Positions 1 through 64,000 of a stretch of DNA of 64,000 bases are shown here, piece after piece. Below the pieces are notes generated by a model. The model was not told the origin of the DNA. It did not search any database and was given only the letters and a program-made list of their open reading frames with translations. A program made the position numbers and the translations under genes. How positions within the stretch are numbered: position 1 is the stretch's first letter; the number at the start of each line of letters is the position of its first letter. This stretch comes from an uncultured Oscillospiraceae bacterium (lineage in GTDB: Bacteria; Bacillota; Clostridia; Oscillospirales; Oscillospiraceae), in NCBI GenBank assembly GCA_944386985.1, contig CALXDD010000012.1, forward strand, positions 153 through 64,152. Direction: 5' to 3'.

Positions 1-229
1 CCTCCGGGCGCGGCTGGTGAAGGAGCTGCCCCTGGAGCGGGGCAAGCTCAGCGGCGACAGCCGCACCCTGGTCCTCCAGGCCAAGGACCGCCTTACGGAG
101 CTGGCCGACCTCAGTCTGGAGATCGCCCGGATGGCGGTGACCCCGGAGGACGGCAAAGAGCTGCCCGACTGGTTTGTGGTGGAGCTGTTCCGGGACCTGC
201 CCCGTCTGGCGGACAAGCGAAACGGATGA
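1..229 (+). CDS. 3' end of a CDS that starts upstream of the window. It may be the MoxR-like AAA+ partner of the downstream VWA protein (context inference only).
   Basis: The frame is open from base 2 to TGA at 227-229. The stop overlaps the ATG at 226 of the next gene (ATGA coupling). No domain is recognisable in the ~75 aa visible. Confidence 0.5.
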   Translation, partial: LRARLVKELPLERGKLSGDSRTLVLQAKDRLTELADLSLEIARMAVTPEDGKELPDWFVVELFRDLPRLADKRNG

Positions 230-2004
230 GCGGGAAGAAGCAGACGAAACCCAACCCGGCCCAGGAGTCCTTTCAGGCCGGCCGGGGACTGGTGGCCCTG
301 CACCCGGTGCTGGGGCCCCTGATGAAGGAGGCCGAGGTCCACTTTGACGACAGCTACCCCATGGCCCGGGAGGACTGGATCCGGGTGACCGCCAACGGCG
401 ACCTCTACGCCAACAGCCACCGCCGGGCCGCCCCCCAGGAGTGGGCCTATGTGATGGCCCACTGCCTGCTCCACCTGGCTTTAGGCCACATCCGAGAGGA
501 CCGGGCCGGGGACATGGTGTGGAACGCCGCCTGCGACTGTGTGGTCACCCGGTATCTCACCGACCTCCATATCGGCACGCCGCCGGTGGAACTTTCCGCC
601 CCCCTGCCCCCCAACACCCGGGAGGAGGAGACCCTGTACCGGTGGCTGAAGGAGCACAGCGACGCCGCCTACTTCCGCTTTTCCACCATGAGCGGCGGAC
701 GGCCGGATATGTGCTGGGAGCCCATCCGTCCCCGCTGGTGGCAGGGGCCCACAGACTGGCGGCAGCTCTTTGCCGAGAGTCTCCGGGACGCCCTGCGCTC
801 CGCCGTGGATTACGCCGGCGGCGTCATCACCCCGCCGGGGGCCCACAAGAAAATGGGCCCCATCCAGCGGGCCCGGGAGTGGTTTTTATCCAGCTACCCC
901 CTGCTGGGCGGGGTGGCCGCCGGCTTTCAGCTGGTGGATGACCCGCTGGCGGTCCAGCGGATGAACATTCCGGTGGCCGCCATCTCCATCCAGATGCGGG
1001 AGATCTATGTGAATCCCGCCGCCCGCCTGACCGAAGAGGAGTGGCGGTTTGTTCTGGCCCACGAGTATCTCCACGCCGCTTTGTGCCACGAGGCGCGGCT
1101 TGGAAAACGGGACCCGGAGCTGTGGAACGTGGCCTGCGACTATGTCATCAACCAGTGGCTGCGGGACATGGAGGTGGGCGCCATGCCGGAGGGCCTGCTC
1201 TTCGACCCGGAACTGCAGGGCCTGTCGGCGGAAGGCGTGTACGACCGGCTGGCGGCCAATCTGCGGAAATACAAGCGGATGGCCCAGCACGACATTCTCT
1301 TCGGCCCGCCGGACTGGACGGCGTCCAGGGATTTTGTGGATCTGGACGCCTGGTGCCGCTCCGCCATCCAGCGGGGGCTGGATTACCACCAGACCCATGA
1401 GCGGGGCTATCTCCCGGAGGGACTGGTGGAGGAAATCCGGGCCCTGGCCCAGCCCCCCATCCCCTGGGACGTGAAGCTGGCCAAGTGGTTTGACGAGCGG
1501 TTCGCGCCGCTGGAGAAGCGCCGCACCTACGCCCGGCTCAGCCGCCGCCAGTCCGCCACGCCGGACATTCCCCGGCCCTCCTGGCACCAGGAGGAAGCGG
1601 CTGAGGCGGGACGGACCTTCGGCGTGCTGCTGGACACCTCCGGCTCCATGGACCGCTCCCTGCTGGCCGCCGCCCTGGGCTCCATCGCCAGCTACAGCGC
1701 CGCCCGGGACGTCAATCGGGTCCGGGTGGTGTTCTGCGACACCGCCCCCTACGACCAGGGGTACATGGAGGCCGCCGACATTGCCGGAAGCGTCAAGGTC
1801 AGGGGCCGGGGCGGCACCGTGCTTCAGCCGGGCATCGAGCTTTTGGAGCACGCCTCCGACTTTCCAAAGGAGGCGCCCCTGCTGATCATCACCGACTGCG
1901 AGTGCGACCGGCTGAACCTTTATGGCCGGGATCACGCCTTTCTGGTGCCCAGGGGACGCAGCCTGCCCTTCCCCCCCAGAGGGCCGGTGTTTTATCTGGA
2001 GTAG
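226..2004 (+). CDS. VWA-like domain protein with two tandem putative metallopeptidase modules (DUF2201-type architecture)
   Basis: 592-aa ORF. Module 1 is WAYVMAHCLLHLALGH, with HExxH degenerate as HCLLH. Module 2 is WRFVLAHEYLHAALCH, with HExxH intact. The C-terminal VWA/MIDAS-like region starts at GVLLDTSGSMD. Confidence 0.85.
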   Translation: MSGKKQTKPNPAQESFQAGRGLVALHPVLGPLMKEAEVHFDDSYPMAREDWIRVTANGDLYANSHRRAAPQEWAYVMAHCLLHLALGHIREDRAGDMVWNAACDCVVTRYLTDLHIGTPPVELSAPLPPNTREEETLYRWLKEHSDAAYFRFSTMSGGRPDMCWEPIRPRWWQGPTDWRQLFAESLRDALRSAVDYAGGVITPPGAHKKMGPIQRAREWFLSSYPLLGGVAAGFQLVDDPLAVQRMNIPVAAISIQMREIYVNPAARLTEEEWRFVLAHEYLHAALCHEARLGKRDPELWNVACDYVINQWLRDMEVGAMPEGLLFDPELQGLSAEGVYDRLAANLRKYKRMAQHDILFGPPDWTASRDFVDLDAWCRSAIQRGLDYHQTHERGYLPEGLVEEIRALAQPPIPWDVKLAKWFDERFAPLEKRRTYARLSRRQSATPDIPRPSWHQEEAAEAGRTFGVLLDTSGSMDRSLLAAALGSIASYSAARDVNRVRVVFCDTAPYDQGYMEAADIAGSVKVRGRGGTVLQPGIELLEHASDFPKEAPLLIITDCECDRLNLYGRDHAFLVPRGRSLPFPPRGPVFYLE

Positions 2005-2068
2005 CCGTCCCGGAAAAAAGCCCCGGCGCAATCGGCGGCAGGCAGATGCCTCAAAAAAAGAAACAGTT

Positions 2069-2119
2069 CCCGTCTGGAAAACCGGCGCTGCCGGTTTTCC
2101 AGACGGGAACCTCTTTTTT
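2069..2119. terminator. Bidirectional intrinsic terminator between convergent genes
   Basis: Perfect 17-bp stem CCCGTCTGGAAAACCGG / CCGGTTTTCCAGACGGG with a 5-nt loop. An A-run lies upstream and CTCTTTTTTC downstream. Confidence 0.7.
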
Positions 2120-2146
2120 CAGGTCAAATTCTTTGTCCGCCTGCCA

Positions 2147-2623
2147 TCAGAAATCGCCCAGGCTCATGTCGTCGCCGCCGGTGGGAACCTCCTCGTCGGG
2201 GTCCTCGGTGATCACGGGAATAAACTCGGACAGATAGGCCTCCTCAGGCAGCCCCGCCAGGTAGGCGGGGAGATTGATGATGGGCCCATCCATATTGTAG
2301 GGCAGGTCAATGGTATAGGTGACGGGGTCCGCCTCGTCGCCGCCCTTTTCCTGGGTGATTACCAGGGTAACGGTGATCTTCTGGCCGATCTGCGTGGCCG
2401 AAGCACGCTCACCGTCATAGAGCTTGGAGAGGGCGTCGCCCTCGGCGCTGCTGCCCTGATAGATCTCGATCTTATAGGGGGAGGCATAGGTGCTGCCCTG
2501 GTAGTCCAGCGACTTGTTGTCAAAGTACACCGTATGTCCCCGGCCGATGACCATCATCGTACCGCCAATGGCAATCAGAATCAGAACCAGCAGGATCTGG
2601 AAGATCAGTCTACGACTTTTCAT
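2147..2623 (-). CDS. Small N-terminally membrane-anchored protein of unknown function, last gene of the ABC operon
   Basis: 158 aa. One N-terminal TM segment (LIFQILLVLILIAIGGTMMVIG). The start overlaps the permease stop by 4 nt. Confidence 0.75.
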   Translation of the reverse strand: MKSRRLIFQILLVLILIAIGGTMMVIGRGHTVYFDNKSLDYQGSTYASPYKIEIYQGSSAEGDALSKLYDGERASATQIGQKITVTLVITQEKGGDEADPVTYTIDLPYNMDGPIINLPAYLAGLPEEAYLSEFIPVITEDPDEEVPTGGDDMSLGDF

Positions 2624-3747
2624 TTCGCCCTCTCCTCCTCTTCCTTCTGGGCCAGCGCCAGCAGATGGCCGGTCTGGCTCTTGATCATCCGCTTCTTTGT
2701 CTCATACATGATGAGGGCCACGGTGATGACGCCGTAGGACACGAAGGTGCGGAAATACTCGCCGATCATGGAGTCGCCGGTGATGGTGGTACCGGTCTCG
2801 GGGGCCAGAATGAACATCATGTGGAACAAAATCACGCCCAAAAAGGCGTTGCCGATGGATGCCTTCTCCACGGAGGCGCCGCCCACCAGCAGGGCCGCGA
2901 TGCTGAAGGTACCGATCTGAACGTGGGCGTTGTAGGTGGGGAAGTTGCCCAGGTTCTGCAGATAGATGATCATGCCGAAGCCCGCCATCACCGTGGACAT
3001 CACAATGGCGATGATCCGGGTGCGGTCCACATTGATGCCGGCGTCCCGGGCCACTTCCATGTCCTGGGCCACCGCGCGCATGTCCTGGCCCAGCTTGGTG
3101 CGCCGGAACCAGATGATGACCAGGCAGAGGACCCCGATGATCAGGAAGGTGAGCACGGGAATCTTGACGCCGCCCACGTTGATGGCCAGCAGGTTGTCCA
3201 GCTGCTGGCGCATATTCAGAAGGCTCACGGTATTGCGGATACCGTAGCCCCGGGGCAGCTTCAGGGTGGCGTGCATAATGGGGATGATGGGACCCATCAT
3301 AAACAGCACCACCAGCTGGTAGACGCCGTTCATGAAGAAGGAGATGAAGTAGCTGGTGATCATCTCACGGCCCTTGGCCTTGTTGAGCATATTCCCGCAG
3401 AACACGCCCAGCAGGATGGAAATGGGGATGGAGACGATCATGGCCAGAACGATGCCGGGAATGCCCCAGATCTGCCAGTCGGCCACTAAGATCAGGGCAA
3501 TCTCCCCGGCCATGGCCCCCAGGGTCATGCCGAAGTTCAGGCCCATGCCCGCCATGATGGGGATCAGCAGGCTGAGGATCAAAAAGGTGTTGCGCCCCAT
3601 GCGGGTGACCAGCTCATTGAGCAGGTAGGAGGGGGAGTATCCCGCCAGCGGCAGACAGATCAGGCAGATCACAACGAACATGAGAGGAACGGAGTTGTCC
3701 TGCAAAAGCCGCTTGGGATTCAATTTGGCGTGTTCTTTCCTCATCAT
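2620..3747 (-). CDS. ABC transporter permease (simple-sugar/nucleoside CUT2-like type)
   Basis: 375 aa, polytopic membrane protein. 4-nt overlaps with both neighbouring genes. Confidence 0.9.
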   Translation of the reverse strand: MMRKEHAKLNPKRLLQDNSVPLMFVVICLICLPLAGYSPSYLLNELVTRMGRNTFLILSLLIPIMAGMGLNFGMTLGAMAGEIALILVADWQIWGIPGIVLAMIVSIPISILLGVFCGNMLNKAKGREMITSYFISFFMNGVYQLVVLFMMGPIIPIMHATLKLPRGYGIRNTVSLLNMRQQLDNLLAINVGGVKIPVLTFLIIGVLCLVIIWFRRTKLGQDMRAVAQDMEVARDAGINVDRTRIIAIVMSTVMAGFGMIIYLQNLGNFPTYNAHVQIGTFSIAALLVGGASVEKASIGNAFLGVILFHMMFILAPETGTTITGDSMIGEYFRTFVSYGVITVALIMYETKKRMIKSQTGHLLALAQKEEEERAK

Positions 3748-4838
3748 TTGGAGCCTCCCTTCACCTTGCGGGTCAGCGCGTAGAGGATCATGCCGTTGGA
3801 GATAATGATACGCACCACCTCGCTCACATCCATGTGGATCATGGCGGTCATCACGGTGGGGGTCAGGGTGACCACGCTCTGGTAGAGGATGGTGCCGATG
3901 ATCACATGGGCGATGGACGCTTTATTCACGGCGGCGCCGCCGATGAGGATGGCCGCCACTGTGGGCAGGGTCATGTTGTTGGGGGCCATATACAGCTGCA
4001 TGAAGCCGAAGCCCTGCTGATAGACCAGAATGCCTACCGCCCCCAGCCAGGTGGACATGACCACCGACAAAAGGCGCATCCGGTCCACGTTGATGCCGGA
4101 GGCCCGGGCAAACAGGGGGTTGGAGCCCACGGCGGTCATGGCGGTGCCGGTCTTGGTGCGGAAGAAGGCCCACACAGCCAGCGCCAGCACCGCAAAGAAG
4201 AGGATGGTGCCGGTGGGGAAATAGAGGCCGTTTGCCGGGTCAATGGGGATGGCCAGGAAATTGGCCAGGGCCTTCTCATAAAAGCCGGTCAGGGAGATGG
4301 TGGTACGCAGGCCCTTGCCGGCCAGGCCCCACACCATGGTGGGGCTGGTGTAGGGCAGCAGCAGCCACATCATGCACATGAAGGCGATGGAGGACAGGCC
4401 CACATAGGTGGCGATCATCATTTCGCCGCCCTTGATCCGGTTGAGCAGCCAGCCGTAGCCGCCGCCGGCCAGAAGAGCAAAGGGGGTGGCCAGCAAAATG
4501 GCCATAAAGAAGCTGACCGGTCCGGTAAAGCCCAGCTGAATGGACAGCGTGCCGCCTAAAAGGCCGGCGATGATACCCAGGGGAATGCCGAAGTTCAGGC
4601 TGCAGCCGGAGTGGATCATGGGCACCATGGCCAGCACCAAAACGGCGTTCCAGCTGAAGCGGTTGATGACGTTGCCGATCTGCATGGTCAAATCAGCGCC
4701 CACAATGGGCGCCATGATGAACAGCAGCAGGACGAACCCGGCAATAATGGTCCGGGGCAGTCCGAATCTTGCCGCAAAGCTGAAGCGCGCCATCAGATCT
4801 CTGTTTTCTAATGTTTTCTCCATGTCTGTTCTATCCAT
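3744..4838 (-). CDS. ABC transporter permease (paralog of the downstream permease)
   Basis: 364 aa, polytopic. Operon position is between the ATPase and the second permease. Confidence 0.9.
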   Translation of the reverse strand: MDRTDMEKTLENRDLMARFSFAARFGLPRTIIAGFVLLLFIMAPIVGADLTMQIGNVINRFSWNAVLVLAMVPMIHSGCSLNFGIPLGIIAGLLGGTLSIQLGFTGPVSFFMAILLATPFALLAGGGYGWLLNRIKGGEMMIATYVGLSSIAFMCMMWLLLPYTSPTMVWGLAGKGLRTTISLTGFYEKALANFLAIPIDPANGLYFPTGTILFFAVLALAVWAFFRTKTGTAMTAVGSNPLFARASGINVDRMRLLSVVMSTWLGAVGILVYQQGFGFMQLYMAPNNMTLPTVAAILIGGAAVNKASIAHVIIGTILYQSVVTLTPTVMTAMIHMDVSEVVRIIISNGMILYALTRKVKGGSK

Positions 4839-4849
4839 GACGTCCCTCC

Positions 4850-6436
4850 TTATATCACCTGGCTGACCATCAGCGCACCGAAGGCCTCGGAGGACTCGCT
4901 GGCCGGCAGAATTCCGGCGATCCGCCCTCCTGAAACAATGGCGATCCGGTCACAGGACTGGCGCAGCTCCTCCAGCTCGGAGGAGATCACCACCACGGTA
5001 ACGCCGTGCTCCCGGTTAAACCGCTTGAGGGCCTCCAGCACCAGCGCCTTGGCGCCCACGTCGATGCCACGGGTGGGCTCGGAGACGAAGAGGAACTTGG
5101 GCTGAAGGGCGAAAGCCTTGGCCAGGCATACCTTCTGCTGGTTGCCGCCGGAGAGCTCCTTGGCCTTCTGCCGGGAGCCGGTGCACTTGATCTGCAGTTC
5201 GTCGATATACTTGTTGGTCACGGCGTGGATGGCCCGCTCGTCCCGCCAGGAGAACAGACCGAAGTTCTTGAGGAATTTGTTCTGGATCTGCATGGCGGAG
5301 AAGGCCACGTTCCACTCCAGGGACTCCTCCAGCAGCAGGCCCACGCCCCGCCGGTCCTCCGAGACAAAGGCCAGGGAGGCGTCCAGACACTTTCTGGGGC
5401 TGTTGAGGGGGATGGGTTTTCCTTCAAACTCCACCGTTCCGCCCGCCTCATACAGGCCCATGATGCCGTTGGGGATGCCCAGCTTGCCCTGTCCGGCCAG
5501 GCCGCCGATCCCCAGAATCTCTCCCTCCTTGATGTCGAGGTCAATGTTGCGCACCGTCTCGCCGGGCATGTCCACCCAGAGCTTACGGATGGACATAATG
5601 GTCGGCGCATTGTCGAACTTCCGCACCTCGGCGGCGGAGGCGGCGGCCTCCACCTTCCGGCCCACCATCCAGCGGGTGATTTCCGGCACGTCGATCTCCT
5701 TCGCCGGACTCTCCTTCACCACATAGCCGTCCCGCATGATCACCACCTTGTTGCACACGGACAGGATCTCATGGAGGCGGTGGGTGATAAAGATGACAGC
5801 AATCCCCTGGGCCGACATGCTCCGAATGGAGTTCAGCAGCGCCTCGGCCTCCTTTTCGGTCAAAACGGCGGTGGGCTCGTCCAAAATCAGCAGCTTCAGC
5901 TGCTCCTTGCTGAGCTCACGGGCGATCTCCGTAAACTGTTTGTGGCCCACGGGCATGTCGCTGATCACCATGTCGGCGCTGATTTGGACCCCCATCTTCT
6001 GGATGGCCTGGGCCGAGCGCTCCGCAATGGCCTTGTAATCCAGCGTATCCAGCCTGGGGCCAAAGATTTCAGAAGCAATATTTCGTTTGGTTGGCTCCCG
6101 GTTGAGCAGGATGTTCTCGGCGGCGGTGAAGCCGGGAATCAGCGAAAACTCCTGGTGGACCATGCCGATGCCGGCAGCCAGCGCCTCAAAGGGGGTGGCG
6201 AATTTCACCGCCTGTCCGTTCAGACGGATCTCCCCCTCATAGCCGCCGGTCTCCCGGATGACGTCCATGCCAAAGAGAATCTTCATCAGGGTGCTCTTGC
6301 CGGCGCCGTTTTCGCCCACAAGGCCCAGCACCTCGCCGGCATTCAGGGTGATGTTGATGTCGCTGAGCACCTGATTGCCGAAGAAGTCCTTTTTGATGTT
6401 CCGCATTTCCAGCAAGGGAGCGTTATTATTTTCCAT
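4850..6436 (-). CDS. ABC transporter ATP-binding protein with duplicated ATPase domains
   Basis: 528 aa. Walker A GENGAGKST. Second-domain signature LSGGNQQK. Two nucleotide-binding domains, as in CUT2 importers. Confidence 0.95.
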   Translation of the reverse strand: MENNNAPLLEMRNIKKDFFGNQVLSDINITLNAGEVLGLVGENGAGKSTLMKILFGMDVIRETGGYEGEIRLNGQAVKFATPFEALAAGIGMVHQEFSLIPGFTAAENILLNREPTKRNIASEIFGPRLDTLDYKAIAERSAQAIQKMGVQISADMVISDMPVGHKQFTEIARELSKEQLKLLILDEPTAVLTEKEAEALLNSIRSMSAQGIAVIFITHRLHEILSVCNKVVIMRDGYVVKESPAKEIDVPEITRWMVGRKVEAAASAAEVRKFDNAPTIMSIRKLWVDMPGETVRNIDLDIKEGEILGIGGLAGQGKLGIPNGIMGLYEAGGTVEFEGKPIPLNSPRKCLDASLAFVSEDRRGVGLLLEESLEWNVAFSAMQIQNKFLKNFGLFSWRDERAIHAVTNKYIDELQIKCTGSRQKAKELSGGNQQKVCLAKAFALQPKFLFVSEPTRGIDVGAKALVLEALKRFNREHGVTVVVISSELEELRQSCDRIAIVSGGRIAGILPASESSEAFGALMVSQVI

Positions 6437-6525
6437 AGCGTTATCCTACCTCTCTCCCGCTTTGAAAACAGCAGGGGAAGGAATTCCTCCCCCTGCTGTT
6501 AGAAATAAACCATTGGAGAAGCCGA

Positions 6526-7779
6526 TCAGGCGGTGGTGAAGTACTCCTCGGGCACCTCCACCTGGGTGGAGCCCATGTAGTAGCCGGGATCACCCATGAT
6601 GTAGGTGTCCTGGTACACCAGGAAGATGTTCTCGGACTTGACGCCGGTGGTGGCGTTGGTGTAGCCGGAGCCGTTCCACTCAGCGCCGGGAGAGAAGACC
6701 TCATAGGCCTTGGCGATATCGTCCATATCGGCCAGGTCGCTCTCGCCGTTGATGACGTTCATGGCGTGCTGAGCCAGACCGGCAGACGTGGTGTAGCCGT
6801 AGGAGTAAGCCCAGGTGCCGAACCGGCCGGCGCCGCTGACGCCGTCATCGGTGGTGGTGGCGCAGACAGCCTCTTCCACCTTGGCCAGGATCTTCTCAAA
6901 GTCGCCGGCCTCCTCGGTGAGGTCGAGGCCCAGAGCGCCGGGATAGCCCATCAGAGGAGAGGGCAGGTCGGCCTCGATGAAGTAGCCGCCGTACTTGAAC
7001 AGCTGCTTGAGCAGAGGCTCGGTGTGGGCGTCGTTGGTGCAGAAGTAAGCGGTCTGGGTGCCGTAATTCTGGACCCACTCAGGAACCTTCTCCAGGATGT
7101 AGGCCTGGGCGCCGGCAATACCCACATCGGAGGTGGGATCGGGGGCGGTCTCCTGGTGGAACTCAATGCCGAACTCCTCGCAGGCCTTCTGCATGACGGC
7201 CACGCGGCGGCTCATGGTCTCATAAGCCATGTGCCGGGGGAAGGAGATGTGCACAAAGTCGGTGCAGCCCAGCTCGTGGGCGGTGCGGATGATCAGGTAG
7301 CCGCGGGCCACGAAGTCGTTGTTGCAGACCAGGTCGGCGGCGGAGCCGATCTCAGGCAGGTCCTCATGGGACTCGCCGGCGATGCACAGGATGTCGGGGC
7401 GGCGCTCCTTGATCTGACGGAAGGCCTCGGTGGTACCGGGAACCGCCTGGTTGACGATGATGGCCTTCATATCAGGGTCGTCGGCCAGACCGGCGATCTT
7501 CTGAATGGTGGTCTCCACCTCGTCAGTAAAGTTGTCGGGATAAGTAGCCAGGACCACACGGTCCTCGCCGTACATGGCCTGGAAGGCCTCGGCACCGCGG
7601 CGGTCGTCCTCGGACTGAGAGACGGTGCCGGTGACAATACCGATCTTGAAGGTGTCGCTGGTTTCGGAATCAGCGTCGTTCCCGCCGCCTTGATTGCCGG
7701 TACCGCTGTTGGTGCCGCTGCAGGCGACAAGTGCCAGCAGCATGACTGCCGACAGCAAGAGACTCAAAAATTTCTTCAT
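6526..7779 (-). CDS. Lipoprotein substrate-binding protein of the ABC importer (resembles DUF3798-type binding proteins); ligand unknown
   Basis: Start trimmed to MKKFLSLLLSAVMLLALVACSG (lipobox LVAC), preceded by GGAGGTAAGT. About 417 aa. Confidence 0.9.
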   Translation of the reverse strand: MKKFLSLLLSAVMLLALVACSGTNSGTGNQGGGNDADSETSDTFKIGIVTGTVSQSEDDRRGAEAFQAMYGEDRVVLATYPDNFTDEVETTIQKIAGLADDPDMKAIIVNQAVPGTTEAFRQIKERRPDILCIAGESHEDLPEIGSAADLVCNNDFVARGYLIIRTAHELGCTDFVHISFPRHMAYETMSRRVAVMQKACEEFGIEFHQETAPDPTSDVGIAGAQAYILEKVPEWVQNYGTQTAYFCTNDAHTEPLLKQLFKYGGYFIEADLPSPLMGYPGALGLDLTEEAGDFEKILAKVEEAVCATTTDDGVSGAGRFGTWAYSYGYTTSAGLAQHAMNVINGESDLADMDDIAKAYEVFSPGAEWNGSGYTNATTGVKSENIFLVYQDTYIMGDPGYYMGSTQVEVPEEYFTTA

Positions 7780-7823
7780 ACTTACCTCCATTTTTTGGAA
7801 ATCCTTACCAAGAATGTGTTTCT

Positions 7824-7851
7824 ATTCTACCAGACGTTCACAGTTTGTCAA
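7824..7851 (-). promoter_or_regulatory. Candidate sigma-A promoter of the ABC operon
   Basis: On the minus strand the sequence reads TTGACA, a 16-nt spacer, then TGgTAGAAT (extended -10). It lies about 45 nt upstream of the binding-protein start. Confidence 0.55.
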
Positions 7852-9076
7852 TATATTCCCGGCCGAAAACTGAAAATTTCTTAAATTCTCGTAATTCTTA
7901 ACAGCAACACATGTCTCTGATAGAAAAACGAAAATCACCGTTCCTCTCCCCCGTCAAAGCTGTTTTTTCTGCCGGTTCAAAGCCGTATCGGATGACCAGA
8001 CTGATGAATTTATATCCATCACTGTGGAATGGTAATAAGATTTCACTATGAGAAACTATGCAGACATTCCGCAGGAGCGGCGCACAGGGAAATCCCCTGC
8101 TTTGAATCTTCCAGCACAGCAAGCTAAGCCGCGCTTCCATATTCTGGAAGACTCTTTCCTTTTGGGATACATTTTTTCGAAAAATACAGAAAAATTGTGC
8201 GGATTTTGGAAAAATGGAACTTCATCGAAGCAGAGCAGCCGGGCCTTCCGGAAGCGCCGCGCCTGCGGCGGAGGCAGGGACGGGATCGGAAACGGCAGAG
8301 GAGCACTGGAGAAAGCACTGCATGAAACGTCTCTTTGCGTATTCCTGTCCTCAGGCATGGGGATTTTGCTCGATACAGGAATACAGCCGGAATTTGGGCG
8401 GCGCATTTCCTGTTGTGTCGGATAAGGAGGTATGGCTGGAAACGGAAGAATGCTCAGATCATTGCAAAGATACGTCAGCGCGGCTGAAACGATATTTTAT
8501 AGATGAACCCAACAGATTTTATGCAGATACATTTAGAAAAGTCCTATTCAACGGCTTTGAGCCCCCATACCGCCCCGGCATTTGCGATCCCGCCAAATTC
8601 AGTAAGCGGCGCTACAGGATGCGGAATCTGCCTCCTGACTTTTTAGACCATGACCAGCCATTTTAAGTCTTATCCTATACAGATGACGTATTCTCATGGG
8701 GCGGCGAAGCCCAAACCCGTATATTATACGCGGACGCTTCTTACCTTTATTATAAATAGGTATCGCTTCCTTTGAATCAAAAATTGCGGTGGTGAAATCC
8801 GGAAACACCTCCGCACCCCCCTCTTTGCCTATGTCCTCATCGGCGGCATTTTCCGGAACATGGACGCCAATCCGGAGGAGGCGGGCACGGTATGCGCCAG
8901 CAGTACGGCGCCCCTCTCTATGTCTATCATCGCCTATGGAGGTCTGATCGGCAAAATCATCCGTAAAACGCAGCCGTGTGCAGATCATGCGGGTGACTGC
9001 GTTTTTGCCGCAGGCAGAAAAGTCCTCCATTGCATCCGGAAATTCCGGCTTCAATGGGGGACTTCTTCTTGCGCCT

Positions 9077-10555
9077 TTATTTTAAATTTGGATGCTCCAG
9101 CAGATAGGTCAGTAAATACAGCAGCCGGTTCTGCGGAGAGTCAAAATTATCTTCGCCCAGGCACTCAAAAATCTTGGTAATCCGATAGTTGATGGTGTTC
9201 CGATGCACTCCCATGTGGACCGAGGCGTCCATAAAGCTGCGATTGTCATACAAATACCAGAAGAGCGTCTGGGCAAACTGGGTACCGCCGGATTCATCCA
9301 GCTGCCGCAGATACTGATAGTCCGGATGGAGCAGTTTGTCCAAATGGGGCGCGGTGTGCAGGTGCTCCATCAGCAGCGGCACTGCAGCCTCCCGCAGGGT
9401 CGCCCCCGGAAGCCCCTGGCTCCTGGCTCTGCCGGCAGCTAAATCGGCCAACTCCGCTTCCTCCGCAAAATTCTCCAGTCCCGTGAATTCATGGCTGACT
9501 CCCCAGACAAACTGCCCGGCGTCGGCGTATTGGCGCAGGTCCCCGACCAGCTTGCTGTAGGGGCCGTACTCCCGGAGATTGACCAGGAACACAATGCGGT
9601 CCGGCTCCACCAGCGCCTGCATGGGGGACATGTTGGCCTCCAGCTGGTCCTGGGCGGCATCAATCTCCCGCATATCCCGGCTGCTCCGGTTCCCGCCGTC
9701 CCGGTCATATAGAACAATGACGGCAAAATGGTCGTCGTCCTTCCAATTATTGAGCTGGTAGATATCACGGGTATGGTAGCGTGAGGAGCCGTGGAGGGCC
9801 CCCTGCATATACTCCTCCAGCGCCGACTGGAAGAAAAGGACGTCCGGCTTGGCATTGACATAGAAGTTGACAATCTTCTGAAAGACCGACATCAGCTGCA
9901 GGTCCTTCTTGCCGAACGGACGGTTATACTGGTAGGCGCTGATGTAGCCGATGCGGCGGTCTCCGGTGTCCGTCCAGAGATTGGCGTACATGAAATCCCC
10001 CTGATAGAGGGGGGAGTAGGCGATCTGGGGCTCCCGCTGTTCGGCCACCTCAACCGGCTCGTTGAAGGCGTGGCCGATGTTGTAGCGGTGGGAGCGGCCG
10101 GGGCGGAACTGGCGCAGATAGTCCGCCCAGAGGGGATGGGTCTGGGGACCGTAGGAATCGGTCAGCGCCACCAGCTCCATGCGGGAATTTTTGATCAGCA
10201 TCGGACGCATAATGGCTAAATGGGCCTCATCCAACAGGTCCTGAAGGGACGCCCCCTGGAACGCGGACCGGAGCAGGGACGCCTCCCAGGCGTTATAATA
10301 CTCAAAGGCCTCGTTGGCCGCGTTGAAAATCTCGCTGCCGGTGGCGTTGACCACAAAAATGACATCCTCGCCGTTGGTCACGGTGACCAGGCCGAAATCG
10401 GCATCCTTGTCGGAAATACAGGCCAGCGCCTTTTGACTCAGCTCATCCGCAATACGCGTACCCACCAGGCAGGGCTCACCCTCGTGAATGGCCGACTGAA
10501 TTTTGTAGCCCTTCGAACGGAACCAGTCCTCCAGCAGATACATGGACAGTTTCAT
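9077..10555 (-). CDS. PucR/CdaR-family transcriptional regulator
   Basis: 492 aa. C-terminal PucR-type HTH: SVHMGVHRNTINYRITKIFECLG. Confidence 0.85.
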   Translation of the reverse strand: MKLSMYLLEDWFRSKGYKIQSAIHEGEPCLVGTRIADELSQKALACISDKDADFGLVTVTNGEDVIFVVNATGSEIFNAANEAFEYYNAWEASLLRSAFQGASLQDLLDEAHLAIMRPMLIKNSRMELVALTDSYGPQTHPLWADYLRQFRPGRSHRYNIGHAFNEPVEVAEQREPQIAYSPLYQGDFMYANLWTDTGDRRIGYISAYQYNRPFGKKDLQLMSVFQKIVNFYVNAKPDVLFFQSALEEYMQGALHGSSRYHTRDIYQLNNWKDDDHFAVIVLYDRDGGNRSSRDMREIDAAQDQLEANMSPMQALVEPDRIVFLVNLREYGPYSKLVGDLRQYADAGQFVWGVSHEFTGLENFAEEAELADLAAGRARSQGLPGATLREAAVPLLMEHLHTAPHLDKLLHPDYQYLRQLDESGGTQFAQTLFWYLYDNRSFMDASVHMGVHRNTINYRITKIFECLGEDNFDSPQNRLLYLLTYLLEHPNLK

Positions 10556-10595
10556 CTTGCACCTCCCGGACTGTACTTTCAGAATTCTTGCATAA

Positions 10596-10625
10596 ATTTT
10601 ATCACAGCTTCAGGGGAATCCGCAA
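10596..10625 (-). promoter_or_regulatory. Candidate promoter of the PucR gene
   Basis: Minus strand reads TTGCGG, an 18-nt spacer, then TGaTAAAAT (extended -10 like). Located downstream of the operon terminator. Confidence 0.35.
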
Positions 10626-10638
10626 GTCTGCCAATAAG

Positions 10639-10667
10639 AAAAGGAGGACACCGCATGTCCTCCTTTT
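10639..10667 (-). terminator. Intrinsic terminator ending the URO-D/transporter operon
   Basis: Stem AAAAGGAGGACA / TGTCCTCCTTTT. On the minus strand it is followed by TTTTCTTATT, 10 nt after the URO-D stop. Confidence 0.6.
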
Positions 10668-10676
10668 CCGTTCGGA

Positions 10677-11726
10677 TCAGCCGCCGCAGTATTTCCGGCG
10701 GCTGCAGCGGTAGAACGCATCCTCTATGGAAACTTCTCTCTGCCCCATGACCAGAAGGCTCGGCAGCAGCCGCCGGGTCTTCCCCAGGCCGTCCACCAGG
10801 CCGCAGACCAGCGCCTCCGCCTCCTCGTCCGACAGCGACGGATCGATGGTAGTCATGCTCATCTGGAACAGCTTGTCGCCATATTGGTCCATGATGGCCT
10901 GCTTGTCGTTCACCGCGTTCTGGCCCTCCCAGCCGTCAAAGCCGGCGTCGATGAAGTTCTGGATGTGGATGCCAACATTGCCGCAGGAGTGAAGACTGAT
11001 ATACAGTCCCATGTCGTGGGCCGCCCTGGTGACCTTTTGATACTGGGGCATCAGCAGCCGGCGATAGAGCTGGCTGGAGAAAAATGCATTTTTCTGGGAC
11101 CCCATATCGTCATGGAGCAGGATCATATCGGCGTGGAAGAATTGTTTGGCGATTTTGATCAGCTCAATGTGCCACTGGGCCAGCCGGTCGTAGAACTCCG
11201 TCAGGGCCTCCGGCTCCTCCAGAAGGTAGCAGAAAGCGTCTTCAAAGCTGGTCAGATCGGCGGTCCGCTCAAAAAAGCCGTTGAGAATGACAAAGGTGGT
11301 AAACCGCTCCGGCGACAGGCCCTGGGCATAGTGCTCGTCGATTTCCTTTTGCCAGTCGATGCTCCATGGGTCAAACCACTCCAGCTCCTCCCGCCAGCGG
11401 GTGATGTCCGACAGGCGGCGGGTGCCGGGGGTAACCATGGCGGCACGGATGTTGGGCTCATAGGTCCACTGAATCCCGAAGCAGTCAACGCCGCCAAAGG
11501 CCCGGGCGCGGTTGTCGGGAAACGCATAGGGGCAGACTGTGGCGCAGTCCCGGCGCATATCGGGCATCCACAGCGGGTTCTCTCCCCGCAGGTAGCGGAG
11601 GATGTTTTCTCTGGGGGAAATGGGCCGGTTGAACTTGGGAATCACCTTGTCGGGTCCGCCATAGAGGCCGGGCAGCTTATACTGGCCGATGACCTCCAGC
11701 TCCCGTTCATCAAAACTCGGATACAG
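10677..11726 (-). CDS. Uroporphyrinogen-decarboxylase (URO-D) family protein, MtaA/CmuA-like methyltransferase paralog 1; start uncertain
   Basis: URO-D-like core (LHSCGNVGIHIQNFIDAGFDGW). The N-terminus aligns with paralogs 2 and 3 (ENILRYLRGENPLWMPDMRRD). The track ATG at 11828 overlaps the upstream gene. No in-frame ATG follows the RBS AAGGAGGAG, so a CTG (11726) or GTG (11645) start is possible. Confidence 0.85.
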   Translation of the reverse strand: MYPSFDERELEVIGQYKLPGLYGGPDKVIPKFNRPISPRENILRYLRGENPLWMPDMRRDCATVCPYAFPDNRARAFGGVDCFGIQWTYEPNIRAAMVTPGTRRLSDITRWREELEWFDPWSIDWQKEIDEHYAQGLSPERFTTFVILNGFFERTADLTSFEDAFCYLLEEPEALTEFYDRLAQWHIELIKIAKQFFHADMILLHDDMGSQKNAFFSSQLYRRLLMPQYQKVTRAAHDMGLYISLHSCGNVGIHIQNFIDAGFDGWEGQNAVNDKQAIMDQYGDKLFQMSMTTIDPSLSDEEAEALVCGLVDGLGKTRRLLPSLLVMGQREVSIEDAFYRCSRRKYCGG

Positions 11727-11740
11727 GGATACTCCTCCTT

Positions 11741-12037
11741 TCAGCGCTTCTTCTGGTCGCGGGCCGCCCGCTGGGCGTTGAGGTATTTCAAAATGCCGTC
11801 GCAGCCGGACATGCAGAACACGCAGCACAGAAGCATCAGTATCATATTGACCATCCGGCTGTCGGAGTCCACCGCCACGGTGACGACGATGGAAATCACA
11901 ATGCCCAGCACAATGGAGATGATCCCGCTAACCACCTGCGGCGCAAGAAAGAACGCCCGGGCGTCAAAGGACCCGTCAGACCGGTAGCAGGGCGGAATCT
12001 CCGGCATCCGGATGTTCTTGTTGTCGTTTTGACTCAT
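11741..12037 (-). CDS. Small two-TM membrane protein, unknown function
   Basis: 98 aa. Strong RBS (GGAAGGAGG, 8 nt, ATG). Hydrophobic segments VVSGIISIVLGIVISIVVTVAV and MILMLLCCVFCMSGC. Confidence 0.6.
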   Translation of the reverse strand: MSQNDNKNIRMPEIPPCYRSDGSFDARAFFLAPQVVSGIISIVLGIVISIVVTVAVDSDSRMVNMILMLLCCVFCMSGCDGILKYLNAQRAARDQKKR

Positions 12038-12078
12038 GAAAAATACCTCCTTCCAGCGTACGGCATACGGAAATAAAA

Positions 12079-13152
12079 TCAGTCGGGATCAGGGACCCGG
12101 CGGTTCTCGGGCTTCTGGTAGAAATCAGCCCGCTCCGCCACGCATTCCTCCACCGCCTGGCGGAAAAACGGCGTGGAGGAGTTGCCGAAGGGGATCAGGC
12201 AGCCGCCCCGGCACAGTTTGTCAATGCGCTGTCCGACGCACTCCTTGATCTTCTCCACCGTCATCCCCGGCAGCTGGATCTCTTTGACATCGCAGCCGCC
12301 GATCATGGTCAGCCGGTGGCCGTAGGTCTTAAGGATGGACTCGATGTCGTTGACCGCCTGGCTGGAGGTCCAGTGCTCCAGTCCGGCGTCCACAGCGGCG
12401 GGAAGGATCTTCTCCCAGCGGCCGCAGGAGTGTAGCTGGAAGATGACGCCCAGCCGTTTGCAGCAGTCGATGATCCTGGTCATCCCGGGCCGGAACAGCT
12501 CGTTCCAGGTGTCCACAGAGAAGAACGCGGCGTTTTGATGGCCCCAGTCGTCGCTCATGTCGATCAGGTCCACCTTGGGGTAATAGTACACGATCTTCTC
12601 AATGGTTTTGCACTTGTAGTCCGCCAGCGCGTCGAAAAATTCCCGCACGGCATCCGGCTCCGCCACCAGGGCCATGGCTCCGTCCTCCATTCCCATCAGG
12701 GAGTGGAGGCGCTCAAACATGCCGTGGCCGATGGAGACGTTCACCAGCTTGGTGTCGGCGTCCTCGCCGGGGTTGCTCTCCACACCGCGCATGGTGGCGA
12801 TGGGGCGCGCCTGGCCGCTGCGGACACCGGTCATATCCCGGGCCACATGGGCCTCCCAGTCATAGCTGTCCGGATCGGGGATCTTGATGAAGTCCCGCCA
12901 GTTCTCCATATCATCTATGGTCATGACATACTTGCCGGTCTTCGGATCGGGCATGGGCATATGGGCCTTGGACTTCTCCTCATACTGCCAGTAAACGCCG
13001 AAGCCGTCATGGCCGCTCTCTCCCACAGGGGGATGGGCCTCATACTGGCAGAAGGACACGTTCAGAGGGGAGAAATCCCGGCGCATGTCGGGGATGTAGT
13101 CAGGGCACTTGCGGTTATAAAACTTCAGCAGGTTTTCACGATAGGAAATCAT
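12079..13152 (-). CDS. URO-D family protein, MtaA/CmuA-like methyltransferase paralog 2
   Basis: Start trimmed to MISYRENLLKFY after the RBS AAAGGAG. 357 aa. URO-D-like core LHSCGRWEKILPAAVDAGLEHW. Confidence 0.9.
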   Translation of the reverse strand: MISYRENLLKFYNRKCPDYIPDMRRDFSPLNVSFCQYEAHPPVGESGHDGFGVYWQYEEKSKAHMPMPDPKTGKYVMTIDDMENWRDFIKIPDPDSYDWEAHVARDMTGVRSGQARPIATMRGVESNPGEDADTKLVNVSIGHGMFERLHSLMGMEDGAMALVAEPDAVREFFDALADYKCKTIEKIVYYYPKVDLIDMSDDWGHQNAAFFSVDTWNELFRPGMTRIIDCCKRLGVIFQLHSCGRWEKILPAAVDAGLEHWTSSQAVNDIESILKTYGHRLTMIGGCDVKEIQLPGMTVEKIKECVGQRIDKLCRGGCLIPFGNSSTPFFRQAVEECVAERADFYQKPENRRVPDPD

Positions 13153-13171
13153 AGGAAACTCCTTTCTTTCG

Positions 13172-14554
13172 TCAGCCGTCGGACCGAGACTTCTGCTTGG
13201 CCTCAAACTCCGCCTTGTACTGTGCCATCTTCGCATTGGTCAGCGGATAGAACAGATAGGCGATGATTCCCAGAACCAGGAAAAAGGTGGGGACAAAGGC
13301 GGTGATGACGCGGATGCCGAACACCGCCCGGTCCGTCATGGCCTCCGCATTGAAGCCGAACAGGGCGAGACCGTAGCCCAGGCAGGCGCTTTTGATCACG
13401 TTGGACAAATTGGCCACCATGGACGTCACCTGATACAAGAAGGCGCGGCAGTTGATGCCCGTGGTGTAGTAGCTCCAGTCCACCACGTTGGCCACCAGGG
13501 CGGAGTCCGTGGCGTGCTGCAGGGAGTAGCCGAACATGCCGATGGACATGAGGGCGGTGAAGGCCACGCCGTTGGTGCCGAAGAGGAAGGACAGAACCAG
13601 GGCCGCGGCGTAGAAGATGTAGCCCACGATGCAGGTCCACTTTCCGCCGATTTTCCGGGAGACAAACGGCGCCACAACGCCTCCCAGCAGCTGGATGAAG
13701 GTGGACGCCGTCAGGTACCAGGTCATGCCGGACATATCGCCGATGACGTAGGTATAGTAATAGGCCATAATGCCGTACACCAGGGAGTAGCATACGCTCT
13801 TGCCCAGAGAGCCGACGCAGCAGCAGAGCATGGGCCGGTTCAGGGCCAGCTTGATCATGGTGCCGACGGGAATGCTGTGGGTCTTTCCGGTCTTGGCGTC
13901 CTTTTCATCGGGCTTCTCCATCCCCTTGATCTGCCGGCAGACAATCAGGATGCCGATGATCAGGGCCACGGAGATGATGGTGGAAAACACCGTGTAGCCC
14001 CATGCCTCAGAGCCCACCAGGCCCACCAGGGCGGCGATGATGGAGACCTGGAAGAAGGACCAGAACAGCTTACCGATGGAGTTCATCTGGAGGCGGACGC
14101 CGGTGAGGGAGGTGCGGTCCTCCACATCGGGCGCCAGCAGGGAGATACAGCCGGTGTAGGGCGTATAGAAGATGGAGTAGCCCACGCCGCCGACAATGGC
14201 GACCATGTACCAGATGTACTTGAACGTGTCAGAGCCGCCCACAGGGGTGAACATCATGATGCCGGTGATGGCGCTCAGGCATCCGCCAAACAGCATCCAG
14301 AAGCGGAAGCGGCCCATCTTCGGGTTGGACTTCTGCATGATAAAGCCCAGGAGCAGAGAGACCACCAGTCCCACGATGCTGGAGATGGTGGAGATGTTGG
14401 CCGCCATCACCGCCGGCAGCATGGCCACCGAGTTGAGGAAGAACTGCTGGTAGTTGGAATTCATCTGGGAACGCAGGGTAGAGAACGTGTTGGCAAGACC
14501 GTAAAGCACGAAAGACTTCTTATAGATGGTCTTGGCAGAAAGCTTGTTCGCCAT
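13172..14554 (-). CDS. MFS transporter, glycoside-pentoside-hexuronide (GPH) cation symporter-like
   Basis: 460 aa with about 12 TM segments. The organisation is GPH-like. Confidence 0.9.
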   Translation of the reverse strand: MANKLSAKTIYKKSFVLYGLANTFSTLRSQMNSNYQQFFLNSVAMLPAVMAANISTISSIVGLVVSLLLGFIMQKSNPKMGRFRFWMLFGGCLSAITGIMMFTPVGGSDTFKYIWYMVAIVGGVGYSIFYTPYTGCISLLAPDVEDRTSLTGVRLQMNSIGKLFWSFFQVSIIAALVGLVGSEAWGYTVFSTIISVALIIGILIVCRQIKGMEKPDEKDAKTGKTHSIPVGTMIKLALNRPMLCCCVGSLGKSVCYSLVYGIMAYYYTYVIGDMSGMTWYLTASTFIQLLGGVVAPFVSRKIGGKWTCIVGYIFYAAALVLSFLFGTNGVAFTALMSIGMFGYSLQHATDSALVANVVDWSYYTTGINCRAFLYQVTSMVANLSNVIKSACLGYGLALFGFNAEAMTDRAVFGIRVITAFVPTFFLVLGIIAYLFYPLTNAKMAQYKAEFEAKQKSRSDG

Positions 14555-14608
14555 AGGGCACCGCCTTTCTCAAATTCTGCAGATCGATTCTCGTTTCTCG
14601 TCTTCTTC

Positions 14609-15634
14609 TCACAGTGTGGGGAGCTTGCAGTGGGCCGGGTCCTTGAAGAAATCACGGTTGGCCTGCACCACTTCAGACACCACCTGGGCCAGATGGGGCA
14701 CGCCGAAGGTGCCGTAGGGCAGGAAGCCGCCGCCGGGGCACAGGTCGTTCAGCCGCTGCTGGACGATCTCCCGCATCTTCTCGATGGGGTAGTTCTCATC
14801 ATAGAACTCCTGCAGGTCCATGCCGCCGGAGCTGATGAAGCGGTCGCCGTACCGGGCCACAATGCTGTGGAGATCGTTGATGGCCTGGCTGGAGGTCCAC
14901 ACGTCGATGCCCGCGTCGATCATATGGGGGATCAGCTTCTCGTTTTTGCCGCAGCTGTGCTGGAGATACAAAAAGCCCTTGGAGCGGACATGATCGATGA
15001 GGCGGCGGACCTGGGGAGCGATGTGTTCGTCCCAGGCGGCGGGACTGATGAAAAGGCCGTTCTTGTGGCCCCAGTCATCGCTGACCTCCAGCATATCCAC
15101 CCCCTTGTAGTATTGGGCAATTTTGTCCACCACGGCGATCTTGAAGTCGAAATAGGCGGTAAAGAAGTCATCCACCGCCTCCGGCTCCTCCAAAAGCGCA
15201 ACATTCGCCTCCGTCATGCCCATCAGAAAATGGAGCCGCTCATAGCAGCCGTGGCCAAGCCCCATATTCAGAAACTTGTCGGGATCTGCATTGGCCATAT
15301 CCCTGGCGGCCATGGCCTCCCAGTCCACGCTGTCCAAATCCGGAAAGCTGACATAGCTGCGCCACTGGGTGATGTCGGGCACCACCGGCGCCGCCTGGGT
15401 GTCCGGCGACGGGGCGGAAAAGCTGGTGGCTTCCACCCGGTACCAGACGCCGAAGCCGTCCTTGCCGCGGCCCTCCCGCAGGGGCTTCTCCGGGTCCGAC
15501 GGGTCCCGCGGGTGCTCCAGATGCTCAATTAAGCTGCACTGGACGCCCTGGCGGTCCTTCCGGTAATCCGGAAGCCACTCGGGGATATGGTGGGTGTAGA
15601 ACATGCGGAAATTTTCCTTTGGCGTGATCGACAC
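14609..15634 (-). CDS. URO-D family protein, MtaA/CmuA-like methyltransferase paralog 3
   Basis: 341 aa. LQHSCGKNEKLIPHMIDAGIDVW. The N-terminus aligns with paralogs 1 and 2. Confidence 0.9.
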   Translation of the reverse strand: MSITPKENFRMFYTHHIPEWLPDYRKDRQGVQCSLIEHLEHPRDPSDPEKPLREGRGKDGFGVWYRVEATSFSAPSPDTQAAPVVPDITQWRSYVSFPDLDSVDWEAMAARDMANADPDKFLNMGLGHGCYERLHFLMGMTEANVALLEEPEAVDDFFTAYFDFKIAVVDKIAQYYKGVDMLEVSDDWGHKNGLFISPAAWDEHIAPQVRRLIDHVRSKGFLYLQHSCGKNEKLIPHMIDAGIDVWTSSQAINDLHSIVARYGDRFISSGGMDLQEFYDENYPIEKMREIVQQRLNDLCPGGGFLPYGTFGVPHLAQVVSEVVQANRDFFKDPAHCKLPTL

Positions 15635-15739
15635 AATGTATTCCCCCTTCTCTCAATCACTTACCCGGGTCCTCCCCCGGGCCTTTCCTGCCTCTACGTT
15701 ACCACAGCTTTTTCCATCCGTCAACGAGTAATTGTAGAA

Positions 15740-15764
15740 AATTTATAATTTCATATTATAAATT
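15740..15764. promoter_or_regulatory. Perfect palindrome in the divergent promoter region
   Basis: AATTTATAAT-ttcat-ATTATAAATT, with 10-bp arms. A TATAAT hexamer is present on each strand. Confidence 0.4.
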
Positions 15765-15880
15765 CAAAATATTTTCCAAATAGCAAAGGAGCCTCTTGCG
15801 TATATCGCCATATAGATATATAATTGCTACAATGCATGTTGTAGTATTCATCCAAACGCACGAACGGGGAGGTTGGGACA

Positions 15881-17260
15881 ATGAAGAAAAAACTGCGTTT
15901 CCCGTCAGCCATGGTCATCCTGCTGGGGATCATTGTGCTGGCGGTGCTGCTGACGTGGGTGGTGCCCGGCGGCGAGTTTGGGTCTCATGTGGACCCGCAG
16001 ACCGGGGAAACCGTCACCACCCTGGAGGATTTCTATTTTGTGGATTCCCAGCCGGTGAATCCCCTGGAGATCCCGGTGCGGATCGTCCAGGCATTTATGG
16101 ACAGCTCCACTGCCGCCATTGTGCTCACCTACCTTTTTATGGGCGGCGGCGTATACATTCTGACCGATTCCGGCGCGTTCCAGGCCGTCATGGGCTGGGC
16201 GGTCAGGAAGCTGCGGGGCAACCGGCTGATCATGGTGGCCGGCTTTACCACCCTCTTCTCCCTGGTGAATCTGGTCCTCTCCCCCCACTCCTTTGTGGCC
16301 TTTGTCCCCTTCAGCATCCTCTTCGCCCGTGCCATCGGCTATGACGCCATGGTCGGCGTGGCCATGGCGCTGCTGGGCGGAGCCGTGTCCTTCAGCACAG
16401 GCGCGCTGCTGGCCACCACAGTGGCCGCCCAGACCATGGTGGGCCTGCCCATCTACTCCGGCGCCTCCTACCGTCTGCTTTGCATGGCGGTGCTGCTGAT
16501 CCCCACCATCCTCTACATCTACCGCTACGGCGAGCAGACCCGCACCGGCAAGCGGGCCAGTCTGGTGGCGGACCTGGAGCGGCAGGAGCAGGGCGCCTCG
16601 GCGGAGCTCCCCTCAGAGGTCCATTTTCACCACATCCTCACCATGCTTCTCTTCGTCATCACCATCGGCCTGTGCATCTACGGGTCGGCCTTCCGCGGCT
16701 GGACCAACATCCATCTTTCAGCCGCCTTCCTTGTGCTGGGCATCGTGGTGGGCCTGCTCCACAGGCACCCTCTGGAAGAAGTTCTGCGGATGTATCTGAC
16801 CGGCGCAAAAAATATGCTGAGCAGCGCGGTGCTGGCGGGCCTGGCCGGCGCAGCCACCGCGATCCTCAGCAGCGGCGGGATCATGTACACGATTGTCTAT
16901 TACGCCTCCCAGGTGATCACCGCGGCGCCTCCCGTGCTCTACGCCCCGGTCATGTTTACCATGCACCTGATCATCAACACCTTCATTGTCTCCGGCGGCG
17001 GCCAGGCGGCGGCCACCATGCCCATCATGGCCCCGATCGCAAAGCTCTGCAATCTCCCCATGCAGAGCGCGGTGCTGTGCTTCAATCTGGGAGACGGCCT
17101 TGGAAACTATGTCCTGCCTTACTCCAACCAGCTGATCTCCTACATCGAAGCCGGCTATATCTCCTACGGCAAGTGGATGCGCTTTTTGGGCAAGCTGTTT
17201 GTCATCTGGGTGGTTCTGGCCTGGGTCCTCACCGCCGTGTCGGTGTTTGTCTGGCGCTGA
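15881..17260 (+). CDS. YfcC-family (DcuC-like) anaerobic carrier / putative basic amino acid antiporter
   Basis: 459 aa. YfcC-like N-terminus MKKKLRFPSAMVILLGIIVLAVLLTWVVPGGEF. RBS GGGAGG. Confidence 0.9.
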   Translation: MKKKLRFPSAMVILLGIIVLAVLLTWVVPGGEFGSHVDPQTGETVTTLEDFYFVDSQPVNPLEIPVRIVQAFMDSSTAAIVLTYLFMGGGVYILTDSGAFQAVMGWAVRKLRGNRLIMVAGFTTLFSLVNLVLSPHSFVAFVPFSILFARAIGYDAMVGVAMALLGGAVSFSTGALLATTVAAQTMVGLPIYSGASYRLLCMAVLLIPTILYIYRYGEQTRTGKRASLVADLERQEQGASAELPSEVHFHHILTMLLFVITIGLCIYGSAFRGWTNIHLSAAFLVLGIVVGLLHRHPLEEVLRMYLTGAKNMLSSAVLAGLAGAATAILSSGGIMYTIVYYASQVITAAPPVLYAPVMFTMHLIINTFIVSGGGQAAATMPIMAPIAKLCNLPMQSAVLCFNLGDGLGNYVLPYSNQLISYIEAGYISYGKWMRFLGKLFVIWVVLAWVLTAVSVFVWR

Positions 17261-17321
17261 CGGCGTAAATGGTCATCCCCTTCCCCAGAGTAACCTCCTG
17301 CTTCGTCCCCACAGACACAAA

Positions 17322-17359
17322 GGCGGGAGGCCAACCGGTCATCCGGTCGGCCTCCCGCC
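17322..17359. terminator. Strong hairpin between convergent genes
   Basis: GGCGGGAGGCC..ACCGG tcat CCGGT..GGCCTCCCGCC. The outer stem is 11 bp, with an additional inner stem. Confidence 0.65.
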
Positions 17360-17416
17360 TCAGCGTTTCAGCTTATGTAGGCGTATGGATCATGCCGCAC
17401 GCCTTTGTGTGTGGAA

Positions 17417-18424
17417 TTAGTCCTCGAACTCAGCCACGTTGTCGATGGTCACGGTGGTAACACCGGTATCCACGACCTTGCCGCCCAGGTCCTCGCCCTC
17501 CATCAGAGCGATGGCAGCCTTAACAGCCTCGGAGCCCATGACGTCGGGGTTCTGAGCCATGAAGGCCAGCAGGGAGCCGTCGTTGACCAGAGCGCGGTTG
17601 GAAGCGGAGTTATCGAAGCCCACGCAGATGATGTCAGCGCCGTTGGCGTTGGCCTCCTTCACAGCGTTGCCGGCGCCGTTGGTAGCACCGTCGTTAGCGC
17701 CGTAAACAGCGATCACGCCGTCCTGAATGAGGGCGTTGGTGATCTCCTGAGCCTTCACGGCGTCGCCGTCGGAGTACTGGACCTCGCCCATGGTGAAGCC
17801 GGTGCCCTCAAAAGCGGAGATGAAGCCGTCCACACGGTCGATGCAGGACTGCACGCCGGCCTGAGCGGAGACGATGCCGATGGTGCCCTCGGTGAGGCCC
17901 TTCTCGTCCAGGTAGACCTTCATCTGCTCACCGGCCTGCTTACCGGCAGCGAAGTTGTCGGTGGCGAAGGTAGCGGAACCCTCGATGGTGGAGGGGGAGT
18001 CCACATAGACGATCTTGATGCCGGCGTCGATGGCGGCCTGGATGGCGTCGTTGCAGGCGGTGGAATCGTTGACGGCGATGATGATGACGTCGGAGCCGTT
18101 ATTGGTGGCGGTCTCGATCATCTGGATCTGCTGAGCGTTGTCCTTCTTCTCAGGAGCCAGCCAGTCCATGGTCACATCGTAGCCCTGAGCCACATACTCA
18201 TCCACAGTGGCCTGAGCGGCAGCCTGGAGCTTCACCCAGTGCACGTCCATCTGGTCCATGGTGATCAGGGAGATGTGGCAGGACAGGGCCTCGCCGTCGC
18301 CGGTGTCGCCGCCGGCGTTGCCGCCGTTGCTGGCGCCACCGTTGTTGGTGGTGGTGTTGCCGCCGCAGGCGACCAGGGCCAGAGCCATGATCAGCGCGAG
18401 AGCAAGAGCGAAGATTCTTTTCAT
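17417..18424 (-). CDS. Sugar ABC transporter substrate-binding lipoprotein (ribose/galactose PBP1 type)
   Basis: Start trimmed to MKRIFALALALIMALALVACGG (lipobox), preceded by AAAGGAGAAG. 335 aa. Confidence 0.9.
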   Translation of the reverse strand: MKRIFALALALIMALALVACGGNTTTNNGGASNGGNAGGDTGDGEALSCHISLITMDQMDVHWVKLQAAAQATVDEYVAQGYDVTMDWLAPEKKDNAQQIQMIETATNNGSDVIIIAVNDSTACNDAIQAAIDAGIKIVYVDSPSTIEGSATFATDNFAAGKQAGEQMKVYLDEKGLTEGTIGIVSAQAGVQSCIDRVDGFISAFEGTGFTMGEVQYSDGDAVKAQEITNALIQDGVIAVYGANDGATNGAGNAVKEANANGADIICVGFDNSASNRALVNDGSLLAFMAQNPDVMGSEAVKAAIALMEGEDLGGKVVDTGVTTVTIDNVAEFED

Positions 18425-18489
18425 GATTACTTCTCCTTTTTTGTTTTGATTTATGTGCAAAGCGTTGCCGCTTTGTACCGAAAAATGGG

Positions 18490-19515
18490 TCAGGCCACCT
18501 TGACGGCCTCTTTTTTCGCCTTCTTGGAGGACTTCTTGCCATCGCGGCGCAGCACGTCGAACAGCACGCAGGCCACCACGATCAGGCCAATGATGATGTT
18601 GCGGAAGGCCACGGGCACGTTGGCAAAGGTCAGGCCGCTCTGGAGGATGGCCCACACGCTGGCGCCGGCGATCACGCCCACCAGCAGGCCGCTGCCGCCC
18701 AGGGTGGACACGCCGCCGATAACGGCTGCGGCCACGGCGTACATCTCGTAGCTCATGCCGGCGCTCATATCGCCCATACCGGACTGCGCCATGGTGATCA
18801 GGCCGGTGAGGAAGGCGCAGAAGGCGGAGACCATATAGGCCTTGGTGGTGGTGGCGAAGACGTTGACGCCGGAGAGGCGGGCCGCATCCACATTGGAGCC
18901 GATGGCATAGATGTGGCGGCCGGAGCGGGTGAAGGTGAGGATGTAGAAGAAAATGGCCCAGACGATCAGACCGATCCACACGCCGTTATAGATGCCCAGG
19001 GTCTTGCCGTAGTAGAGAATATCCTTGTACATCTGGGCAGCGCCCTCGCTGCCGATGTTGTCGGTATTATAGTTGCCGTTGGCCAGCTGCGCCACGCCGC
19101 GGGCGATGGTCATGGTGCCCAGGGTGCCGATGAAGGGGGGCAGCTTGAACTTACCCACCAGAAGGCCGTTGATGAAGCCGGTGAACATGCAGGCCAGGAA
19201 GGCCACCAGCACAGCCACCAGAGGATGGGAGCCGTTGCACATCATGGTGGCGGAGATCATGGCGCTCATGCCCAGCACAGAGCCGATGGACAGGTCGATG
19301 TTTCCGGTGATACAGACATAGGCCTGGCCGATGCCCACCAGCAGGAAGGGAACCACGGAGCGCATCAGGGTCAGAAGACTGTTGGGCTTGGCGAAGTTGG
19401 GATTCAAAATGGAAAAAATGATCATCAAAACGATGACACCGGCGAAGGCAGTCAAGACAGAGGCGATGCCCCGGATAGCCAGAAACCTCTGCATCGGGTT
19501 CAGCTTTTTTTGCAT
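18490..19515 (-). CDS. Sugar ABC transporter permease (RbsC-like)
   Basis: 341 aa, polytopic. RbsC-like in sequence and operon position. Confidence 0.9.
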   Translation of the reverse strand: MQKKLNPMQRFLAIRGIASVLTAFAGVIVLMIIFSILNPNFAKPNSLLTLMRSVVPFLLVGIGQAYVCITGNIDLSIGSVLGMSAMISATMMCNGSHPLVAVLVAFLACMFTGFINGLLVGKFKLPPFIGTLGTMTIARGVAQLANGNYNTDNIGSEGAAQMYKDILYYGKTLGIYNGVWIGLIVWAIFFYILTFTRSGRHIYAIGSNVDAARLSGVNVFATTTKAYMVSAFCAFLTGLITMAQSGMGDMSAGMSYEMYAVAAAVIGGVSTLGGSGLLVGVIAGASVWAILQSGLTFANVPVAFRNIIIGLIVVACVLFDVLRRDGKKSSKKAKKEAVKVA

Positions 19516-19562
19516 GATGCAAACTCTCCTTTATTGTAGTGAAATAGGGGGGAATCACATTG

Positions 19563-21065
19563 TCAGTTGGAACCGAACCGGGTGGCGTAGGTCATGATCT
19601 CCTCCTCGGTGGTACCACGGGGGTCCACCTCGCCGGTGATCCGGCCATTGCACATGACCAGAATCCGGTCGGAAATGCCCATGACCTCGGGCAGCTCGCT
19701 GGACACGATAATAACCACCACGCCGTTCTTCTTCAGCTGGTTGATGATCTCGTAGATCTCCACCTTGGCGGCCACATCGATGCCGCGGGTGGGCTCGTCA
19801 AAGATCACCACCCGGGAGTCCCGGGCCAGCCACTTGGCCACAACCACCTTTTGCTGGTTGCCGCCGGAGAGGCTCCCGGCGTCCACCTCGGCAGAGGACA
19901 TCTTGATGGTCAGAGAGGACTTGCCCTTCTCGATCATCTTGTTCTCCTTGCCCCGCAGCACGGTGCCGAGCTTGGCACAGATCAGGTCCAGGTTGGGCAG
20001 GGCAATGTTGCTGCGGATGGAGAGCTTGGTGCACAGGCCGTCCTTCTTCCGGTCCTCCGGCGCCAGCACAATGCCCTGACGGATGGCGTCGGCGGGGTTG
20101 TGGATGGTCAGCTTCTTCCCGTCCAGAATGATCTCGCCGCCGTCCTTGGGATCCGCGCCGAAAATGGCCCGCATGGTCTCGGTGCGGCCGGCGCCCACCA
20201 GGCCGGAGAAGCCCAGCACCTCGCCCTCGTAGGCGTCGAAGCTGACGTCCTTGACCATACGGCCCGCCCGGAGGTGCTTGACCTCCAGCACCTTCTTGCC
20301 CCGGGGGACGGTGTCCCGGGGGAACTGGTTGGTGATTTCGTGGCCCACCATGTTGGCAATGATCTGCTCCATGGTGAAGTCGGTGAACTTGCCTTCGGTG
20401 ATGTAGTGGCCGTCCCGCATGATGGTGACGCTGTCCACAATGTGGTGCAGCTCCTGGAGACGGTGGCTGATGTACACGATGGCGCAGCCCTGGCTGCGCA
20501 GCTCCCGCACAATGCGGAACATCTCCTCGATCTCCGCGTTGGACAGAGCGGAGGAGGGCTCATCCATCACCAGCACCTTGGCGTTGATCAAAAGAGCCTT
20601 TGCGATCTCCACCATCTGCTGGCGGCCTACGGTCAGGTCGCCTACGGTGGTATTGGGGTCCAGATCGTGAATGCCCAGCTTGGCCAGCTGCTCCCGGGCC
20701 TGACGGTTCATTTCCGCGGTGTCCATGCGGCCGCCCTTGAGAATCTCACGCCCCAGAAACATATTGGCAGACACAGACAGGTGCTGGCACATATTCAGCT
20801 CCTGGTGGATGATGGCCACGCCCAGCTCCTGGGCCTGCTTGGTGTTCAGGTCGCCCTCCACCTTATGGCCGAAAATTTCAATACTGCCGGAATCTCTGGT
20901 ATACACGCCGGAGAGGATCTTCATCAGGGTCGATTTGCCGGCGCCGTTCTCTCCCAGCAGCGCCATGACCTCGCCTGCTCTCAGATGAAGCTGAACGTCA
21001 TCCAAAGCCTTGACGCCGGGGAAGGTTTTGGTGATATGCTCCATAGAAACAGCATATTCGCTCAT
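19563..21065 (-). CDS. Sugar ABC transporter ATP-binding protein (RbsA-like, two NBDs)
   Basis: 500 aa. Walker A GENGAGKST. Second signature LSGGNQQK. Confidence 0.95.
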   Translation of the reverse strand: MSEYAVSMEHITKTFPGVKALDDVQLHLRAGEVMALLGENGAGKSTLMKILSGVYTRDSGSIEIFGHKVEGDLNTKQAQELGVAIIHQELNMCQHLSVSANMFLGREILKGGRMDTAEMNRQAREQLAKLGIHDLDPNTTVGDLTVGRQQMVEIAKALLINAKVLVMDEPSSALSNAEIEEMFRIVRELRSQGCAIVYISHRLQELHHIVDSVTIMRDGHYITEGKFTDFTMEQIIANMVGHEITNQFPRDTVPRGKKVLEVKHLRAGRMVKDVSFDAYEGEVLGFSGLVGAGRTETMRAIFGADPKDGGEIILDGKKLTIHNPADAIRQGIVLAPEDRKKDGLCTKLSIRSNIALPNLDLICAKLGTVLRGKENKMIEKGKSSLTIKMSSAEVDAGSLSGGNQQKVVVAKWLARDSRVVIFDEPTRGIDVAAKVEIYEIINQLKKNGVVVIIVSSELPEVMGISDRILVMCNGRITGEVDPRGTTEEEIMTYATRFGSN

Positions 21066-21110
21066 TATGGGGCTCCTTTCTATTGTTGTCGCCGGGGAAA
21101 GGGGGATCGC

Positions 21111-21794
21111 TTAGTCCTTTGCGGGAGGATACTCCGTGCAGAGCAGGCGATAGGGGGGCTCATCCTCCTCGATGGTGGGGAAGCGGCCCAGAGGCTCATA
21201 GAAGCGGTTGTCGGTGTTGTCGTCGTTGCACATGCTCACCTCGCCCACCAGAGCGGTGCCGGAGCCGGGCTCGATGGTGAACTCGTGATAATAGTAGGGA
21301 TACAGGCTCAGGCTCTCGCCGGGGTGCAGAACGATCTCCGTGCCGGCGGGCACCATGTAGCGGCGGCCGTCCTGGCAGATCTCCACGTCGGTGTCAGCCA
21401 GCTTCTCGTCGGGGGTAGCGTTCCACAGGCGGAACACCACGTTGCCGCCGCCGCGGTTGATGATGTCCTCCATCTTGTTCCAGTGGAAGTGGTTGGGGGA
21501 AACCTGACCCTCACGGATCATCATGATCTTCTCAGCGTAGGTCTTGGTGTACTTGGCGTTTTTCACGTTGCCGTTGCGGATGGTGATAAGGGCCAGGCCC
21601 AGCTTGTCGTAGTTGCCCATGCCGTAGTCGGTGACATCCCAGCCCAGGGCGTTGTCCCGGATCTCATCATACTCGTGGTTCTTCTCAGCCCACTCCTCGG
21701 GGGTGAAGCTGAGGAAGGGGGGCAGCGCAAACTTATACTCCTTCAGCATGGCCTCAAACTCTTTGATAATGGCGTTGATCTCAGAACGTTTCAT
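21111..21794 (-). CDS. D-lyxose/D-mannose family sugar isomerase (cupin)
   Basis: 227 aa. The N-terminus MKRSEINAIIKEF...LPPFLSFTPEEW...LGWDVTDYG matches the D-lyxose ketol-isomerase family pattern. Confidence 0.85.
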   Translation of the reverse strand: MKRSEINAIIKEFEAMLKEYKFALPPFLSFTPEEWAEKNHEYDEIRDNALGWDVTDYGMGNYDKLGLALITIRNGNVKNAKYTKTYAEKIMMIREGQVSPNHFHWNKMEDIINRGGGNVVFRLWNATPDEKLADTDVEICQDGRRYMVPAGTEIVLHPGESLSLYPYYYHEFTIEPGSGTALVGEVSMCNDDNTDNRFYEPLGRFPTIEEDEPPYRLLCTEYPPAKD

Positions 21795-21841
21795 AGCAAT
21801 CCATCTTCCTTTCTTTTATTGATCACTCTATTTTTGTTGTT

Positions 21842-22894
21842 TTATCGTTTTAAAAGCGCCGCCGCCTGTTCCCGGGCCGCCGCCAGCTCCTCCGCGCCCT
21901 CCAAAATGGAGAAGGTGAGGACATTGGTCTCGCTGGCAAAGGGGGCCAGGTGGTGGAGCGTCCCCTCCGCCTCATGGCGGGGACGGCCGTAGACGCAGGA
22001 ATTGGAGGGCTCCAGGCCCAGAACATAGTCCCCGGAGGCGGTGGATTTCCACTCCATGAAGTAGGGCAGGTTCTTCCGGGCAAACTCCAGCTTGACGCCG
22101 AGGCCCAGTTTGTCGTTGAGGACAAACACCTGGCTGTTGCCCTTCTCGTCGGCCGCAAGATCGTGGATAAACACATACTCCGGCTCGTTGTCCTTGGGGG
22201 CGTCCATCAGATTCCAGCGGTCCTCATGGCCCGCGGTGGTCTCGTCCCGGGGCGTCACCTTCCGGGTGGCCATCACCAGCTCCGTGCCCTCGTCCAGCAG
22301 AGGATAGCCCAGGTTGATGTGGTAGAGGAGCATGAGGGGCTCGCTGCGGTAGCCCTGGTTTTCAATGGTGTCGGTAACGGTGATCTTCCGCTCCCCCAGC
22401 CGGGTCTCCACGGTGCGCCGGAGAATCAGGTTCTCCCCAAACAGCTCCGCCTCCCGCATCTCGCCGCTGCAGCGGAGGACGTACTGGTCCCCCTCCCACA
22501 CGCCGTCGGCGCTGATATGCTCGGCGGGAGTGGTGCGGATGCGGCCGTGCATGGGGTAATCCTTGCCGTTCAGGGTGCACGGCGCGCAGATATTCTCAAG
22601 GCCGGCGGTAAAGAAGAGGCCGCCCATAATGCTGCGCAGGGCCTCGTCGCCGTGGGTGTCGTAGTGGTTGCGGCCCTGAAGGCCGGGCTTGGAGAGGAAA
22701 TTGAGGTTCACGCCCTTGTAGCAGAACTCCTCCACATCCAGGCACTTGTCCGCCAGAACCCGGTAGCTCAGGGGACCGTTTTTTACCTCGTAGGCCCGAA
22801 GGCCCTTGGCCCGTCCCTCCTCAAAGGTCACAGGCCGTATGTACGCCAGCTGCTGGAGGCTTCCCACCCGGCGCAAAAGCTGTTCTCTGTCCAT
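21842..22894 (-). CDS. Aldose 1-epimerase-like protein (DUF4432-type)
   Basis: Start trimmed to MDREQLLRRVGSLQQLAYIRPVTFEEGRAKG. 350 aa. Confidence 0.8.
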   Translation of the reverse strand: MDREQLLRRVGSLQQLAYIRPVTFEEGRAKGLRAYEVKNGPLSYRVLADKCLDVEEFCYKGVNLNFLSKPGLQGRNHYDTHGDEALRSIMGGLFFTAGLENICAPCTLNGKDYPMHGRIRTTPAEHISADGVWEGDQYVLRCSGEMREAELFGENLILRRTVETRLGERKITVTDTIENQGYRSEPLMLLYHINLGYPLLDEGTELVMATRKVTPRDETTAGHEDRWNLMDAPKDNEPEYVFIHDLAADEKGNSQVFVLNDKLGLGVKLEFARKNLPYFMEWKSTASGDYVLGLEPSNSCVYGRPRHEAEGTLHHLAPFASETNVLTFSILEGAEELAAAREQAAALLKR

Positions 22895-22899
22895 GGCGG

Positions 22900-23478
22900 T
22901 TACTCCAGATTGGCGTGGTACTGCCACAGGCTCTTCATGTCAAGATTCCGCTCCTCAATGATCATCTTGGCCAGAATGTCCCCCACCAGCAGAAGGGTCT
23001 GCTCAAAAAGGGAGGTCATGGGCTGGCAGGAGTCGATCTCGTCCTCCAAGTAGAACTTGGTGCGAACGGGAATGCGGACCATGAAGTCGCAGATGTCCTT
23101 CATCTCGCTGTTGGGGTTGGAGCCGATGTGGACGATCTTGCAGTCCACCGCCGCCCGGGCCTTCTTGGCGATGCCCAGGGGGAAGAGGGAGGCCCCGGAG
23201 CCGGAGCCCACGATCAGAAGGTCGTTTTTGGTGATGGCGGGCTCGGTGATCTCCCCCACATAGTGGGTCTTGATGCCCAAGTGGGCCAGCCGCTTGCAGA
23301 CGCTCTGCAGACTCAGCAGCACCCGGCCCACGCCTACGAAAAACACCTGGTCCGCCGCCAGAATCTCCTGGCACAGCCGCTCCAAAGAGGCGGGATCGAT
23401 GCTCTGCAGCGTCCGCTGCAGCTCATTCAGCACCGCGCCGCAGGTGTCCTGATATTTCTTGGCAAATTCTTCGCTCAT
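22900..23478 (-). CDS. SIS-domain sugar-phosphate isomerase (6-phospho-3-hexuloisomerase-like)
   Basis: 192 aa. SIS motifs FFVGVGRVLLSLQSVCKRLAHLG and LLIVGSGSGAS. Confidence 0.85.
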   Translation of the reverse strand: MSEEFAKKYQDTCGAVLNELQRTLQSIDPASLERLCQEILAADQVFFVGVGRVLLSLQSVCKRLAHLGIKTHYVGEITEPAITKNDLLIVGSGSGASLFPLGIAKKARAAVDCKIVHIGSNPNSEMKDICDFMVRIPVRTKFYLEDEIDSCQPMTSLFEQTLLLVGDILAKMIIEERNLDMKSLWQYHANLE

Positions 23479-24185
23479 TTCTGGTTCCCTCCCAAAATTT
23501 CACTGCGCAGCTGATGGAGCTTGTCAAAATCCTCCTTGAGGTGGCCCTTGCGCACGCAGGTGCTGCCCACCACGAACAGGTCCACATCCTCCTTGCCGTA
23601 GTCCCGCACATTCTCCGCGGAAACCCGGCCGTCGATCTCGATCTTGGTGGCAAGCCCCCGCTCCCGGATCATCTTCCGCAGCTCCCGGATCTTCCGGGCG
23701 CCGTAGTCCACCTGCTTCTCGCCCTTCACAAAGGCGTAGCCGGGATTGATGAGCATCAGCAGCACCGTGTCGCACTTGTCCAGCACATATTCCACGGTGG
23801 AGAGGGGGGTGGCGGGCTTCAGGGCCACGCCGGCCTTCACGCCGGCGGCATGGATGCGGTTGAGCATGCCGTCGATATGGGGCTCGCTCTCGGCGTGAAA
23901 GACGATCTGCTCCACACCGATGTCCAGCAGCTCATTAATAAAGTAGTCCTGCTCCGTCACCATGACGTGACAGTCAAAAAACAGGTCTGTCCGGCCGCGC
24001 AGCTGCCGCACCGTGTCAAGGCCCAGGGGCATGCTGGGGCTGAAGTGGCCGTCCAGGATGTCCACATGGAGCATGCCGATGCCGCTCTGCTCGATCTCAC
24101 GGACCGACTGCTCCAGATTGCACAGGTCGCAGCAGGAGATGAGGGAGGGCGTATAGATCAAAGAGGTGTTCCAAATCTCGTTCAT
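23475..24185 (-). CDS. Ribulose-phosphate 3-epimerase family protein (allulose-6-phosphate 3-epimerase-like)
   Basis: Start trimmed to MNEIW after GAGGAGG. Contains HVDILDGHFSPSMPLG. 236 aa. Confidence 0.9.
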   Translation of the reverse strand: MNEIWNTSLIYTPSLISCCDLCNLEQSVREIEQSGIGMLHVDILDGHFSPSMPLGLDTVRQLRGRTDLFFDCHVMVTEQDYFINELLDIGVEQIVFHAESEPHIDGMLNRIHAAGVKAGVALKPATPLSTVEYVLDKCDTVLLMLINPGYAFVKGEKQVDYGARKIRELRKMIRERGLATKIEIDGRVSAENVRDYGKEDVDLFVVGSTCVRKGHLKEDFDKLHQLRSEILGGNQK

Positions 24186-24198
24186 CCCGCGGTCCTCC

Positions 24199-25131
24199 TC
24201 AGCTGAGATATTGCTCGATCTGCTGCCGGGTGGGCAGAGAAGGAATGGCGCCCTTGCTCTGTACGCAGATCCAGCCGGCCACGTTGCCGTACTCCATGGC
24301 CCGGCGGAGAATCTCCTCCGTGATCTGGGAGGCCCGCTCCACGCCCTGAATGCGCAGGCTGGAGAGGAAGCCGCCCCAGAAGGCGTCCCCCGCGCCGGTG
24401 GCGTCCACACACACCGCCTTGCGGCCGGGGATCTCCAACACCTTGCCCTTAAAGAAGCACCGGGCGCCGTCGCCGCCCAGGGTCTCCACCACCAGCGTCA
24501 GGCCATAGCGCTCCATGAGGGCGGGCAGATTCTTCTCGCCGCCCATCATCTCCACCTCTTCCTCGCTGATCTTCAGAAGATCCACATAGGGGAGGATCTC
24601 AAGGACCTTGGCGGTGCAGGCGTCCTGGTCGTCGTTCCACATAAGGTTGCGGTAGTTGACGTCAAAGCTGACCAGCTTGTTCTTCTCCCGGCCCAGCCGC
24701 AGCGCCCGGACCGTGGCCTCGGCCACCGGGGAAGCGGACAGGGAGCAGGAGCCGGCGTGGATGATCGCCGCGTCGGCGATGTCCTCCTCCTTCACGTCCT
24801 CCTCGGAGAGGAACATGTCTGCGCCGGGCTTCCGGGCAAACGTAAAGCTGCGGTCGCCGTCGGGAGCCAGCGTGACGAACGCCATGGTGGTGATGGCGCT
24901 GCTGCACAGCTGAGGGTGAAGGGCACGGACGCCGCAGTCCTGAAGGGTCTTCATCAAAAAGCGGCCGAAATCATCCTCTCCCACGGAGCAGCACATCCCG
25001 GCCTCCAAGCCGTTGCGGGCCACGGCAATGGCCACATTGGCCGGTGCGCCGCCTGCGTTTCTTATGTAACTTCCCTGCTCGCTGCCGGGAATAAAATCAA
25101 TGACCATCTCGCCAATGCTGAAAAGATCCAT
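24199..25131 (-). CDS. PfkB-family carbohydrate kinase (fructokinase-like)
   Basis: 310 aa. Contains NAGGAPANVA and VDATGAGDAF motifs. Confidence 0.9.
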   Translation of the reverse strand: MDLFSIGEMVIDFIPGSEQGSYIRNAGGAPANVAIAVARNGLEAGMCCSVGEDDFGRFLMKTLQDCGVRALHPQLCSSAITTMAFVTLAPDGDRSFTFARKPGADMFLSEEDVKEEDIADAAIIHAGSCSLSASPVAEATVRALRLGREKNKLVSFDVNYRNLMWNDDQDACTAKVLEILPYVDLLKISEEEVEMMGGEKNLPALMERYGLTLVVETLGGDGARCFFKGKVLEIPGRKAVCVDATGAGDAFWGGFLSSLRIQGVERASQITEEILRRAMEYGNVAGWICVQSKGAIPSLPTRQQIEQYLS

Positions 25132-25436
25132 CGGCGCGCCTCCTTTTGTATAGTTGATTTACTATCTTCCTGTGTTTTTACACTATCACACCAGATTCGC
25201 CCTGTCAATTCCCTTTTTCCCATTCTCGCACACAGGTCCTTCGAAACTGGTCATTTTTAGGAAAAAATTACTGCTTTGCAGCAAAAAATTTGCTATTCAA
25301 AAGTTGCGCGCCCTCGAAAAGAATCCGGATTATATCAAGCATTTGCATCGAAATAATTCAAATTTTACTTTTAACGATCTTGAATTTGTTAAAATCGCAG
25401 ATTTTTTGTTATCAACGGCGGGAATAAAAAGAAAAA

Positions 25437-25462
25437 GGCGTCTGCCCCGCGGGGCAGACGCC
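25437..25462 (-). terminator. Intrinsic terminator after the ROK regulator gene
   Basis: GGCGTCTGCCCC / GGGGCAGACGCC, flanked by A- and T-runs. Confidence 0.7.
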
Positions 25463-25504
25463 TTTTTCCTTAAAATGTTCTGGTTTTTGTCGAACGCAGC
25501 AGCA

Positions 25505-26674
25505 TTATCGGCGCTCAATTGTCAGATTGCCTGAAAAAATCTGAACAATTGCATTGCAGGCAGACCCGAATAATGAAGCATCCTGCATAAAGTAAGCTTT
25601 CTTTACTAATACAGGCTCCTCCCACTCCACAAAACGACGCCGGTTGATTTCCTCCTCCAAAGCGGCGACACAGCGGTCCGGCCAGTACACACTGTCGTTT
25701 CCCAGCAAAACCAGCTCGCTATTTAGTATATTGATTGTACTAACTGTGGCGGTAGCCAGCTTCTCCACCGCGTCCTGGAAGATCATATCCACCTTTTTAT
25801 CGCCCTCCAGCTTGCCGAAGGCCTCATAGGTGTAATACTTTCCGGTGTGGTATCTGAGCTTTTTGAGCAGCTCCGGAGAGCGCAGATACGCCTCCAGGCA
25901 GCCCTTGTTGCCGCACGGGCAGGGCTTGCCGTTGGCGTCGATGCTGACGTGGCCCATCTCCGGAGGGAGCCCCCGGCGGTTGCAGTAGAGCTGTCCGTCG
26001 CTCATGATGCCGCAGCCCACGCCCTCGCTGATACCGATGAACAGCACGTCGTGGTACCCTTTTGCGTTTCCGTAGAGGCTCTCCGCCAGCAGCGCGCTCT
26101 GGTTGTCGTGGTCCAAAAAGACGGGAAGATGGTAGCGTTCCTGAATGATCTGCACAATTTTCACATTTTGGATGCCAAAGAAAAAGAAGGGCTTGAGGAT
26201 CATGCCCGCGGCAATGCTGATGGGTCCCACCGACGCCACCCCCACGGCGGCCACATTGTCCTCCCCGTAGAGCACCGTATCCAGAAGCTGGTATACCGTC
26301 TGAATCAGCTTCTCCTCCGTCATATCCTCCATGGTGGCCTTCTCCCGCTTCAGCACCTGGAGATTCAGGTCACAGAGAATACACTCGCACCTGTCCCGAG
26401 AAATCACCAGCCCCGCCACCTTGGGGGCCTCGGGCGAGATCACCAGGCGGATGGGATTGCGGCCCGGCTCCTCGTTGCGAACGGTCTCCTTCTCCTCCAG
26501 AATGCCAAGCTCCATCAGCTCCGACACGATATTGGATATGGTCATCTTGCTCAGCCCGGTGCTCCGCACCAGCTCGCTTCTGGTGGTGCACTGGCCTGTG
26601 GCAACCATTTTTGTTACAAGGCCCCGGTTGGTCCTCCGGTTGTCGCTGCTGTTTTTTCCCACTCGCTCCCACAT
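25505..26674 (-). CDS. ROK-family transcriptional regulator
   Basis: Start trimmed to MWERVGKNS. N-terminal wHTH (RSELVRSTGLSKMTISNIVSEL). ROK zinc motif CPCGNKGCLE. 389 aa. Confidence 0.9.
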   Translation of the reverse strand: MWERVGKNSSDNRRTNRGLVTKMVATGQCTTRSELVRSTGLSKMTISNIVSELMELGILEEKETVRNEEPGRNPIRLVISPEAPKVAGLVISRDRCECILCDLNLQVLKREKATMEDMTEEKLIQTVYQLLDTVLYGEDNVAAVGVASVGPISIAAGMILKPFFFFGIQNVKIVQIIQERYHLPVFLDHDNQSALLAESLYGNAKGYHDVLFIGISEGVGCGIMSDGQLYCNRRGLPPEMGHVSIDANGKPCPCGNKGCLEAYLRSPELLKKLRYHTGKYYTYEAFGKLEGDKKVDMIFQDAVEKLATATVSTINILNSELVLLGNDSVYWPDRCVAALEEEINRRRFVEWEEPVLVKKAYFMQDASLFGSACNAIVQIFSGNLTIERR

Positions 26675-27009
26675 GGCTGTAAACCTCTCCGCCCTGTCCC
26701 GGGCACTCCATTTTGTAAATATTTTAGAAGATACCCCAAGGTTTGTCAAGGATACCCCGGGGAAGAGCGGGAGAAGAAGTCCGGAGGAGAAAGTAAGGGT
26801 GCGAAGAATTGTAAAAATCTGCAGGTTTGGATGCGCCGCCGTCCCGGCAGGCCGCAGCCGGAAGCGGCGGCGCCGGCAGGCGGAGCGCCGGAAAATCCGG
26901 CCGGTTCTCTCCGCCCATGCCGGAGAGCCTCTCAAAGCAAGAAAAAAGCAAGGCATCTTTTCAAGCCAACACAGCGCATTTATGATATGATGGAGCAAAA
27001 CAGGCGGAG

Positions 27010-29673
27010 GTGAGCCCAGTGAAGGAAAAACGCATTGTTCACCGGCGCGTTCTTGACTATGCCTATATGGACAGCAGCGCGCTGTTTCGCGATTTTCATA
27101 TTCCCCCCCAAGGCTACAGCGGAGAGCAGGCGGAGAAAAGCCGGGGGGAATATGGCAGGAATACGTTGTCCGGCCGGGCGTCCGATACGGTGCTCTATCG
27201 TCTGAGAAGGGCGTTCATCAACCCCTTTTCCATCATTTTACTGGTTTTGGCGAGCATTTCCTTTGTGACCGATGTTCTCCTGGCGTCCAATTTCAGTCAG
27301 GACATGACCACAGTGATCATCATCCTCTGCATGCTTCTTACCAGCGGCACCGTGCGGTTTATCCAGGAAATGCGGGCCAAGCGCGTAGCGGATCACCTGA
27401 CGGGGATGATTGCCGCCACCGTGTCGGTATACCGGGACGGCAAATGGACGCCGCTTTCCTCCGCGGAGCTTGTGGTGGGCGATCTGGTCCGCCTGTCTGC
27501 CGGCGACCGCGTCCCGGCGGATATCCGGCTGACGGCGGCGAACGGCCTGTTTGTTTCCCAGTCGGTGATCACAGGCGAGAGCGCAATACTGGAAAAGAAC
27601 GCCGGCGTCCTCCCCCCCGGGCAGGCCCGGTCCTACGCGGAGTACAGCAACATCGTCTTCATGGGCTCCACCCTCACCGGCGGCAGCGGCCAGGGGGTTG
27701 TGCTCGCGGTGGGCAAAGACACGGTTTACGGCGGCTTTTCCTCGGCAAAAGCCCACCGGAAAAACGGGTTTGATCAGGGGGCAAATTCCATCGCGCGGGT
27801 GCTCATCCGTTTTATGGCGGTCCTGATTCCCATCGTTCTGATTGCCTGCGGACTGACAAAGGGCAATTGGTTTTCCGCATTCCTGTTCGCCCTTTCCGTG
27901 GCGGTGGGACTGACGCCGGAGATGCTCCCCATGGTCATGAACGCCTGCCTGGCCAAGGGCGCCGCGGCTATGGGGAAAAAGCAGACCGTGGTCAAAAACA
28001 TCAACGCCATGCAGGGCTTCGGCAGCATGGACATCCTCTGCGTGGACAAGACCGGCACCCTGACCGGCGACACGATCTCCCTGGAGTACTACATGGATAT
28101 CCTGGGCAACGAGAGCGAAAGGGTCCTGGATCTCGCCTATTTGAACAGTCTCTGCCACACGGGAGTCAGCAATCACCTGGACAGCGCCATTCTCAGATGC
28201 CGGGACATGCCGGGGCACGAGGCGCATTTCCGGGATCTGGCGGCAACGTGCCGGAAGATCGGCGAGCTCCCCTTTGACTATGAGCGAAGGCTTGCCAGCG
28301 TCCTGGTGAGGGAGGGAGATCAGAACCTTCTGATCGTCAAGGGCAGCATCGGCGAGGTGTGCCGCCGGTGCAGCCACGCCGCCTACCGGGGGGAGCGCCG
28401 TCCCATGGGGGCCGACGGGGCGGCCAGCGTCCACGCCATTGTGGACGATCTGCTGGAAGACGGCATGAAGGTGCTGGCTGTGGCGTATAAGCCGCTGGAG
28501 CGGGACGATCTGGCGCCGGAGGATGAGCAGGGGCTCACCCTTTTAGGATATCTGGCGTTTTTTGACGCGCCCAAGCGGACCGCCGCCGCGGCCATCGGCA
28601 AGCTGCAGGACCTTCATGTGGAGATCCGGGTGCTGACCGGAGATCACAGGGATGTGGCGGTGTCCATCTGCCAAAGGCTGGGGATTGATACGGCGCAAAC
28701 CCTGACCGGCGGCGAGCTGGAGCGGCTGAGCGCCAGCGAGCTTCCGGCAAGAATCGAGCATACCACCGTGTTCGCGGAGCTGTCGCCGAGGCAGAAGGTG
28801 CAGATTCTGCAGACGCTGCAGGCCAACGGACACACCGTCGGCTTTTTGGGCGACGGCATGAACGATCTGCCCGCCATTGTGGAATCGGACGTGGGGATCT
28901 CGGTGGATACCGCGGCGGAAGCCGTCAAGGAAGGCGCAGACGTGATTTTGCTGAAAAAGGATCTGAATGTGCTGGAGGAGGGAATCCAGGAGGGACGGAC
29001 GGCCTTTGCCAACGTGTCAAAATACATCCGGATCACCGCGTCCTCCAATTTCGGCAATATCTTCTCCATCGTGATTGCCGGCGTGCTGCTCCCCTTTTTC
29101 CCCATGACCTCGGTGCAGCTTCTGCTGCTGAACCTGCTGTACGACATTTTGTGCCTTGTCCTGCCGTGGGACCGTGTGGACGGAGAGGTCCTGGCCCGGC
29201 CTTTGGAGTGGTCCGGCCGGACTCTGGGCCGCTTTATGCGGGTTTTCGGGCCTGTCAGCTCCCTGTTTGACCTTGTCACCTTCGCCTATCTGTTTTTCGT
29301 CCTGTGCCCCTCCGTCTGCGGCGGGAGCTTCTCCTCTCTGGCCGGAAGCGGCGCGCAGGCCCGGTTTATCGCGGTGTTTCAAACCGGCTGGTTTTTGGAA
29401 TCCATGTGGACCCAGGTGCTGATCCTGCATCTGCTGCGTACGCCCAGAGTACCGCTGTTCCAGAGCAAGCCCTCCCGTCCGGTGATGCTCGTCACGCTGA
29501 TGGGGATTTTGCTCTTTACCGTCCTGACCTTCACGCCTGCGGGCGCCCTGATCGGGCTGACCGCCATGCCGCTGCCCTATTTCGGCTATTTGGTGGTGAT
29601 TGTTCTGCTGTACCTTTTGCTGGTCACATGGGCAAAGAGCTGGTACAGGAAAACCTACGGGGAGCTGCTTTGA
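27010..29673 (+). CDS. mgtA: Magnesium-translocating P-type ATPase (paralog 1)
   Basis: 887 aa. Contains DKTGTLT, LGDGMNDLPA and a MgtA-like C-terminal membrane domain. The GTG at 27019 has better spacing to GGAGG than the GTG at 27010. Confidence 0.95.
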   Translation: MSPVKEKRIVHRRVLDYAYMDSSALFRDFHIPPQGYSGEQAEKSRGEYGRNTLSGRASDTVLYRLRRAFINPFSIILLVLASISFVTDVLLASNFSQDMTTVIIILCMLLTSGTVRFIQEMRAKRVADHLTGMIAATVSVYRDGKWTPLSSAELVVGDLVRLSAGDRVPADIRLTAANGLFVSQSVITGESAILEKNAGVLPPGQARSYAEYSNIVFMGSTLTGGSGQGVVLAVGKDTVYGGFSSAKAHRKNGFDQGANSIARVLIRFMAVLIPIVLIACGLTKGNWFSAFLFALSVAVGLTPEMLPMVMNACLAKGAAAMGKKQTVVKNINAMQGFGSMDILCVDKTGTLTGDTISLEYYMDILGNESERVLDLAYLNSLCHTGVSNHLDSAILRCRDMPGHEAHFRDLAATCRKIGELPFDYERRLASVLVREGDQNLLIVKGSIGEVCRRCSHAAYRGERRPMGADGAASVHAIVDDLLEDGMKVLAVAYKPLERDDLAPEDEQGLTLLGYLAFFDAPKRTAAAAIGKLQDLHVEIRVLTGDHRDVAVSICQRLGIDTAQTLTGGELERLSASELPARIEHTTVFAELSPRQKVQILQTLQANGHTVGFLGDGMNDLPAIVESDVGISVDTAAEAVKEGADVILLKKDLNVLEEGIQEGRTAFANVSKYIRITASSNFGNIFSIVIAGVLLPFFPMTSVQLLLLNLLYDILCLVLPWDRVDGEVLARPLEWSGRTLGRFMRVFGPVSSLFDLVTFAYLFFVLCPSVCGGSFSSLAGSGAQARFIAVFQTGWFLESMWTQVLILHLLRTPRVPLFQSKPSRPVMLVTLMGILLFTVLTFTPAGALIGLTAMPLPYFGYLVVIVLLYLLLVTWAKSWYRKTYGELL

Positions 29674-29690
29674 GAAAGGAGGAATCTGGC

Positions 29691-30188
29691 ATGAAAAAGA
29701 AAATCGGCCTGATCGCTCTGGATTTTGTCCTTGCAAAATGGCTCTACGAAAAGCTCCGCGTTTCCGCCCCCGATACCCCTGCCGCCGGCGAGCTGCGGGA
29801 GGGGCTTGCAGAGCTGATGGACGGCAGGGCGGATTCGCTCATGCTGGAACTGGGGGAGGCGGAGGCTCCGGTCCCGGCGGGGGATACCCTGCGCTGCGGT
29901 GAATTATCCATCGACCTGAGACTGCGCAGAGTGATCCGGTCGGGAGAGGAGATCACACTGACCCCGAAGGAATTCGACATTCTGTACTTTCTGGCCCGCA
30001 ACCGGGGAGAGGTGTTTACCAAGGAACAGATCTACCAGGCCGTGTGGGAGAAGGATTACCTGCTGGACGACAGCAACATCATGTCGTTCATCCGAAAACT
30101 CCGAAAGAAAATCGAGCCCAATCCGGACGCCCCGGAGTACATCCTGACCATTTGGGGCATCGGGTATAAGTTCAGCGACAAGCTGTAG
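29691..30188 (+). CDS. OmpR/PhoB-type winged-helix DNA-binding protein with a truncated receiver-like N-terminus
   Basis: 165 aa. RBS AAAGGAGG. C-terminal wHTH: LTPKEFDILYFLARNRGEVFTKEQIY...IWGIGYKF. The N-terminal part is only ~65 aa, too short for a receiver domain. Confidence 0.8.
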   Translation: MKKKIGLIALDFVLAKWLYEKLRVSAPDTPAAGELREGLAELMDGRADSLMLELGEAEAPVPAGDTLRCGELSIDLRLRRVIRSGEEITLTPKEFDILYFLARNRGEVFTKEQIYQAVWEKDYLLDDSNIMSFIRKLRKKIEPNPDAPEYILTIWGIGYKFSDKL

Positions 30189-30214
30189 GGGCGCGTTCTG
30201 ACCAAATCGCAAGG

Positions 30215-30257
30215 AAATCGCAAGGCTTTGACCATGGGATTCTCCTTGCGATTTTTG
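30215..30257 (+). terminator. Intrinsic terminator after the mgtA1-regulator pair
   Basis: AAATCGCAAGG, an 18-nt loop, CCTTGCGATTT, then TTTTG. A second tandem copy of the 5' arm lies at 30204-30214. Confidence 0.6.
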
Positions 30258-30459
30258 TATTCTGGGCAATGGCCGGCGGGACAGCCTCTCCTGTTTCTCT
30301 CCACCCGCCGCGGCCTCCCATTCCAGATAAAAAGCGAGGTGAAGGACATGGATACCGGCGGCAGTCCACGAAAATATTCAGGCGGCGCGGAGGGCGGCAG
30401 GTCTCCTGCCCTTCCCGCGATCCCGCCTGCTTCCATGCAAAACAAAGGAGGTAAGGCCC

Positions 30460-33225
30460 ATGACCAAGAAAGAACACCGCATTTTTATGCGCCACACGGC
30501 GGAGGCGGCCGTAATCCGCGACGAGGCGAACCGCCGGGTGACCCGCGCCGCCACCAATCCCGCCGCGCAGGTTTTGAAGGACCTGCATACCACGCTGCGC
30601 GGCCTTGACGCGGAAGCTGTCGCCGCAAGCCGGAGCAGCTGCGGCAGCAACAAAGTGACCCGCGAGAAAAAGAAGTCCCTTGCAAAACGGCTGGCCGGCG
30701 CGTTTATCAATCCCTTCACGGCCATTCTCTTCTGCCTGGCGCTGGTATCCACCATCACGGATATGGTGCTTCCATACTTCTCCCTTTTCGGCAGCACCCC
30801 GGAGGATTTTGACTGCCTGACCGCAGCCATCATCCTGACGATGGTGGTGATCTCCGGCACGCTTCGCTTCGTGCAGGAATCCAGAAGCGGAAACGCGGCG
30901 GAAAAGCTGCTGGCGATGATCACCACCACCTGCACCGTCACCCGCAAGGGGCTGGAAAAGGCGGAGATCCCCATGGACGAGCTGGTGGTGGGCGACATTG
31001 TACACCTGTCCGCCGGGGATATGATTCCCGCGGATGTGCGGATTTTAGAGGCCAAGGATCTGTTTATCAGCCAGGCCAGCCTGACCGGCGAGAGCGAGCC
31101 GGTGGAGAAAACGCCCCAGATGAACGGAGCGCGGGAGAGCGTAACCGACTATACCAACATCGCCTTCATGGGCAGCAGCGTGGTTTCCGGCAGCGCCACC
31201 GCCGCTGCAGTATGCGTGGGGGACCACACGCTGTTTGGCTCCATGGCCGCAGCGGTGGCGGGAGAGGCGGTGGAAACCAGCTTTACCAAGGGCGTCAACG
31301 CGGTTTCCTGGGTGCTGATCCGCTTTATGCTGGTCATGGTTCCTCTGGTGTTTCTCCTCAACGGCATCACCAAGGGGGACTGGCTGGACGCCTTTTTGTT
31401 CGGCATTTCCATCGCCGTCGGCCTGACTCCGGAGATGCTCCCCATGATCGTGACCACCAGCCTCGCCAAGGGCGCGGTGTCCATGAGCAAAAAGCGGACC
31501 ATCGTCAAGAACCTCAACTCCATTCAGAATTTCGGAGCAATGGACATCCTCTGCACCGACAAGACCGGAACGCTGACCCAGGACCGGGTCGTACTGGAAT
31601 ACCACCGCAACGTAAACGGCGAGGACGATCTGCGGGTACTGCGCCACGCCTATCTCAACAGCTATTTCCAGACCGGCTACAAAAATCTGATGGATCTGGC
31701 CATCATCCGCAAGACGGAGGAGGCGGAGGCGGAGGATCCCCGGCTGACGGATCTGTCGGAAGCCTACCGGAAGGTGGACGAGATCCCGTTTGATTTTACC
31801 CGCCGGCGCCTGACGACCGTGGTACAGGACAAAACCGGCAAAACCCAGATGGTGACCAAGGGCGCGGTGGAGGAGATGCTCTCCATCTGTGCCTTTGCGG
31901 AAGACGGCAGCGGCGTGCGGCCGCTGACCAACGAGGTGCGCCGCCGCATTCTTCAAGCGGTGGACGGTCTCAGCAGGGAGGGGTTTCGCGTCCTGGCCAT
32001 TGCCCAGAAGAGCACTCCGTCTCCCGCGGGCGCCTTTGGGGCAGAGGACGAGCGGGATATGGTGCTGATGGGCTATCTGGCCTTTCTCGATCCGCCCAAG
32101 GAGTCCGCGGCAAAGGCCATCCGGGCGCTGAACGCCCACGGCGTGACGGTCAAGATCCTCACCGGCGACAACGACAAGGTGACCCGCACCATCTGCAGGC
32201 AGGTGGGGCTGAAGGTCCGCGGCATGCTGCTGGGCGCGGAACTGGACGCCATGAACGACGCGGAGCTGGCAGAGGCGGCCAAATCCACGGATGTGTTTGC
32301 AAAGCTGACCCCCGGCCAGAAGGCCCGGGTAGTTTCGGTGCTCCGGGAAAACGGCCATACGGTCGGCTTTATGGGCGACGGGATCAACGACGCCGCCGCC
32401 ATGAAAGGAGCCGACATCGGCATTTCCGTGGATACCGCCGTGGATGTGGCAAAGGAGTCGGCGGACATCATCCTGCTGGAAAAGGATCTGATGGTTCTGG
32501 AACAGGGGATCATTGAGGGCCGCAAGACCTATGCAAACATGATCAAGTACATCAAGATGACCGCCTCCTCCAACTTCGGCAACATGTTTTCGGTGCTGGC
32601 CGCCGCTGCGCTGCTGCCCTTCCTCCCCATGATGAGCGTGCATCTGATCTTCCTGAACCTCATCTACGACCTGTCCTGCACCGCCATCCCCTGGGACAAT
32701 GTGGACGAGGAGTTTATTGCGAAGCCCCGGAAATGGGACGCGTCCAGCATCGGCAGCTTTATGCTCTGGATCGGACCCACCGGCTCCATCTTTGACTTTA
32801 CCACCTATCTGTTCCTCTACTTTGTCTTCTGCCCGCTGTTCCTCACAGGCGGCGTGCTGTTCAGCGACCTGCCGGCCCATTTCAGCGGCGCGGAGCTTGC
32901 CGTGATGCAGGCAAAATACATCGGTATGTTCCAGGCGGGCTGGTTTGTGGAGTCCATGTGGAGCCAGACCTTTGTGATTCACATGATCCGCACCCCCAAG
33001 CTCCCCTTTCTTCAAAGCCGCGCCTCAGCGCCTTTGACGGTGCTGACATTGGCCGGGATCACCGTCCTTACCATCATCCCCTTCACCCCCTTCGGCGCGG
33101 CGCTGGGATTCGTGGCCCTGCCCGCCGCATACTTCGCCTATCTGCTCCCGTGCATCCTGCTTTATATGGTGCTGGCCACCAGCTTGAAAAAGGCCTATGT
33201 GCGGCACTACGGAGAACTGCTGTAA
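30460..33225 (+). CDS. mgtA: Magnesium-translocating P-type ATPase (paralog 2)
   Basis: 921 aa. Contains DKTGTLT and [31 protein letters not shown]. Confidence 0.95.
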
Positions 33226-33243
33226 AGATTGGAGGCGTTATCT

Positions 33244-33459
33244 ATGAACTGGGCAAAAATCTGGATGGATCTGTTTAAAACCACTTCCTTTTTAGGGATC
33301 GACATGGGGTTCTGGGCCGCAATGGCGGCTGTGGCGCTGATCGTTATATTGATGAACGCGGTATTCTGGGGCATGAAGCCCAAACAGAAGGACCGGAACG
33401 CGGGGACTTGCGCCCCTCCTATTCCAACAGCTCCCGCCTCTTCCGGCGGCTGCAGGTGA
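33244..33459 (+). CDS. Possible small membrane protein immediately downstream of mgtA2
   Basis: 71 aa. GGAGG, 8 nt, then ATG. One TM segment (FWAAMAAVALIVILMNAVFWG). The tail overlaps the convergent gene by 41 nt. Confidence 0.35.
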   Translation: MNWAKIWMDLFKTTSFLGIDMGFWAAMAAVALIVILMNAVFWGMKPKQKDRNAGTCAPPIPTAPASSGGCR

Positions 33460-34630
33460 GGACGCACAGCCCCAGCCCTAAAAGCAGCAGAATCACGATC
33501 ACAGCAAATTCCGTCCCCTTGGGCATCCAGGGGCCGTTTTCCCAGAAGCGCCGGAAGAAGAAGGGCTGGTCCAAAAGCCAGCTCCCCAGCACCGCCCCCA
33601 CCGCCGCAAACAGCGGCAAAGCCTTCAGCAGCATGGCGATATAGCTGCCGCTGTACTGGGAGAGGAACACCGTGAGGCCGGCGGCTGCCAGGGACAACGC
33701 CAGGATCAGCCCCACCAGCACCGCGAGATAGGTCCCGTAGGTCCAGTCAAACCAGGGCGTGCCCCATTCCCAGATGCCGTCCAGGCCGCAATGGCGAAAT
33801 TGGAGGGGGCCCTGGGCCAAAAAGGGGATGGCGTAAACGACTATGTTGACGGCTGTCAGCACAAGGGCGGAGCTTAGAGCCGCCGCCATCTGGGTGGTCA
33901 GGATCGACCGGCCCCGGCGGGAGGCCCACTGCATGGGCCGGGTCCGCCGCAGCCGGTCCCGCACCAGCGTAGGGGAGAGCAGCAGCACCACGCTCAAAAC
34001 GCACCACACCGCCAGGTCCCTGCCATACTCCCGGGTGGACTCTCTGACCGCCCCGGGCAGCAGAGTGTGGCGCAGGTCGGACACAGCCAGCTGCTCCTCC
34101 CGACGGATCATGGCTTCCGGCTGTCCCTCCTCCCTTCTGCCGGAGATCACCAGGGCGCTGCGCTCTTCCTGGGTGTCATACAGCTCCATGGCATACTGGA
34201 TCTCCGTGATGATATACCAGTTGGTGCCGCCGTACACCCTGTGGACCAGGAATTCCAGATCCATATCCGCCTCACCGTCGGAGGCGGCGGCGCCGGAGTA
34301 GTACCCCTCCCGGAATCGTTCAAAGGTCTCATAGTCCGTAAGCCCCGCCGCGGCGGCCTCCGGGATGGCGGCGATCTGTTGGTCAAATTCCCCAATTTCC
34401 GCCGCCAGCCGGCCGTCCAGCTCCGCCCGCTCCTCCGGTTCCAGGGTGGGCCCGTACTCCGCCACCCACTCCGAAGCCAGCTGGAACTCGGCCCGGGCGG
34501 CAGGGCCGTTGCAGAAGTATTCGATGTAGAACTCCGGGAACATCCAGTAGTACACCGCCCCCAGCAGCAAAATCGCCGCCAGGATGCCGGGACGCCAGAT
34601 CTTCCGCAGCTCCCACGCCAAAAGTCTCAT
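33419..34630 (-). CDS. Membrane protein, probable ABC-2-type permease component
   Basis: Start trimmed to MRLLAWELRKIW (ATGA overlap with the upstream stop). 403 aa, several TM segments. Confidence 0.75.
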   Translation of the reverse strand: MRLLAWELRKIWRPGILAAILLLGAVYYWMFPEFYIEYFCNGPAARAEFQLASEWVAEYGPTLEPEERAELDGRLAAEIGEFDQQIAAIPEAAAAGLTDYETFERFREGYYSGAAASDGEADMDLEFLVHRVYGGTNWYIITEIQYAMELYDTQEERSALVISGRREEGQPEAMIRREEQLAVSDLRHTLLPGAVRESTREYGRDLAVWCVLSVVLLLSPTLVRDRLRRTRPMQWASRRGRSILTTQMAAALSSALVLTAVNIVVYAIPFLAQGPLQFRHCGLDGIWEWGTPWFDWTYGTYLAVLVGLILALSLAAAGLTVFLSQYSGSYIAMLLKALPLFAAVGAVLGSWLLDQPFFFRRFWENGPWMPKGTEFAVIVILLLLGLGLCVLTCSRRKRRELLE

Positions 34631-35775
34631 GCCAACACATCCTTTCTCTTGAAGCGGTCCAGAGCCAGGGCCGTCCCCATGCCGAGCAGCAGCAGATTTC
34701 CCGCCGCAGCGATGGTCTCCTGCCAGGGCAGCACCGCGTTGAGGCCCAGTTCCGTAAACCACCCGCCGCAGTTGATCCATACCAGGGGGAGCTGGAAGCA
34801 GGAGATCACATATCCCACCCACAGCTTCAGGTTCCGCAGAGCGGAGGTGAGTCCCAGGCCGCCAAAGCACAGGATCCCCACCGCCAGCGCCGCCAGATAG
34901 GGACTGCGGACCAGCGTGCCGCAGAGGGCGGCCAGCAGGGAAAACGCCGCCGTCAGCGCAGCCCCCAGCCCCAGCGCCGCCGCCAGATACTCCGCCACCG
35001 TGAAGTCTCCCCAGGTGAGAAAGGGCCGCGTCAGCAGCATATCCGTGAGGTAGTTGAACTGGCTGGAGACGCTGGCACTCCAGATCCCCCTGTAGTCAAA
35101 CCGCGCAAAGTACAGTCCCAGTGTGGGCACGGCCACCAGAACCAGAAGGAGCAAAGAGGCTCCAAGGGACGAGAGCACCTTGATCCGCCGCAGCCGCCGC
35201 CCGGTGCGGGAGGCGCAGGCGAGGCTCTCCGTCCTGTGGATCTCCTCATAGCTCAGAAGATACAGCGTCCCCAGCATGGCGGCTGCAGCCGCCTCCCCCA
35301 GGATGGACCGCATCAGCGTTCCGAAGAGAAACTGGTGGCTCCCCTGGGTGACAGGCCCGGCGTACAGGTCCATCCCGGCGTCCGTCCGGGCCAGATGATC
35401 CACCCGCTTCGCCAGCCCATCATATTTCCAGGCCATCCACGACGCGGCCGTGGGGGACGCCTTCACCACATCCGTGTAGAACTCCTTCAAAATGCCGGCG
35501 TCGTAAGTCTCGAAGCTGTCCTCCATACCAGTGACGGACTGGAGCAGAACGGTCCGGTTCTCCGTCTCCGGCAGGGCCGCCAGACCATCCAAAAACGTCT
35601 GATCCACCCGCTGGCCCAGGAGGGCGGCGTCCGCCGAGGTCTCGTTGAAGAAGGCCCGGTCCCACTCCGAGAGGGTGCAGATCAAAAACACATTGAACAG
35701 AAGGCTCAGCCCCAAAAACGCCCACAGGGCCGGCAGGAGGAAGAGCTTGCGCCACTCATACACGGCAAGGCTCAT
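34627..35775 (-). CDS. Membrane protein, probable ABC-2-type permease component
   Basis: 382 aa, polytopic. ATGA overlap with the ATPase gene. Confidence 0.8.
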   Translation of the reverse strand: MSLAVYEWRKLFLLPALWAFLGLSLLFNVFLICTLSEWDRAFFNETSADAALLGQRVDQTFLDGLAALPETENRTVLLQSVTGMEDSFETYDAGILKEFYTDVVKASPTAASWMAWKYDGLAKRVDHLARTDAGMDLYAGPVTQGSHQFLFGTLMRSILGEAAAAAMLGTLYLLSYEEIHRTESLACASRTGRRLRRIKVLSSLGASLLLLVLVAVPTLGLYFARFDYRGIWSASVSSQFNYLTDMLLTRPFLTWGDFTVAEYLAAALGLGAALTAAFSLLAALCGTLVRSPYLAALAVGILCFGGLGLTSALRNLKLWVGYVISCFQLPLVWINCGGWFTELGLNAVLPWQETIAAAGNLLLLGMGTALALDRFKRKDVLA

Positions 35776-36623
35776 GGCTGTCCCTCCCGGTAGATGGCGA
35801 GAAAGGCGTCCTCCAGTCCCGGAACCACGGAAACGGCCCCGGGGGGCGGGTTTTCCGTCAGAACGCGCAGCACCGGCCCCGCCTCCCCCTGTCCCTCGCT
35901 GAGGAGGAACTGGTCCGGCTGCAGATGTGTCCCCGCCGGGACCTGAAAGACCTTTCCGTGAAACCGGGCGCAGATCTTAGCGGGGGCGTCGCAGCAGTAG
36001 AGGCGGTGGTCTCGGAACATAACGATCTGCCCGGCGATGGTCTCCACATCGGAGACGATGTGGGTGGACAGCAGCACGATCCGGTCCTCCGCCAAAGAGT
36101 GGATCAGATTCCGGAACCGCACCCGCTCCCGGGGGTCCAGTCCGGCTGTGGGCTCGTCCAGAATCAGCAGCCGTGGGTCGTTCAGCATGGCGCAGGCGAT
36201 GCCCACCCGCTGGATCATGCCGCCGGAGAACTTCTTCAGCTTCCGCTCGCCGTCCTCCCCCAGCCCCACCAGCTCCAAAAGGCGGCGGATGCGCCCCTCC
36301 GCCTCCCCCTTGGGAATACACTGAAGGGCGGCCGCATACCGCAGAAACTGCCGGGGGGTGTAGTTGGGATAGTACCCGAACTGCTGGGGGAGATACCCCA
36401 GCAGCCCCCGGTAATCCGCCCCCAGGGCCAGAATGTCCTCTCCATCCCAGAGGATCTGCCCCTTTGTGGGGAACAAAAGCGTGGCCAGCATTTTCATAAG
36501 GGTGGTCTTTCCCGCGCCGTTGGGGCCCAGCAGCCCGTAGACGCCGGGAGAAAAGGTGAGGGAGATGTCCTCCAGGGCGGTGAAATTTCCATACCGCTTG
36601 GTGACGTGTTCAACCGAGAGCAT
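35772..36623 (-). CDS. ABC transporter ATP-binding protein (ABC-2 exporter type)
   Basis: 283 aa. Walker A GPNGAGKTT, signature FSGGM, Walker B LLILDEPT. Confidence 0.95.
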   Translation of the reverse strand: MLSVEHVTKRYGNFTALEDISLTFSPGVYGLLGPNGAGKTTLMKMLATLLFPTKGQILWDGEDILALGADYRGLLGYLPQQFGYYPNYTPRQFLRYAAALQCIPKGEAEGRIRRLLELVGLGEDGERKLKKFSGGMIQRVGIACAMLNDPRLLILDEPTAGLDPRERVRFRNLIHSLAEDRIVLLSTHIVSDVETIAGQIVMFRDHRLYCCDAPAKICARFHGKVFQVPAGTHLQPDQFLLSEGQGEAGPVLRVLTENPPPGAVSVVPGLEDAFLAIYREGQP

Positions 36624-37374
36624 AGGCGTTTCCTCCTTCCTCGCGCCGCCGGCAGAAGCGGCGCAGTTCCATGAAATACAAAGTCAAAGCGGCAGCGGCC
36701 AGCAGGAAAAACAGCACCGTCGGCACGCCGTTTAGCCACCGGGCGGCCCGCTCCCACAGCACCGGCACAATTCCCAGCGCCGCCCAGGCCGCCGGGGCAA
36801 TCAGCAGTCCCGCAAGCCCCCGCAGCCGCAGGCAGTAGAGGGACAGCATCCCATACAGGCACAGGCCGGAGACGGACAGGGCCGCCATCCGGGAGAGGGA
36901 AACCGTCCCGCCCGCAAGATGCCACAGCAGCAGGTTGACCGGCACACAGATCAGCACCGACGTCCCGCCGAATACCAGCATCCGCAGCGCGGTCATGGCC
37001 CGCAGGGAGACCCGGCAGGTCTCCCGCCACTCCAGCGCGCCGGACTGGGCCTCCTTCCAGGCGGTCAGCAGGTGGAGGGCGGCGTACAGCGCCGGGGACA
37101 GCAAAAACAGCGCCGGGCCCACAGGCCCCTGCTGGGCTGCCGCGGCCGCCGCCGGCAGAAGGCACAAAACCAGAACCAGCGCCGAGAGAAACAGGCAGTC
37201 CGCCTCACCGAAAAACAGGGCGCGGAAGCCCACCGCCCGGAGCGTTTCCCCCAGCACAGGCCAAAGCCCCGGCCGGGCCGGAAGTCCCTCATCCAGAATT
37301 CGGGCCACGGCGGCATCCTTTTCCTCCTCCGTGGGCATGGGAATTTCGTTCCAGCGGTTATCCATTTGGATCAA
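36610..37374 (-). CDS. Polytopic membrane protein in the anti-sigma position
   Basis: 254 aa. Overlaps the sigma-factor stop. Cytoplasmic N-terminus followed by about 6 TM segments. No recognisable zinc-finger motif. Confidence 0.7.
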   Translation of the reverse strand: MIQMDNRWNEIPMPTEEEKDAAVARILDEGLPARPGLWPVLGETLRAVGFRALFFGEADCLFLSALVLVLCLLPAAAAAAQQGPVGPALFLLSPALYAALHLLTAWKEAQSGALEWRETCRVSLRAMTALRMLVFGGTSVLICVPVNLLLWHLAGGTVSLSRMAALSVSGLCLYGMLSLYCLRLRGLAGLLIAPAAWAALGIVPVLWERAARWLNGVPTVLFFLLAAAALTLYFMELRRFCRRREEGGNAYALG

Positions 37375-37888
37375 ACTCCTCTCTCAGCCGCCCCAACAGG
37401 CGGTAATACCGGGATTTCACCGCCGCCTCCGGCTCGCCCAGGGCGGCGGCGATTTCCGGGAAGGACTGCTCCCCGTAGAGCCGCAGCCGGAACACCATCT
37501 GGACCTGCGGGTCCAGGCCGGAGACATAGGCCTCCATCTGCTCCAGCAAAGCCCGGTCGTGAATTCGGGCGGTGAAATCCTCCTTGGATGAAACCTCCAG
37601 CTCCTCTATGGGAAGGGGCGTCAGGCGGGCTTTCCGCCGGGCGTCAATGACCTTGTTGGCGGCAATGCGGAAAAGCCAGGTGCGAAACGCACCCCGCTCC
37701 GAGCGGTAGGCGGGCAGGGCCCGCAGCATGGCCAGAAAAATGGACTGGGTCAGATCCATGGCGTCCTCCTTATGGCCGGTCTGGCGGTAGACGAAGCGGT
37801 AAATCTCGTCGTAGTTGGCCCGGATCAGCTGATCGGCCGCCCTTCGGGAGCCTCTTCGCTGTATCTCCCGAATCCATTTCTCTTCCAC
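37358..37888 (-). CDS. ECF-type RNA polymerase sigma-70 family factor
   Basis: 176 aa. Region 2 (DLTQSIFLAMLRALPAYRSERGAFRTWLFRIAANKVID) and region 4 (FPEIAAALGEPEAAVKSRYYRLL). Confidence 0.9.
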   Translation of the reverse strand: MEEKWIREIQRRGSRRAADQLIRANYDEIYRFVYRQTGHKEDAMDLTQSIFLAMLRALPAYRSERGAFRTWLFRIAANKVIDARRKARLTPLPIEELEVSSKEDFTARIHDRALLEQMEAYVSGLDPQVQMVFRLRLYGEQSFPEIAAALGEPEAAVKSRYYRLLGRLREEFDPNG

Positions 37889-38004
37889 TGTCTCACCGCC
37901 TTCCCAACTCTATATTCGCACAACAGGGTACCATCGTTTCAGAAAAAGGAAAAGAAATTTTCACCCAGAGGTCTGTGCCGGCTTGGCGGCAGGGGCCGGG
38001 ATGG

Positions 38005-38045
38005 AAAAAGCGCCCCGGACAGGAATTGCTTCCTGTCCGGGGCGC
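38005..38045 (-). terminator. Intrinsic terminator after PucR regulator 2
   Basis: 16-bp stem GCGCCCCGGACAGGAA / TTCCTGTCCGGGGCGC with a 4-nt loop. A T-run follows on the minus strand. Confidence 0.65.
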
Positions 38046-38166
38046 TTGACTTCGTTCAGACCGTTTCAGCGCACGGGGCGCGGTTTGGCGGCGGGGTATC
38101 GCAGCAAAAGAGGGGGGTGGATACAAGGATGCCGTCCGGAAGCAGACGCTCTCTGCACAGGCCGCA

Positions 38167-39711
38167 TTACTCCTCCACAGGCTCCGGTGCGAAAAAGGAC
38201 AGGCTCAGGCGAAGGCGCTCCTCCGGATTCGACAGGTCCAGATTGGTGAGCTGCTGGATGCGGTCCAGGCGGTAGATCAGGGAGTTGCGGTGGATGTAGA
38301 GCTCCTGGGCGGTCTTCTGGGTGTTCTGCTCATGGTCCAGATAGCAGCGCAGAGTGTGCAGCAGCTCCCCGTTGTTGTCCCGGTCATATTGCCGCAGGAC
38401 CGTCACGGCGGGATGACACACCAGCTCCGGCGGCACATGGGCGTAGAGGGCCGAGGCCAGGTAGGGTACGGCGATCCGGGCATAGGAGAGGAGCTGACAG
38501 CTCTTGCCGCTGCGGCAGGCGTACTCCCGGGCAGCCCGGGCCTGGAGGTAATAGGTGCGGAAGCGCCGGAGGCTCAGAAAGGTCTCGCTGTAGCCCCCGG
38601 AAGTCTCAAACTGCGGGAGGATCCCCTTCACCGTCCGGCGAAGGCGCATCTCGCGGCTCTCCCCGTCTTCACAGGAGGAGAAGGCGGCGGTCTCGTTGAT
38701 CAGCACCACCAGCTGGTCCTCATAGAGGAATGCCTTCCCCTTGAGCTGGTCCTCAAACATCTGGATCTGGAGGTTGGAAAGCGTCTGATCGATGGAGTCC
38801 CGCTGGCATGCCTCCAGGGCCAGAACGCGGTAGACGTCGCTCTCCTTCCATCCCAGGTTGTCCAGCACGGCGGCGGCCATCTCATCGTCCGCCGTCCCCT
38901 CCAGCAGATCAATAAAGTAGTAGTCAAAGAAATTTCCCGTGGTGGGCAGATACTCCGGGCATCCGCTGAGCAGATCGGTCAGGCGGTTTCCGAAAAATTC
39001 CGCAATCTCCAGCTCGTAGGCCGTTGGCTCGCCGTACATGCCGATGATGTAGAAGTGGCCGATGACCCCCTTGGGAGAGAAGATGGTCTTGCTGACAAAG
39101 GCGTTGACGAAGGCGGTGGTCTTGCAAAAGCAGAGCGCGTGGGGCGTTTCGTTCATCTTCTGGAGCTCGCCGCTGGAGATCATCCGGAAAATCACATCGA
39201 TGGGCAGGTGGCCGTGGGCGGCCTGGTAGCGCCAGATGGGGGAGATCTCACAGTAGTCCGGCTCGTCCTTGATGGCCAGCATCCGAAAGCTGGGGTCCGC
39301 CAGATACCAGGGGTTGGGCGTCACCATGGTCAGCAGGCTGAAAATGTCCATCAGGGGCCTGCGCTTGGCCACGGCCTCGTAGACCAGACCGGACCAGTGA
39401 TGAAACCGCTGAAAAGTACTCTGGACCTCGTTGAAGATCTCGCTGAAGTCCCAGGCGTCCCGAAGCCACAGCACCGGCATGCCGCCGGGAGGCGTGCGGG
39501 TCCCCAGCCAGATCAGCCCCTTGCAGCGCAGGTTCTCCCTCTCCCCGGCGGAGAGGCTCCCGGCACACATGTACACCGTGTCCTCGCTGCAGGGGACGGT
39601 GCTGCTGTAGAGCCCCACCCCCAGGAAGCTGGGGTTTGCATAGCCGTTGAGCCGGAGCTCGGCTTTGCGCCGGCGCAGGGTCCGGCACAAAAAATCCAGA
39701 GAAAGGCGCAT
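38167..39711 (-). CDS. PucR/CdaR-family transcriptional regulator (paralogous context to 9077-10555)
   Basis: Start trimmed to MRLSLDF after GGAGGG. 514 aa. C-terminal HTH: TAQELYIHRNSLIYRLDRIQQLT. Confidence 0.85.
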   Translation of the reverse strand: MRLSLDFLCRTLRRRKAELRLNGYANPSFLGVGLYSSTVPCSEDTVYMCAGSLSAGERENLRCKGLIWLGTRTPPGGMPVLWLRDAWDFSEIFNEVQSTFQRFHHWSGLVYEAVAKRRPLMDIFSLLTMVTPNPWYLADPSFRMLAIKDEPDYCEISPIWRYQAAHGHLPIDVIFRMISSGELQKMNETPHALCFCKTTAFVNAFVSKTIFSPKGVIGHFYIIGMYGEPTAYELEIAEFFGNRLTDLLSGCPEYLPTTGNFFDYYFIDLLEGTADDEMAAAVLDNLGWKESDVYRVLALEACQRDSIDQTLSNLQIQMFEDQLKGKAFLYEDQLVVLINETAAFSSCEDGESREMRLRRTVKGILPQFETSGGYSETFLSLRRFRTYYLQARAAREYACRSGKSCQLLSYARIAVPYLASALYAHVPPELVCHPAVTVLRQYDRDNNGELLHTLRCYLDHEQNTQKTAQELYIHRNSLIYRLDRIQQLTNLDLSNPEERLRLSLSFFAPEPVEE

Positions 39712-40044
39712 AACATCCCTCCTGTCCGCATGGGCGGCCCGCGGTTTTTCCAGTTTTATGATAGTACACTCTGCACAAAATTGTAAGGCAGGGATTCTGG
39801 CACAATCACAGAGAAAAATCAGTTCCCGGACCCAAGGCGCGGATTTCCGGGCTATAATCTTTACTTTTCCAGCTATATCGGAGGAAAAAATGCGGTACGT
39901 CTTGTATACAGCGCCCAAATACCTTTTCCTGACATTTGGGCAGTCTATACATTTCAGAGCAGCCGGTTTTGCTTTATTCTGGAGATAACAGGTCCGGAGA
40001 GAGACTGGAAGCACCGTCTTCACGAAAAGGAAAGGGGAGCGAAT

Positions 40045-41378
40045 ATGAGACGCATCAACAAAAAGATCAAGAGCTTGTGGGGCATATCGGAGGTGGGCTT
40101 TTCCGTCATGTCCACCATGGAGACCACCTTCCTGGTCTTCTTCCTCACCGACGTGGCCCAGCTGCCTCTGGGGATCTCCGGCGTGATCACCGGTTTTTCC
40201 GCCCTGGCGGACGCCATCAGCGCCGTGGTGGCCGGCATCGTCATCGACAAGGTGAGCTTTAAGGTGGGAAAATACCGGCAGTGGCTGCTGTACTGTCCCC
40301 CCGTCGTCACCGTGTTTTTCATCTTCTGCTTTACCAAGATCGGCGGCGACGTCATGGCCGGCGTCATCATCGGCGTGGGCTACGTTCTCAGCCACTTTAT
40401 CTGGAACATCGCCTGGACCGCCAACCGCAACCTCATCCCCGTGCTCACCGACGACCCCGGCGAGCGTGCCTTCCTCTCCGGGCGCATCGCCGTGGGCTCC
40501 TCCTTAGGCAAGATCATCGCCTCCTACCTGGTGCCCTTCCTGGGCACGGCCTTCCTGGCGGTCTTCTCCGGCGTGACGGCCTATACCGTCATCGCGGTGA
40601 TCGCCTGCGTTCTGTACATGATCTGCTACTTCATCCACTACGGCATTACCGCCGGGTATGACACGGAGGTCTACGCCGGGAAAAAGGCCGTCACCTTCAA
40701 GGACATGGCCAAGGGCATCGCCTCCAATCCCCATCTCATCGCGATTTTGCTCCACGACGCCATCCGCCTGGTGGCCTATTACGGCATTGCCGCCGCCACC
40801 TCCTACTACGCCAAGGTGGTGCTGGAGGACTCCGCGGTGGCCTCCTGGCTGCTGATCATGTTCTACGCCGGAAATGTGGTGGGCTCCAACTTCTCCACCA
40901 CCTTCTCCAAGCGCATCGGCGCCCGGAAGACCTCCGCCTTCGGCTGCATCGGCTGCGCGGTATTTATGGCCCTGTGCTATATTCTGCCGGCCCAGACCGC
41001 CGTCATCGCCGTGTGCATGTTCCTGGCCCAGCTGATCTTCGGCGTGGCCTACGCAACCTCTACGCCATGTGCGGCACCTACAGCGTCTGGAAGACCGGCG
41101 AGGACACCCGGGGCGTGGTCATGGTCTTCTGCTCCCTGGCCATCAAGCTGGGCGTGGCCATCCGCGGCGTGCTGATCACCGCCCTGCTTACCTGGATCGC
41201 CTATGACCCCAACGCCGCGGTCATCACCCCCGAGGCCCAGGGGAGCATCAAGTTCATGTTCGCCATCGTCTTTTCCATCATCATGCTGGTGTCCCTGATT
41301 CCCCTGCTGGGCTTCCGTCTGGATGAACAGCGGGTGGCGGAGATGGAGCAGGAAATTGCCAAGCGGGCCCAGAACTGA
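40045..41378 (+). pseudogene. GPH/MFS transporter interrupted by an apparent 1-nt deletion
   Basis: The frame starting at 40045 reads GPH-like sequence up to ..LAQLIFGVAY (about 41052). Family-like sequence then continues in the -1 frame (NLYAMCGTYSVWKTGEDTRGVVM...) to 41378. Confidence 0.75.
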
Positions 41379-41441
41379 TATCCGCCGGTTTGTTCCTACT
41401 GTTGTCCATTCACCATATATTTTTTAAGGAGGTATTTTCCC

Positions 41442-42443
41442 ATGCTGACTGCTGTTGAAAATCTGAAGGAAACCCTGAAGGTTTCCGGCAAACCCGACCG
41501 CCTGGTCAACGACTACGAGGCCTTCGGTATTGTGGACAAGGACCCCATCTATGTCCTGACCCGGGGCAACCGCGTCAAGGGCAAGACCACCAAGGACGCC
41601 TGGGGCGTCACCATCGCCTGGCCGGAGGAGCAGCTCTATGCCTTCCCCACCGAGCAGGACAAGGTCTGCCCGGATATCACCGAGTGGAAGGACACCGTGA
41701 AGATCCCCGACCTGGCGGGCAAGTGCTCCGACCCGGCCCTGTGGAAGGACGCCATTGCCCAAGCGGAGCAGTTCCGCAAGGAGGGCAAGCTGGTCACCGC
41801 CTACATGGGCACCGGTATTTTTGAGCAGTCCCACGATCTGATGGGCATGGCCGACGCCTGCATGAATCTCCTGCTGGAGCCGGAGGATATGCACGATCTG
41901 CTGGACGCCATCGGCGAGTACCGCTACCAGTACGCCAAGCTGCTCATCGAGAACATCCACCCCGACGCCATTCTCTCCCACGACGACTGGGGCTCCAAGA
42001 CCAGCCTCTTCATGTCCCCGGACACCTGGCGGGAGTTCTTCAAGCCCCTGTACGCCCGGATTTACGGGCTGATGAAGGAGAACGGCGTCATGGTCATCCA
42101 CCACGCAGACAGCTTCCTGGAGCCTCTGGCGGAGGACATGGTGGACCTTGGCATCGACATCTGGCAGGGCGTTTTGAACACCAACAACATCCTGAAGCTC
42201 CAGGAGCAGCTCCAGGGCAGAATGACCCTGATGGGCGGCGTGGACTCCTGGGTGGACCGTCCCGACTCCACCGAGGCGGAGATCCGCGCCGAGGTGCGGA
42301 AGGTCTGCGAGACCTACGGTCCCGGCGGCCACTTCATCCCCAGCATCACCTACGGCCGCCCCGGCACCCTCTACCCCCATGTCAACCCGACCCTGGCGGA
42401 CGAGATCCGCAAGTACAATCAGGAGACCTACGGCATCGGCTGA
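41442..42443 (+). CDS. URO-D family protein, MtaA/CmuA-like methyltransferase paralog 4
   Basis: 333 aa. RBS AAGGAGG. URO-D-like core VIHHADSFLEPLAEDMVDLGIDIW. Confidence 0.9.
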   Translation: MLTAVENLKETLKVSGKPDRLVNDYEAFGIVDKDPIYVLTRGNRVKGKTTKDAWGVTIAWPEEQLYAFPTEQDKVCPDITEWKDTVKIPDLAGKCSDPALWKDAIAQAEQFRKEGKLVTAYMGTGIFEQSHDLMGMADACMNLLLEPEDMHDLLDAIGEYRYQYAKLLIENIHPDAILSHDDWGSKTSLFMSPDTWREFFKPLYARIYGLMKENGVMVIHHADSFLEPLAEDMVDLGIDIWQGVLNTNNILKLQEQLQGRMTLMGGVDSWVDRPDSTEAEIRAEVRKVCETYGPGGHFIPSITYGRPGTLYPHVNPTLADEIRKYNQETYGIG

Positions 42444-42471
42444 TATCCCGCCGCTGCTCTCCGCCGTCTCT

Positions 42472-42504
42472 GCTGCCCCGGCTTTCCGCCGGGGCAGCTT
42501 TTTT
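42472..42504 (+). terminator. Intrinsic terminator
   Basis: GCTGCCCCGGC tttcc GCCGGGGCAGC followed by TTTTTT. Confidence 0.75.
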
Positions 42505-42669
42505 GTCTCCCGGCAAAAGGCCCTGACAATGGAGCCCCTTGCAAGAAGCATCCATCACATTTATAATAAAGGAAGCTTATCAAATCAGGACAGTCTCCCG
42601 GAACAGCCGGGGGCAGGGCGCGATACAGGTGGTGAAACCGTGGGCAATTCCATACCGGACGAGGCACAG

Positions 42670-43134
42670 ATGACAATATTATATCAGGAAATGTACGGGC
42701 GGATGGTTGCCTATGCCTCCAGTGTTCTGGGGAGTCGGAATTTGGCGGAAGAGGCGGTGCAGGACACCTTCTGTATTTTTTGTACGAAAGCGGAGACGGC
42801 TTTGCGGCACGAAAACCCCCAGGGGTGGCTGATGCGGACGCTCCAGAATGTGATGCGGAACATGCAGCGGCGCCGGGCCGCCATGAACCGGCTGATCATG
42901 CAGTCTTTGCAGGTGGAGGATTTGGAGGAGCTGCTGGTCTATGACCAGGAGGATGTGGATCTTCTCTACGGCGATCTGGCCGCCCGGGCTGATTTTCAGC
43001 TGCTCAAGCGGGTCGTGCTGGACGGCTGCACCATGCTGGAGGCTGCGGAGGAGTGCGGAATCTCCGTGGAGGCGTGCAAGAAGCGGATCCAGCGGATTCG
43101 AACCTATCTGAAAAAGAAACTCTCTGATTTTTGA
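42670..43134 (+). CDS. Sigma-70 family RNA polymerase sigma factor (small, ECF-like)
   Basis: About 154 aa. Region 2-like EEAVQDTFCIFCTK and region 4 HTH MLEAAEECGISVEACKKRIQRIR. An alternative GTG start lies at 42640. Confidence 0.8.
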   Translation: MTILYQEMYGRMVAYASSVLGSRNLAEEAVQDTFCIFCTKAETALRHENPQGWLMRTLQNVMRNMQRRRAAMNRLIMQSLQVEDLEELLVYDQEDVDLLYGDLAARADFQLLKRVVLDGCTMLEAAEECGISVEACKKRIQRIRTYLKKKLSDF

Positions 43135-43174
43135 GTTTCATGTCCCGAATTCAACCTTCTTGCACATAAACTTT

Positions 43175-44116
43175 ATGAAAGGGGGGAGCGCGGTGTCCGC
43201 ACCAGAGGAGAAGAAAAAGCGGGAGTATTCCCGTTACGACCAGATGAGCACGGCAGAGCTGGAACAGCTTCTCCGTCTGGATTTCTATGGGTCTGAAGGC
43301 GGAGCTGCCGATCTGGATACCATTTTGTATCTCTCGGACCTGCTGGCCAGGCGAAACGGGCCATCCGATCCAGAGGCCGCCTGGGAGCAGTTCCAGACCA
43401 AATACCGCCCCTATGCCCATGGGCGCTCCCTGTATGATTTTGAGGACGGGGAAGACGTCTCCCCGGCAAAGGCGGAGCAGGTCCCTCCCGCAGTCCGGCC
43501 CCGGCGCACCCGGCGCCTGCGGCGGCTGGCCGTGCTGGCCGCCGTCCTGGCGGCGCTCTTTCTGTGCGGCATGGCGGCCCAGGCCGGCGGCATGGATATT
43601 TTAGACGCTATCGCCCAGTGGACGGATGAAACCTTCCGCTTTACTTCCGCTGCCTCCGGCTCCGGCACAGGCCAGGAGAACACTGTGCAGTATCAGGCCC
43701 CTCTCCAGGCAGTCGGGATGGACAGCCTGTTTCCCACATGGAGTCCCGACGGCTTCACCCCCGGAGAACTGAAAATTACCGAGCTGAACGACAGCGTGTC
43801 CGCACATGTGAACTTCTTCGGAGAGGACCGGACCTATTCGGTTACGATTGTGCATTTCACGCAGCCCACCGACAACACCGGCACCTTTGAAAAGGACGAC
43901 ACCCCCGTGGAGGAGTATGACCACAGCGGCCAGACCTTCTATATTCTCTCCAATATAGACACCCTGACCGCCGCCGCCTTTGACGGGGAGTTTATGACCA
44001 TGATCTGCGGCAGCCTGACCCGGGAGGAGATCAAAGCCGTCATCGACTCCATCCCCAGCCCGCAGGCCCTGCAAAACCAGGAACAGGTACAGGATTCCCC
44101 GGCGGAGCAGGGGTAG
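43175..44116 (+). CDS. Single-pass membrane protein in the anti-sigma position (DUF4367-like C-terminal domain)
   Basis: About 313 aa. TM segment LAVLAAVLAALFLCGMAA. Sits immediately downstream of the sigma gene. The start is ambiguous (43160, 43175 or 43193). Confidence 0.75.
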   Translation: MKGGSAVSAPEEKKKREYSRYDQMSTAELEQLLRLDFYGSEGGAADLDTILYLSDLLARRNGPSDPEAAWEQFQTKYRPYAHGRSLYDFEDGEDVSPAKAEQVPPAVRPRRTRRLRRLAVLAAVLAALFLCGMAAQAGGMDILDAIAQWTDETFRFTSAASGSGTGQENTVQYQAPLQAVGMDSLFPTWSPDGFTPGELKITELNDSVSAHVNFFGEDRTYSVTIVHFTQPTDNTGTFEKDDTPVEEYDHSGQTFYILSNIDTLTAAAFDGEFMTMICGSLTREEIKAVIDSIPSPQALQNQEQVQDSPAEQG

Positions 44117-44185
44117 CAGCATACTTGAAACATTTCCGGCGGCGCTCAGCAGCGTCACCCCGCAGACAGACCATCCAGCCCCCGC

Positions 44186-44229
44186 ACGGAGGGGACCGTT
44201 TTTTTGAGAACGGTCCCCTCCGTCTTTTG
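44186..44229 (+). terminator. Intrinsic terminator
   Basis: 15-bp stem ACGGAGGGGACCGTT / AACGGTCCCCTCCGT followed by CTTTTG. Confidence 0.7.
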
Positions 44230-44633
44230 CTGTCCCGCCATAAAAATCAGCCGCTCCAAATTTTTTGTCCCCCCGCCGCATTCTCATGACATCAACCAAT
44301 ATGGAGGGAATCATTTCCAGGCGCGGCGGGCCGGCGGGCAGACAACGGATCTTGCAATCCGGTGAATTGCGGCCCGGCAGCGCAATACAATGAAGGTGTG
44401 TGTTAAAGATCAGTATTCTTCTTGTCTTTGACATATCTGTGCCGTATTCCTGCGTCAAGCATCAGAATCTACGCAAATCCGCTCCATTTGTTTTCCAGCG
44501 CGCAGACGGAATTACGGGGATGCAATCCACAAGAAAAGCCTCTGCTTTTCTGTGATTTGATTCAAAACCGGCGTCCGCCGAACCGGACGGCCGCGGCTTG
44601 ACCCAAGGAATGCGAGAAAGGAAGAAGGAATAA

Positions 44634-46403
44634 ATGAAAACAGAGAGAAAAGAAAATGTGCTGACCGGTCTGGTGGGAGCGTTTTTGGGCTCCCTCATCG
44701 GCGTGGCCTGTATTGTGTGGATTGGCCAGCTGGGCTATGTGGCCTCCCTCAGCGGCGTAGTGATGGCCGTATGCGCCATCAAGGGCTACTCCCTGCTGGG
44801 CGGCGCCATGAGCCGGAAGGGCGCGGTGATCGCCTGCTTTTTGACCATCATCATGACCTATTTGGGCAACCGGCTGGACTTTGCCGTCAGTGTGGCCCGG
44901 GCGGCAGAGGTGGACATCTTTACCGCGTTTCAGGCCATGGGGGAGCTGCTGAACGGCGGCTACATCAACGGCGCGGCCTACTGGGGAACCCTTATCATGC
45001 TGTATCTGTTTACCCTGGTGGGAGCGGTGCCTACCCTCATCTCCGCCTTTCGCCGGGCCACGCCGGTCAGCATGCCCGAGAGTGCAAGCGGCGCGGCGGT
45101 CCCTTCGGAGACAGCGGCGTCCTCCGCCCAGCTCTACCCCTTCGCGGGGCTTTCCTGGACCCGCCGCCTGCGGCTGAGCCTTTGCCTGCCCCTCCTTCTG
45201 CCCATTGTTGTGATCATTGCCGCCATTTTCTTCCTGCTTACCCGCTTCGGCGACAACCTCAACTCGTCGATTCCCTCCCTCTCAGCGCTGCTGGGCGCGA
45301 CGGTGGGGCTGATTGCGGGGGCGCTGTGGATGCTGCACCGGCTGTACGCCCTCCAGTGCCCGCAGCTTGTGTTCGTGCGGATGGACGGGGAGCTGTGGCG
45401 GGTGGATTTGGCACGGCTCAACTGTGTTGAGCCCTACCGCTTCAGCACCAAGTCCAGCGCCGTGCGGCTTCTGCGGTGGGAGATTCTCACGGAGGAGGAG
45501 CGGCAGCGGGCCCGCTCCGCCATAGAGCGGGTCATCCGCTCCATCCGCGCCGGAGAGATCATGCCCGACAGCATGCTGCGGCGGATCGTACTGTACTTAC
45601 CGGACCCCCAGCTGCTGCAGGAGACCACCTGGACCTGGAAGATCTCCTACGCCCTGAACGCCGGGGGAAACAGCCGCCGGAAAACCATGACCATCGGCAA
45701 GGTCTACCCCGGCTTCACCCCGGCGCCGGGAGCCACCCCGCCCAAGGGGCCTCTGCCCGCCCAGTGGAGCTTTGTCCTCCTGCCCCTGGCCCTGACCCTC
45801 CTCCTGGCGCTGGTAGGACTGGGTATGGGGTTGTCCCTGTCCGGCGGTCTGAACAGCGGCAGCCGGCCGGACAGCAGCGGAGCCGGCGGCGAAGCGGGCT
45901 CCGCTATCCCCCAGGTACAGCCGGAATCTTTTGTGGATTATGAGCAAAACGGCGTCCGCTTCCAGATCGACAGCACCTTCCAGGATATGGACGGCGCCGG
46001 GGAGTTCATGGACCCGGACACCGGCACGATCTACATGATCGGGGTGCAGCCGGGGCTGGACGCGGAGACGGCCCTGGATGTGCTGCTGGCGCCTCTCGGG
46101 GACGCCAGAATGCTGGACACCTATCAGGATTTCGCCTTCGCCTACCCCTATGAGGAGGAGGATCTGGTGGATCTGCAGGCGGAGGACGGCGCCGTCTATC
46201 AACACAATCTGCTGACCATCCACTTCACCGACGGCCAGGCCTTCCACAGCGCCGTCTCCCTGTCCGATTCCGGCACGCTGATCCAGATCATGGCCATTCA
46301 GGACAGCCGGGACGAGGAGGCGCAGGTCATGGGTATGATCCGGTACCTGCTGACCACCCTGACAACCACACAGGCTTCGGGGCAGGGAGAAAATCCCCTG
46401 TAA
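44634..46403 (+). CDS. Large polytopic membrane protein, unknown function
   Basis: 589 aa. RBS AGGAAGAAGGA. TM clusters lie at the N-terminus, at about residue 180-250 and at about residue 385-410. The C-terminal domain is soluble. Confidence 0.75.
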   Translation: MKTERKENVLTGLVGAFLGSLIGVACIVWIGQLGYVASLSGVVMAVCAIKGYSLLGGAMSRKGAVIACFLTIIMTYLGNRLDFAVSVARAAEVDIFTAFQAMGELLNGGYINGAAYWGTLIMLYLFTLVGAVPTLISAFRRATPVSMPESASGAAVPSETAASSAQLYPFAGLSWTRRLRLSLCLPLLLPIVVIIAAIFFLLTRFGDNLNSSIPSLSALLGATVGLIAGALWMLHRLYALQCPQLVFVRMDGELWRVDLARLNCVEPYRFSTKSSAVRLLRWEILTEEERQRARSAIERVIRSIRAGEIMPDSMLRRIVLYLPDPQLLQETTWTWKISYALNAGGNSRRKTMTIGKVYPGFTPAPGATPPKGPLPAQWSFVLLPLALTLLLALVGLGMGLSLSGGLNSGSRPDSSGAGGEAGSAIPQVQPESFVDYEQNGVRFQIDSTFQDMDGAGEFMDPDTGTIYMIGVQPGLDAETALDVLLAPLGDARMLDTYQDFAFAYPYEEEDLVDLQAEDGAVYQHNLLTIHFTDGQAFHSAVSLSDSGTLIQIMAIQDSRDEEAQVMGMIRYLLTTLTTTQASGQGENPL

Positions 46404-46474
46404 TAGGCAAAGACGCACAGCTGCCCCCTGCCGCCTTTGCCGGAGTATAACTTAGAATATTGGGAGAAAAATCT

Positions 46475-47308
46475 ATGCCATTCAAAATTATCGCTTTACT
46501 GCTTATTCTTATTTTTGGTTCCTTTATCTTCGCAAAAGTCTATGAAACAGGCCCCATCATCTGGCTCAAGCGGTCTGCCCGGCGCAGCCGGGCCCTGGAG
46601 GGAGCCGACCGCCGGGAGCTGGTGGCCAGAGTCCAGCAGCTGCTGCCCCAGGCCAATGACGGCAACGTGGTGTTCTCTCTCCACCGGGAGAGCTCCAGCA
46701 GCGGCGGCAGCCAGTTTACCATCCTGAGCACCACTTACTACCCCATGGTATTTGTGGTGGACGGGGATTCCTTCTGGATGATCCCCATGGCTTATGACAA
46801 GCGGAAGCGGGTCTATGCCCTGGGCGCTCCCCAGCGATTCTCTGCCGCCGATGTGCGCCAGATGCGCCTCACCGGAAAGCGGGGGAAAACCCTGACCTTC
46901 ACTTTTCATCTGGAGCTGGACGGCCGGAAGCGGGAGATTGACATGGATCTGACCCCCTACCAGTTCCGCAAGAACGCCTTCTATCCCTTCGACTTCATGC
47001 AGGAGGCGGCCTGTGAGCGAGCCATGGAGCTGGCGGAAAGGATGGCCCTTACCGCCTGCCAGATGACTCCGGAGGCGCTGGAGGAAGGGCGGCTGAAGGA
47101 TGAGTGCGACAACTACGCCACCTACGCCGCCGGCATCGGTATGCTGGGCTTCTTTGCCTCCCCCTCGAAAAGCCTGATCGCTGTGGCGCCCTTTTTCGCA
47201 GTCTCCCTGATCCTCTTCGGCGTGATGATTTCCAAAAAACGCTTCCCCAAGATCAGCGCGGTGATCGTGCTCCTCGAGGCCTTTGCCTCCTACCAATTTA
47301 TGCGCTGA
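46475..47308 (+). CDS. Membrane protein with a PH-like central domain, unknown function
   Basis: 277 aa. N-terminal TM segment and two C-terminal TM segments. Confidence 0.7.
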   Translation: MPFKIIALLLILIFGSFIFAKVYETGPIIWLKRSARRSRALEGADRRELVARVQQLLPQANDGNVVFSLHRESSSSGGSQFTILSTTYYPMVFVVDGDSFWMIPMAYDKRKRVYALGAPQRFSAADVRQMRLTGKRGKTLTFTFHLELDGRKREIDMDLTPYQFRKNAFYPFDFMQEAACERAMELAERMALTACQMTPEALEEGRLKDECDNYATYAAGIGMLGFFASPSKSLIAVAPFFAVSLILFGVMISKKRFPKISAVIVLLEAFASYQFMR

Positions 47309-47355
47309 GTGTTCCAAGTCCGTTTGATAAATGACATAGAAAAGGAGAAGCCCAT

Positions 47356-47787
47356 ATGGATTATACACTTGTTTTTATCAGTTCCATCCTCCCCATTCTT
47401 ATGGTTGTGGCCGTTGTTGTACTGATTGTGGTCTTGGCCAAAAAGGGCGCGTTCAGCACAAAGGCCGCGCCCCAGATCACCATGCGGGAGGGAGAGTTTT
47501 CCATACTGGCCGCCCATGTGGTTTGGATGCAGAAAAAAATCTATCTCAACAAATACAGCATCCCCCACGGGGTCCTGGACATCACCAATCAGCGGGTGGT
47601 CTATACCAGGCTCTCCGGCGACAAGGTGGACTTCGCGCTGGAGAAATCCGAAATCGCAACGGTGATCCACAGGGGAAAGATCGGCGTCAAGATCGTTGCC
47701 ACAAACGGCGCCGACTACGTCATCAACATCATGCCTCCCACCCATGTGGAAAACGCCATGGCCCAGATGGGCGTTCCTATTCAGTGA
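47356..47787 (+). CDS. Small membrane-anchored PH/GRAM-like protein, unknown function
   Basis: 143 aa. RBS AAAAGGAGAAG. One N-terminal TM segment. Confidence 0.7.
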   Translation: MDYTLVFISSILPILMVVAVVVLIVVLAKKGAFSTKAAPQITMREGEFSILAAHVVWMQKKIYLNKYSIPHGVLDITNQRVVYTRLSGDKVDFALEKSEIATVIHRGKIGVKIVATNGADYVINIMPPTHVENAMAQMGVPIQ

Positions 47788-47908
47788 TTGCCGGCGGGCA
47801 GCACCTGGATCATTCCATCCATTCTGCCCTGCACAAGCGGCAGACAGCCGCGCCGCGGTACATACAGCAAGTCTGCCCTTTTCCACAGATCCTGCCCCTT
47901 TTCAGCAT

Positions 47909-47940
47909 CAGAGCGAGGACCGGCTATGGTCCTCGCTCTG
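47909..47940. terminator. Hairpin between convergent genes
   Basis: 13-bp stem CAGAGCGAGGACC / GGTCCTCGCTCTG with a 6-nt loop. No clear T-run. Confidence 0.5.
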
Positions 47941-47948
47941 TCATATCC

Positions 47949-48671
47949 CTATATGTTATTATTTGACTCCAGAGAATTTAATATGCTTTCCAACGGATCC
48001 CAGAAGCAATATCTCCGGATCTCCTTCGACAGCTCCGGGTGCTGGCGCAATTGACGTACGATCACCGGGAATTCTGTGCATCCAAGAATCACGTTGGAGG
48101 ACGGAAATCCAGACAGGAAGTCCACCAACCGAAGAAGAATCTCTTCGTTCACGTTGTTTTGCTTTACCGCCTCAATAAAAAGTCTCAATGTGGGATACTG
48201 CTTTTCTGTGGGGCTGGTGCAGTCGATATGAAAATTCGCCAGACGCAGGCCGTACAGGTTCTTTGCCAAAGTTCCCTCCGCAGCCAGGACGGTGACGTCA
48301 TGGACCTGTGCTGACTGCAATTCGGCGCCCAGCGTATCCACCATATGAATCACTCGCGGCTCTGCTTCAGGGACCACTTGGAATACGTCCTCCAGGAAGC
48401 AATGGGCCGCGCCACACACCAGAATAATTTTTTCTACATTTTCCCGCAGCATCAGCCGCATGGACTGCGCCATCGCCTGTACAATTTCCTCCCGGCCTGA
48501 GCCGCTCAGGAGGCATCTGGTTCTGCTGGGCATTTTGAAATTGTTGTCCATGACGATGCGGGGATAATTTCGTTCACAGTCTGAACGGAATCTGATAAAG
48601 AGGCGCGATAAGAAATCCAAGGTTGCAAATGCGCCGAAGCCGCCTATAATGCCAATGCTGTCATACTTCAT
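47949..48671 (-). CDS. Aspartate/glutamate racemase family protein
   Basis: 240 aa. GIIGGFG start, with Cys motifs LVCGAAHCF and ILGCTEFPV. Confidence 0.85.
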   Translation of the reverse strand: MKYDSIGIIGGFGAFATLDFLSRLFIRFRSDCERNYPRIVMDNNFKMPSRTRCLLSGSGREEIVQAMAQSMRLMLRENVEKIILVCGAAHCFLEDVFQVVPEAEPRVIHMVDTLGAELQSAQVHDVTVLAAEGTLAKNLYGLRLANFHIDCTSPTEKQYPTLRLFIEAVKQNNVNEEILLRLVDFLSGFPSSNVILGCTEFPVIVRQLRQHPELSKEIRRYCFWDPLESILNSLESNNNI

Positions 48672-48849
48672 CGGTCATGCCTTTCTCCCTTTCCAAGGCC
48701 AGCGCAAAGAGTTCCGGATCAATCTTTTCTCTCTGATACGACTGGCTTGAAACGCAGCTGCAGCAAAATCCCATCCAAGCCAGGGCGTTGGTCCATCGCA
48801 TCTCCCGTGTAACTTCTCTTGATAGCGTTGTGCTAAATTTATTGTTTCC

Positions 48850-49515
48850 TTACCAGCAATAACCATATTGGGGGTCAGACAGCACCGCCTGTGCATATTG
48901 AATATCCTTCGGCGTGTCAATTTCCAAACGCTCCACAAGGCACGCCGGAAGCGGCAAAAAATGTTCCAGCTGTTGATAGACATATGTATTTTTATCTGCC
49001 AGCAGCTTGGAGTGTACAACAGCAATATTGGACCACTCATATTCACTTCTGGCCGTTCGGGAGAAGGAGTGAATACAGTGATTTTGGTCCAGGTGAACAA
49101 AGACCGCGTCCTCACTGTTCACCGGAGCGATTCCTATCACCGTCTCTCCCTGTGCATAGTCCAGGAAAGCAGACAGGCTCTCCCGCTGCGGAATAATATC
49201 CCCGTCCAGCAGAAGAAACGGCTCATCCAGATCTTTGACGCCCAGATAGTAGCTTTGCAGCGTGTTGGTCGTGGCGTAATCCCGGTTGACAACGATCTCA
49301 ATGTCAGGCCGCAGCGCCTTTGCGGCGGCGGCGGCTTCTTCCCCATGGTAGCCCACAACAATGCGTACATGGGGGAATTCACGCAGCAATTCCAACTGGT
49401 AGGAGAGGATACTGCGTCCGTTGACCTCAACAAGGGCTTTAGGAATGCCGCGCTGCAGTCTGCTCCCCATTCCCGCGGCTGCAATGACCGCATATCGAAC
49501 GGAGTCTTTCATCAC
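48850..49515 (-). CDS. Nucleotidyltransferase (LicC/cytidylyltransferase-like)
   Basis: 221 aa. The N-terminal AVIAAAGMGSRL...PKALV is an NTP-transferase signature. The start overlaps the methyltransferase stop (GTG at 49515 or ATG at 49512). Confidence 0.85.
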   Translation of the reverse strand: MMKDSVRYAVIAAAGMGSRLQRGIPKALVEVNGRSILSYQLELLREFPHVRIVVGYHGEEAAAAAKALRPDIEIVVNRDYATTNTLQSYYLGVKDLDEPFLLLDGDIIPQRESLSAFLDYAQGETVIGIAPVNSEDAVFVHLDQNHCIHSFSRTARSEYEWSNIAVVHSKLLADKNTYVYQQLEHFLPLPACLVERLEIDTPKDIQYAQAVLSDPQYGYCW

Positions 49516-50258
49516 TTCATCCCCAAATTCTTTCTTAGAATAAAATAGAATTGTGCCGTTTCCTTGCGGTTATTGAGGGCGGCATTGTCAAACATCGGAC
49601 CATGCTCACAGAGGGTAAAGGCCGGCGCATTTTCGGTAAGCATGGCCAGATATTCCTCCTTGGTCCGGTAAATGGTATTGTACTCATGCTGCAGCTCCTC
49701 GGAGTAGAACTCCTTCAGGGTAAGCCGGTCAGACAGGCCCATCGGCTCACGCAGGTATACAACCGCATGGTCCTGCGTCAGCCCGTCCAGCGCTTGAAAA
49801 ACTTGTTTGACATCTCTGTCATTCAAATACATCATGACGCCGGAAATAATGACGTGCGTGGCCGGAGGAATCTGATTTTTGTGATAAAATTCTTCAATGT
49901 GGGGGGCTGAAACACATGCAAACGTAAAATTTGATTTCTTATTCCTCTGCTTTGAAATGCTTATGAGTTCTTCTGAAAAATCGCATCCCAAATAGGCGTC
50001 TATTTCCTGTGAAATGGCATCTGCCCAGCGCCCTACGCCACAGCCAATATCCAAAACGCGGGAATGGCTGTCAAGCTGGAGCAACGGCAGGATCTTTGCG
50101 ATTTCGATCTGATTTCTCTCTTCGGCAATCTCCGGATGATTGTCCTGATACATAGTGGAGATGTACGGATGCTCAGGATCATATTTTTTCGCTCTGTCCG
50201 CATAGAAGACCTTCGTCTTTTCATATGCAATCTCTACCTGTTCACCAACAATTCTCAT
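49512..50258 (-). CDS. Class I SAM-dependent methyltransferase
   Basis: 248 aa. Motif I VLDIGCGVGRWA. Confidence 0.9.
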   Translation of the reverse strand: MRIVGEQVEIAYEKTKVFYADRAKKYDPEHPYISTMYQDNHPEIAEERNQIEIAKILPLLQLDSHSRVLDIGCGVGRWADAISQEIDAYLGCDFSEELISISKQRNKKSNFTFACVSAPHIEEFYHKNQIPPATHVIISGVMMYLNDRDVKQVFQALDGLTQDHAVVYLREPMGLSDRLTLKEFYSEELQHEYNTIYRTKEEYLAMLTENAPAFTLCEHGPMFDNAALNNRKETAQFYFILRKNLGMK

Positions 50259-50315
50259 GCAAGCAATTCCTTTTCATTTTTGTAAAACCACTCTCATCCG
50301 CCATATGCGGCCGGA

Positions 50316-51758
50316 TCAAAGGCACTCCTCAAAAAGCGCTTCCCAGAGATGATCGCAGATCCGTTCCGCCGCCCTTCCATCCGCCAGCGGAAGGTATTGG
50401 GCACGCACCTCTGCCCGGATGGCGCGATTGGGATCTTCTCCCCTCCTCACGCGCTCCAAAAAGGCAATGATCCCCTCGCAGTCTGTCGCCTGCTCCATCC
50501 AGTGGTTGCTCACCATTTGTTCCTCAGACGTTTTCACTGCCAAAGTCTTTCCAGGAATCTGGACCCAGAGCAGCGGCTTGTCCAACAGCAGATACTGGAT
50601 CATCATGGAGCTGAAATCCGAGACCTGGCCATGGGAACAGACAAAGGAGGGGCCGTATTCCGGTTCTGTGTCCAGCACCAGATTGCTGCCGGCGCGCACC
50701 GTGTCCATCATACGTTCCAGCTTGCGGTACTGCTCCGGCTCATGGAGCTTCATCACTGCTTCCGACATGGGGTGCGGCCGCCAAATCAGCGCGTACTCCT
50801 GATGCGCAGCAAACCAGGGGAGCATCTGGTCCAGCAAATCCAGGGAGGAAGCATTGCCATCAAACCAGGTGTTCCAGAGAATGACTGTCCGCCCCTCCAC
50901 CTTCGGCTGCCATGCCTGAGGAATCCCACAGGGATTTTGCTTCAAATGAACCGCATAGTCCATTTTGGGGATTCCGGTCACCATCAGGTTTTCGCCGTGG
51001 CGCTGGTTGTACCGCGCGAAATAATTGGCAAAACGCGGGGATGAGCCGGCAATGCGCCAGGCATAGGTGTGGATGGGCATGTTGCACAGGGTCACCCTGG
51101 AATCCGAATACATCATATGGGGGATAAAATAGGGCAGATACACCAGACGCGTATATTTTGCAATATTTTCCGCCCAGAATTCCGGCGTGGTGACGCTCTC
51201 ATAGGGCTGGCAGGTGAACGCCAGCTCCGGGCAGTCCTGCTCGGGATTGTACTCCCAGTAGTTCTGAAAGGGAATTCCCATCCCGGTCAAATAGTCCTCA
51301 TAAATGAGCTCCACCTCGGTCTTCCCATCGATCTCCCTGGCCCGGAAAATAGGGGTCAGGACTACCATCGGGTCAAAGCGGGGATCCTGCCGCATGGTCT
51401 GATAGACCGAGTCCATGGAATCCCACTTGCCCCCCAGCTCCGCAAAGAAGACCGCCCGGACCTGAACGGAGATATCGTCCCGCATAGAGCGGCGCAGATG
51501 CTCCAGCCGCTCGGCCACATCATCCGGCAGCGGCAGACGCCATTGGGTTTGCACCTGCTCCAGCAGATCCATCGGCGTTGTGTTTTTCCAGTCGGGCTGC
51601 GCTTGACGCAGAATCGTTTCAATCTGCCCAAACATCTGCGCACCACTTTGAATCAAGTCTTGACACAATTCTGAATTGCCGCTGCTGTGAATATACTCAG
51701 CGGCTTCCGTCAGTGTGCGGCACACTTCATCCAGTTGTACCAGTCTTGAAAAGCGCAT
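50316..51758 (-). CDS. CDP-glycerol glycerophosphotransferase (TagB/TagF) family protein
   Basis: 480 aa. TagF-like C-terminal half (ALIWRPHPMSE...SDFSSMMIQYLLLDKP). Confidence 0.85.
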   Translation of the reverse strand: MRFSRLVQLDEVCRTLTEAAEYIHSSGNSELCQDLIQSGAQMFGQIETILRQAQPDWKNTTPMDLLEQVQTQWRLPLPDDVAERLEHLRRSMRDDISVQVRAVFFAELGGKWDSMDSVYQTMRQDPRFDPMVVLTPIFRAREIDGKTEVELIYEDYLTGMGIPFQNYWEYNPEQDCPELAFTCQPYESVTTPEFWAENIAKYTRLVYLPYFIPHMMYSDSRVTLCNMPIHTYAWRIAGSSPRFANYFARYNQRHGENLMVTGIPKMDYAVHLKQNPCGIPQAWQPKVEGRTVILWNTWFDGNASSLDLLDQMLPWFAAHQEYALIWRPHPMSEAVMKLHEPEQYRKLERMMDTVRAGSNLVLDTEPEYGPSFVCSHGQVSDFSSMMIQYLLLDKPLLWVQIPGKTLAVKTSEEQMVSNHWMEQATDCEGIIAFLERVRRGEDPNRAIRAEVRAQYLPLADGRAAERICDHLWEALFEECL

Positions 51759-51771
51759 ACTCTCTCCCTCT

Positions 51772-52965
51772 CTATTTCCCGCAGGTTTCGATCAATTCTT
51801 TTAGAATGGCCGTGGTCTTTTTCGCGCCTGATGGGCTCAAATGATCCTGGTCAATGTAATCTACAGGCTGAAGCAGGCTGACCTCATGGAAGTCCAGAAA
51901 ATGGTACTCCCCTTCTACTGCGTCCAGCGCTGCAAAATAGTCCTCTTTCAACCTGGGGTCCAAATGGCGCAGATAGTACTCAGTCTGCGGCATGCACAAA
52001 ATGTAAACATTGATTTTTTTCTCATTGCAGTATGAGACAAAATCCTTCAAAACGGCGCTGTTTTCCCGGTAACTCTCCACATGACGCAGCAGTTTGTTAT
52101 GGTCCCGGCACCGAGCCTGGGCAAAGACGTCTTTCACAGATGGCGGAAGCATTTTCCAGGCAAACTCGCCGGGAGTCCTCTGATCTGACAGCTCCCGCAA
52201 GCAGCGGTTGCATATCCTCCATCCATCGGTACTGCTGAAAGCGAAGCTCCGTGTTATTTTCACGGACTCCCCGCCCATCTGCTCATAAAACTGCCTGCAA
52301 TAGTGCTCCAATACCCGATGCTCGTCCAAAAAAGAGAGTTCCTCCAAAAGCATCCTATCCGGCGCCGCAGCATCCGAAATACCGGCGTGGTGCGCATCCT
52401 TTAAAACAGGGTAGTAGGTATCCCGGATCAGTCCTCTGGCATAGGCGCTGTCCGCCCGGGAGATATCGGAATAAAACCAGTAGTAGCCGCTGGCCAGAAC
52501 GATGTGGCGGAGGTTGGGGTTGCGCCGGATCACCGTTTCGGCCAGTTTGCAGGTATAATAGATGTCCTGGGCGTCCAGACCCAAATTTACACAGGAGGCT
52601 CCCAGCCCCGGCGCCCACAGGCCGTATTTGGCATAGGAGGAACCCAGAATCACCGTGTCGGTGGAGGGCCTGCTTGCTTTTTCCAGGGCATACTCCAAAT
52701 AGTACTGCTCCGCTTCACAGTAGGCCGTCCAGGAGATTTCCTGAAGATAGGCGTCCAGAGTATCCCAGCAAAGGATCGGCGGATTCTTTTCAATCTCCAC
52801 AAAAGGCAGACGTTTTATGTCGGCTTTGGTGGGAATGACAAGGAGAGAGACGTCGTCCGGGACCACAGCTTCTCTCGGGAGGCTTGTCAGCTGCACTCCC
52901 TCGGCCATCATTTGCTTGAGAAGCTCAAAAGTCTCATCATCCAAGAATTTGCAATATATCTGCAC
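51772..52965 (-). CDS. Uncharacterised protein with SGNH/DltD-like features
   Basis: 397 aa. VILGSSYAKYG (a possible nucleophile Ser block) and a C-terminal DQDHLS (DxxH-like block). Assignment is tentative. Confidence 0.7.
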   Translation of the reverse strand: MQIYCKFLDDETFELLKQMMAEGVQLTSLPREAVVPDDVSLLVIPTKADIKRLPFVEIEKNPPILCWDTLDAYLQEISWTAYCEAEQYYLEYALEKASRPSTDTVILGSSYAKYGLWAPGLGASCVNLGLDAQDIYYTCKLAETVIRRNPNLRHIVLASGYYWFYSDISRADSAYARGLIRDTYYPVLKDAHHAGISDAAAPDRMLLEELSFLDEHRVLEHYCRQFYEQMGGESVKITRSFAFSSTDGWRICNRCLRELSDQRTPGEFAWKMLPPSVKDVFAQARCRDHNKLLRHVESYRENSAVLKDFVSYCNEKKINVYILCMPQTEYYLRHLDPRLKEDYFAALDAVEGEYHFLDFHEVSLLQPVDYIDQDHLSPSGAKKTTAILKELIETCGK

Positions 52966-53051
52966 GGTTTCACCTAATTTCTATTTCAAGATACGGTCCC
53001 ACTCTTGTCTGACTGCCAGCAATAAAAGGTCTGCTTAAAATCTGAGTTCTA

Positions 53052-55190
53052 TCAGAGCTCAACATCCTCAATCAAATAGGCTACCTTCTGATAGGCCGCA
53101 CTTTGCTTCAACGCCGCTACCGCAGGGTCGTTAGAGGGGTATTGCACCAAAATGGCGCGGACATTTTTTGCCAATGCCAAAAGTTCAGGCGACACTTGTT
53201 GCTGCATCTCTTTTTTTTCGTACTCCACCAAAAATGTCACAAAAGCTTTCATTTGAGGAGCAGCGCGAAGGGCCGAACGAAGGGAACGAATATACGCAGC
53301 CTTGTCTCCTTGTATCTGTAACGAACGAGCTGTCAGATAGATTAACGAAAACTTGTCGATTTCGTTGAGCGCACAGCAGGCACCTTGACAAGCCAGCACT
53401 TCCGGAGCGTAACAGTGGTTCAGAAAGTTCTCTGCCGTATTCGAATAAGCTTCACTTAGCAAAAGAGCGGTCTCTGAGTCTGAAAAATTCTTTTTTTGCA
53501 TCAGCGCTGCCGCCAGCATCCAATAGAGCATCTGAATCTGGGACAGAGAATCAAGGTCAATTTTCTCCTTTTGCGAGAGGATCAGTGAAGCAAAATCTTC
53601 ACACATTTCCGCCAATGTCAGGGCGGTTGTCTGCAGCCATTTTACGCTCTGTTGCGCCATACTGTCTGGGAATATGGCCCCATATTTCAATGCATGGGCC
53701 AACGCCTGGGGCGGAAATGCATCCCAGTCCTCTACCTCAGACAAAAACTTACTAATCTCTTTATCATCAGAAGCCGCCATTACTTTTGCCGCCAGCCCGA
53801 AGGAGCCCGGTGACATCAATAAAATCCGCCATGCTTCTTCCGGCTCATCCGCTGATTCCGCCTTTTTGCTTGAGAATAGCACCTGACAAATTGCCTGGAA
53901 AGCATCGCGCTGCCTTTTTTCCCACGCAGAAACCTCTGCATTCATATAGTTCGCGTCGATTGTATGCACCATCTGTGCCATAAGCTCCTGTGCATTAGGG
54001 TTGTCTTTGTGCAGAATAAGCGCTTTGACCCAGTCCTGAATACTTTCTCCCGGTACTTGATGAATAGGCCAGTCAGCCAGCATGTCCAGCGACTTTTTTG
54101 ATTTTCCTATTTTCTCCAGGGCAATCGAAGCAATGGCTTTCACCTTAAAGCTGTGTGTAATATCTGCCGCACCCAAAACGCTGGTTGCCGACTCTAAAAC
54201 GGGCACGTCCTTTTTCTGATATTGCGTAAACGTCCGCAGATACTTTTTGGTCAATTCCGGCAGCCTGTCATAGTGTTTGCGCTCATATTCCAGCAAAATC
54301 TCGGCAAATGTTGTATCCAGTTTGGTCGCTATGTGGGTAGGATAATGTTCTTTACTCCACCGAATCCACTCCTCTGCCTGGGGCAATTGCAGCACTGTCC
54401 CAAATAGGGCGCAGTGGGCAGCAAGACCGGGTGCGCTGACACTTTGAAGGACATTCTGATCCGCATGCTGCAATACCTGAGCACTCTGTACCACATACGC
54501 AGCCCGCCTGTTGGGAAATCTGCTGGAGGATTCTATACACTGGCCCAAACGGGTCAAGTCATCTGGGTGCTGCTCCAGTTCCTTATCCAGCAAGTCCAGA
54601 TTGCGCCTTGCCTTGGCCTCCTGGGCTTCAGGCGACTCCAATGCATAGCCGTCATGGTGCAGAATGATTCCCGGCAAACATCCTATCAGCTCCGCAGTAA
54701 GCTGGCGTCCGTTTTTGCTGAAAACCTCATGAATGGTTCCCCTATAACGAATGCCAATCCCCAGCCGCGCCATTCTCAATACCAAAAAATCGGAGCATAC
54801 GCCCTCCTGCATCTCAGGAGTCAGGTAATTGCGCACTGTAATAAGGCAGGTATCCGGCCAGCTGGATTCCGGTTCACAAAACAGGCATCGCAGTTCATCA
54901 ATATTGGGGTCCAAATATTCGTCGGCATCTATGGCTAAATACCATTTTCCGCTACAGCGCTCCATTACAGCATTTCGCGCTGCGGAAAAGTCGTTGACCC
55001 ACGGAAAATCAAACAAAATATCCGCATACTGTTCCGCTATCTCCCGGGTACCATCCGTGGAACCGGTATCGGCAATTACCAGTTCACAAGAAATGGCCTT
55101 CCGTAAGGGCTGAAGAGCTTTCATGCATTTTTCAATGCATCGAATCTCATTTTTTACAATCATGCCAATGGAGAGGACAGGGGATTCCAT
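53052..55190 (-). CDS. Family-2 glycosyltransferase with a long helical (TPR-like) C-terminal region; candidate flagellin glycosyltransferase
   Basis: 712 aa. N-terminal GT2 motifs LSIGMIVKNE..., ADTGSTDGT, DADE. First gene downstream of the flagellin. Confidence 0.85.
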   Translation of the reverse strand: MESPVLSIGMIVKNEIRCIEKCMKALQPLRKAISCELVIADTGSTDGTREIAEQYADILFDFPWVNDFSAARNAVMERCSGKWYLAIDADEYLDPNIDELRCLFCEPESSWPDTCLITVRNYLTPEMQEGVCSDFLVLRMARLGIGIRYRGTIHEVFSKNGRQLTAELIGCLPGIILHHDGYALESPEAQEAKARRNLDLLDKELEQHPDDLTRLGQCIESSSRFPNRRAAYVVQSAQVLQHADQNVLQSVSAPGLAAHCALFGTVLQLPQAEEWIRWSKEHYPTHIATKLDTTFAEILLEYERKHYDRLPELTKKYLRTFTQYQKKDVPVLESATSVLGAADITHSFKVKAIASIALEKIGKSKKSLDMLADWPIHQVPGESIQDWVKALILHKDNPNAQELMAQMVHTIDANYMNAEVSAWEKRQRDAFQAICQVLFSSKKAESADEPEEAWRILLMSPGSFGLAAKVMAASDDKEISKFLSEVEDWDAFPPQALAHALKYGAIFPDSMAQQSVKWLQTTALTLAEMCEDFASLILSQKEKIDLDSLSQIQMLYWMLAAALMQKKNFSDSETALLLSEAYSNTAENFLNHCYAPEVLACQGACCALNEIDKFSLIYLTARSLQIQGDKAAYIRSLRSALRAAPQMKAFVTFLVEYEKKEMQQQVSPELLALAKNVRAILVQYPSNDPAVAALKQSAAYQKVAYLIEDVEL

Positions 55191-55219
55191 GCTTGCTCAC
55201 ATCCTTTTCTGCGAGAGTT

Positions 55220-55285
55220 CCCTTTCCTTACCTGGAGAATGCCTCTCCAGGTAAGGAAAGGGGCCGGCCCAATCGGGCCGGCCCC
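55220..55285 (-). terminator. Two tandem GC-rich hairpins between flagellin and the glycosyltransferase (terminator, attenuator or processing site)
   Basis: Hairpin 1: GGGGCCGGCCC-gatt-GGGCCGGCCCC. Hairpin 2: CCCTTTCCTTACCTGGAGA-ggcat-TCTCCAGGTAAGGAAAGGG, a 19-bp stem. No T-run. Confidence 0.55.
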
Positions 55286-55330
55286 GCCATCTGCCATATA
55301 GTCCGTTGATTCGTAATGCGGTCAATAGGC

Positions 55331-56143
55331 TTACTGCAGCAGCTGCAGCACACCCTGAGGCACCGCGTTGGCCTGGGCCAGCATGGCCTGGGCAGACTGG
55401 ATGAGAATATTGTTCTTGGTGTAGGCCATCATCTCTTCGGCAACGTCGGTGTCGCGGATGGTGGACTCGGCGTCCTGAATGTTCTCGGTCATGACGCCCA
55501 GGTTGTTGATGGTATGCTCCAAACGGTTCTGGACGGCGCCCAGTTTGCCACGGATGGTGGAAACCGACTTTATCGCGGCATTGATGGTGCTGATTGCAGC
55601 CTGAGCACCGGTCTGAGTGCTGATATTCAGCTTGCTGATACTCAAAGAAGAGGTGCTCAACTGACCCACAGTAACGGTGAGACGGTTTACGGCGTTGTTC
55701 GTCTCGCCGATCTGGAAGGTGATGCCGGCGGTGGTGAACATATTCTGGCCGTTAAAATTGCTGGCGCTGCCGATACGATTGATTTCTTTTAACAGAGCGG
55801 TTACCTCTTCCTGCAGGCTGTCACGGTCGGTCTTCTCATAAGTGCCGTTAGCGGACTGGGTGGCCAGCTCCACCATACGGTTGAGCATATCGTGGACCTC
55901 GGTCAGGGCGCCTTCAGCGGTCTGCACCAGGGAGATACCGTCCTTGGCGTTGTCCTGAGCCTTCTCCAGGCCGGTGATCTGAGCGCGCATCTTCTCGCTG
56001 ATGGCCAGACCGGCGGCGTCATCACCGGCGCGGTTGATCTTGTAGCCGGAGGACAGCTTCTCCAGATTCTTGCTCAGAGCGCTGGTGTTGGTGTTGTAGT
56101 TACGGTAGGCGTTCATCGCCATGATGTTGTGTTGAATCCTCAT
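55331..56143 (-). CDS. fliC: Flagellin (short, D0/D1-only type)
   Basis: 270 aa. N-terminus MRIQHNIMAMNAYRNYNTNTSALSKNLEKLSSGYKINRAGDDAAGLAISEKMR. C-terminus LAQANAVPQGVLQLLQ. The centre is Ser/Thr-rich. Confidence 0.97.
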   Translation of the reverse strand: MRIQHNIMAMNAYRNYNTNTSALSKNLEKLSSGYKINRAGDDAAGLAISEKMRAQITGLEKAQDNAKDGISLVQTAEGALTEVHDMLNRMVELATQSANGTYEKTDRDSLQEEVTALLKEINRIGSASNFNGQNMFTTAGITFQIGETNNAVNRLTVTVGQLSTSSLSISKLNISTQTGAQAAISTINAAIKSVSTIRGKLGAVQNRLEHTINNLGVMTENIQDAESTIRDTDVAEEMMAYTKNNILIQSAQAMLAQANAVPQGVLQLLQ

Positions 56144-56149
56144 TTTAAT

Positions 56150-56320
56150 TGCTTCCTTTCAATATAAAATGGCTGTTTTTAGAGGAGTGCTGCGTTGCGC
56201 CTCAATTTCCTTATTTCAGCGCATCTGGTTTGGCGCGTTCAAAGCCGGACTCCGTGGCCTTTGTCATCCGGCCTCTCCCGCACGGTTTATCTATTCCAAC
56301 CGGCTCGCGAGGCCGGATGA
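56150..56320 (-). promoter_or_regulatory. Flagellin leader and promoter region
   Basis: Minus strand reads TAAA, 13 nt, GCCGGATGA, an imperfect match to the sigma-D/sigma-28 consensus TAAA-N15-GCCGATAA. A 12-bp perfect inverted repeat TCATCCGGCCTC (56264-56275) / GAGGCCGGATGA (56309-56320) competes with the hairpin CCGGC..GCCGG (56300-56316). Two A(N)GGA motifs are present (56207-56212 and, in the SD, 56153-56157). Confidence 0.4.
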
Positions 56321-56344
56321 AATCAAAACAAAAAATAATATTAT

Positions 56345-56620
56345 GCTGAGTGGACTGCCCGGAGGCACCGGGCTTCGGGCGCGTCTCCCGTCCTCTCGGC
56401 GGGGGAGTAGCCCTCTGTTCTTCCCACCCGGCGGCTTTTGGGGGAAGCGCCAACCGAACCGGCAAACGCTTTTGCCGGTCAGGTCAGCACTCCCCGGCCG
56501 CACCCATGGGCATTCACCGGCGTCCCGACCGGCATAGCAAGGGGAAATCGGCAGGCTCAGGCGACGCCCGCCTGCTGATCAAAGGCCGCAAGGCCAAAGT
56601 CCCGGATATTCCGGGCGGTA
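56345..56620 (-). ncRNA. Candidate omega-RNA / guide-RNA scaffold of the TnpB-like gene
   Basis: About 200 nt of GC-rich, hairpin-dense sequence follows the tnpB-like stop (for example CCGGCAAA-agcg-TTTGCCGG and GCCCGG-tgcct-CCGGGC). It ends abruptly at about 56350, where AT-rich sequence begins. The assignment rests only on this position, which is where TnpB-family omega RNAs lie. Confidence 0.3.
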
Positions 56621-57723
56621 TTTTCATCGCGGTTCAGCTGCTCTCCGCAGTGGGGGCATACCCAGGTTCTGCGGCGCGCCGGCAGCTTCTCATTCACACA
56701 GCCGCAGGCGTGGCAGGTCCTGGCAGCGGGGAGATAGGGGTCTACATCGATGTACTGCTTGCCCTGCTCCTCCAGCTTGTAGCGCAGGAACTCCCGGAAC
56801 ATGCCGAAGCCGGAGTCCAGCACGTTTCCGCCCTCGAGGCGCTGGGCCATCACATTCAGGTCGGCCCCCCGCACACACACGGCGTCCCAGGCGTTGGCTA
56901 TCCGCCTGCTCTGCTGGTGCGCGAAGTCCCGGCGCTGGTTTGCGATATGCTCATACTGGAGCCGGACTTTCTGAAGCTGCTTTTCGTAGTTTCCGGAGCC
57001 CCTCTGCATCCGGGAGAGCTTGCTTTGCATCCGGGCCAGCTTCTCTCTGGCGGCCGCCATCTGCGGCGGGATCTCCGGACTGCCGCCGCTGCTGTCTACA
57101 TAGAAATGGGCCATGGAGTAATTGAGGCCCACAGTCCGCTGAGGGGTTGGGACGACAGGCTCCGGAATCTCGGTCTCATATCCGAAGGCCATGGAACAGA
57201 AATACTTTCCGGTTTTTGTCTTGGTGATGGTCACAGACCGCAGCGACCACCAGTGCAGAGGCTTCCTGTACAGCTTCACCTTGAGCAGCCCCAGCTTGGG
57301 CATCTGCAATCCCGCGCCGGTGAGGCGCAGGGACGGCCCGGTGTGATAGGGGCGGCTGTAAACGGTAAAGGAGTCCTTGCGTGCCTTCTTGGTCTTGGGC
57401 CTGGGGTACTGGAAAACCCTCGGGTTTCGGAAAAAATCCAGAAAAGCTTTGCGCAGGCTCTGGTGCACCGCACAGAGGGCCTGACTGTCCACCTCCTTGA
57501 GGAAGGGGGCGCCCTTTTTGTACCGGGCGGGGGTAGGGATATAGTGGACGTCCGTGGCCGCATAGAACTCCTGAACGTCAGAGAGCATCTGATTCCAGAG
57601 GTAGCGGCAGCAGCCAAAGGTTTTTTCCATCAGCTCCGCCTGCTCCGGCGTGGGGTAGACGGGAACCTTGAGGACGGTATATCGGACGGTTTTGGCGGGA
57701 CTCTCTTTGGGTTTGCTTGGCAT
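56557..57723 (-). CDS. tnpB: TnpB-like (IS605 OrfB family) protein with substituted RuvC catalytic residues
   Basis: Start trimmed to MPSKPKESPAKTVRY. 388 aa. OrfB hallmarks: TFGCCRYLWNQ, LKEVDSQAL, zinc ribbon CHACG..CPHCG, and RDENTARNI. RuvC-I reads VGLN (Asn201 where Asp is expected). RuvC-II reads VCVRGADLNV (no Glu). The RuvC-III Asp366 is retained. Confidence 0.9.
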   Translation of the reverse strand: MPSKPKESPAKTVRYTVLKVPVYPTPEQAELMEKTFGCCRYLWNQMLSDVQEFYAATDVHYIPTPARYKKGAPFLKEVDSQALCAVHQSLRKAFLDFFRNPRVFQYPRPKTKKARKDSFTVYSRPYHTGPSLRLTGAGLQMPKLGLLKVKLYRKPLHWWSLRSVTITKTKTGKYFCSMAFGYETEIPEPVVPTPQRTVGLNYSMAHFYVDSSGGSPEIPPQMAAAREKLARMQSKLSRMQRGSGNYEKQLQKVRLQYEHIANQRRDFAHQQSRRIANAWDAVCVRGADLNVMAQRLEGGNVLDSGFGMFREFLRYKLEEQGKQYIDVDPYLPAARTCHACGCVNEKLPARRRTWVCPHCGEQLNRDENTARNIRDFGLAAFDQQAGVA

Positions 57724-57831
57724 CTCCGTCCGCGCTCCTTTCCTTCTGCTTCGGGTCTCCGTCTCCGGCCCGCCGGCAATCACGTTCCCCCGCGTCTGAC
57801 AGGAGGCAGTCAAAAACTCATGTGCAATGGA

Positions 57832-58305
57832 TCAGGCCCCGGTCTGTTCATGGCGGGCCGTATTCTCCTGAGCGCTGCCGCTTTGGGCGGCCTCTATGGC
57901 GGCGAATCTGCCGCACAGGGCTTTCAGCTTTTCCTGTACCCCTGCGCTTCCATGCGCTGCCATCCACTCGTCCAGATGATCCGCAACCTCCGCCAGCTCC
58001 CGCAGCGTCTCTTCTCTTTCTTCCGCTGCGCTTTGGCGCTGCCGTTCACGCTCGGCTTTCTCTTCCAGCCGCTCCGCGTGACGTTTCGCGTCGTATCTGC
58101 GCCTGGCCATACTTTTCGGCCGCTTTTCCAGCAGGCCGTCCGGACGTTCGCCCGAGCGCTCGTGAACCTCGCCCCGGAGAACGGAAACCTCCCTGGGAGC
58201 CTTCACCGACACGCAAAAAGCCGAGCCGGACTGCTTGAACACCTGCACGGTGATGTCCTCCCCGATGGTGAGGTACTCGCCGGATTTCAGTTGCAGCGAG
58301 AGCAT
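57832..58305 (-). CDS. CsrA-like RNA-binding protein with a ~95-aa charged, helical C-terminal extension
   Basis: Start trimmed to MLSLQLKSGEYLTIGEDITVQVFKQSGSAFCVSVKAPREVSVLRGEVHER, which matches the CsrA pattern ML.L.R..GE...IGD.I.V.V......V.IGI.AP..V.V.R.E. Strong RBS GAAGGAGA. 157 aa versus about 70-75 aa for canonical CsrA. Confidence 0.8.
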   Translation of the reverse strand: MLSLQLKSGEYLTIGEDITVQVFKQSGSAFCVSVKAPREVSVLRGEVHERSGERPDGLLEKRPKSMARRRYDAKRHAERLEEKAERERQRQSAAEEREETLRELAEVADHLDEWMAAHGSAGVQEKLKALCGRFAAIEAAQSGSAQENTARHEQTGA

Positions 58306-58360
58306 AAAAGTCTCCTTCTCCAGCCGGGCGCTTCCCTGCGCCGTGCGGGTTTGCGCTTGT

Positions 58361-58492
58361 GTAGGTTTACAAATACACTTTTTCAAACTGCCTTCACTAT
58401 TTCTTTCGGCTGAATTTTTAGAAAATTAAGGTCTCTGACAGAATTTTTTTATTCGCCTGATCAGTTTGTAAACCTACACTTTTTCAAACTGC
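58361..58492. repeat. Inverted and direct repeat array between the recombinase and the CsrA-like gene
   Basis: Perfect 13-bp inverted repeat: GTAGGTTTACAAA (58361-58373) / TTTGTAAACCTAC (58465-58477). Perfect 18-bp direct repeat TACACTTTTTCAAACTGC at 58374-58391 and 58475-58492. Confidence 0.9.
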
Positions 58493-59122
<630 letters not shown>

Positions 59123-59371
59123 TCATAGGCAAATCTCCTAACTTTTTAGTTTACAATAAAATAATCTCCCGTTCCTACCCACCAGGTTCCTGCCCGGGAA
59201 GAAGAAACGGGAGGCTGATCCAATTTTGAACGCCGGAAAAGCGGGCTTTCGCCGCCTGCAGAAGCGCCCATGAATCCCTCCGCTGCATACCGCCGGCTGA
59301 AAAAGATCCCTGTGGAAAGCAATCTGTCTGAGCCGTGTTTTGAGTTTCCGCGAAAAGTCATTTTCTACAGC

Positions 59372-59409
59372 AAAAAAGCCTTGAAAACCGAAGTTTTCAA
59401 GGCTTTTTT
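59372..59409. terminator. Perfect bidirectional intrinsic terminator
   Basis: AAAAAAGCCTTGAAAAC-cgaa-GTTTTCAAGGCTTTTTT. Confidence 0.8.
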
Positions 59410-59460
59410 GGGCTGCCGGACGGATTTGAACCGCCGCTCTTATCCTCGCCGGCGCAGGCT
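59409..59460 (-). other. tRNA 3'-end-like fragment (T-arm plus acceptor 3' strand) with no 5' half; possible att-site remnant
   Basis: Minus strand reads GGCGG-TTCAAAT-CCGTC-CGGCAGC-C. No complementary GCTGCCG lies within 150 nt upstream. AT-rich sequence lies on the 5' side and the terminator directly on the 3' side. Confidence 0.4.
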
Positions 59461-59587
59461 TCTTATTTTTTTAATCTTTTATAGTAAGCAGAATCTGCAT
59501 CGCTGTAAACAATGAATCAGCGCGGCGCACCTTTTCTGCTTCCCTTTCCTGCAGCCAATGTGACAATAGTCTGCCCCATGCTCAGCT

Positions 59588-60166
59588 TTATTCCACGGCC
59601 TCCACTGTCACAGCACCTGCGGTATCCAGCGATTCCAAAAGCTCAAGGCCGGACTCCACCTCGCCCAGAGGCATCAGAGATTCTGAGGCGCGGAAATCCT
59701 GGTAAAAGAAGCAGAAATTGCCCCAAGGAATGTAGTAACAAAAGCTGCCCGCATTCGGGTCACATTGGGCAGGAGCCCCTTTTGCAGGAAGCCCCTCATC
59801 GGGATAGGCAATTTTCTCCGTTCCGTTATAATCCTCAAAGGTCAGTTCCATGGGAAGGCGTGCGTAGAGTGCGTCAGCGGCGGGATGATCCTCCAGCGAC
59901 ACAATGATCTCCTGGCCGTCCACAAGAAAACGAATCCTTTTTACTTCGTTCCCTTCAGAGTCCTCCTGTTCTGTTTTTTCCTGAGATGCCTGCTCCGGCG
60001 TGCGAGCGGGTATATCGGCGGGTTCCATCTCTTCGCTGTCCTCAGGCAGAGCCTGTGTAATTCCAGAAAAATCGGATTCCTGCGGCGTCCCATGGCCTGT
60101 CCCACAGCCAGCCAAGGACAGGGCGAAAAGGGACCATATACAAATCAAAATATTTTTGCGCATCAT
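59588..60166 (-). CDS. Lipoprotein with a cyclophilin-like-fold C-terminal domain
   Basis: 192 aa. Lipobox LSLAGCG, acidic linker, then IRFLVDGQEIIVSLEDHPAADALYARLP... Confidence 0.75.
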   Translation of the reverse strand: MMRKNILICIWSLFALSLAGCGTGHGTPQESDFSGITQALPEDSEEMEPADIPARTPEQASQEKTEQEDSEGNEVKRIRFLVDGQEIIVSLEDHPAADALYARLPMELTFEDYNGTEKIAYPDEGLPAKGAPAQCDPNAGSFCYYIPWGNFCFFYQDFRASESLMPLGEVESGLELLESLDTAGAVTVEAVE

Positions 60167-60331
60167 CTCACCTCCAAGTCCAGTCCGGCAGCCCCTTGCT
60201 GAATATCTCGCCGGGCACGGGAAACATCCGGGCGGTGCACACCAATGGGGGCCAGACTCGTCACATCATTTCCAAAGGTCATACATTCTCCGAGAACATC
60301 CCCTGTTCTCAGATAGCGGTAAGCAGGCATC

Positions 60332-61000
60332 TCAAACAGCACCGGCTGCGCCGTCCACACTGGAGCCGCCCACATGAAAGCCCTCCAGAATGGCTGCACC
60401 CTCCGCAGCAGCTTCCATGCTGTCGATCCCGTTGCCAAAACCACCTCTGCCGCTGGTGCAGAAAGGAATTAAGGCTTTGCCGCTCCAGTCATCGCTCTCC
60501 AGAAAAGTAAGCGCCGCCATAGGGACATCGCTTCACCAGTTGGGGTAGCCGATAAAGACGGTATCATACTCCTCCATGTTCTCCACTTGGGCAGCCAGTG
60601 GGGGACGGATATTGTCCGCCCGCTCCTGCTTGGCCTGGTCGACCGCCGCATCGTAATCATCGGTGTAAGGGGTCTCTGTCTCAATGGCGAACAGGTCGCC
60701 GCCAACGACCTCCTGAATCATTCCGGCCAGAGTTTCCGTGTTGCCGGACCAGGAGAAATAGGCAATGAGCGTTTTATCTTCATCTTCCACAGGAATTTCA
60801 GCAGATGCCTCTTCAGAACTCCCGCCGCCATCAGGCGTTTCCTCCATCTGTTCAGAGGGAGCCGGAGGGAGATCTCCCTCCGGCTGAGAGCCGGCGCCGT
60901 CAGGCGGAGCAGAGGTTCCGCTCTGCCCTCCGGAAGCGCCGCAGGCCGCCAGCATAAAGACCATTGCGAAAGACAAAAGCAGGGAAAGCATTTTTTTCAT
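60332..61000 (-). pseudogene. Lipoprotein-anchored flavodoxin-like protein interrupted by an in-frame TGA
   Basis: Lipobox FMLAACG. Flavodoxin-like LIAYFSWSGNTE...FIGYPNW, then TGA (60533-60535), then in frame SDVPMAALTFLE...FCTSGRGGFG. The paralog at 61014-61487 reads PNWWSS at the same position. Confidence 0.75.
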
Positions 61001-61013
61001 GGGAAGGTCCTCC

Positions 61014-61487
61014 TTACTTCGTGAAACTGATTTTCTTCAGCCACTTCTGGATGTCCGCTGCTTTGCCGGAGCCGCCGTAAACGGACAGCTCGGGCAAAAT
61101 CGCCGCGCCGCGGCCGGCCTTTTCCATGTCCCGGCGAATGTGGCCGGAGCCGCCGCCCCCATGAGTACAGAAGGGTGCGATCTGTACTCCTTTGATGTCG
61201 GCCTGCTCCAGAAAGGTCAGGACCGGGGGTGCGGGGGAGCTCCACCAGTTGGGGGTCCCTACAAAGACCATATCATAGGCGGACAGGTCGGGCAGCGCCG
61301 TTTTCAGCGCGGGCCGGAAGCCGCTCTGAAGCTCTCGCTTGGCCTGAGCCACCACGGTGTTATAGTCCCCCGGATATGCGGTTTCCGGAACAAGCTCCAG
61401 CAGGTCGCCGCCGGTCTCCTTGGCGATCAGCTCCGCCAGACGGCGGGTGGTGCCGGAATGGGAATAGTAAACGATCAGGGTTTTCAT
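61014..61487 (-). CDS. Flavodoxin-like protein (cytoplasmic)
   Basis: 157 aa. MKTLIVYYSHSGTTRRLAE...GTPNWW...FCTHGGGGSG. Confidence 0.9.
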   Translation of the reverse strand: MKTLIVYYSHSGTTRRLAELIAKETGGDLLELVPETAYPGDYNTVVAQAKRELQSGFRPALKTALPDLSAYDMVFVGTPNWWSSPAPPVLTFLEQADIKGVQIAPFCTHGGGGSGHIRRDMEKAGRGAAILPELSVYGGSGKAADIQKWLKKISFTK

Positions 61488-61499
61488 AAATGAGCCTCC

Positions 61500-62360
61500 T
61501 CACTGCTCAAAGCGAATGTTGTGGAGCCGATAGACCTCATCCAAACTGGGGACATCCAGAATCAGGCTGTGTCCTCTGTCCAGCTTGCCAATCTCCTCCA
61601 TATCCTCGGCAGACAACACGAAGTCGTCTACATCGAAATTCTGACGGATGCGCTCGGCATGGACCGATTTGGGAATGGTGATGATATTGCTCTGGCGCAT
61701 CCACCGCAGGATGACCTGGGCGGGCGCCTTGCCGTACTGCGCGCCGATGCCGGATAGAGTGGGATTCTGGAAAATGCCCTCCCGCCCTTCGGCGAAAGGG
61801 GCCCAGGCCATGGGGCAAATGCGGTATTGCGCCATCGCCCGCCGCAGTTCTCTCTGCTGACAGAAAGGATGCAGTTCGATCTGATCGACCGCCGGGACGA
61901 CCTCATGGCTCAAAATCAGATCCAGCAATCGGTCCGGCAGGAAATTGCACACCCCAATGGCCCTGACCCTCCCGGCCCGGTACAGTTCTTCCATAGCCCG
62001 CCAGCTTCCGTGATAATCGCCGTAAGGCATATGGATCAGGTAGAGGTCCAAATAGTCGGTCTGGAGATTTTTGAGGGTTTTCTCAAAGGAACCCATGGTC
62101 TTGTCGTAACCCGCATCCTGAATCCAGACCTTGGAGGTCAGAAACAATTCCTCCCTGGGAATCCCGCTGCCTTTGACCGCTTCTCCCACAGCCCGCTCGT
62201 TGCCGTAGCAGGCGGCGGTATCAATGAGGCGGCAGCCGGTCTCCAGGGCCGTCCGAACACTCGCTTTGCAAACCGCCTGGTCCGTCACCTGGAAAACGCC
62301 CAGCCCCAGCAGAGGCATCCGGACATTGTTGTTCAACTGAATGGTATCCATATCTGTCAC
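61500..62360 (-). CDS. Aldo/keto reductase
   Basis: 286 aa. MPLLGLGVFQ..., IDTAACYGNE, LTSKVW. ATGA overlap with the MerR stop. Confidence 0.9.
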   Translation of the reverse strand: MTDMDTIQLNNNVRMPLLGLGVFQVTDQAVCKASVRTALETGCRLIDTAACYGNERAVGEAVKGSGIPREELFLTSKVWIQDAGYDKTMGSFEKTLKNLQTDYLDLYLIHMPYGDYHGSWRAMEELYRAGRVRAIGVCNFLPDRLLDLILSHEVVPAVDQIELHPFCQQRELRRAMAQYRICPMAWAPFAEGREGIFQNPTLSGIGAQYGKAPAQVILRWMRQSNIITIPKSVHAERIRQNFDVDDFVLSAEDMEEIGKLDRGHSLILDVPSLDEVYRLHNIRFEQ

Positions 62361-62716
62361 TCCTTTCGCTCCTGTGCTTTTTGAATTTCATATCGGAGAT
62401 AGTCCAGCCGCTGAAGCCGGTGTTCCCGGAAATGGAGTTCATCCAGCGCGGCGTCCCGTTTTCGGCTGAGCATCCGAAGGCGCTCCCGCTCACTGTCCGA
62501 CTGTTCCAGGGTCAGGCGCATATAGGTCTCCACTTCCTCTGTGGTAAATCCGATGTCATGGAGGGTCATCATGAGGCTCAGACGCTCCAAATCCTCATCA
62601 TCGTACTGCCATGTTCCCATGACCTTCTTGACCGCCCCGCACAGGCCCCAGCTCTCATACTTCTTCAAGATGTTCACAGGGATTTGGTAGCGATCACTTG
62701 CTTCTTGAATGGTCAT
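62357..62716 (-). CDS. MerR-family transcriptional regulator
   Basis: Start trimmed to MTIQEASDRYQIPVNILKKYESWGL after AGGAG. 119 aa with a coiled-coil C-terminus. Confidence 0.85.
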   Translation of the reverse strand: MTIQEASDRYQIPVNILKKYESWGLCGAVKKVMGTWQYDDEDLERLSLMMTLHDIGFTTEEVETYMRLTLEQSDSERERLRMLSRKRDAALDELHFREHRLQRLDYLRYEIQKAQERKE

Positions 62717-62821
62717 ATCTTCGCTCCTAAACAAAAAAATGTAGGCGCCCGTTCAGGACACCTACATTTTAAAACAAGGTTTCTGATATGTCGAATGCCT
62801 ATTTTGAGTAATCAAAAATGC

Positions 62822-63466
62822 TTAATCCGCATTTTTAATGTGCTGATGGAATTGACCGGCCGCAGGAGAGAGCGGCTTGTCCTTTTTCCAAGCCAACACA
62901 GTTCCTGTCTCCAGTTTAGGTGACAGGGGGACAAATTTCAGAGCATCGGAGATGTTCTCCAAATAGAAGCACAGTGCTGCGCCCACACCATTTTTGACCA
63001 TATTTGCGGCATTCAAAATCAGGTTGAAGGTAGCGGCTACCTCAATGCGTCCATAGTCCTCGCCAAACCAGTTGGCCAGTTCACCGCGCACCTGTTCCCG
63101 TCCGCTCAAAAGCAGAGGGACACCCAGCAGGTCCTGGGAAGTGACGGTTTCTTTTTCCGCCAGAGCCGAGTCCTTTGGCACCAACACACCCCAGCGATCC
63201 TTTTGGGGAAGGCGCAGAAAAGCATATCTGCCAATATCCACCGGTTCTGTCAGAAGCCCCATATCCAGAAGACCTTTTTCCATGCGCTCTTTTATATCGT
63301 CTGCGTTGGCGCTGTATATACGAAACTGCACCTTTGGATGGAGCGATCGGAATGCGCGGATATGCCGGGAGAGGGTGGGCTGCGTCACATGGAGCAATGC
63401 CGCCGCTTTTGTGATATTCTCCTCCTGTGCCACTGCCAAAAAATAACGCAAAACCCGCAGTTCCAT
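62822..63466 (-). CDS. LysR-family regulator with an apparent in-frame internal deletion (probably non-functional)
   Basis: 214 aa. MELRVLRYFLAVAQEENITKAAALLHVTQPTLSRHI runs directly into RAFRSLHPKVQFRIYSANADD (effector-domain start). About 70-80 aa, covering the rest of the wHTH and the linker helix, are missing relative to typical LysR proteins of about 290 aa. Confidence 0.7.
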   Translation of the reverse strand: MELRVLRYFLAVAQEENITKAAALLHVTQPTLSRHIRAFRSLHPKVQFRIYSANADDIKERMEKGLLDMGLLTEPVDIGRYAFLRLPQKDRWGVLVPKDSALAEKETVTSQDLLGVPLLLSGREQVRGELANWFGEDYGRIEVAATFNLILNAANMVKNGVGAALCFYLENISDALKFVPLSPKLETGTVLAWKKDKPLSPAAGQFHQHIKNAD

Positions 63467-63966
63467 AAAATCCCTCCTCCAGCATTTTATTTTATCACAG
63501 GCCAGCTCTGCCGTCGATCCCTATCCCCGCACCACAATATCCCAGCGCCACAATTGATAGGCACCGGAAGGCTGCAGCGATCGCAGGCGGCTTTCTCGCA
63601 GACTGCTTGGAAGAGGAGATACCCCATAGTAAATCGCAGAAAACGCGGCAGACTACTGCGCCTACTTCACAGACGAAACACAGAGAATTGCGGCGGCAAA
63701 GATTGATTTTGGAATTTGCAAAAAGATCCCAAAACAGATGCAAAAGCTGCTCTTCTCCCCCCCCTTTTCAAGCTTACAAAGGCCGGCAACGCAAGCCAGG
63801 AGCAGGCTGCATCAGCCAGATCGAAAGAAATAGCAAGCTAAAGAAGCAGCGGGCCTCCGGAGGCAAAACACCTTCGGAGGCCCATTTTTCTCTGTCTGCC
63901 GCTTGTTGTGTAGTCAACGCTTTGACCACTTATCATTGCTCAGCTAAAAAATAGCAAAGCGCAAAT

Positions 63967-64000
63967 AAAAACCGCCTTTTCAAATATAAAAGGCGGTTTT
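63967..64000. terminator. Hairpin at the window edge
   Basis: AAAACCGCCTTTT-caaatat-AAAAGGCGGTTTT. Context beyond the window is unknown. Confidence 0.5.

Follow-up and report, generated by a model that had tools for sequence, protein, structure and literature searches.

The window analysed here, a 64,000-nt stretch of contig C12 from an uncultured Oscillospiraceae bacterium, carries on its minus strand the genes for a URO-D-superfamily protein (D3), a GPH-type carrier, a second paralog (D2), a 98-aa membrane protein and a third paralog (D1), followed by a terminator and the gene for a PucR-family transcription regulator. This corresponds to the gene list and the terminator described in a sequence-only reading of the same DNA, with all of these genes found on the minus strand. 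D3 (341 aa; 14609..15634), assigned by profile and AlphaFold2 model, starts with GTG after GAAGGGGGAA. The carrier (460 aa; 13172..14554) matches the MFS_2 family with 190 bits and is presumed to import the substrate. When gene starts were checked, the longest open reading frames proved too long for D1 and D2. D2 (12079..13152), assigned by profile and alignment, starts at the ATG at 13152, which is preceded by the ribosome-binding site AAAGGAG, resulting in a protein of 357 aa. D1 (10677..11726; Pfam URO-D, 29 bits) most likely starts at the CTG at 11726, 8 nt past AAAGGAGG, which would yield 349 aa; its ortholog in a related locus (L001) has TTG where D1 has this CTG.

Between the D1 stop codon and PucR, an intrinsic terminator hairpin (10633..10667, minus strand) was read directly from the sequence; from 10667 to 10633 it comprises a 12-bp stem (AAAAGGAGGACA / TGTCCTCCTTTT), a 5-nt loop and a T-rich tail, and it was not flagged in a consensus terminator scan. 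PucR (492 aa; 9077..10555; HTH_30, 36 bits, and GGDEF_2), located 3′ of this terminator, is assigned a promoter of its own. A candidate promoter of the operon (TTGACG, 17-nt spacer, TAACGT; 15696..15724, minus strand) coincides with a block that alignment to the upstream region of L001 shows to be conserved. Transcribed divergently, from the plus strand, is the gene for a DcuC/YfcC-type carrier (459 aa; 15881..17260; DcuC, 180 bits).

The operon is conserved in L001, a locus of an Oscillospiraceae MAG with 67% GC, where the 98-aa gene, the DcuC-type carrier and PucR have all been kept. The product of the 98-aa gene (11741..12037), a predicted two-helix Cys-rich membrane protein, is 78% identical to a 99-aa ORF that occupies the equivalent place in L001; this conservation and a GC3 of 0.83 speak for a real gene, with no other homolog in the compared sequences beyond L001 and no significant family match. 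The counterpart of the DcuC-type carrier in L001 is 88% identical, and members of the same DcuC family directly follow GPH-UROD-UROD genes in two other loci (L007 and L008). The divergent gene is therefore part of the conserved locus, as a partner of the D2/D3-type gene pair. The window also contains a sibling module (38167..42443, mixed strands), which consists of a PucR gene (38167-40395, minus strand), a GPH gene that a frameshift divides in two (40045-41175 and 40974-41378, plus strand) and a fourth URO-D paralog, D4 (41442-42443, plus strand).

D1, D2 and D3 within the URO-D superfamily

Aligned over their full length, D1, D2 and D3 are 28-31% identical to one another, and the alignment bears out both the shared N-terminal block and the divergence of the paralogs that had been pointed out earlier. 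Their matches to Pfam URO-D are weak (29-35 bits) and confined to the C-terminal half; the N-terminal half, which in HemE holds substrate-binding residues, does not align to the profile. Links to named family models are very weak (25-35 bits, with cut-offs of 235-400), and a profile search of the PDB returned spurious matches only. The AlphaFold2 model of D3 (pLDDT 93.5) has MtaA (4ay7/4ay8; TM 0.67) as its best PDB match, ahead of HemE, structures of which are also strong fold matches (TM 0.52-0.65). True HemE identity, which according to the sequence-only reading would refute its proposal, was rejected: TIGR01464 gave 17 bits or nothing against a cut-off of 303, and the best-matching structure is MtaA.

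The H-x-C motif of D2 aligns with the zinc-binding H-x-C of MtaA, and in both D2 and D3 a third Cys follows ~70 residues downstream of H-x-C. D1 contains an HSCG motif but, like most of the family, lacks the third Cys; in a third of the family, the second ligand is replaced by Asp. D2 and D3 form sister clades (support 0.98) in a family tree that does not include the characterised methyltransferases I (OdmB, VdmB, MtvB and CdmB). All 16 members of the D2/D3 clade have H-S-C-G, or H-S-D-G in the case of L010, and 15 of the 16 have L-C-x-G-G downstream. The module that adjoins the corrinoid island described below contains a URO-D gene to which D1 is 55% identical, and D4 clusters in the tree with the second URO-D gene of this module. 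By fold and gene context, D1, D2 and D3 would be methyltransferase-I enzymes, TIM barrels of the URO-D/MtaA superfamily with a probable activity in methyl transfer.

A corrinoid core in trans and its association with the family

Profile searches found no B12-binding, pterin-binding or RACo match on contig C12, which agrees with the earlier statement that no corrinoid gene is present in cis. The machinery is, however, encoded elsewhere in the genome, with a pterin-binding methyltransferase II, two RACo activases and one stand-alone corrinoid protein, a count that is possibly too low because its gene lies at a contig break, the assembly lacks contigs below ~2.6 kb and genome completeness is 95.5%. 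This gene (214 aa, DxHxxG motif) extends across contigs C55 and C58, which are joined by an exact 77-nt overlap inside it. The resulting corrinoid island comprises genes for URO-D, RACo, DUF2284, PucR, methyltransferase II (NF005719, 268 bits; cut-off 259) and the corrinoid protein, and is adjoined by a sister URO-D/URO-D/GPH/PucR module. Separate genes with better matches to MtaA (TIGR01463) lie on contigs C82 (192 bits) and C6 (113 bits). Genes for a methyl sink are present in the form of MetF, AcsD, an AcsC-AcsE fusion, CooS, CooC and the 5′ end of acsB.

The modular architecture recurs throughout the genome. It encodes ∼16 paralogs of the family (>140 bits against the family profile); a URO-D-like gene is found no more than 267 nt from each of the six GPH genes and no more than 2.4 kb from eight of the nine PucR paralogs. 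Next to two other paralogs lie genes for metal chaperones, namely GTPases of the CobW/COG0523 type.

Of 79 related loci, 12 have a corrinoid-protein gene at a distance of up to 10 kb and the other 67 do not. Such adjacency recurs, in scattered fashion, in all major clades of the tree. In L006 and L010, genes of the D2/D3 clade, D3-clade members among them, come immediately after a corrinoid-protein gene. The D1-like genes of G132 and G146 (same order) are immediately followed by a methyltransferase-II gene, with corrinoid-protein and RACo matches on the same contigs. Among 201 genomes of the order, which are mutually related and hence not independent, a stand-alone corrinoid protein was present in 45 of the 46 genomes with the family and in about 29 of the 155 without. 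RACo, which also serves the CFeSP of the Wood-Ljungdahl pathway and whose co-occurrence is therefore not specific to methyltransferase-I systems, was present in 45/46 and 39/155, respectively. Activase and stand-alone corrinoid protein were both found in 45 of the 46 family genomes, compared with 19-25% of the others.

Proposed function and alternatives

The operon is probably a substrate-specific input module of corrinoid-dependent (vitamin-B12-type) demethylation that draws on a shared core encoded elsewhere in the genome. Demethylation with trans-encoded corrinoid components, as put forward in the sequence-only reading, is thereby largely supported by the fold, the core in trans, the gene context and the co-occurrence in the 201 genomes. 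PucR would activate the operon, presumably when it senses the substrate, and the GPH-type carrier would import a methylated compound, most likely a methoxylated aromatic plant compound, which is probably anionic. D3, D2 and D1 would each move the methyl group of the substrate to the Co(I) of the single stand-alone corrinoid protein of the genome, with D2 and D3 predicted to carry an MtaA-like His/Cys/Cys metal site. The pterin-binding methyltransferase II would hand the methyl group to tetrahydrofolate, and RACo would re-reduce the corrinoid protein upon oxidation. The product, once demethylated, may leave the cell through the divergent DcuC-type carrier, and methyl-tetrahydrofolate could enter the CODH/ACS route. 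The host, a gut or rumen Oscillospiraceae bacterium, would most likely take up a methylated plant compound and remove its methyl groups. The layout is undescribed; the kind of system is known and its chemistry is not new.

A corrinoid-dependent pathway with a methylated sulfur compound as methyl donor or acceptor (methylmercaptopropionate or another thioether, a compound of the dimethylsulfide type, or an S-methyl metabolite) appears unlikely. D2 and D3 would then act like MtsA or MtpA, with the zinc His/Cys/Cys site acting on the thiol. Such a site is classically thiol-activating, and the spacing of H-S-C-G and L-C-x-G-G in the D2/D3 clade fits the H-x-C-x(n)-C of MtaA, with which the motifs align. 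The D3-clade genes in L006 and L010 are paired with genes for an MtaA-like protein and a corrinoid protein, and no pterin methyltransferase is encoded near them; in the Methanosarcina mtpCAP cluster, an MtaA-like enzyme reportedly occurs together with a corrinoid protein and an MFS carrier; and Parasporobacterium, which makes methanethiol from methoxy-aromatics, has members of the family. However, the MtaA, MtbA and CmuA family models scored just 25-34 bits against cut-offs of 235-600, D1, like most of the family, has no third Cys, and the second ligand is Asp in a third of the members. Furthermore, the island of this very genome couples the family with a tetrahydrofolate-type methyltransferase II, and zinc has also been reported in the aryl-ether methyltransferases I of Acetobacterium (PMC13222342).

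Quite improbable is a corrinoid-dependent system for a methylated sugar or the glycoside of a methoxylated aglycone, taken up via the GPH carrier, although the sequence-only reading took the carrier type to suggest a glycoside or other polar conjugate. The GPH family classically consists of glycoside carriers, the closest solved relative of the carrier is MelB, and every GPH carrier of the genome is devoted to URO-D modules. However, the cation/sugar residues D59, D124 and K377 of MelB read S, Y and N in this carrier, and its TIGR00792 score (189 bits) is below the cut-off of 231. Neither the operon nor its L001 counterpart contains a glycoside hydrolase, sugar kinase or isomerase, and no glycoside hydrolase family is among the 25 most recurrent families in a Pfam census of 111 genes flanking family members (145 in total, of which the other 34 were already classed as genes for PucR, GPH, a corrinoid protein or a methyltransferase II). 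These 25 families represent regulators, MFS, DcuC and MatE carriers, and oxidoreductases, and the recurring partner carriers, DcuC and CitMHS, are of the organic-anion type. Taking the GPH carrier as a pointer to a glycoside is thus not supported. A methoxylated aromatic acid is more likely to be the substrate than a glycoside.

That D1, D2 and D3 are corrinoid-independent, that they convert an imported acid as decarboxylases of the URO-D fold or as other TIM-barrel catalysts, and that their association with corrinoid genes is indirect, would agree with the Pfam assignment, the strong fold matches to HemE, carriers suited to organic acids and the 67 loci without a nearby corrinoid gene, but is highly improbable in view of the near-complete co-occurrence in family genomes, the adjacency in every major clade, the paralogs inside the corrinoid island, the negligible hemE score and the unaligned N-terminal half.

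Comparison with known methyltransferase systems

The structure that best matches the D3 model, MtaA from Methanosarcina mazei (a methylcobamide:CoM methyltransferase), is only 14% identical, and its third Cys has no equivalent in D1. It is a methyltransferase II, transferring the methyl group from corrinoid to thiol, whereas the role proposed here is that of a methyltransferase I, from donor to corrinoid. The type 1 mlp clusters (Kountz and Balskus, PMC10418091) resemble the operon in that several diverged UroD-superfamily methyltransferase homologs are found per cluster, in anaerobic Bacillota, and in that their substrate is unknown. Unlike the operon, they contain a corrinoid protein of their own along with a Ram/RACE activase, without a tetrahydrofolate methyltransferase, and the Mlps, at ∼30% identity (PMC10418091), are far closer to CoM methyltransferases than D1, D2 and D3 are. 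The chloromethane system of Acetobacterium dehalogenans, CdmBCA, combines a UroD-superfamily methyltransferase I with a corrinoid protein and a methyltransferase II (PMC13222342). In contrast to what is proposed here, CdmB is zinc-free and uses haloalkanes as substrates; its gene is clustered with those for its own corrinoid protein and methyltransferase II, with no carrier or PucR reported (PMC13222342). Regulation of such methyltransferase systems is largely unexplored (PMC13222342).

Also close to the operon are the four-component aryl methyl ether O-demethylases of anaerobes, represented by Odm/Vdm of A. dehalogenans, the systems of Desulfitobacterium hafniense and ODM of Eubacterium limosum and E. 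callanderi. Their methyltransferase I belongs to the UroD superfamily (PMC13222342, PMC10418091), and it is at this level that it resembles D1-D3. The likeness extends to a genome encoding a corrinoid protein, a pterin-binding methyltransferase II and a RACo-type activase, to the many methyltransferase-I paralogs per genome (A. dehalogenans has 26 methyltransferase systems; PMC13222342) and to a host with CODH/ACS genes. Whereas the systems of E. callanderi are complete four-protein sets (PMC12915777), none of corrinoid protein, methyltransferase II and activase is encoded in cis with the methyltransferase-I genes described here. The companions of these genes are a GPH and a DcuC-type carrier, a small membrane protein and a regulator of the PucR family, and the ∼16 paralogs of the genome appear to share one stand-alone corrinoid protein.

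Operon organization and enzyme family

The sequence-only reading had described three diverged URO-D paralogs, a GPH (MFS_2-type) carrier, a 98-aa membrane protein, a terminator and a PucR regulator, and this arrangement was confirmed, with corrected start codons for D1 and D2. On the minus strand, D3 (14609-15634; 341 aa, with a GTG start after a strong ribosome-binding site) is followed by the GPH/MFS_2 carrier gene (13172-14554), by D2 (12079-13152; 357 aa), the true ATG start of which is preceded by AAAGGAG, by the 98-aa ORF (11741-12037), the product of which is predicted to form two membrane helices and contains a Cys-rich segment (LLCCVFCMSGCDG), and by D1 (10677-11726). The probable start codon of D1 is a CTG 8 nt behind AAAGGAGG; its ortholog in L001, an Oscillospiraceae MAG with the same operon, has TTG at this position. 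The PucR gene (9077-10555, minus strand) lies behind a hairpin terminator (10667-10633, minus strand), which is clear by direct reading between D1 and PucR, though it was not flagged by a consensus terminator scan. Judging from its GC3 of 0.83 and 78% identity to an ORF at the same place in L001, the 98-aa ORF is a genuine gene; its product was conserved only in L001 among the sequences compared and matched none of the family models.

L001 (67% GC) carries the same gene order (D3, GPH, D2, a 99-aa ORF, D1 and PucR), together with a divergently transcribed DcuC/YfcC-type carrier 88% identical to that at 15881-17260. Since two Lachnospiraceae loci (L007 and L008) also have the order GPH, UROD, UROD, DcuC-type carrier, gene order indicates that this carrier is part of the conserved unit. 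A promoter-like block (TTGACG-17-TAACGT) upstream of D3 is kept in L001. The divergent promoter region that separates D3 from the DcuC-type gene contains a perfect 10-bp inverted repeat (AATTTATAAT, 5 nt, ATTATAAATT; 15740-15764), which is not conserved in L001 and is not put forward as an operator. The 448-aa ORF downstream of the DcuC-type gene (17405-18751), overlapped by a long antisense ORF and unmatched in Pfam, is a candidate gene only. The window holds a second PucR/GPH/URO-D module (38167-42443), in which the GPH sequence falls into two overlapping frames (40045-41175 and 40974-41378), reflecting either a frameshift pseudogene or a sequencing error.

D1, D2 and D3 are 28-31% identical to each other and share the N-terminal block that had been noticed in the sequence-only reading. 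Their Pfam URO-D matches (29-35 bits) were above the cut-off for all three, weak and partial, covering the C-terminal half only. The hemE equivalog TIGR01464 scored 17 bits for D3 (cut-off 303) and gave no match for D1 and D2; scores against TIGR01463 (MtaA/CmuA) were 26-33 bits, under the cut-off of 235, and the models for MtaA, MtbA and CmuA gave 25-34 bits at cut-offs of 235-600. Because all of these scores are far under the respective cut-offs, profile comparison places D1, D2 and D3 in neither the HemE nor the MtaA family, on a distant branch of the UroD superfamily. Structure prediction agreed with their exclusion from HemE, the placement that would have spoken against a methyltransferase: the AlphaFold2 model of D3 (pLDDT 93.5, pTM 0.91) retrieved MtaA (4ay7/4ay8; E 1e-10, TM 0.67) as the top solved matches in Foldseek, with HemE decarboxylases next (TM 0.52-0.65). 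D3 is accordingly modeled with the TIM-barrel fold of the UroD/MtaA superfamily. When 1.84 billion cluster representatives were searched with the profile, matches numbered 450 at E <= 1e-30 and rose to 3711 with the threshold relaxed to E <= 1e-10; source names found for branch members were all generic, and the protein atlas returned generic URO-D clusters only. Comparison with the PDB by phmmer gave a marginal match to MtaA only, and neither sequence nor profile searches of the PDB found OdmB, VdmB, MtvB, MtoB or CdmB. The leucine-rich-repeat proteins matched there by the family profile were discarded as spurious, being caused by the GxFERL motif.

D2, D3 and 13 of the 14 other members of their clade (15/16) contain H-S-C-G and, ∼70 residues on, L-C-x-G-G. 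The putative metal site thus formed has the H-x-C-x(n)-C layout known from the zinc site of MtaA, with which the motifs align; in D3 the residues concerned are H226, C228 and C299. D1 has H-x-C only, and the clade of D4, the fourth paralog (41442-42443), has H-x-D and a different downstream cysteine; across the family of D1/D2/D3-like sequences (n = 122), the position of the second ligand is occupied by Cys in 88 and by Asp in 33. CobW/COG0523-type GTPases (L082:10790-11428 and L088:8317-8934; contig C3), putative metal chaperones, directly adjoin two other paralogs of the genome, which fits metal-dependent enzymes and hints that the family needs metal insertion.

Corrinoid core and putative methyl sink of the genome

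Profile searches for a corrinoid protein, a methyltransferase II (the pterin-binding enzyme taking the methyl group onward) and an activase found no corrinoid-related gene on the window's contig, C12, as had been claimed for the window. The accompanying proposal that these components are encoded in trans held as well. The genome (3.0 Mb in 83 contigs, 95.5% complete; contigs under ∼2.6 kb are absent) has 18 Pfam URO-D matches, ∼16 paralogs with more than 140 bits against the family profile, two reductive activases (RACo), three pterin-binding proteins and one stand-alone corrinoid protein. The gene of the latter spans a contig break: inside it, the end of C55 overlaps the reverse-complemented end of C58 by exactly 77 nt, and the joined gene encodes 214 aa with a DxHxxG motif. 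The joined island has the order URO-D, RACo, DUF2284, PucR, methyltransferase II, corrinoid protein, DUF1846, URO-D, URO-D, GPH, PucR; its RACo gene is at C55 9731-11308, and its pterin-binding methyltransferase II (C55 13583-14434) scores 268 bits against NF005719. By these matches, the genome encodes a corrinoid protein, a methyltransferase II and a reductive activase, and a PucR/GPH/URO-D module of exactly the window's type adjoins the corrinoid core. Of the two enzymes in the island module, one shares 55% identity with D1 and the other groups with D4. Clustering of methyltransferase I (transferring the substrate methyl group to the corrinoid) with corrinoid protein, methyltransferase II and activase is not seen for D1, D2 and D3 themselves; it is present for the island paralogs and for relatives of D1, D2 and D3 in six other loci or genomes (L006, L010, G132, G146, L063 and L076). 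Seventeen such end-to-end overlaps of 77 nt were found among the contigs of the assembly (that joining C55 and C58 corresponds to L080 and L081), and joining contigs at these ends could therefore repair many of the breaks.

A URO-D-like gene is found within 267 nt of each of the six GPH genes in the genome and within 2.4 kb of eight of its nine PucR genes. Further components of other modules are carriers of the CitMHS/DctM and MFS_1 types, a GntR regulator and CobW GTPases. As a tentative and rather doubtful picture, we propose a hub-and-spoke network in which at least eight PucR-controlled uptake modules, carrying ∼16 diverged methyltransferase-I paralogs, would all converge on a single corrinoid protein, a single methyltransferase II and a single activase. 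The D2/D3-type pair, with its MtaA-like metal site, the GPH and DcuC carriers and the small Cys-rich membrane protein, would take a class of methylated plant or host compounds not yet known to be demethylated via corrinoids, and specificity and regulation would reside wholly in exchangeable modules lacking a corrinoid protein. Fragmentation of the assembly limits the notion of a single hub, with the gene for the corrinoid protein interrupted by a contig break and contigs shorter than ∼2.6 kb missing.

For the fate of the methyl group, the genome-wide Pfam search for CdhC gave no match to acetyl-CoA synthase (ACS), and FTHFS was not found anywhere in the genome (95.5% complete). That the host is a non-acetogen was nonetheless rejected, since contigs C48 and C51 carry CODH/ACS genes. 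On C48, metF, cooC and acsD precede a 761-aa fusion (L095:7125-9410; C48 15124-17409) of AcsC, the large subunit of the CFeSP (499 bits), with AcsE, the methyl-tetrahydrofolate:CFeSP methyltransferase (471 bits), and the contig ends ∼100 nt past the stop codon of the fusion. C51 opens with the N-terminal domain of AcsB (CODH_A_N, 86 bits; L097:3-371), cut by the contig start and located beside cooC and cooS; this truncation explains why the CdhC search missed ACS. From this gene content, CODH/ACS is present, broken by the assembly, and ACS was most likely lost in an assembly gap, given that the C48 gene set stands at a contig end and C51 starts within AcsB. Methyl-tetrahydrofolate could thus plausibly be used for acetyl-CoA synthesis in this host.

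Relatives in other genomes

Relatives of the three enzymes were found in Oscillospiraceae, Lachnospiraceae, Blautia (including B. schinkii), Acetobacterium tundrae, Eubacteriaceae, Parasporobacterium paucivorans, termite-gut Treponema and Family XIII, taxa that include many acetogens and known O-demethylators. Gene contexts came from our own ORF calling and local HMM searches, a coarser procedure than dedicated gene prediction. On this basis, a PucR gene lay within 10 kb in 25 of 79 related loci, a GPH gene and a corrinoid-protein gene in 12 each, methyltransferase II in 6 and RACo in 3. Among 145 genes directly flanking family members, sorted by family, regulators were PucR (14), LysR (11) and TetR (4), carriers GPH (9), MFS_1 (7), binding proteins (5), DcuC (3) and MatE (3), and corrinoid components a corrinoid protein (8) or methyltransferase II (3).

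In a tree of 122 family members, adjacency to a corrinoid protein was dispersed through all major clades. The D2/D3 clade includes members from L006 and L010 in which the gene starts ∼20 nt after a corrinoid-protein gene and is paired with an MtaA-like gene. D1-like genes of G132 and G146, two genomes of the same order, are immediately followed by a methyltransferase-II gene, with corrinoid-protein and RACo matches on the same contigs. Two full-length MtaA/CmuA-like genes are also encoded by the genome under study (L091:6372-7412 on C82 and L094:9948-10976 on C6; 192 and 113 bits against TIGR01463), in a bacterium expected to lack coenzyme M; in L006 and L010, it is genes of this kind that are paired with D3-clade genes and corrinoid proteins.

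Co-occurrence was assessed in a sample of 201 genomes from the same order, each with a completeness of 90% or more, with membership set at E <= 1e-20; the family was present in 46 genomes from 30 genera. A RACo activase was found in 45 of these 46 and in 39 of the 155 genomes lacking the family, counts that must be read knowing that RACo also serves the CFeSP of the Wood-Ljungdahl pathway. A stand-alone, non-MetH corrinoid protein, as assigned by our reading of frame lengths, was present in 45 of 46 versus about 29 of 155. Both comparisons draw on related genomes, not independent samples. The sole exception in both tests was G068, which holds one weak, short family match only.

Substrate and comparison with known systems

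The interpretation as corrinoid-dependent methyltransferases is supported by these results, with methyl transfer itself being a prediction. Most likely the substrate is a methoxylated aromatic, probably anionic, compound, with the three enzymes perhaps acting at different positions or on related substrates. In view of the His/Cys/Cys site, a methyl-sulfur compound is a possible alternative. A glycoside, suggested in the sequence-only reading on account of the GPH carrier, is argued against. The carrier matches Pfam MFS_2 (190 bits, cut-off 27) and stays under the cut-off of TIGR00792 (189 bits, cut-off 231). Residues D59, D124 and K377 of MelB align with S, Y and N (R149 is kept; D19 and D55 are outside the alignment), no glycosidase is encoded in the operon or in its L001 counterpart, and the recurring partner carriers are of the organic-anion type. 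Likewise, no glycoside hydrolase family was among the 25 families recurring most in the flanking-gene census (Pfam, 111 flanking genes). Pyrrolysine, considered on account of in-frame TAG codons in the best same-order homologs, was rejected, as these are the genes' own stop regions. In a Lachnospiraceae cassette, the gene for an arylamine N-acetyltransferase (PF00797, 146 bits; L009:4307-5089) separates the GPH carrier from the URO-D genes.

In the gut and rumen, anaerobic O-demethylation by bacteria alters the activity of dietary polyphenols, lignans and many drugs; apart from a few acetogens, the bacteria and genes responsible are for the most part unknown (PMC12915777, PMC13418474). If the present interpretation is true, genes annotated as "uroporphyrinogen decarboxylase family" beside PucR and GPH would represent substrate-specific demethylase modules, recognizable even without a nearby B12 gene, and Oscillospiraceae would be added to the O-demethylating guilds. 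It would also provide a testable model of one corrinoid carrier serving many methyltransferases. PucR would become a candidate regulator family for corrinoid methyltransferase systems, the regulation of which has been described as unexplored (PMC13222342); among the open-access papers searched, none was found linking GPH carriers or PucR regulators to such methyltransferases.

Among known systems, four-component aryl methyl ether O-demethylases come closest, and CdmBCA is likewise similar. Methyltransferase I belongs to the UroD superfamily in Odm/Vdm of A. dehalogenans, in the O-demethylases of D. hafniense, E. limosum and E. callanderi, and in CdmBCA (PMC13222342, PMC10418091, PMC12915777), the same superfamily as here. 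In contrast to those systems, the operon described here has no corrinoid protein in cis and combines its enzymes with carriers of the GPH and DcuC types and with a regulator of the PucR family; its methyltransferase-I subfamily is very diverged, and many methyltransferases I apparently share one corrinoid protein.

Follow-up and report, generated by a model that had tools for sequence, protein, structure and literature searches.

The locus described here lies in a 64-kb stretch of DNA from an uncultured Flavonifractor-like gut bacterium (hereafter the window), and all of its components are on the minus strand, in the order hin-like invertase gene, 121-bp promoter inverton, csrA, tldR, GC-rich structured spacer, and flagellin gene. 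The invertase gene (58493..59101) encodes a serine recombinase of 202 aa with a Pfam Resolvase N-terminal catalytic domain at residues 4-147 (E 1.5e-29), and has weak NCBIfam matches to DNA invertase and XisF models. The csrA-like gene (57832..58305) encodes a 157-aa protein composed of a CsrA domain (Pfam E 5e-13) and a charged C-terminal extension, which shares 45% identity with the CsrA published as the partner of IspTldR. The csrA gene ends 108 bp upstream of tldR (56557..57723, 388 aa), and the flagellin gene (55331..56143) starts 413 bp downstream of it; both spacings fall within the 3 kb or less from tldR to csrA and to a flagellin gene that Walker 2026 used to recognize such loci. The flagellin, whose gene is the only one of its kind in the 64-kb window, is 270 aa long, has the Pfam domains Flagellin_N and Flagellin_C, and starts ATGAGGATTCAACACAACATCATG.

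The predicted product of tldR contains the Pfam domains HTH_OrfB_IS605 (PF12323), OrfB_IS605 (PF01385), and Cas12f1-like_TNB (PF07282), scores 229 bits against the NCBIfam model guided_TnpB (cut-off 100), and aligns with the ISDra2 TnpB structure 8h1j over residues 13-380 (E 2e-37); its architecture—HTH/WED, RuvC, and zinc-finger TNB—is of the TnpB type. In the 8h1j alignment, and using ISDra2 numbering, D191 at the first RuvC site is replaced by N (VGLNYS) and E278 at the second by R (CVRGADL), and D361 at the third is retained (NRDEN). In an alignment of the clade, comprising 19 relatives at 56-99% identity, N201 is invariant and R285 nearly invariant. As two of the three RuvC catalytic residues are lost, the protein is a TldR, the class of nuclease-dead TnpB relatives defined by Wiegand et al. 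(PMC10705468), and not a transposon nuclease; the ORF had been described as TnpB-like in the initial annotation, which is correct for its domains but does not extend to an active TnpB. Two published csrA-associated TldRs, Isp and Osp, share 53-54% identity with the window protein, and Osp has N, R, and E at the three RuvC sites (Walker 2026 Table S2, PMC13418256). By analogy with the behavior shown for homologues, the window protein would act by RNA-guided DNA binding that represses transcription.

A protein search with TldR identified 3056 relatives at E <= 1e-30, and a genome scan recovered 80 related loci, almost all in Oscillospiraceae. The closest of these (84-86%) are in Ca. Flavonifractor merdavium, Flavonifractor sp. 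An306, and an Intestinimonas MAG, three are from Oscillibacter sp. 1-3, and the window locus itself is present at 99-100% identity in several gut metagenome assemblies (ENA and Logan). With 86% as the highest identity, the species of the window is absent from the representative genomes scanned, but a scaffold of the ENA assembly ERZ28614402 (ONAT22-1...scaffold_385) agrees with window positions 55301-59150 at 100% identity. Together with the window these constitute a set of 81 loci, from which scaffolds and guides were obtained by anchored extraction.

These comparisons bear on whether the locus could be the right end of an active IS200/IS605 (or IS607) transposon, with an omega-RNA, a TnpB that cuts the empty donor site, and a guide that is simply the flanking DNA. 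The protein scores as a TnpB family member, the RNA is placed where omega-RNAs sit, and a serine recombinase gene is located 0.8 kb upstream. However, the replacements at two of the three RuvC catalytic residues are fixed across the clade, there is no Y1 transposase ORF near tldR in the ORF list of the window, and the recombinase, with its N-terminal catalytic domain, is Hin/Gin-like and unlike the TnpA of IS607, with the inverton and csrA lying between it and tldR. The csrA-tldR-fliC neighborhood, moreover, is found again at 80 loci from many species, and the flank consists of the same flagellin-like 15-mer in different species and not of a random insertion site. An active IS200/IS605 TnpB transposon was rejected on the grounds that the RuvC triad is not intact and that no TnpA is associated with it, and we regard the transposon reading in general as highly improbable. 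With no Y1 transposase ORF nearby, a recombinase of the invertase type, and a neighborhood that is constant over the 80 loci, the transposon context appears to have been lost. The guide had been proposed to lie beyond an 'element end'; with a nuclease-dead TldR in a fixed csrA-fliC neighborhood, no such end exists any more.

The region after hin is AT-rich and contains a 121-bp segment (58359..58479) flanked by 15-bp inverted repeats, GTGTAGGTTTACAAA (58479-58465) and TTTGTAAACCTACAC (58373-58359), as read on the minus strand. Relative to the window and to L001, this segment is inverted in L003 (Flavonifractor sp. An306), with 84% identity in the reverse orientation and 70.6% in the forward in this comparison across genomes. 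The repeats, the occurrence of both orientations across genomes, and the adjoining serine invertase are all features of a Hin-type promoter inverton, and a promoter inverton of ~120 bp downstream of hin has been reported upstream of most csrA-associated TldR loci (Walker 2026, PMC13418256, section 11). Inside the segment is a putative FliA/sigma-D-like promoter, TTAA-N15-GCCGAAAG (58429-58403), which in the window orientation would face csrA. Scoring of the minus strand over 56050-58600, from csrA to the flagellin start, gave no terminator-like site, so the guide RNA described below is most simply viewed as part of a phase-variable csrA-tldR transcript.

The guide RNA scaffold occupies 56350..56538 on the minus strand, as delimited by a covariance model (R1) and by covariation across 54 loci. 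It includes the hairpin H1 (56533-56516), which is followed by a long stem-loop of 55 nt and ~24 bp (56495-56441) that is enclosed by a long-range helix, CCCA/UGGG, and has CCGGCAAA/TTTGCCGG at its apex. The conserved element GGUGGGAAGAA lies between the long stem-loop and H4 (56413-56377), and beyond H4 are the terminal hairpin GCCCGG/CCGGGC (56373-56357) and an invariant 3' tail, GUCCAC (56355-56350). The downstream regions of the related loci share the same series of elements: a hairpin CCGG-N-CGGGAC-N-CCGG, GAAUGCCCAUG, a long variable stem-loop, GGUGGGAA, a GGGC...GCCC helix, the terminal hairpin after GAAGCC, and the invariant GUCCAC tail. A 321-nt stretch folds with -147.5 kcal/mol (z = -3.86), and none of 100 shuffled sequences folds as well.

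The composition changes sharply at the end of the scaffold. The GC content is 0.72 in 56350-56449 and 0.49 in 56250-56349, only five of the 29 nt past 56350 are G or C (17% versus 69% in the scaffold), and the boundary is positioned exactly 3' of the invariant GTCCAC (56355-56350). An abrupt switch to AT-rich sequence at about 56350 had been noted in the initial annotation, as had both minus-strand hairpins (CCGGCAAA/TTTGCCGG and GCCCGG/CCGGGC), and all are found where it implied, the hairpins at the apex of 56495-56441 and at 56373-56357. Its proposal that a TnpB-type guide RNA scaffold is situated at or after the 3' end of the ORF is borne out by the covarying structure at 56538-56350.

Covariation was evaluated with a MAFFT alignment of 54 scaffolds and a structure predicted by RNAalifold, using slid controls and 500 shuffles. 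The structure comprises 29 pairs, 23 of which have compensatory double changes. Pairing is observed in 92.5% of cells (33-48% in the slid controls) and there are 226 double-change cells (47-76 in the slid controls), and none of the 500 shuffles equals the observed values by any measure. Helix 2, corresponding to the long stem-loop at 56495-56441, is among the covarying elements. The two strains that are 99% identical to the window (L101 and L102) have five scaffold changes relative to it, and these are in the linker preceding H1, at one G-U/A-U wobble position of H1, and in the loop of the terminal hairpin.

Covariance model R1 was constructed solely from 17 scaffolds of class C (one of three guide classes described below), with the window and its subclade left out, and includes the Oscillibacter gRNA of L053; the DNA downstream of tldR in L053 is identical to the gRNA insert of the Walker plasmid pSL6741, which was used for RIP-seq. 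When applied to the window, R1 has one match, which is full length, on the minus strand at 56538-56349 (64.3 bits, E = 2e-15), and in each of the 80 related loci it identifies exactly one plus-strand copy, directly 3' of tldR. Scanning of the whole window against Rfam 15 at the gathering score recovered no relevant family, and a permissive scan of 56100-56900 gave chance-level matches only (E 2.6 or higher). The suggested check with omega-RNA covariance models thus drew a blank in Rfam, which has no matching family, and succeeded with a model derived from the related loci. No curated Rfam family appears to cover this scaffold, and the missing Rfam match is therefore no argument against a guide-RNA assignment.

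In 66 of the 81 loci, GTCCA(C/A) is followed by sequence resembling the start of a flagellin ORF, ATG MGN ATY CAR CAY AAY ATH ATG, and the guides fall into three classes that differ in register. In class A (10 loci) the guide, G AGA ATT CAA CAT AAT, starts at the G of the flagellin ATG; in class B (31 loci, including the window) it is T CAG CAT AAT ATT AT and starts after the AT of codon 3; and in class C (25 loci, including Oscillibacter) it is AAT ATT ATG ACG ATG A and starts at codon 6. The three registers, which start at nucleotide 3, 9, or 16 of the ORF, between them cover flagellin codons 1-10. An AT dinucleotide stands directly before the protospacer in every register, which would fit a TAM ending in AT; in some same-genome class C pairs the preceding dinucleotide is AC and not AT.

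Among the 31 class B loci, guide positions 1-15 are conserved at 65-100%, with position 16 falling to 32%, and from this drop we take the window guide to be TCAGCATAATATTAT, a segment of ~15 nt at 56335..56349 on the minus strand, directly 3' of GTCCAC, with a 3' end that is uncertain by 1-2 nt. Expressed as flagellin codons it reads AT[T CAG CAT AAT ATT AT]G, corresponding to codons 3-8 (MRIQHNIM). L101 and L102, the 99%-identical strains, have exactly this guide, as does L003, and L001 has it with a single-base difference (position 13), L003 and L001 being species with 86% protein identity; the first 15 nt of the AT-rich flank are more conserved than much of the scaffold. A guide of ~16-20 nt had been anticipated within 56350-56325, and the conserved 15-mer is located in that interval; nor does the AT-rich flank vary freely, its first 15 nt being unchanged in the two 99%-identical strains and in L003. 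A T-run that could end the transcript had also been noted, and a T-rich run, T5-G-T4-G, does follow the guide at 56324..56334 (minus strand, read from the sequence), but no canonical intrinsic terminator was scored there. Similar T-runs follow the guide in some of the loci (for example L003, L011, L024, and L052), not in all.

A different explanation for a flagellin-like 15-mer next to a structured RNA is that both are decaying and functionless, being what remains of an old insertion in a flagellin gene. The guide does resemble a fossil flagellin 5' end, L032 retains 24 nt of flagellin sequence, and no target is present in the window. Against this, the ORF is intact and its product has thousands of conserved relatives (56-99% identity), helix pairing has been maintained by compensatory changes, the 15-mer is conserved and the sequence directly beyond it is not, and homologues bind both gRNA and DNA (Walker 2026, PMC13418256). 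We therefore consider a relic very unlikely.

The guide has no match elsewhere in the window, as had been stated previously: searches of the 64 kb with a 20-mer (up to 3 mismatches), a 14-mer (up to 2), and a 12-mer (up to 1) returned only the query positions themselves. At nearly all of the loci there is a downstream flagellin gene starting MRIQHNI; in the window its start, ATT CAA CAC AAC ATC ATG, has four mismatches to the guide, at positions 4, 7, 10, and 13, all of them at synonymous codon third positions. Across the loci, guide and linked flagellin differ at 3-5 positions, and 80 of the 97 such mismatches in class B are at codon third positions. The guides of class B have on average 3.46 mismatches to their own flagellin and 3.81 to flagellins of other genomes, and the guide of L034 matches its own flagellin perfectly. 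Self-avoidance tuned locus by locus was rejected, since the mismatch to the own flagellin is no higher than that across genomes; self-avoidance is instead a property of the class. Judged from their sequences, the linked flagellins are as a class poor targets, consistent with the report that the targets are flagellin genes not associated with tldR (Walker 2026 preprint).

Flagellin genes of related genomes and of metagenomes contain exact protospacers. Within single genomes, the guide of L024 is a perfect match to the flagellin of L054, with AGAAT preceding the protospacer, and there are one-mismatch pairs between the L011 guide and the L034 flagellin and between the L053 guide and the L040 flagellin, the last being in Oscillibacter sp. 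1-3 and representing the tested Osp system. A metagenome scan for ATGMGNATTCAGCATAATATTATG yielded 20 flagellin genes that start with the exact protospacer; 17 of these are on GC-rich contigs and have N-terminal domains ~80% identical to that of the window flagellin, the complete ones are long (567-798 aa), and a TldR scaffold lies a short way upstream of seven of the 20. Protospacers that match the window guide exactly are therefore present in related bacteria. The predicted target of the window guide is accordingly the start of a flagellin ORF, at codons 3-8. A target in flagellar or other promoters had been suggested in the initial annotation, and of this the flagellar part is retained, with the predicted site being in the first codons of the ORF and not in a promoter.

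The structured RNA could alternatively act mainly in cis or on CsrA—as a leader or processing signal of the flagellin mRNA, or as a CsrA titrator—and not as a DNA-targeting guide. On one and the same strand, it is preceded by csrA-tldR and followed by the flagellin gene, no strong terminator intervenes, and several of its conserved elements contain GGA (the CGGGAC loop and GGUGGGAAGAA). CsrA prefers GGA in hairpin loops, and a further hairpin in the flagellin leader, GGCC-GGAUGACAAA-GGCC (56256..56273, minus strand), which has a GGA motif inside its loop and is conserved in L001 and L003, is a candidate CsrA-binding site. However, at many loci the scaffold RNA is followed by csrA instead of flagellin, so the constant partner of the RNA is tldR. 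A cis or CsrA role would also leave the flagellin-identical 15-mer in three registers unexplained, and the RNA of the Oscillibacter homologue is bound by TldR and required for DNA targeting (PMC13418256). As the main function it is very unlikely; a secondary role of this kind may exist.

We thus interpret 56538-56335 (minus strand) as encoding a guide RNA that serves a csrA-associated TldR, a domesticated and nuclease-dead derivative of TnpB that would function in a flagellin switch, and assign this reading a probability of about 0.82. The guide RNA would probably be contained within the csrA-tldR transcript, starting at the invertible FliA-type promoter beside hin. The ~190-nt scaffold would bind TldR, and its long stem-loop, which resembles an RNase III substrate, may be cut by RNase III to generate a two-part guide, as for the Oscillibacter homologue. 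The 15 nt past the GUCCAC tail (UCAGCAUAAUAUUAU) would then pair with the start of another flagellin gene in the same genome, at AT|TCAGCATAATATTAT (codons 3-8), where TldR positioned on the ORF would form a roadblock to transcription, and the co-encoded CsrA would act on flagellin mRNA leaders. The linked flagellin would escape because its four synonymous third-position changes, one of which is at guide position 4, break the match. The net result would be a phase-variable switch between flagellin isoforms.

The guides might also carry a record of their origin. It is conceivable, and we put it forward tentatively, that they are fossils of flagellin 5' ends and that a phase-variable operon in the window expresses the short 270-aa flagellin and silences a long form, with synonymous codons alone distinguishing self from non-self. 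IS605-like ancestors may have inserted into flagellin ORFs at TAM-like sites, or recombination may have re-registered the guides; three registers that each follow AT, together with the 24 nt retained in L032, would fit such an origin.

The window system is a further example of the family of RNA-guided flagellin switches in gut Clostridia described in 2023-2026. In the bioRxiv version of Walker 2026 it was stated that guide RNAs 'could not be predicted bioinformatically', and the journal text describes a 'downstream region dispensable', an apparent conflict if taken to include the guide. To these descriptions the present analysis adds the limits of scaffold and guide at base level, a covariance model that works, the occurrence of the guides in three registers, and a synonymous-codon basis for the presumed escape of the linked flagellin. 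Guides and likely targets in metagenomes can be called simply, from the invariant GTCCAC tail combined with the flagellin codons. The covariance model is reusable (it recovers the scaffold in 80 of 80 related loci), and the three registers may help in studying the TAM and the origin of the guides. An uncultured Flavonifractor-like gut bacterium thereby joins the few organisms in which a transposon nuclease has given rise to an RNA-guided transcription factor. For this locus, the identity of the flagellin isoform silenced in the ON state of the invertible promoter can be predicted and tested.

The closest known systems are the csrA-associated TldRs and gRNAs of Oscillibacter sp. 1-3, Flavonifractor plautii, and relatives (PMC10705468; PMC13418256), in which the guide RNAs target alternative flagellin genes within the ORF and the Oscillibacter guide RNA is split into two RNAs by RNase III at the distal end of the expanded stem-loop (Walker, Richard et al. 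2026, PMC13418256). Shared with the window are the protein clade (identity 53-54%, N at the first RuvC site and R at the second), the partners csrA, fliC, and an upstream hin with a ~120-bp inverton, a homologous scaffold including the expanded stem-loop, and a guide complementary to the 5' part of a flagellin ORF. The differences are that csrA follows the gRNA in the tested Oscillibacter locus, whereas the window order is csrA-tldR-gRNA-fliC; that the guide corresponds to codons 6-10 in Osp (class C) and to codons 3-8 in the window (class B); that the third RuvC residue is E in Osp and D in the window; and that the linked flagellin of the window is unusually short at 270 aa.

The fliC_P-associated TldR of the Enterobacter prophage FR-phi (Wiegand 2024; Walker 2026) is likewise a nuclease-dead TnpB relative with an adjacent gRNA, and one flagellin is silenced while the linked flagellin is expressed, as is proposed for the window. 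It differs in being phage-borne, in belonging to a separate clade, in often being C-terminally truncated, and in having neither a csrA partner nor an inverton.

The TAM of ISDra2 TnpB, TTGAT, is short and ends in AT, the dinucleotide also found ahead of the protospacer in all three registers. The proteins are related, and in the ISDra2 complex with omega/reRNA (PDB 8h1j, 8exa) as in the window the RNA derives from the 3' end of the gene or the sequence after it, and the guide is directly 3' of the scaffold. ISDra2 TnpB, however, is an active nuclease of a transposon with TnpA, and its guide is the flank of the element, whereas the window has a dead active site, no transposon, and a guide fixed on flagellin.

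In the Salmonella Hin/fljBA system, an invertible promoter beside a serine invertase drives an operon with two products, one flagellin and a repressor that acts on the alternative flagellin. This phase variation system was put forward as a parallel by Walker 2026 (PMC13418256). The repressor in Salmonella is a protein, FljA; the window system would instead use an RNA-guided DNA binder together with CsrA.

On the minus strand of the window, a 121-bp invertible segment (58359-58479) adjoins the hin-like invertase gene and carries 15-bp inverted repeats at both of its ends. Three loci were compared for its orientation, and in one of the related tldR loci, L003 of Flavonifractor sp. An306, the segment lies opposite to its orientation in the window and in a second related locus, L001. 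A FliA/sigma-D-like sequence, TTAA-N15-GCCGAAAG (58429-58403, minus strand), is read as a putative promoter that points toward csrA in the window orientation. There is also a direct repeat of 18 nt, GCAGTTTGAAAAAGTGTA, whose copies each share 5 nt with the outer end of one of the inverted repeats: GTGTA (58479-58475) at the first inverted repeat, and TGTA (58377-58374) together with T (58373) at the second.

The leader of the flagellin gene contains a hairpin, GGCC-GGAUGACAAA-GGCC (56256-56273, minus strand), which is kept in both L001 and L003. The loop contains GGA, and judged by its sequence the hairpin looks like a candidate CsrA-binding site; a second GGA of the leader is found within the Shine-Dalgarno region (GAAAGGAAG). 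The tldR-linked flagellin itself (55331-56143, minus strand) is 270 aa long, with N- and C-terminal helical domains and a variable domain that is nearly absent. Flagellins at the orthologous loci are longer, at 591 aa in L001 and 539 aa in L003, and those of the family span 213 to 1047 aa. Directly downstream of the flagellin gene is a gene (53052-55190, minus strand) whose 712-aa product begins with a family 2 glycosyltransferase domain. The gene is conserved at this position in strain loci L101 and L103, and the protein may be a flagellin-modifying enzyme.

Downstream of tldR in the related locus L008 (~7863-8040), an insertion of ~170 nt, delimited by the inverted repeats GCCTGTTTCATATCTC and GAGATATGAAACAGGC, splits the terminal hairpin of the scaffold; beyond it the GTCCAC tail and the guide continue. 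In L007, L010, L017 and L048, a similar motif, CGCTGTTTCATA, comes after the stop codon of tldR.

In the related locus L034, the class A guide GAGAATTCAACATAAT and the beginning of the neighbouring flagellin gene of that locus (at ~5617) agree at 16 of 16 positions. Linked flagellins are as a rule mismatched to the guide, and L034 is an exception that apparently targets itself. L032 has 24 nt of flagellin ORF after GTCCAC (~8389-8412; TCAGCATAATATTATGACTATGAA, encoding QHNIMTMN) rather than the usual 15–16 nt. As read from its sequence, this stretch bridges the guide registers of classes B and C, and it hints at an origin of the guides in the 5′ end of a flagellin gene that encodes Met-Thr-Met.

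Follow-up and report, generated by a model that had tools for sequence, protein, structure and literature searches.

A very probable TldR of the csrA-associated clade within a phase-variable flagellin-switch cassette of an uncultured Oscillospiraceae bacterium

The csrA-associated clade of TldRs was first noted in a preprint (Wiegand et al. 2023, PMC10705468), and its members were subsequently characterised by Walker, Richard et al. (Nat Microbiol 2026, PMC13418256). The published members include OspTldR from Oscillibacter sp. 1-3, Fpl, Fpl2 and Fpl3 from Flavonifractor plautii, and Isp from Intestinibacillus, among others. These homologues were studied by RIP-seq and ChIP-seq, their guide targets lie within fliC ORFs, and both transcriptional repression and RNA-guided binding of DNA that is not cleaved were reported for them (Walker, Richard 2026, PMC13418256). 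In the same study, hin and invertons of ~120 bp with a FliA promoter were found at most, but not all, of the loci, the promoter in the F. plautii invertons was reported to be FliA dependent, and the RuvC sites of the Osp protein WP_016324391.1 were listed as N/R/E (Table S2).

The window, meaning the whole 64-kb stretch of DNA that was analysed here, very likely encodes a TldR of this Clostridial clade, set within a phase-variable flagellin-switch cassette of the order hin-inverton-csrA-tldR-gRNA-fliC (Table 1). By BLASTP, the window TldR was 47-54% identical over ~370 aa to seven TldRs of published Table S3 (E values of 1e-137 to 1e-154), and the motifs GL[NK]YS and AVCVR were common to it and the seven tested csrA-associated TldRs. 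The window CsrA was 47% identical to the Fpl3 CsrA (Walker, Richard 2026). Two of the related loci, which were recovered independently here, lie on the genome records of published Oscillibacter sp. 1-3 genes, L048 on the record of WP_016324391.1 (Table S2) and L064 on the record listed for OspTldR (Table S3). The window locus and the published members share the clade, an N/K-R-x active site, the association with csrA and a flagellin, an upstream hin with a ~120-bp sigma-D/FliA inverton, a guide RNA with an expanded hairpin downstream of the gene, and a guide whose matches are within flagellin ORFs rather than promoters. They differ in gene order, as the window has csrA first (hin-csrA-tldR-gRNA-fliC, 9/80), whereas the commoner order has csrA after the gRNA (hin-tldR-gRNA-csrA-fliC, 61/80); these counts are for tldR loci from 80 species-level genomes. 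Site III is Asp in the window and Glu in most members, and the window flagellin is of a minimal 270-aa form. Furthermore, the window member is known from sequence alone, and its presumed guide target lies outside the window.

Three more distant systems are also informative. In prophages of Enterobacteriaceae, the fliCP-associated TldRs (Wiegand et al., PMC10705468; Walker, Richard 2026), which the published analysis sets apart as a group of their own, likewise consist of a nuclease-dead TnpB derivative beside an alternative flagellin, with a guide RNA that shuts off the competing flagellin and so swaps the filament, as the window system presumably would. Theirs are prophage-borne, lack csrA and hin and are aimed at the host fliC promoter region, whereas the window system is chromosomal and its guide matches the start of an ORF. 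With ISDra2 TnpB, an RNA-guided nuclease of the IS200/IS605 type, the window TldR shares the fold, the domain order, the zinc ribbon and an omega-RNA that is encoded at and past the gene's 3' end and terminates in the guide; it differs in its N201/R285/D366 residues, the lack of tnpA and of mobility, the longer scaffold and a function that would be regulatory rather than one of transposon homing. In flagellar phase variation of Salmonella, the repressor is the protein FljA, and the inverton is ~1 kb and contains hin. The hin-fljBA system resembles the window in that a Hin-type invertase flips a promoter for an alternative flagellin and a repressor of the other flagellin, but the window repressors would be an RNA-guided TnpB derivative and CsrA, and the inverton is ~120 bp and does not contain hin.

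Table 1. Positions of the cassette features in the window, listed from the invertase gene to the flagellin terminator
Feature	Position	Strand	Details
hin-like small serine DNA invertase, 202 aa	58493..59101	-	Pfam Resolvase catalytic domain, residues 4-147
Promoter inverton, 121 bp	58359..58479		perfect 15-bp inverted repeats (58359-58373 and 58465-58479) around a 91-bp invertible segment
Sigma-D/FliA-type promoter in inverton	58403..58430	-	-35 CTTAA (58430-58426), 15-nt spacer, -10 GCCGAAAG (58410-58403)
csrA with C-terminal extension, 157 aa	57832..58305	-	start is the ATG at 58305
tldR (TnpB-like protein)	56557..57723	-	388 aa, ATG start; RuvC sites N201 / R285 / D366; zinc ribbon CxxC...CxxC intact
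Guide-RNA (omega-RNA-derived) scaffold	56350..56540	-	covariation; 5' boundary approximate, may run into the ORF
15-nt guide TCAGCATAATATTAT	56335..56349	-	starts directly after GTCCAC, the 3' end of the scaffold
Conserved leader hairpin GATTTCAtCCGGCC..GGCCGGtTGGAATAG	56291..56324	-	lies ~150 nt before the flagellin start codon (ATG)
Flagellin 5' leader with two GGA motifs	56144..56222	-	read from sequence
Flagellin, minimal 270-aa form	55331..56143	-	Pfam Flagellin_N and Flagellin_C; NCBIfam flagellin Hag
Intrinsic terminator past the flagellin gene	55260..55285	-	11-bp all-GC stem, then TTTCCTT

The TnpB-like protein that had been proposed in an earlier reading of the DNA letters (the sequence-only reading) was borne out, as a full-length TnpB, by domain, family and structure comparisons. 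The Pfam domains HTH_OrfB_IS605, OrfB_IS605 and Cas12f1-like_TNB were present, and the NCBIfam guided_TnpB subfamily model scored 229 bits against a cut-off of 100. Searches with phmmer against the PDB chains 8bf8, 8exa and 8h1j gave an end-to-end alignment to ISDra2 TnpB over residues 13-380 (E ~3e-37). The AlphaFold (AF2) model had a pLDDT of 86 and the fold of ISDra2 TnpB, with 8H1J being the best Foldseek match (TM 0.77/0.82). An alternative TTG start would extend the ORF up to 57813. The exact protein sequence was matched by only two short contigs in a sequence look-up. A plus-strand ORF of 687 aa at 56350-58413 was attributed to the high G+C content and dismissed as an antisense artefact.

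The phmmer alignment placed N201 under ISDra2 D191 (GLNYS versus GVDVG), R285 under E278 (CVRGADL versus IGTEHLK) and D366 under D361 (NRDENTARNI versus DRDENAALNI), and the same three columns were obtained from an independent alignment to the AI-designed TnpB 9yyg. This agrees with the sequence-only reading, in which the RuvC-I Asp was replaced by Asn201, the RuvC-II Glu was absent and the RuvC-III Asp366 was kept. Sites I and II hold Asn and Arg with no Asp or Glu, and the protein lacks the intact D-E-D triad of canonical TnpB. In the predicted secondary structure, N201 lies within strand 197-203, R285 closes strand 281-285, and D366 opens helix 365-387. The codons for these residues are AAT (reverse complement of 57121-57123) for N201, the triplet at 56869-56871 for R285, and GAT (reverse complement of 56626-56628) for D366. 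The zinc ribbon had also been read correctly as intact, since all four of its cysteines (C337, C340, C356 and C359) were invariant in the family alignment. Position 286, right behind R285, is Gly in the window and Asp or Glu in many relatives, and D288 is nearly invariant (at least 90% conserved). Given the retained D366 and the near-invariant D288, the loss of all catalysis is presumed rather than certain.

The substitutions were also characteristic of the family. None of the 120 closest homologues (56-99% identical) had a D-E-D triad. With the query included, site I was Asn in 104/121 sequences and site II was Arg in 106/121, essentially all members having Asn, His, Lys or Ser at the former and Arg or Lys at the latter, and the N/R substitutions persisted down to 56% identity. 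Site III was occupied by Glu (83 sequences), Asp (13), Ala (11), Gly (8) or Ser (5), a drift that is expected after catalysis has been lost. The orthologous tldR ORFs were intact and under purifying selection, with dN/dS values of 0.14 against three orthologues at 84-86% identity, and ranges of 0.09-0.14 for close and 0.20-0.27 for distant relatives. The proposal of an exapted, nuclease-dead TnpB is therefore supported by the fold, the N/R sites and the dN/dS values, and further by the conserved neighbours and the guide RNA with its flagellin match.

The gene had been described as a solo gene without tnpA, lying upstream of a flagellin. The flagellin gene does lie on the same strand, 413 nt downstream, and neither a tnpA/Y1 transposase gene nor a second TnpB was found in the 64-kb window, but the gene is not solo, as csrA is immediately upstream, a serine recombinase is two genes upstream, and the guide RNA sits in the gap before the flagellin gene. 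Thus, while the TldR had been recognised, the csrA gene, the invertase and its inverton, the guide RNA and the already published flagellin- and csrA-linked Clostridial clade had been overlooked. The CsrA domain was matched by Pfam at residues 28-77 of the long ORF and by NCBIfam at residues 1-50 of the short form; the long form, a 184-aa TTG ORF reaching into the inverton, was deemed an over-extension, and conspecific contigs carry the 157-aa call. The closest NCBIfam relatives of the recombinase were the Mpi-family master DNA invertase and XisF. Its assignment as an IS607 TnpA was rejected, as the transpos_IS607 model has a cut-off of 110 bits and the protein reached only 23. The reading of the locus as an IS607 element was rejected on its layout, with an N-terminal recombinase catalytic domain, csrA between recombinase and tldR, and a promoter inverton alongside. 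In tblastn and regex searches, the window yielded no further copy of tldR, the flagellin gene, csrA, hin or the guide RNA, and no phage genes were found near the cassette. Among the related loci, a flagellin gene was downstream of tldR in all 63 with enough sequence, csrA adjoined tldR in 69/80, and a hin homologue was found at most 1.3 kb upstream in 43 of the 67 with enough upstream sequence. The chromosomal neighbourhood of tldR was fixed in conspecific contigs from many samples.

The two inverton arms, located by a repeat search, are 100% complementary and 91 nt apart. In Flavonifractor sp. An306 (L005), the inner segment was reverse-complemented relative to the window and to locus L003, while the flanks were collinear. 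The window and L003 are in the ON orientation, in which the inverton promoter is directed toward csrA-tldR-fliC, and L005 and many others are OFF. A search for the OFF orientation among conspecific metagenome contigs turned up only the ON state (10 of 10); one contig (L114) stops at the edge of the inverton. At the position of the -10 element, related invertons have GCCGATAT or GCCGAATA, and the window promoter resembles the TAAA-N15-GCCGATAT consensus. No terminator-like sites were found on the minus strand from the inverton to the flagellin terminator.

The guide-RNA scaffold comprises stem 1 (CCGGTCGGGACGCCGG), a long expanded hairpin, a conserved core GGTGGGAA..AGAGGGC, a terminal stem GCCCGG..CCGGGC and the 3' end AGTCCAC. 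In a 28-sequence alignment, compensatory changes were observed in 30/38 predicted pairs, and 92.7% of cells were paired compared with 36-49% when the partners were slid; none of 500 shuffles reached the observed values. The single-sequence fold gave z = -3.1. When 54-60 kb was scanned with Rfam (E <= 1), the guide RNA fell into no known family, and the two matches obtained were chance hits to miRNA models. In ~50 loci, conserved scaffold sequence could be seen to give way to a variable guide. The guides of related loci resemble flagellin ORFs at nt 9-23 (or 3-18), and the window guide, which does not vary between the conspecific contigs covering it, copies codons 3-8 of flagellin genes. The guide of Flavonifractor sp. 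An306 (L005) is identical to that of the window, and the guide of Ca. F. merdavium (L003) differs from it at position 13.

Exact matches to the 15-nt guide were present in the flagellins of L079 and L065 at ORF nt 9-23. In metagenomes, 24 exact matches to ATTCAGCATAATATTATGGC were found, of which 20 occupy nt 7-26 of a flagellin ORF; one of these flagellins (L086) is stand-alone. Exact matches to TAM plus protospacer occur in flagellin ORFs from both related genomes and metagenomes. Within the 64-kb window, no protospacer with two or fewer mismatches was found. The adjacent flagellin has TCAACACAACATCAT at codons 3-8, with four synonymous mismatches to the guide; its best match is 11/16, with mismatches at guide positions 4, 7, 10 and 13, of which position 4 is in the seed. 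This mismatch pattern was kept in the conspecific contigs spanning the region. In genomes with two or three tldR loci, the guides matched the other tldR-linked flagellins of the fetched loci at 12-14 of 16 positions, and the real targets there are probably flagellins outside the fetched loci.

Nearly every related flagellin gene has the leader hairpin at -142 to -156, even where there is no tldR in the vicinity. Its resemblance to the inverton AGCCGnnnGAAATAG raised the possibility of a second sigma-D promoter, but this was rejected because the GCCG lacks conservation and changes together with the sequence it pairs with. The two GGA motifs nearer the flagellin gene, AAGGA in the loop of a GCGC..GCGC hairpin (56222-56197) and the Shine-Dalgarno AAAGGAAG (56160-56151), are putative CsrA sites by analogy to B. 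subtilis hag and to the CAAGGAUG stem-loop motif (Walker, Richard 2026).

From these data, the following mechanism is proposed. With the inverton ON, transcription of csrA, tldR, the guide RNA and the cassette flagellin would start from its promoter. The flagellin may also have its own promoter or a processing element at the leader hairpin, which would weaken this single-transcript model. TldR would load the ~190-nt scaffold RNA, the 3' 15 nt of which form the guide TCAGCATAATATTAT, and the guide would base-pair to the template strand of a different flagellin gene outside the cassette, at its codons 3-8 and adjoining a ..GWAT motif made by codons 1-3. With Asn and Arg at RuvC sites I and II, TldR is expected to bind this target without cutting it and thereby to block transcription, while CsrA would add translational repression. 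The cassette flagellin itself would evade TldR because it departs from the guide at four synonymous third-codon positions, including guide position 4 in the seed. The net outcome is probably the silencing of a rival flagellin gene.

Other explanations for the locus were considered. The absence of tnpA and the loss of catalytic residues could indicate a decaying IS200/IS605 remnant, in which a TnpB is turning into a pseudogene and its flagellin neighbourhood is coincidental. This is effectively refuted, as every orthologue examined has an intact ORF (dN/dS 0.09-0.27), the same N/R substitutions recur down to 56% identity, flagellin/csrA/hin synteny is kept over 80 species-level genomes, the downstream RNA structure is held by compensatory changes, and the guide is conserved. 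Scarcely more credible is an active RNA-guided nuclease or nickase with a non-canonical metal site made of D366 plus D288, or of an acidic residue 286 in relatives; flagellin paralogues might, for instance, be made to recombine by such an enzyme. In its favour are the retention of the full RuvC/TNB fold and zinc ribbon, the conservation of D288, the acidic residue 286 of many relatives and the Asp at site III here and in the minority of sequences that have it. It is not readily reconciled with sites I and II, which are substituted in essentially all members, or with the Gly at 286 in the window. Furthermore, site III is freely Ala, Gly or Ser in otherwise conserved relatives, which argues that catalysis is not under selection, and clade homologues give guide-dependent ChIP-seq peaks at genomic sites in E. 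coli, which are hard to square with chromosome cleavage.

It is also improbable, if somewhat less so than cleavage, that TldR mainly autoregulates its own operon through the adjacent flagellin instead of acting on a different one. Every guide in the clade does mimic a highly conserved N-terminal coding sequence of flagellin, and at two csrA-first loci the guide matches the adjacent flagellin at 16/16 (L041) or 15/16 (L079) positions. The window guide, however, matches its adjacent flagellin at only 11/16 with one mismatch in the seed, the same mismatches are kept in conspecific contigs, and the published homologues target alternative fliC genes. The preferred reading is that of a TldR directed at a flagellin other than its own. 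A stronger form of it is a self-contained, phase-variable flagellin replacement cassette, in which a single sigma-D RNA carries csrA, tldR, the guide RNA and the 270-aa flagellin, the leader hairpin ~10 nt past the guide sets both the guide 3' end and the flagellin mRNA 5' end, and self is told from non-self solely by the four synonymous changes in codons 3-8. We regard this form as speculative and rather doubtful. It is less likely still that the retained D366 and D288 give a residual nicking activity leading to recombination between flagellin paralogues.

Systems of this kind are already described (2024-2026), and the current picture of TldR systems is unchanged by the window locus. What it adds is a clean and complete example from a Flavonifractor/Intestinimonas-like gut bacterium, with a defined guide, a putative TAM context and an ON inverton. 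For annotation, PGAP-type models would still label this tldR an RNA-guided endonuclease. The natural flagellin escape allele, with synonymous differences only, is useful for designing mismatch-tolerance experiments. TldRs represent a selfish transposon nuclease turned into a programmable transcription factor, and the csrA-linked clade joins them to phase variation and to translational control of flagellin, which in gut commensals is a major antigen and TLR5 ligand.

Pfam identified three TnpB domains (HTH_OrfB_IS605, OrfB_IS605 and Cas12f1-like_TNB) in the product of the tldR ORF, which was found where the sequence-only reading had placed it, and NCBIfam assigned the protein to the guided_TnpB subfamily (229 bits; cut-off 100). 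When all PDB chains were searched with phmmer, ISDra2 TnpB (8bf8/8exa/8h1j) matched nearly the full length of the protein (E ~3e-37), with its D191, E278 and D361 facing N201, R285 and D366, respectively. The same three columns were obtained with the AI-designed TnpB 9yyg. The codons for N201 (AAT, as claimed) and D366 (GAT) are the reverse complements of 57121-57123 and 56626-56628, respectively. The sequence-only reading of an active site with the first Asp replaced, no Glu at the second position and the third Asp kept is borne out by these alignments, as is that of an intact zinc ribbon, since all four cysteines are invariant in the family alignment. The top PDB match of an AlphaFold2 model (35 homologues as input; mean pLDDT 86) was 8H1J, the ISDra2 TnpB ternary complex (TM 0.77/0.82, E 1e-26). 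In the model, N201 lies within strand 197-203, R285 closes strand 281-285 and D366 opens helix 365-387, predicted placements that are the usual RuvC positions.

A search of a 5.8-billion-protein collection gave 3073 relatives at E <= 1e-20, and the query was aligned with the best 120 of these (56-99% identical; n=121). In this alignment, Asn occupied site I in 104/121 and Arg occupied site II in 106/121, while the D-E-D triad was present in 0/121. Site III was E in 83, D in 13, A in 11, G in 8 and S in 5, the drift expected where catalysis is no longer selected. The orthologous ORFs of Ca. Flavonifractor merdavium, Flavonifractor sp. An306 and an Intestinimonas MAG (84-86% identical) were intact, and comparison of the window gene with these three gave a dN/dS of 0.14 at a dS of ~0.6; more divergent tldR pairs gave 0.20-0.27. 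The low ratios together with the intact ORFs indicate that the gene is kept under purifying selection, despite the dead active site, rather than decaying, which agrees with the earlier proposal of an exapted gene and not a dying IS.

A family-profile scan of the GTDB species-representative genomes yielded 80 tldR loci, all in Oscillospiraceae-type Clostridia (Flavonifractor, Intestinimonas, Oscillibacter, Lawsonibacter, Butyricicoccus, Agathobaculum and Flintibacter). A flagellin gene was located 3' of tldR in 75/80 loci, and in 63/63 of those whose downstream sequence extends for >=1.5 kb. csrA adjoined tldR in 69 of the 80, and a hin homologue lay within 1.3 kb upstream of tldR in 43 of the 67 loci with enough upstream sequence. 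The window's order, hin-csrA-tldR-fliC, was found in 9 of the 80 loci and the commoner hin-tldR-csrA-fliC in 61. The minus strand shows no terminator-like site from the inverton to the flagellin gene.

Locations of the cassette features and of related features on other contigs
Feature	Contig	Coordinates	Strand	Remarks
Small serine recombinase (hin)	Window	58493-59101	minus	202 aa; N-terminal catalytic domain; closest relatives DNA invertases
Spacer hin-csrA	Window		minus	187 bp; holds inverton repeats
Inverton repeats	Window	58359-58373 and 58465-58479		15-bp perfect inverted repeats around 91-bp segment
csrA	Window	57832-58305	minus	157 aa from ATG; good ribosome-binding site
tldR, TnpB-like	Window	56557-57723	minus	388 aa from ATG
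Spacer tldR-flagellin	Window		minus	413 nt
Guide TCAGCATAATATTAT	Window	56349-56335	minus	Directly after GTCCAC
Leader hairpin	Window	56291-56324	minus	GGTTTCA-n-CCGGCTGACGAGCCGG-n-TGAAATA
Flagellin	Window	55331-56143	minus	270 aa; Pfam
Intrinsic terminator	Window	55260-55285	minus	After flagellin
CsrA with shortened tail	L109, conspecific	3797-4120
CsrA with shortened tail	L113, conspecific	2024-2347
CsrA with shortened tail	L115, conspecific	1423-1746
Equivalent flagellin	L003, Ca. F. merdavium	11584-13356
Equivalent flagellin	L005, Flavonifractor sp. An306	11532-13148
Guide region matching own flagellin	L041	5242-5453		csrA-first order
Guide region matching own flagellin	L079	11134-11338		csrA-first order

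The hin product scored 23 bits where the NCBIfam IS607 transposase model requires 110, and its assignment as an IS607 transposase was rejected. A 184-aa csrA ORF starting at TTG was discarded as an over-extension reaching into the inverton. Past its 50-aa fold, CsrA has a charged C-terminal extension of ~100 aa; in three conspecific metagenome contigs this tail is shortened by 50 aa through an in-frame deletion (107 vs 157 aa), and some of it is thus dispensable or variable. An ORF of 687 aa at 56350-58413 (+), antisense to tldR and csrA, may mislead gene callers; nothing but its length supports it, and the preferred explanation is an antisense artefact of high GC. The tldR-linked flagellin consists of the conserved N- and C-terminal domains only; its equivalents in the closest relatives have ~540-590 aa with a hypervariable middle. 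The GC content of positions 48000-56000 is 0.51-0.52, against ~0.60 over most of the remaining window. This stretch holds the flagellin gene followed, on the same strand, by genes for a 712-aa GT2 glycosyltransferase with a SunS-like N terminus, a glycerophosphotransferase-like protein, a SAM methyltransferase and another protein for which no family match was found, and it looks like a flagellin glycosylation/modification island.

Toward csrA, the inner segment of the inverton reads ..CCTTAATTTTCTAAAAATTCAGCCGAAAGAAATAG.. in both the window and Ca. F. merdavium, where CTTAA, a 15-nt spacer and GCCGAAAG match a sigma-D/FliA-type promoter predicted to face the operon. This orientation places the window in the ON state, as are 10 conspecific contigs from independent metagenomes. 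In Flavonifractor sp. An306, the same repeats flank the segment in reverse complement, and both orientations occur among the remaining loci, with -10 elements GCCGATAT or GCCGAATA. Inversion was observed between close species, not within the window's species. A 2829-nt conspecific Logan contig (L114) ends, in its last 105 nt, exactly at the hin-distal boundary of the inner segment, a break of the kind expected were both orientations present in the sample, which is not proof of it. Each inverton boundary (58462-58491 and 58347-58390) resembles a composite, imperfectly palindromic recombinase site reminiscent of hix sites, exemplified on the hin side by CAGTTTGTAAA-CCTACACT-TTTTCAAACTG, with the 15-bp perfect repeat spanning the centre and the inner half-site.

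The guide-RNA scaffold was derived by aligning the regions 3' of tldR from 28 loci. It comprises a first stem (CCGGyCGGGACrCCGG), a long variable expanded hairpin, an invariant core (GGTGGGAA..AGAGGGC), a terminal stem (GCCC..GGGC) and the 3' end AGTCCAC. RNAalifold gave 38 pairs, 30 of them with compensatory changes; 92.7% of cells were paired, against 36-49% when the 3' partners were slid by 1-3 columns, and 0/500 column shuffles matched the observed covariation. Conservation as scaffold ends right after GTCCAC, and the sequence beyond mimics the 5' end of flagellin ORFs. The guide in most loci, including the window, is TCARCAYAATATTAT(G), corresponding to flagellin ORF nt 9-24; a second group (GAGAATTCAACATAAT or GCGTATTCAGCATAAC) corresponds to nt 3-18, and a third begins at about nt 13-16. 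The window guide was unchanged in all conspecific contigs spanning the region. Having the sequence of the coding strand, it is expected to pair with the template. The TAM of TnpB systems is located in the 5' flank on the non-target strand, which here reads ..AGAAT or ..CGTAT (codons 1-3) in the window's register and ..GAT, ..TAT or ..AAT in the second register, suggesting a ..WAT-type TAM related to the TTGAT of ISDra2.

That tldR is a decaying IS is scarcely credible, being contradicted by the selection, the synteny and the conserved RNA. A non-canonical nuclease or nickase, using the retained D366 with D288 as a metal site, is very improbable, as site III is freely replaced among relatives and, in published work, genomic targets gave ChIP-seq peaks in living E. 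coli. Autoregulation of the adjacent flagellin by TldR was judged quite unlikely for the window, where the flagellin reads TCAACACAACATCAT at the guide-equivalent place and differs from the guide at positions 4, 7, 10 and 13, all synonymously, giving a match of only 11/16 with a mismatch in the seed. It gains some support from two csrA-first loci, in which the guide GAGAATTCAACATAAT matches the locus's own downstream flagellin at 16/16 (L041) and 15/16 (L079), so that some cassettes, unlike the window's, may repress their own flagellin.

Neither a further protospacer with <=2 mismatches nor a second guide RNA was found within the window, so the target would have to lie elsewhere in the genome. 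Exact matches to the 15-nt guide occur in the flagellins of loci L079 and L065, at ORF nt 9-23. A scan of metagenome contigs with ATTCAGCATAATATTATGGC gave 24 matches, 20 of which, on mostly high-GC contigs, fell at nt 7-26 of flagellin ORFs beginning ATG MGN ATT CAG CAT AAT ATT ATG GC. Several of these flagellins themselves adjoin csrA/tldR, and the match in L086 is a stand-alone flagellin with tldR, csrA and hin absent from the 5 kb upstream. Suitable protospacers therefore occur in nature where the proposed model needs them. The guides of an Oscillibacter-type subclade (L048, L060, L061, L067, L046, L051, L052, L054, L064, L072-L077) read AATATTATGACGATGA (or ..ACTATGA), and all fetched tldR-linked flagellins read ..ATTATGGCGATGA; ATGACNATGAA was found in none of the fetched flagellins. 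Either this subclade targets flagellins beyond the fetched loci or it tolerates a fixed mismatch.

In the window, and in L003-L082 and L085-L106 at ~142-156 nt 5' of the flagellin start codon, a separate conserved hairpin was observed. It precedes nearly all flagellin genes of the lineage, even without tldR nearby, and has an invariant outer stem (UUUCA/UGAAA) and CG<->UA changes in two inner-stem pairs. It matched no Rfam family and could be a promoter, processing site, attenuator or protein-binding site.

A csrA-associated TldR clade has been characterised by Walker, Richard et al. (Nat Microbiol 2026; PMC13418256). Their RIP-seq and ChIP-seq in E. coli showed that guide RNAs take TldRs to sites inside fliC ORFs. 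They also report that RNase III cuts the expanded stem-loop of the guide RNA; four loci of one Oscillibacter genome cross-target, and most loci have an upstream hin and ~120-bp invertons with a FliA-dependent promoter. An Oscillibacter protein scored N/R/E in their Table S2 (WP_016324391.1) is encoded within our locus L048. With the seven tested TldRs of their Table S3, the window protein has 47-54% identity and the GL[N/K]YS and AVCVR motifs in common. The CsrA of the window resembles that of Fpl3 (47% identity), also in having the unusual C-terminal extension. The window was therefore deduced to hold a further member of this clade. The kind of system is already known; what the window adds is an uncharacterised member whose gene order is the minority one, whose third Asp is retained and whose flagellin is minimal. 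It would be no surprise to a specialist and is of value mainly for annotation and as a natural series of mismatches for experiments.

The reading of the whole cassette as a TldR flagellin switch is considered very probable. With the inverton ON, sigma-D RNA polymerase would transcribe csrA, tldR, the guide RNA and probably the flagellin gene. TldR would take up the scaffold, and the R-loop formed with the 15-nt guide would lie over codons 3-8 of a competing flagellin gene; as Asn and Arg replace the first two catalytic carboxylates, the DNA would stay uncut, and transcription would be blocked. CsrA may add translational repression, while the synonymous mismatches would spare the cassette's own flagellin, and flipping of the promoter by hin would turn the programme off. 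The outcome would be a swap of filament subunit, here to a minimal 270-aa, possibly glycosylated flagellin.
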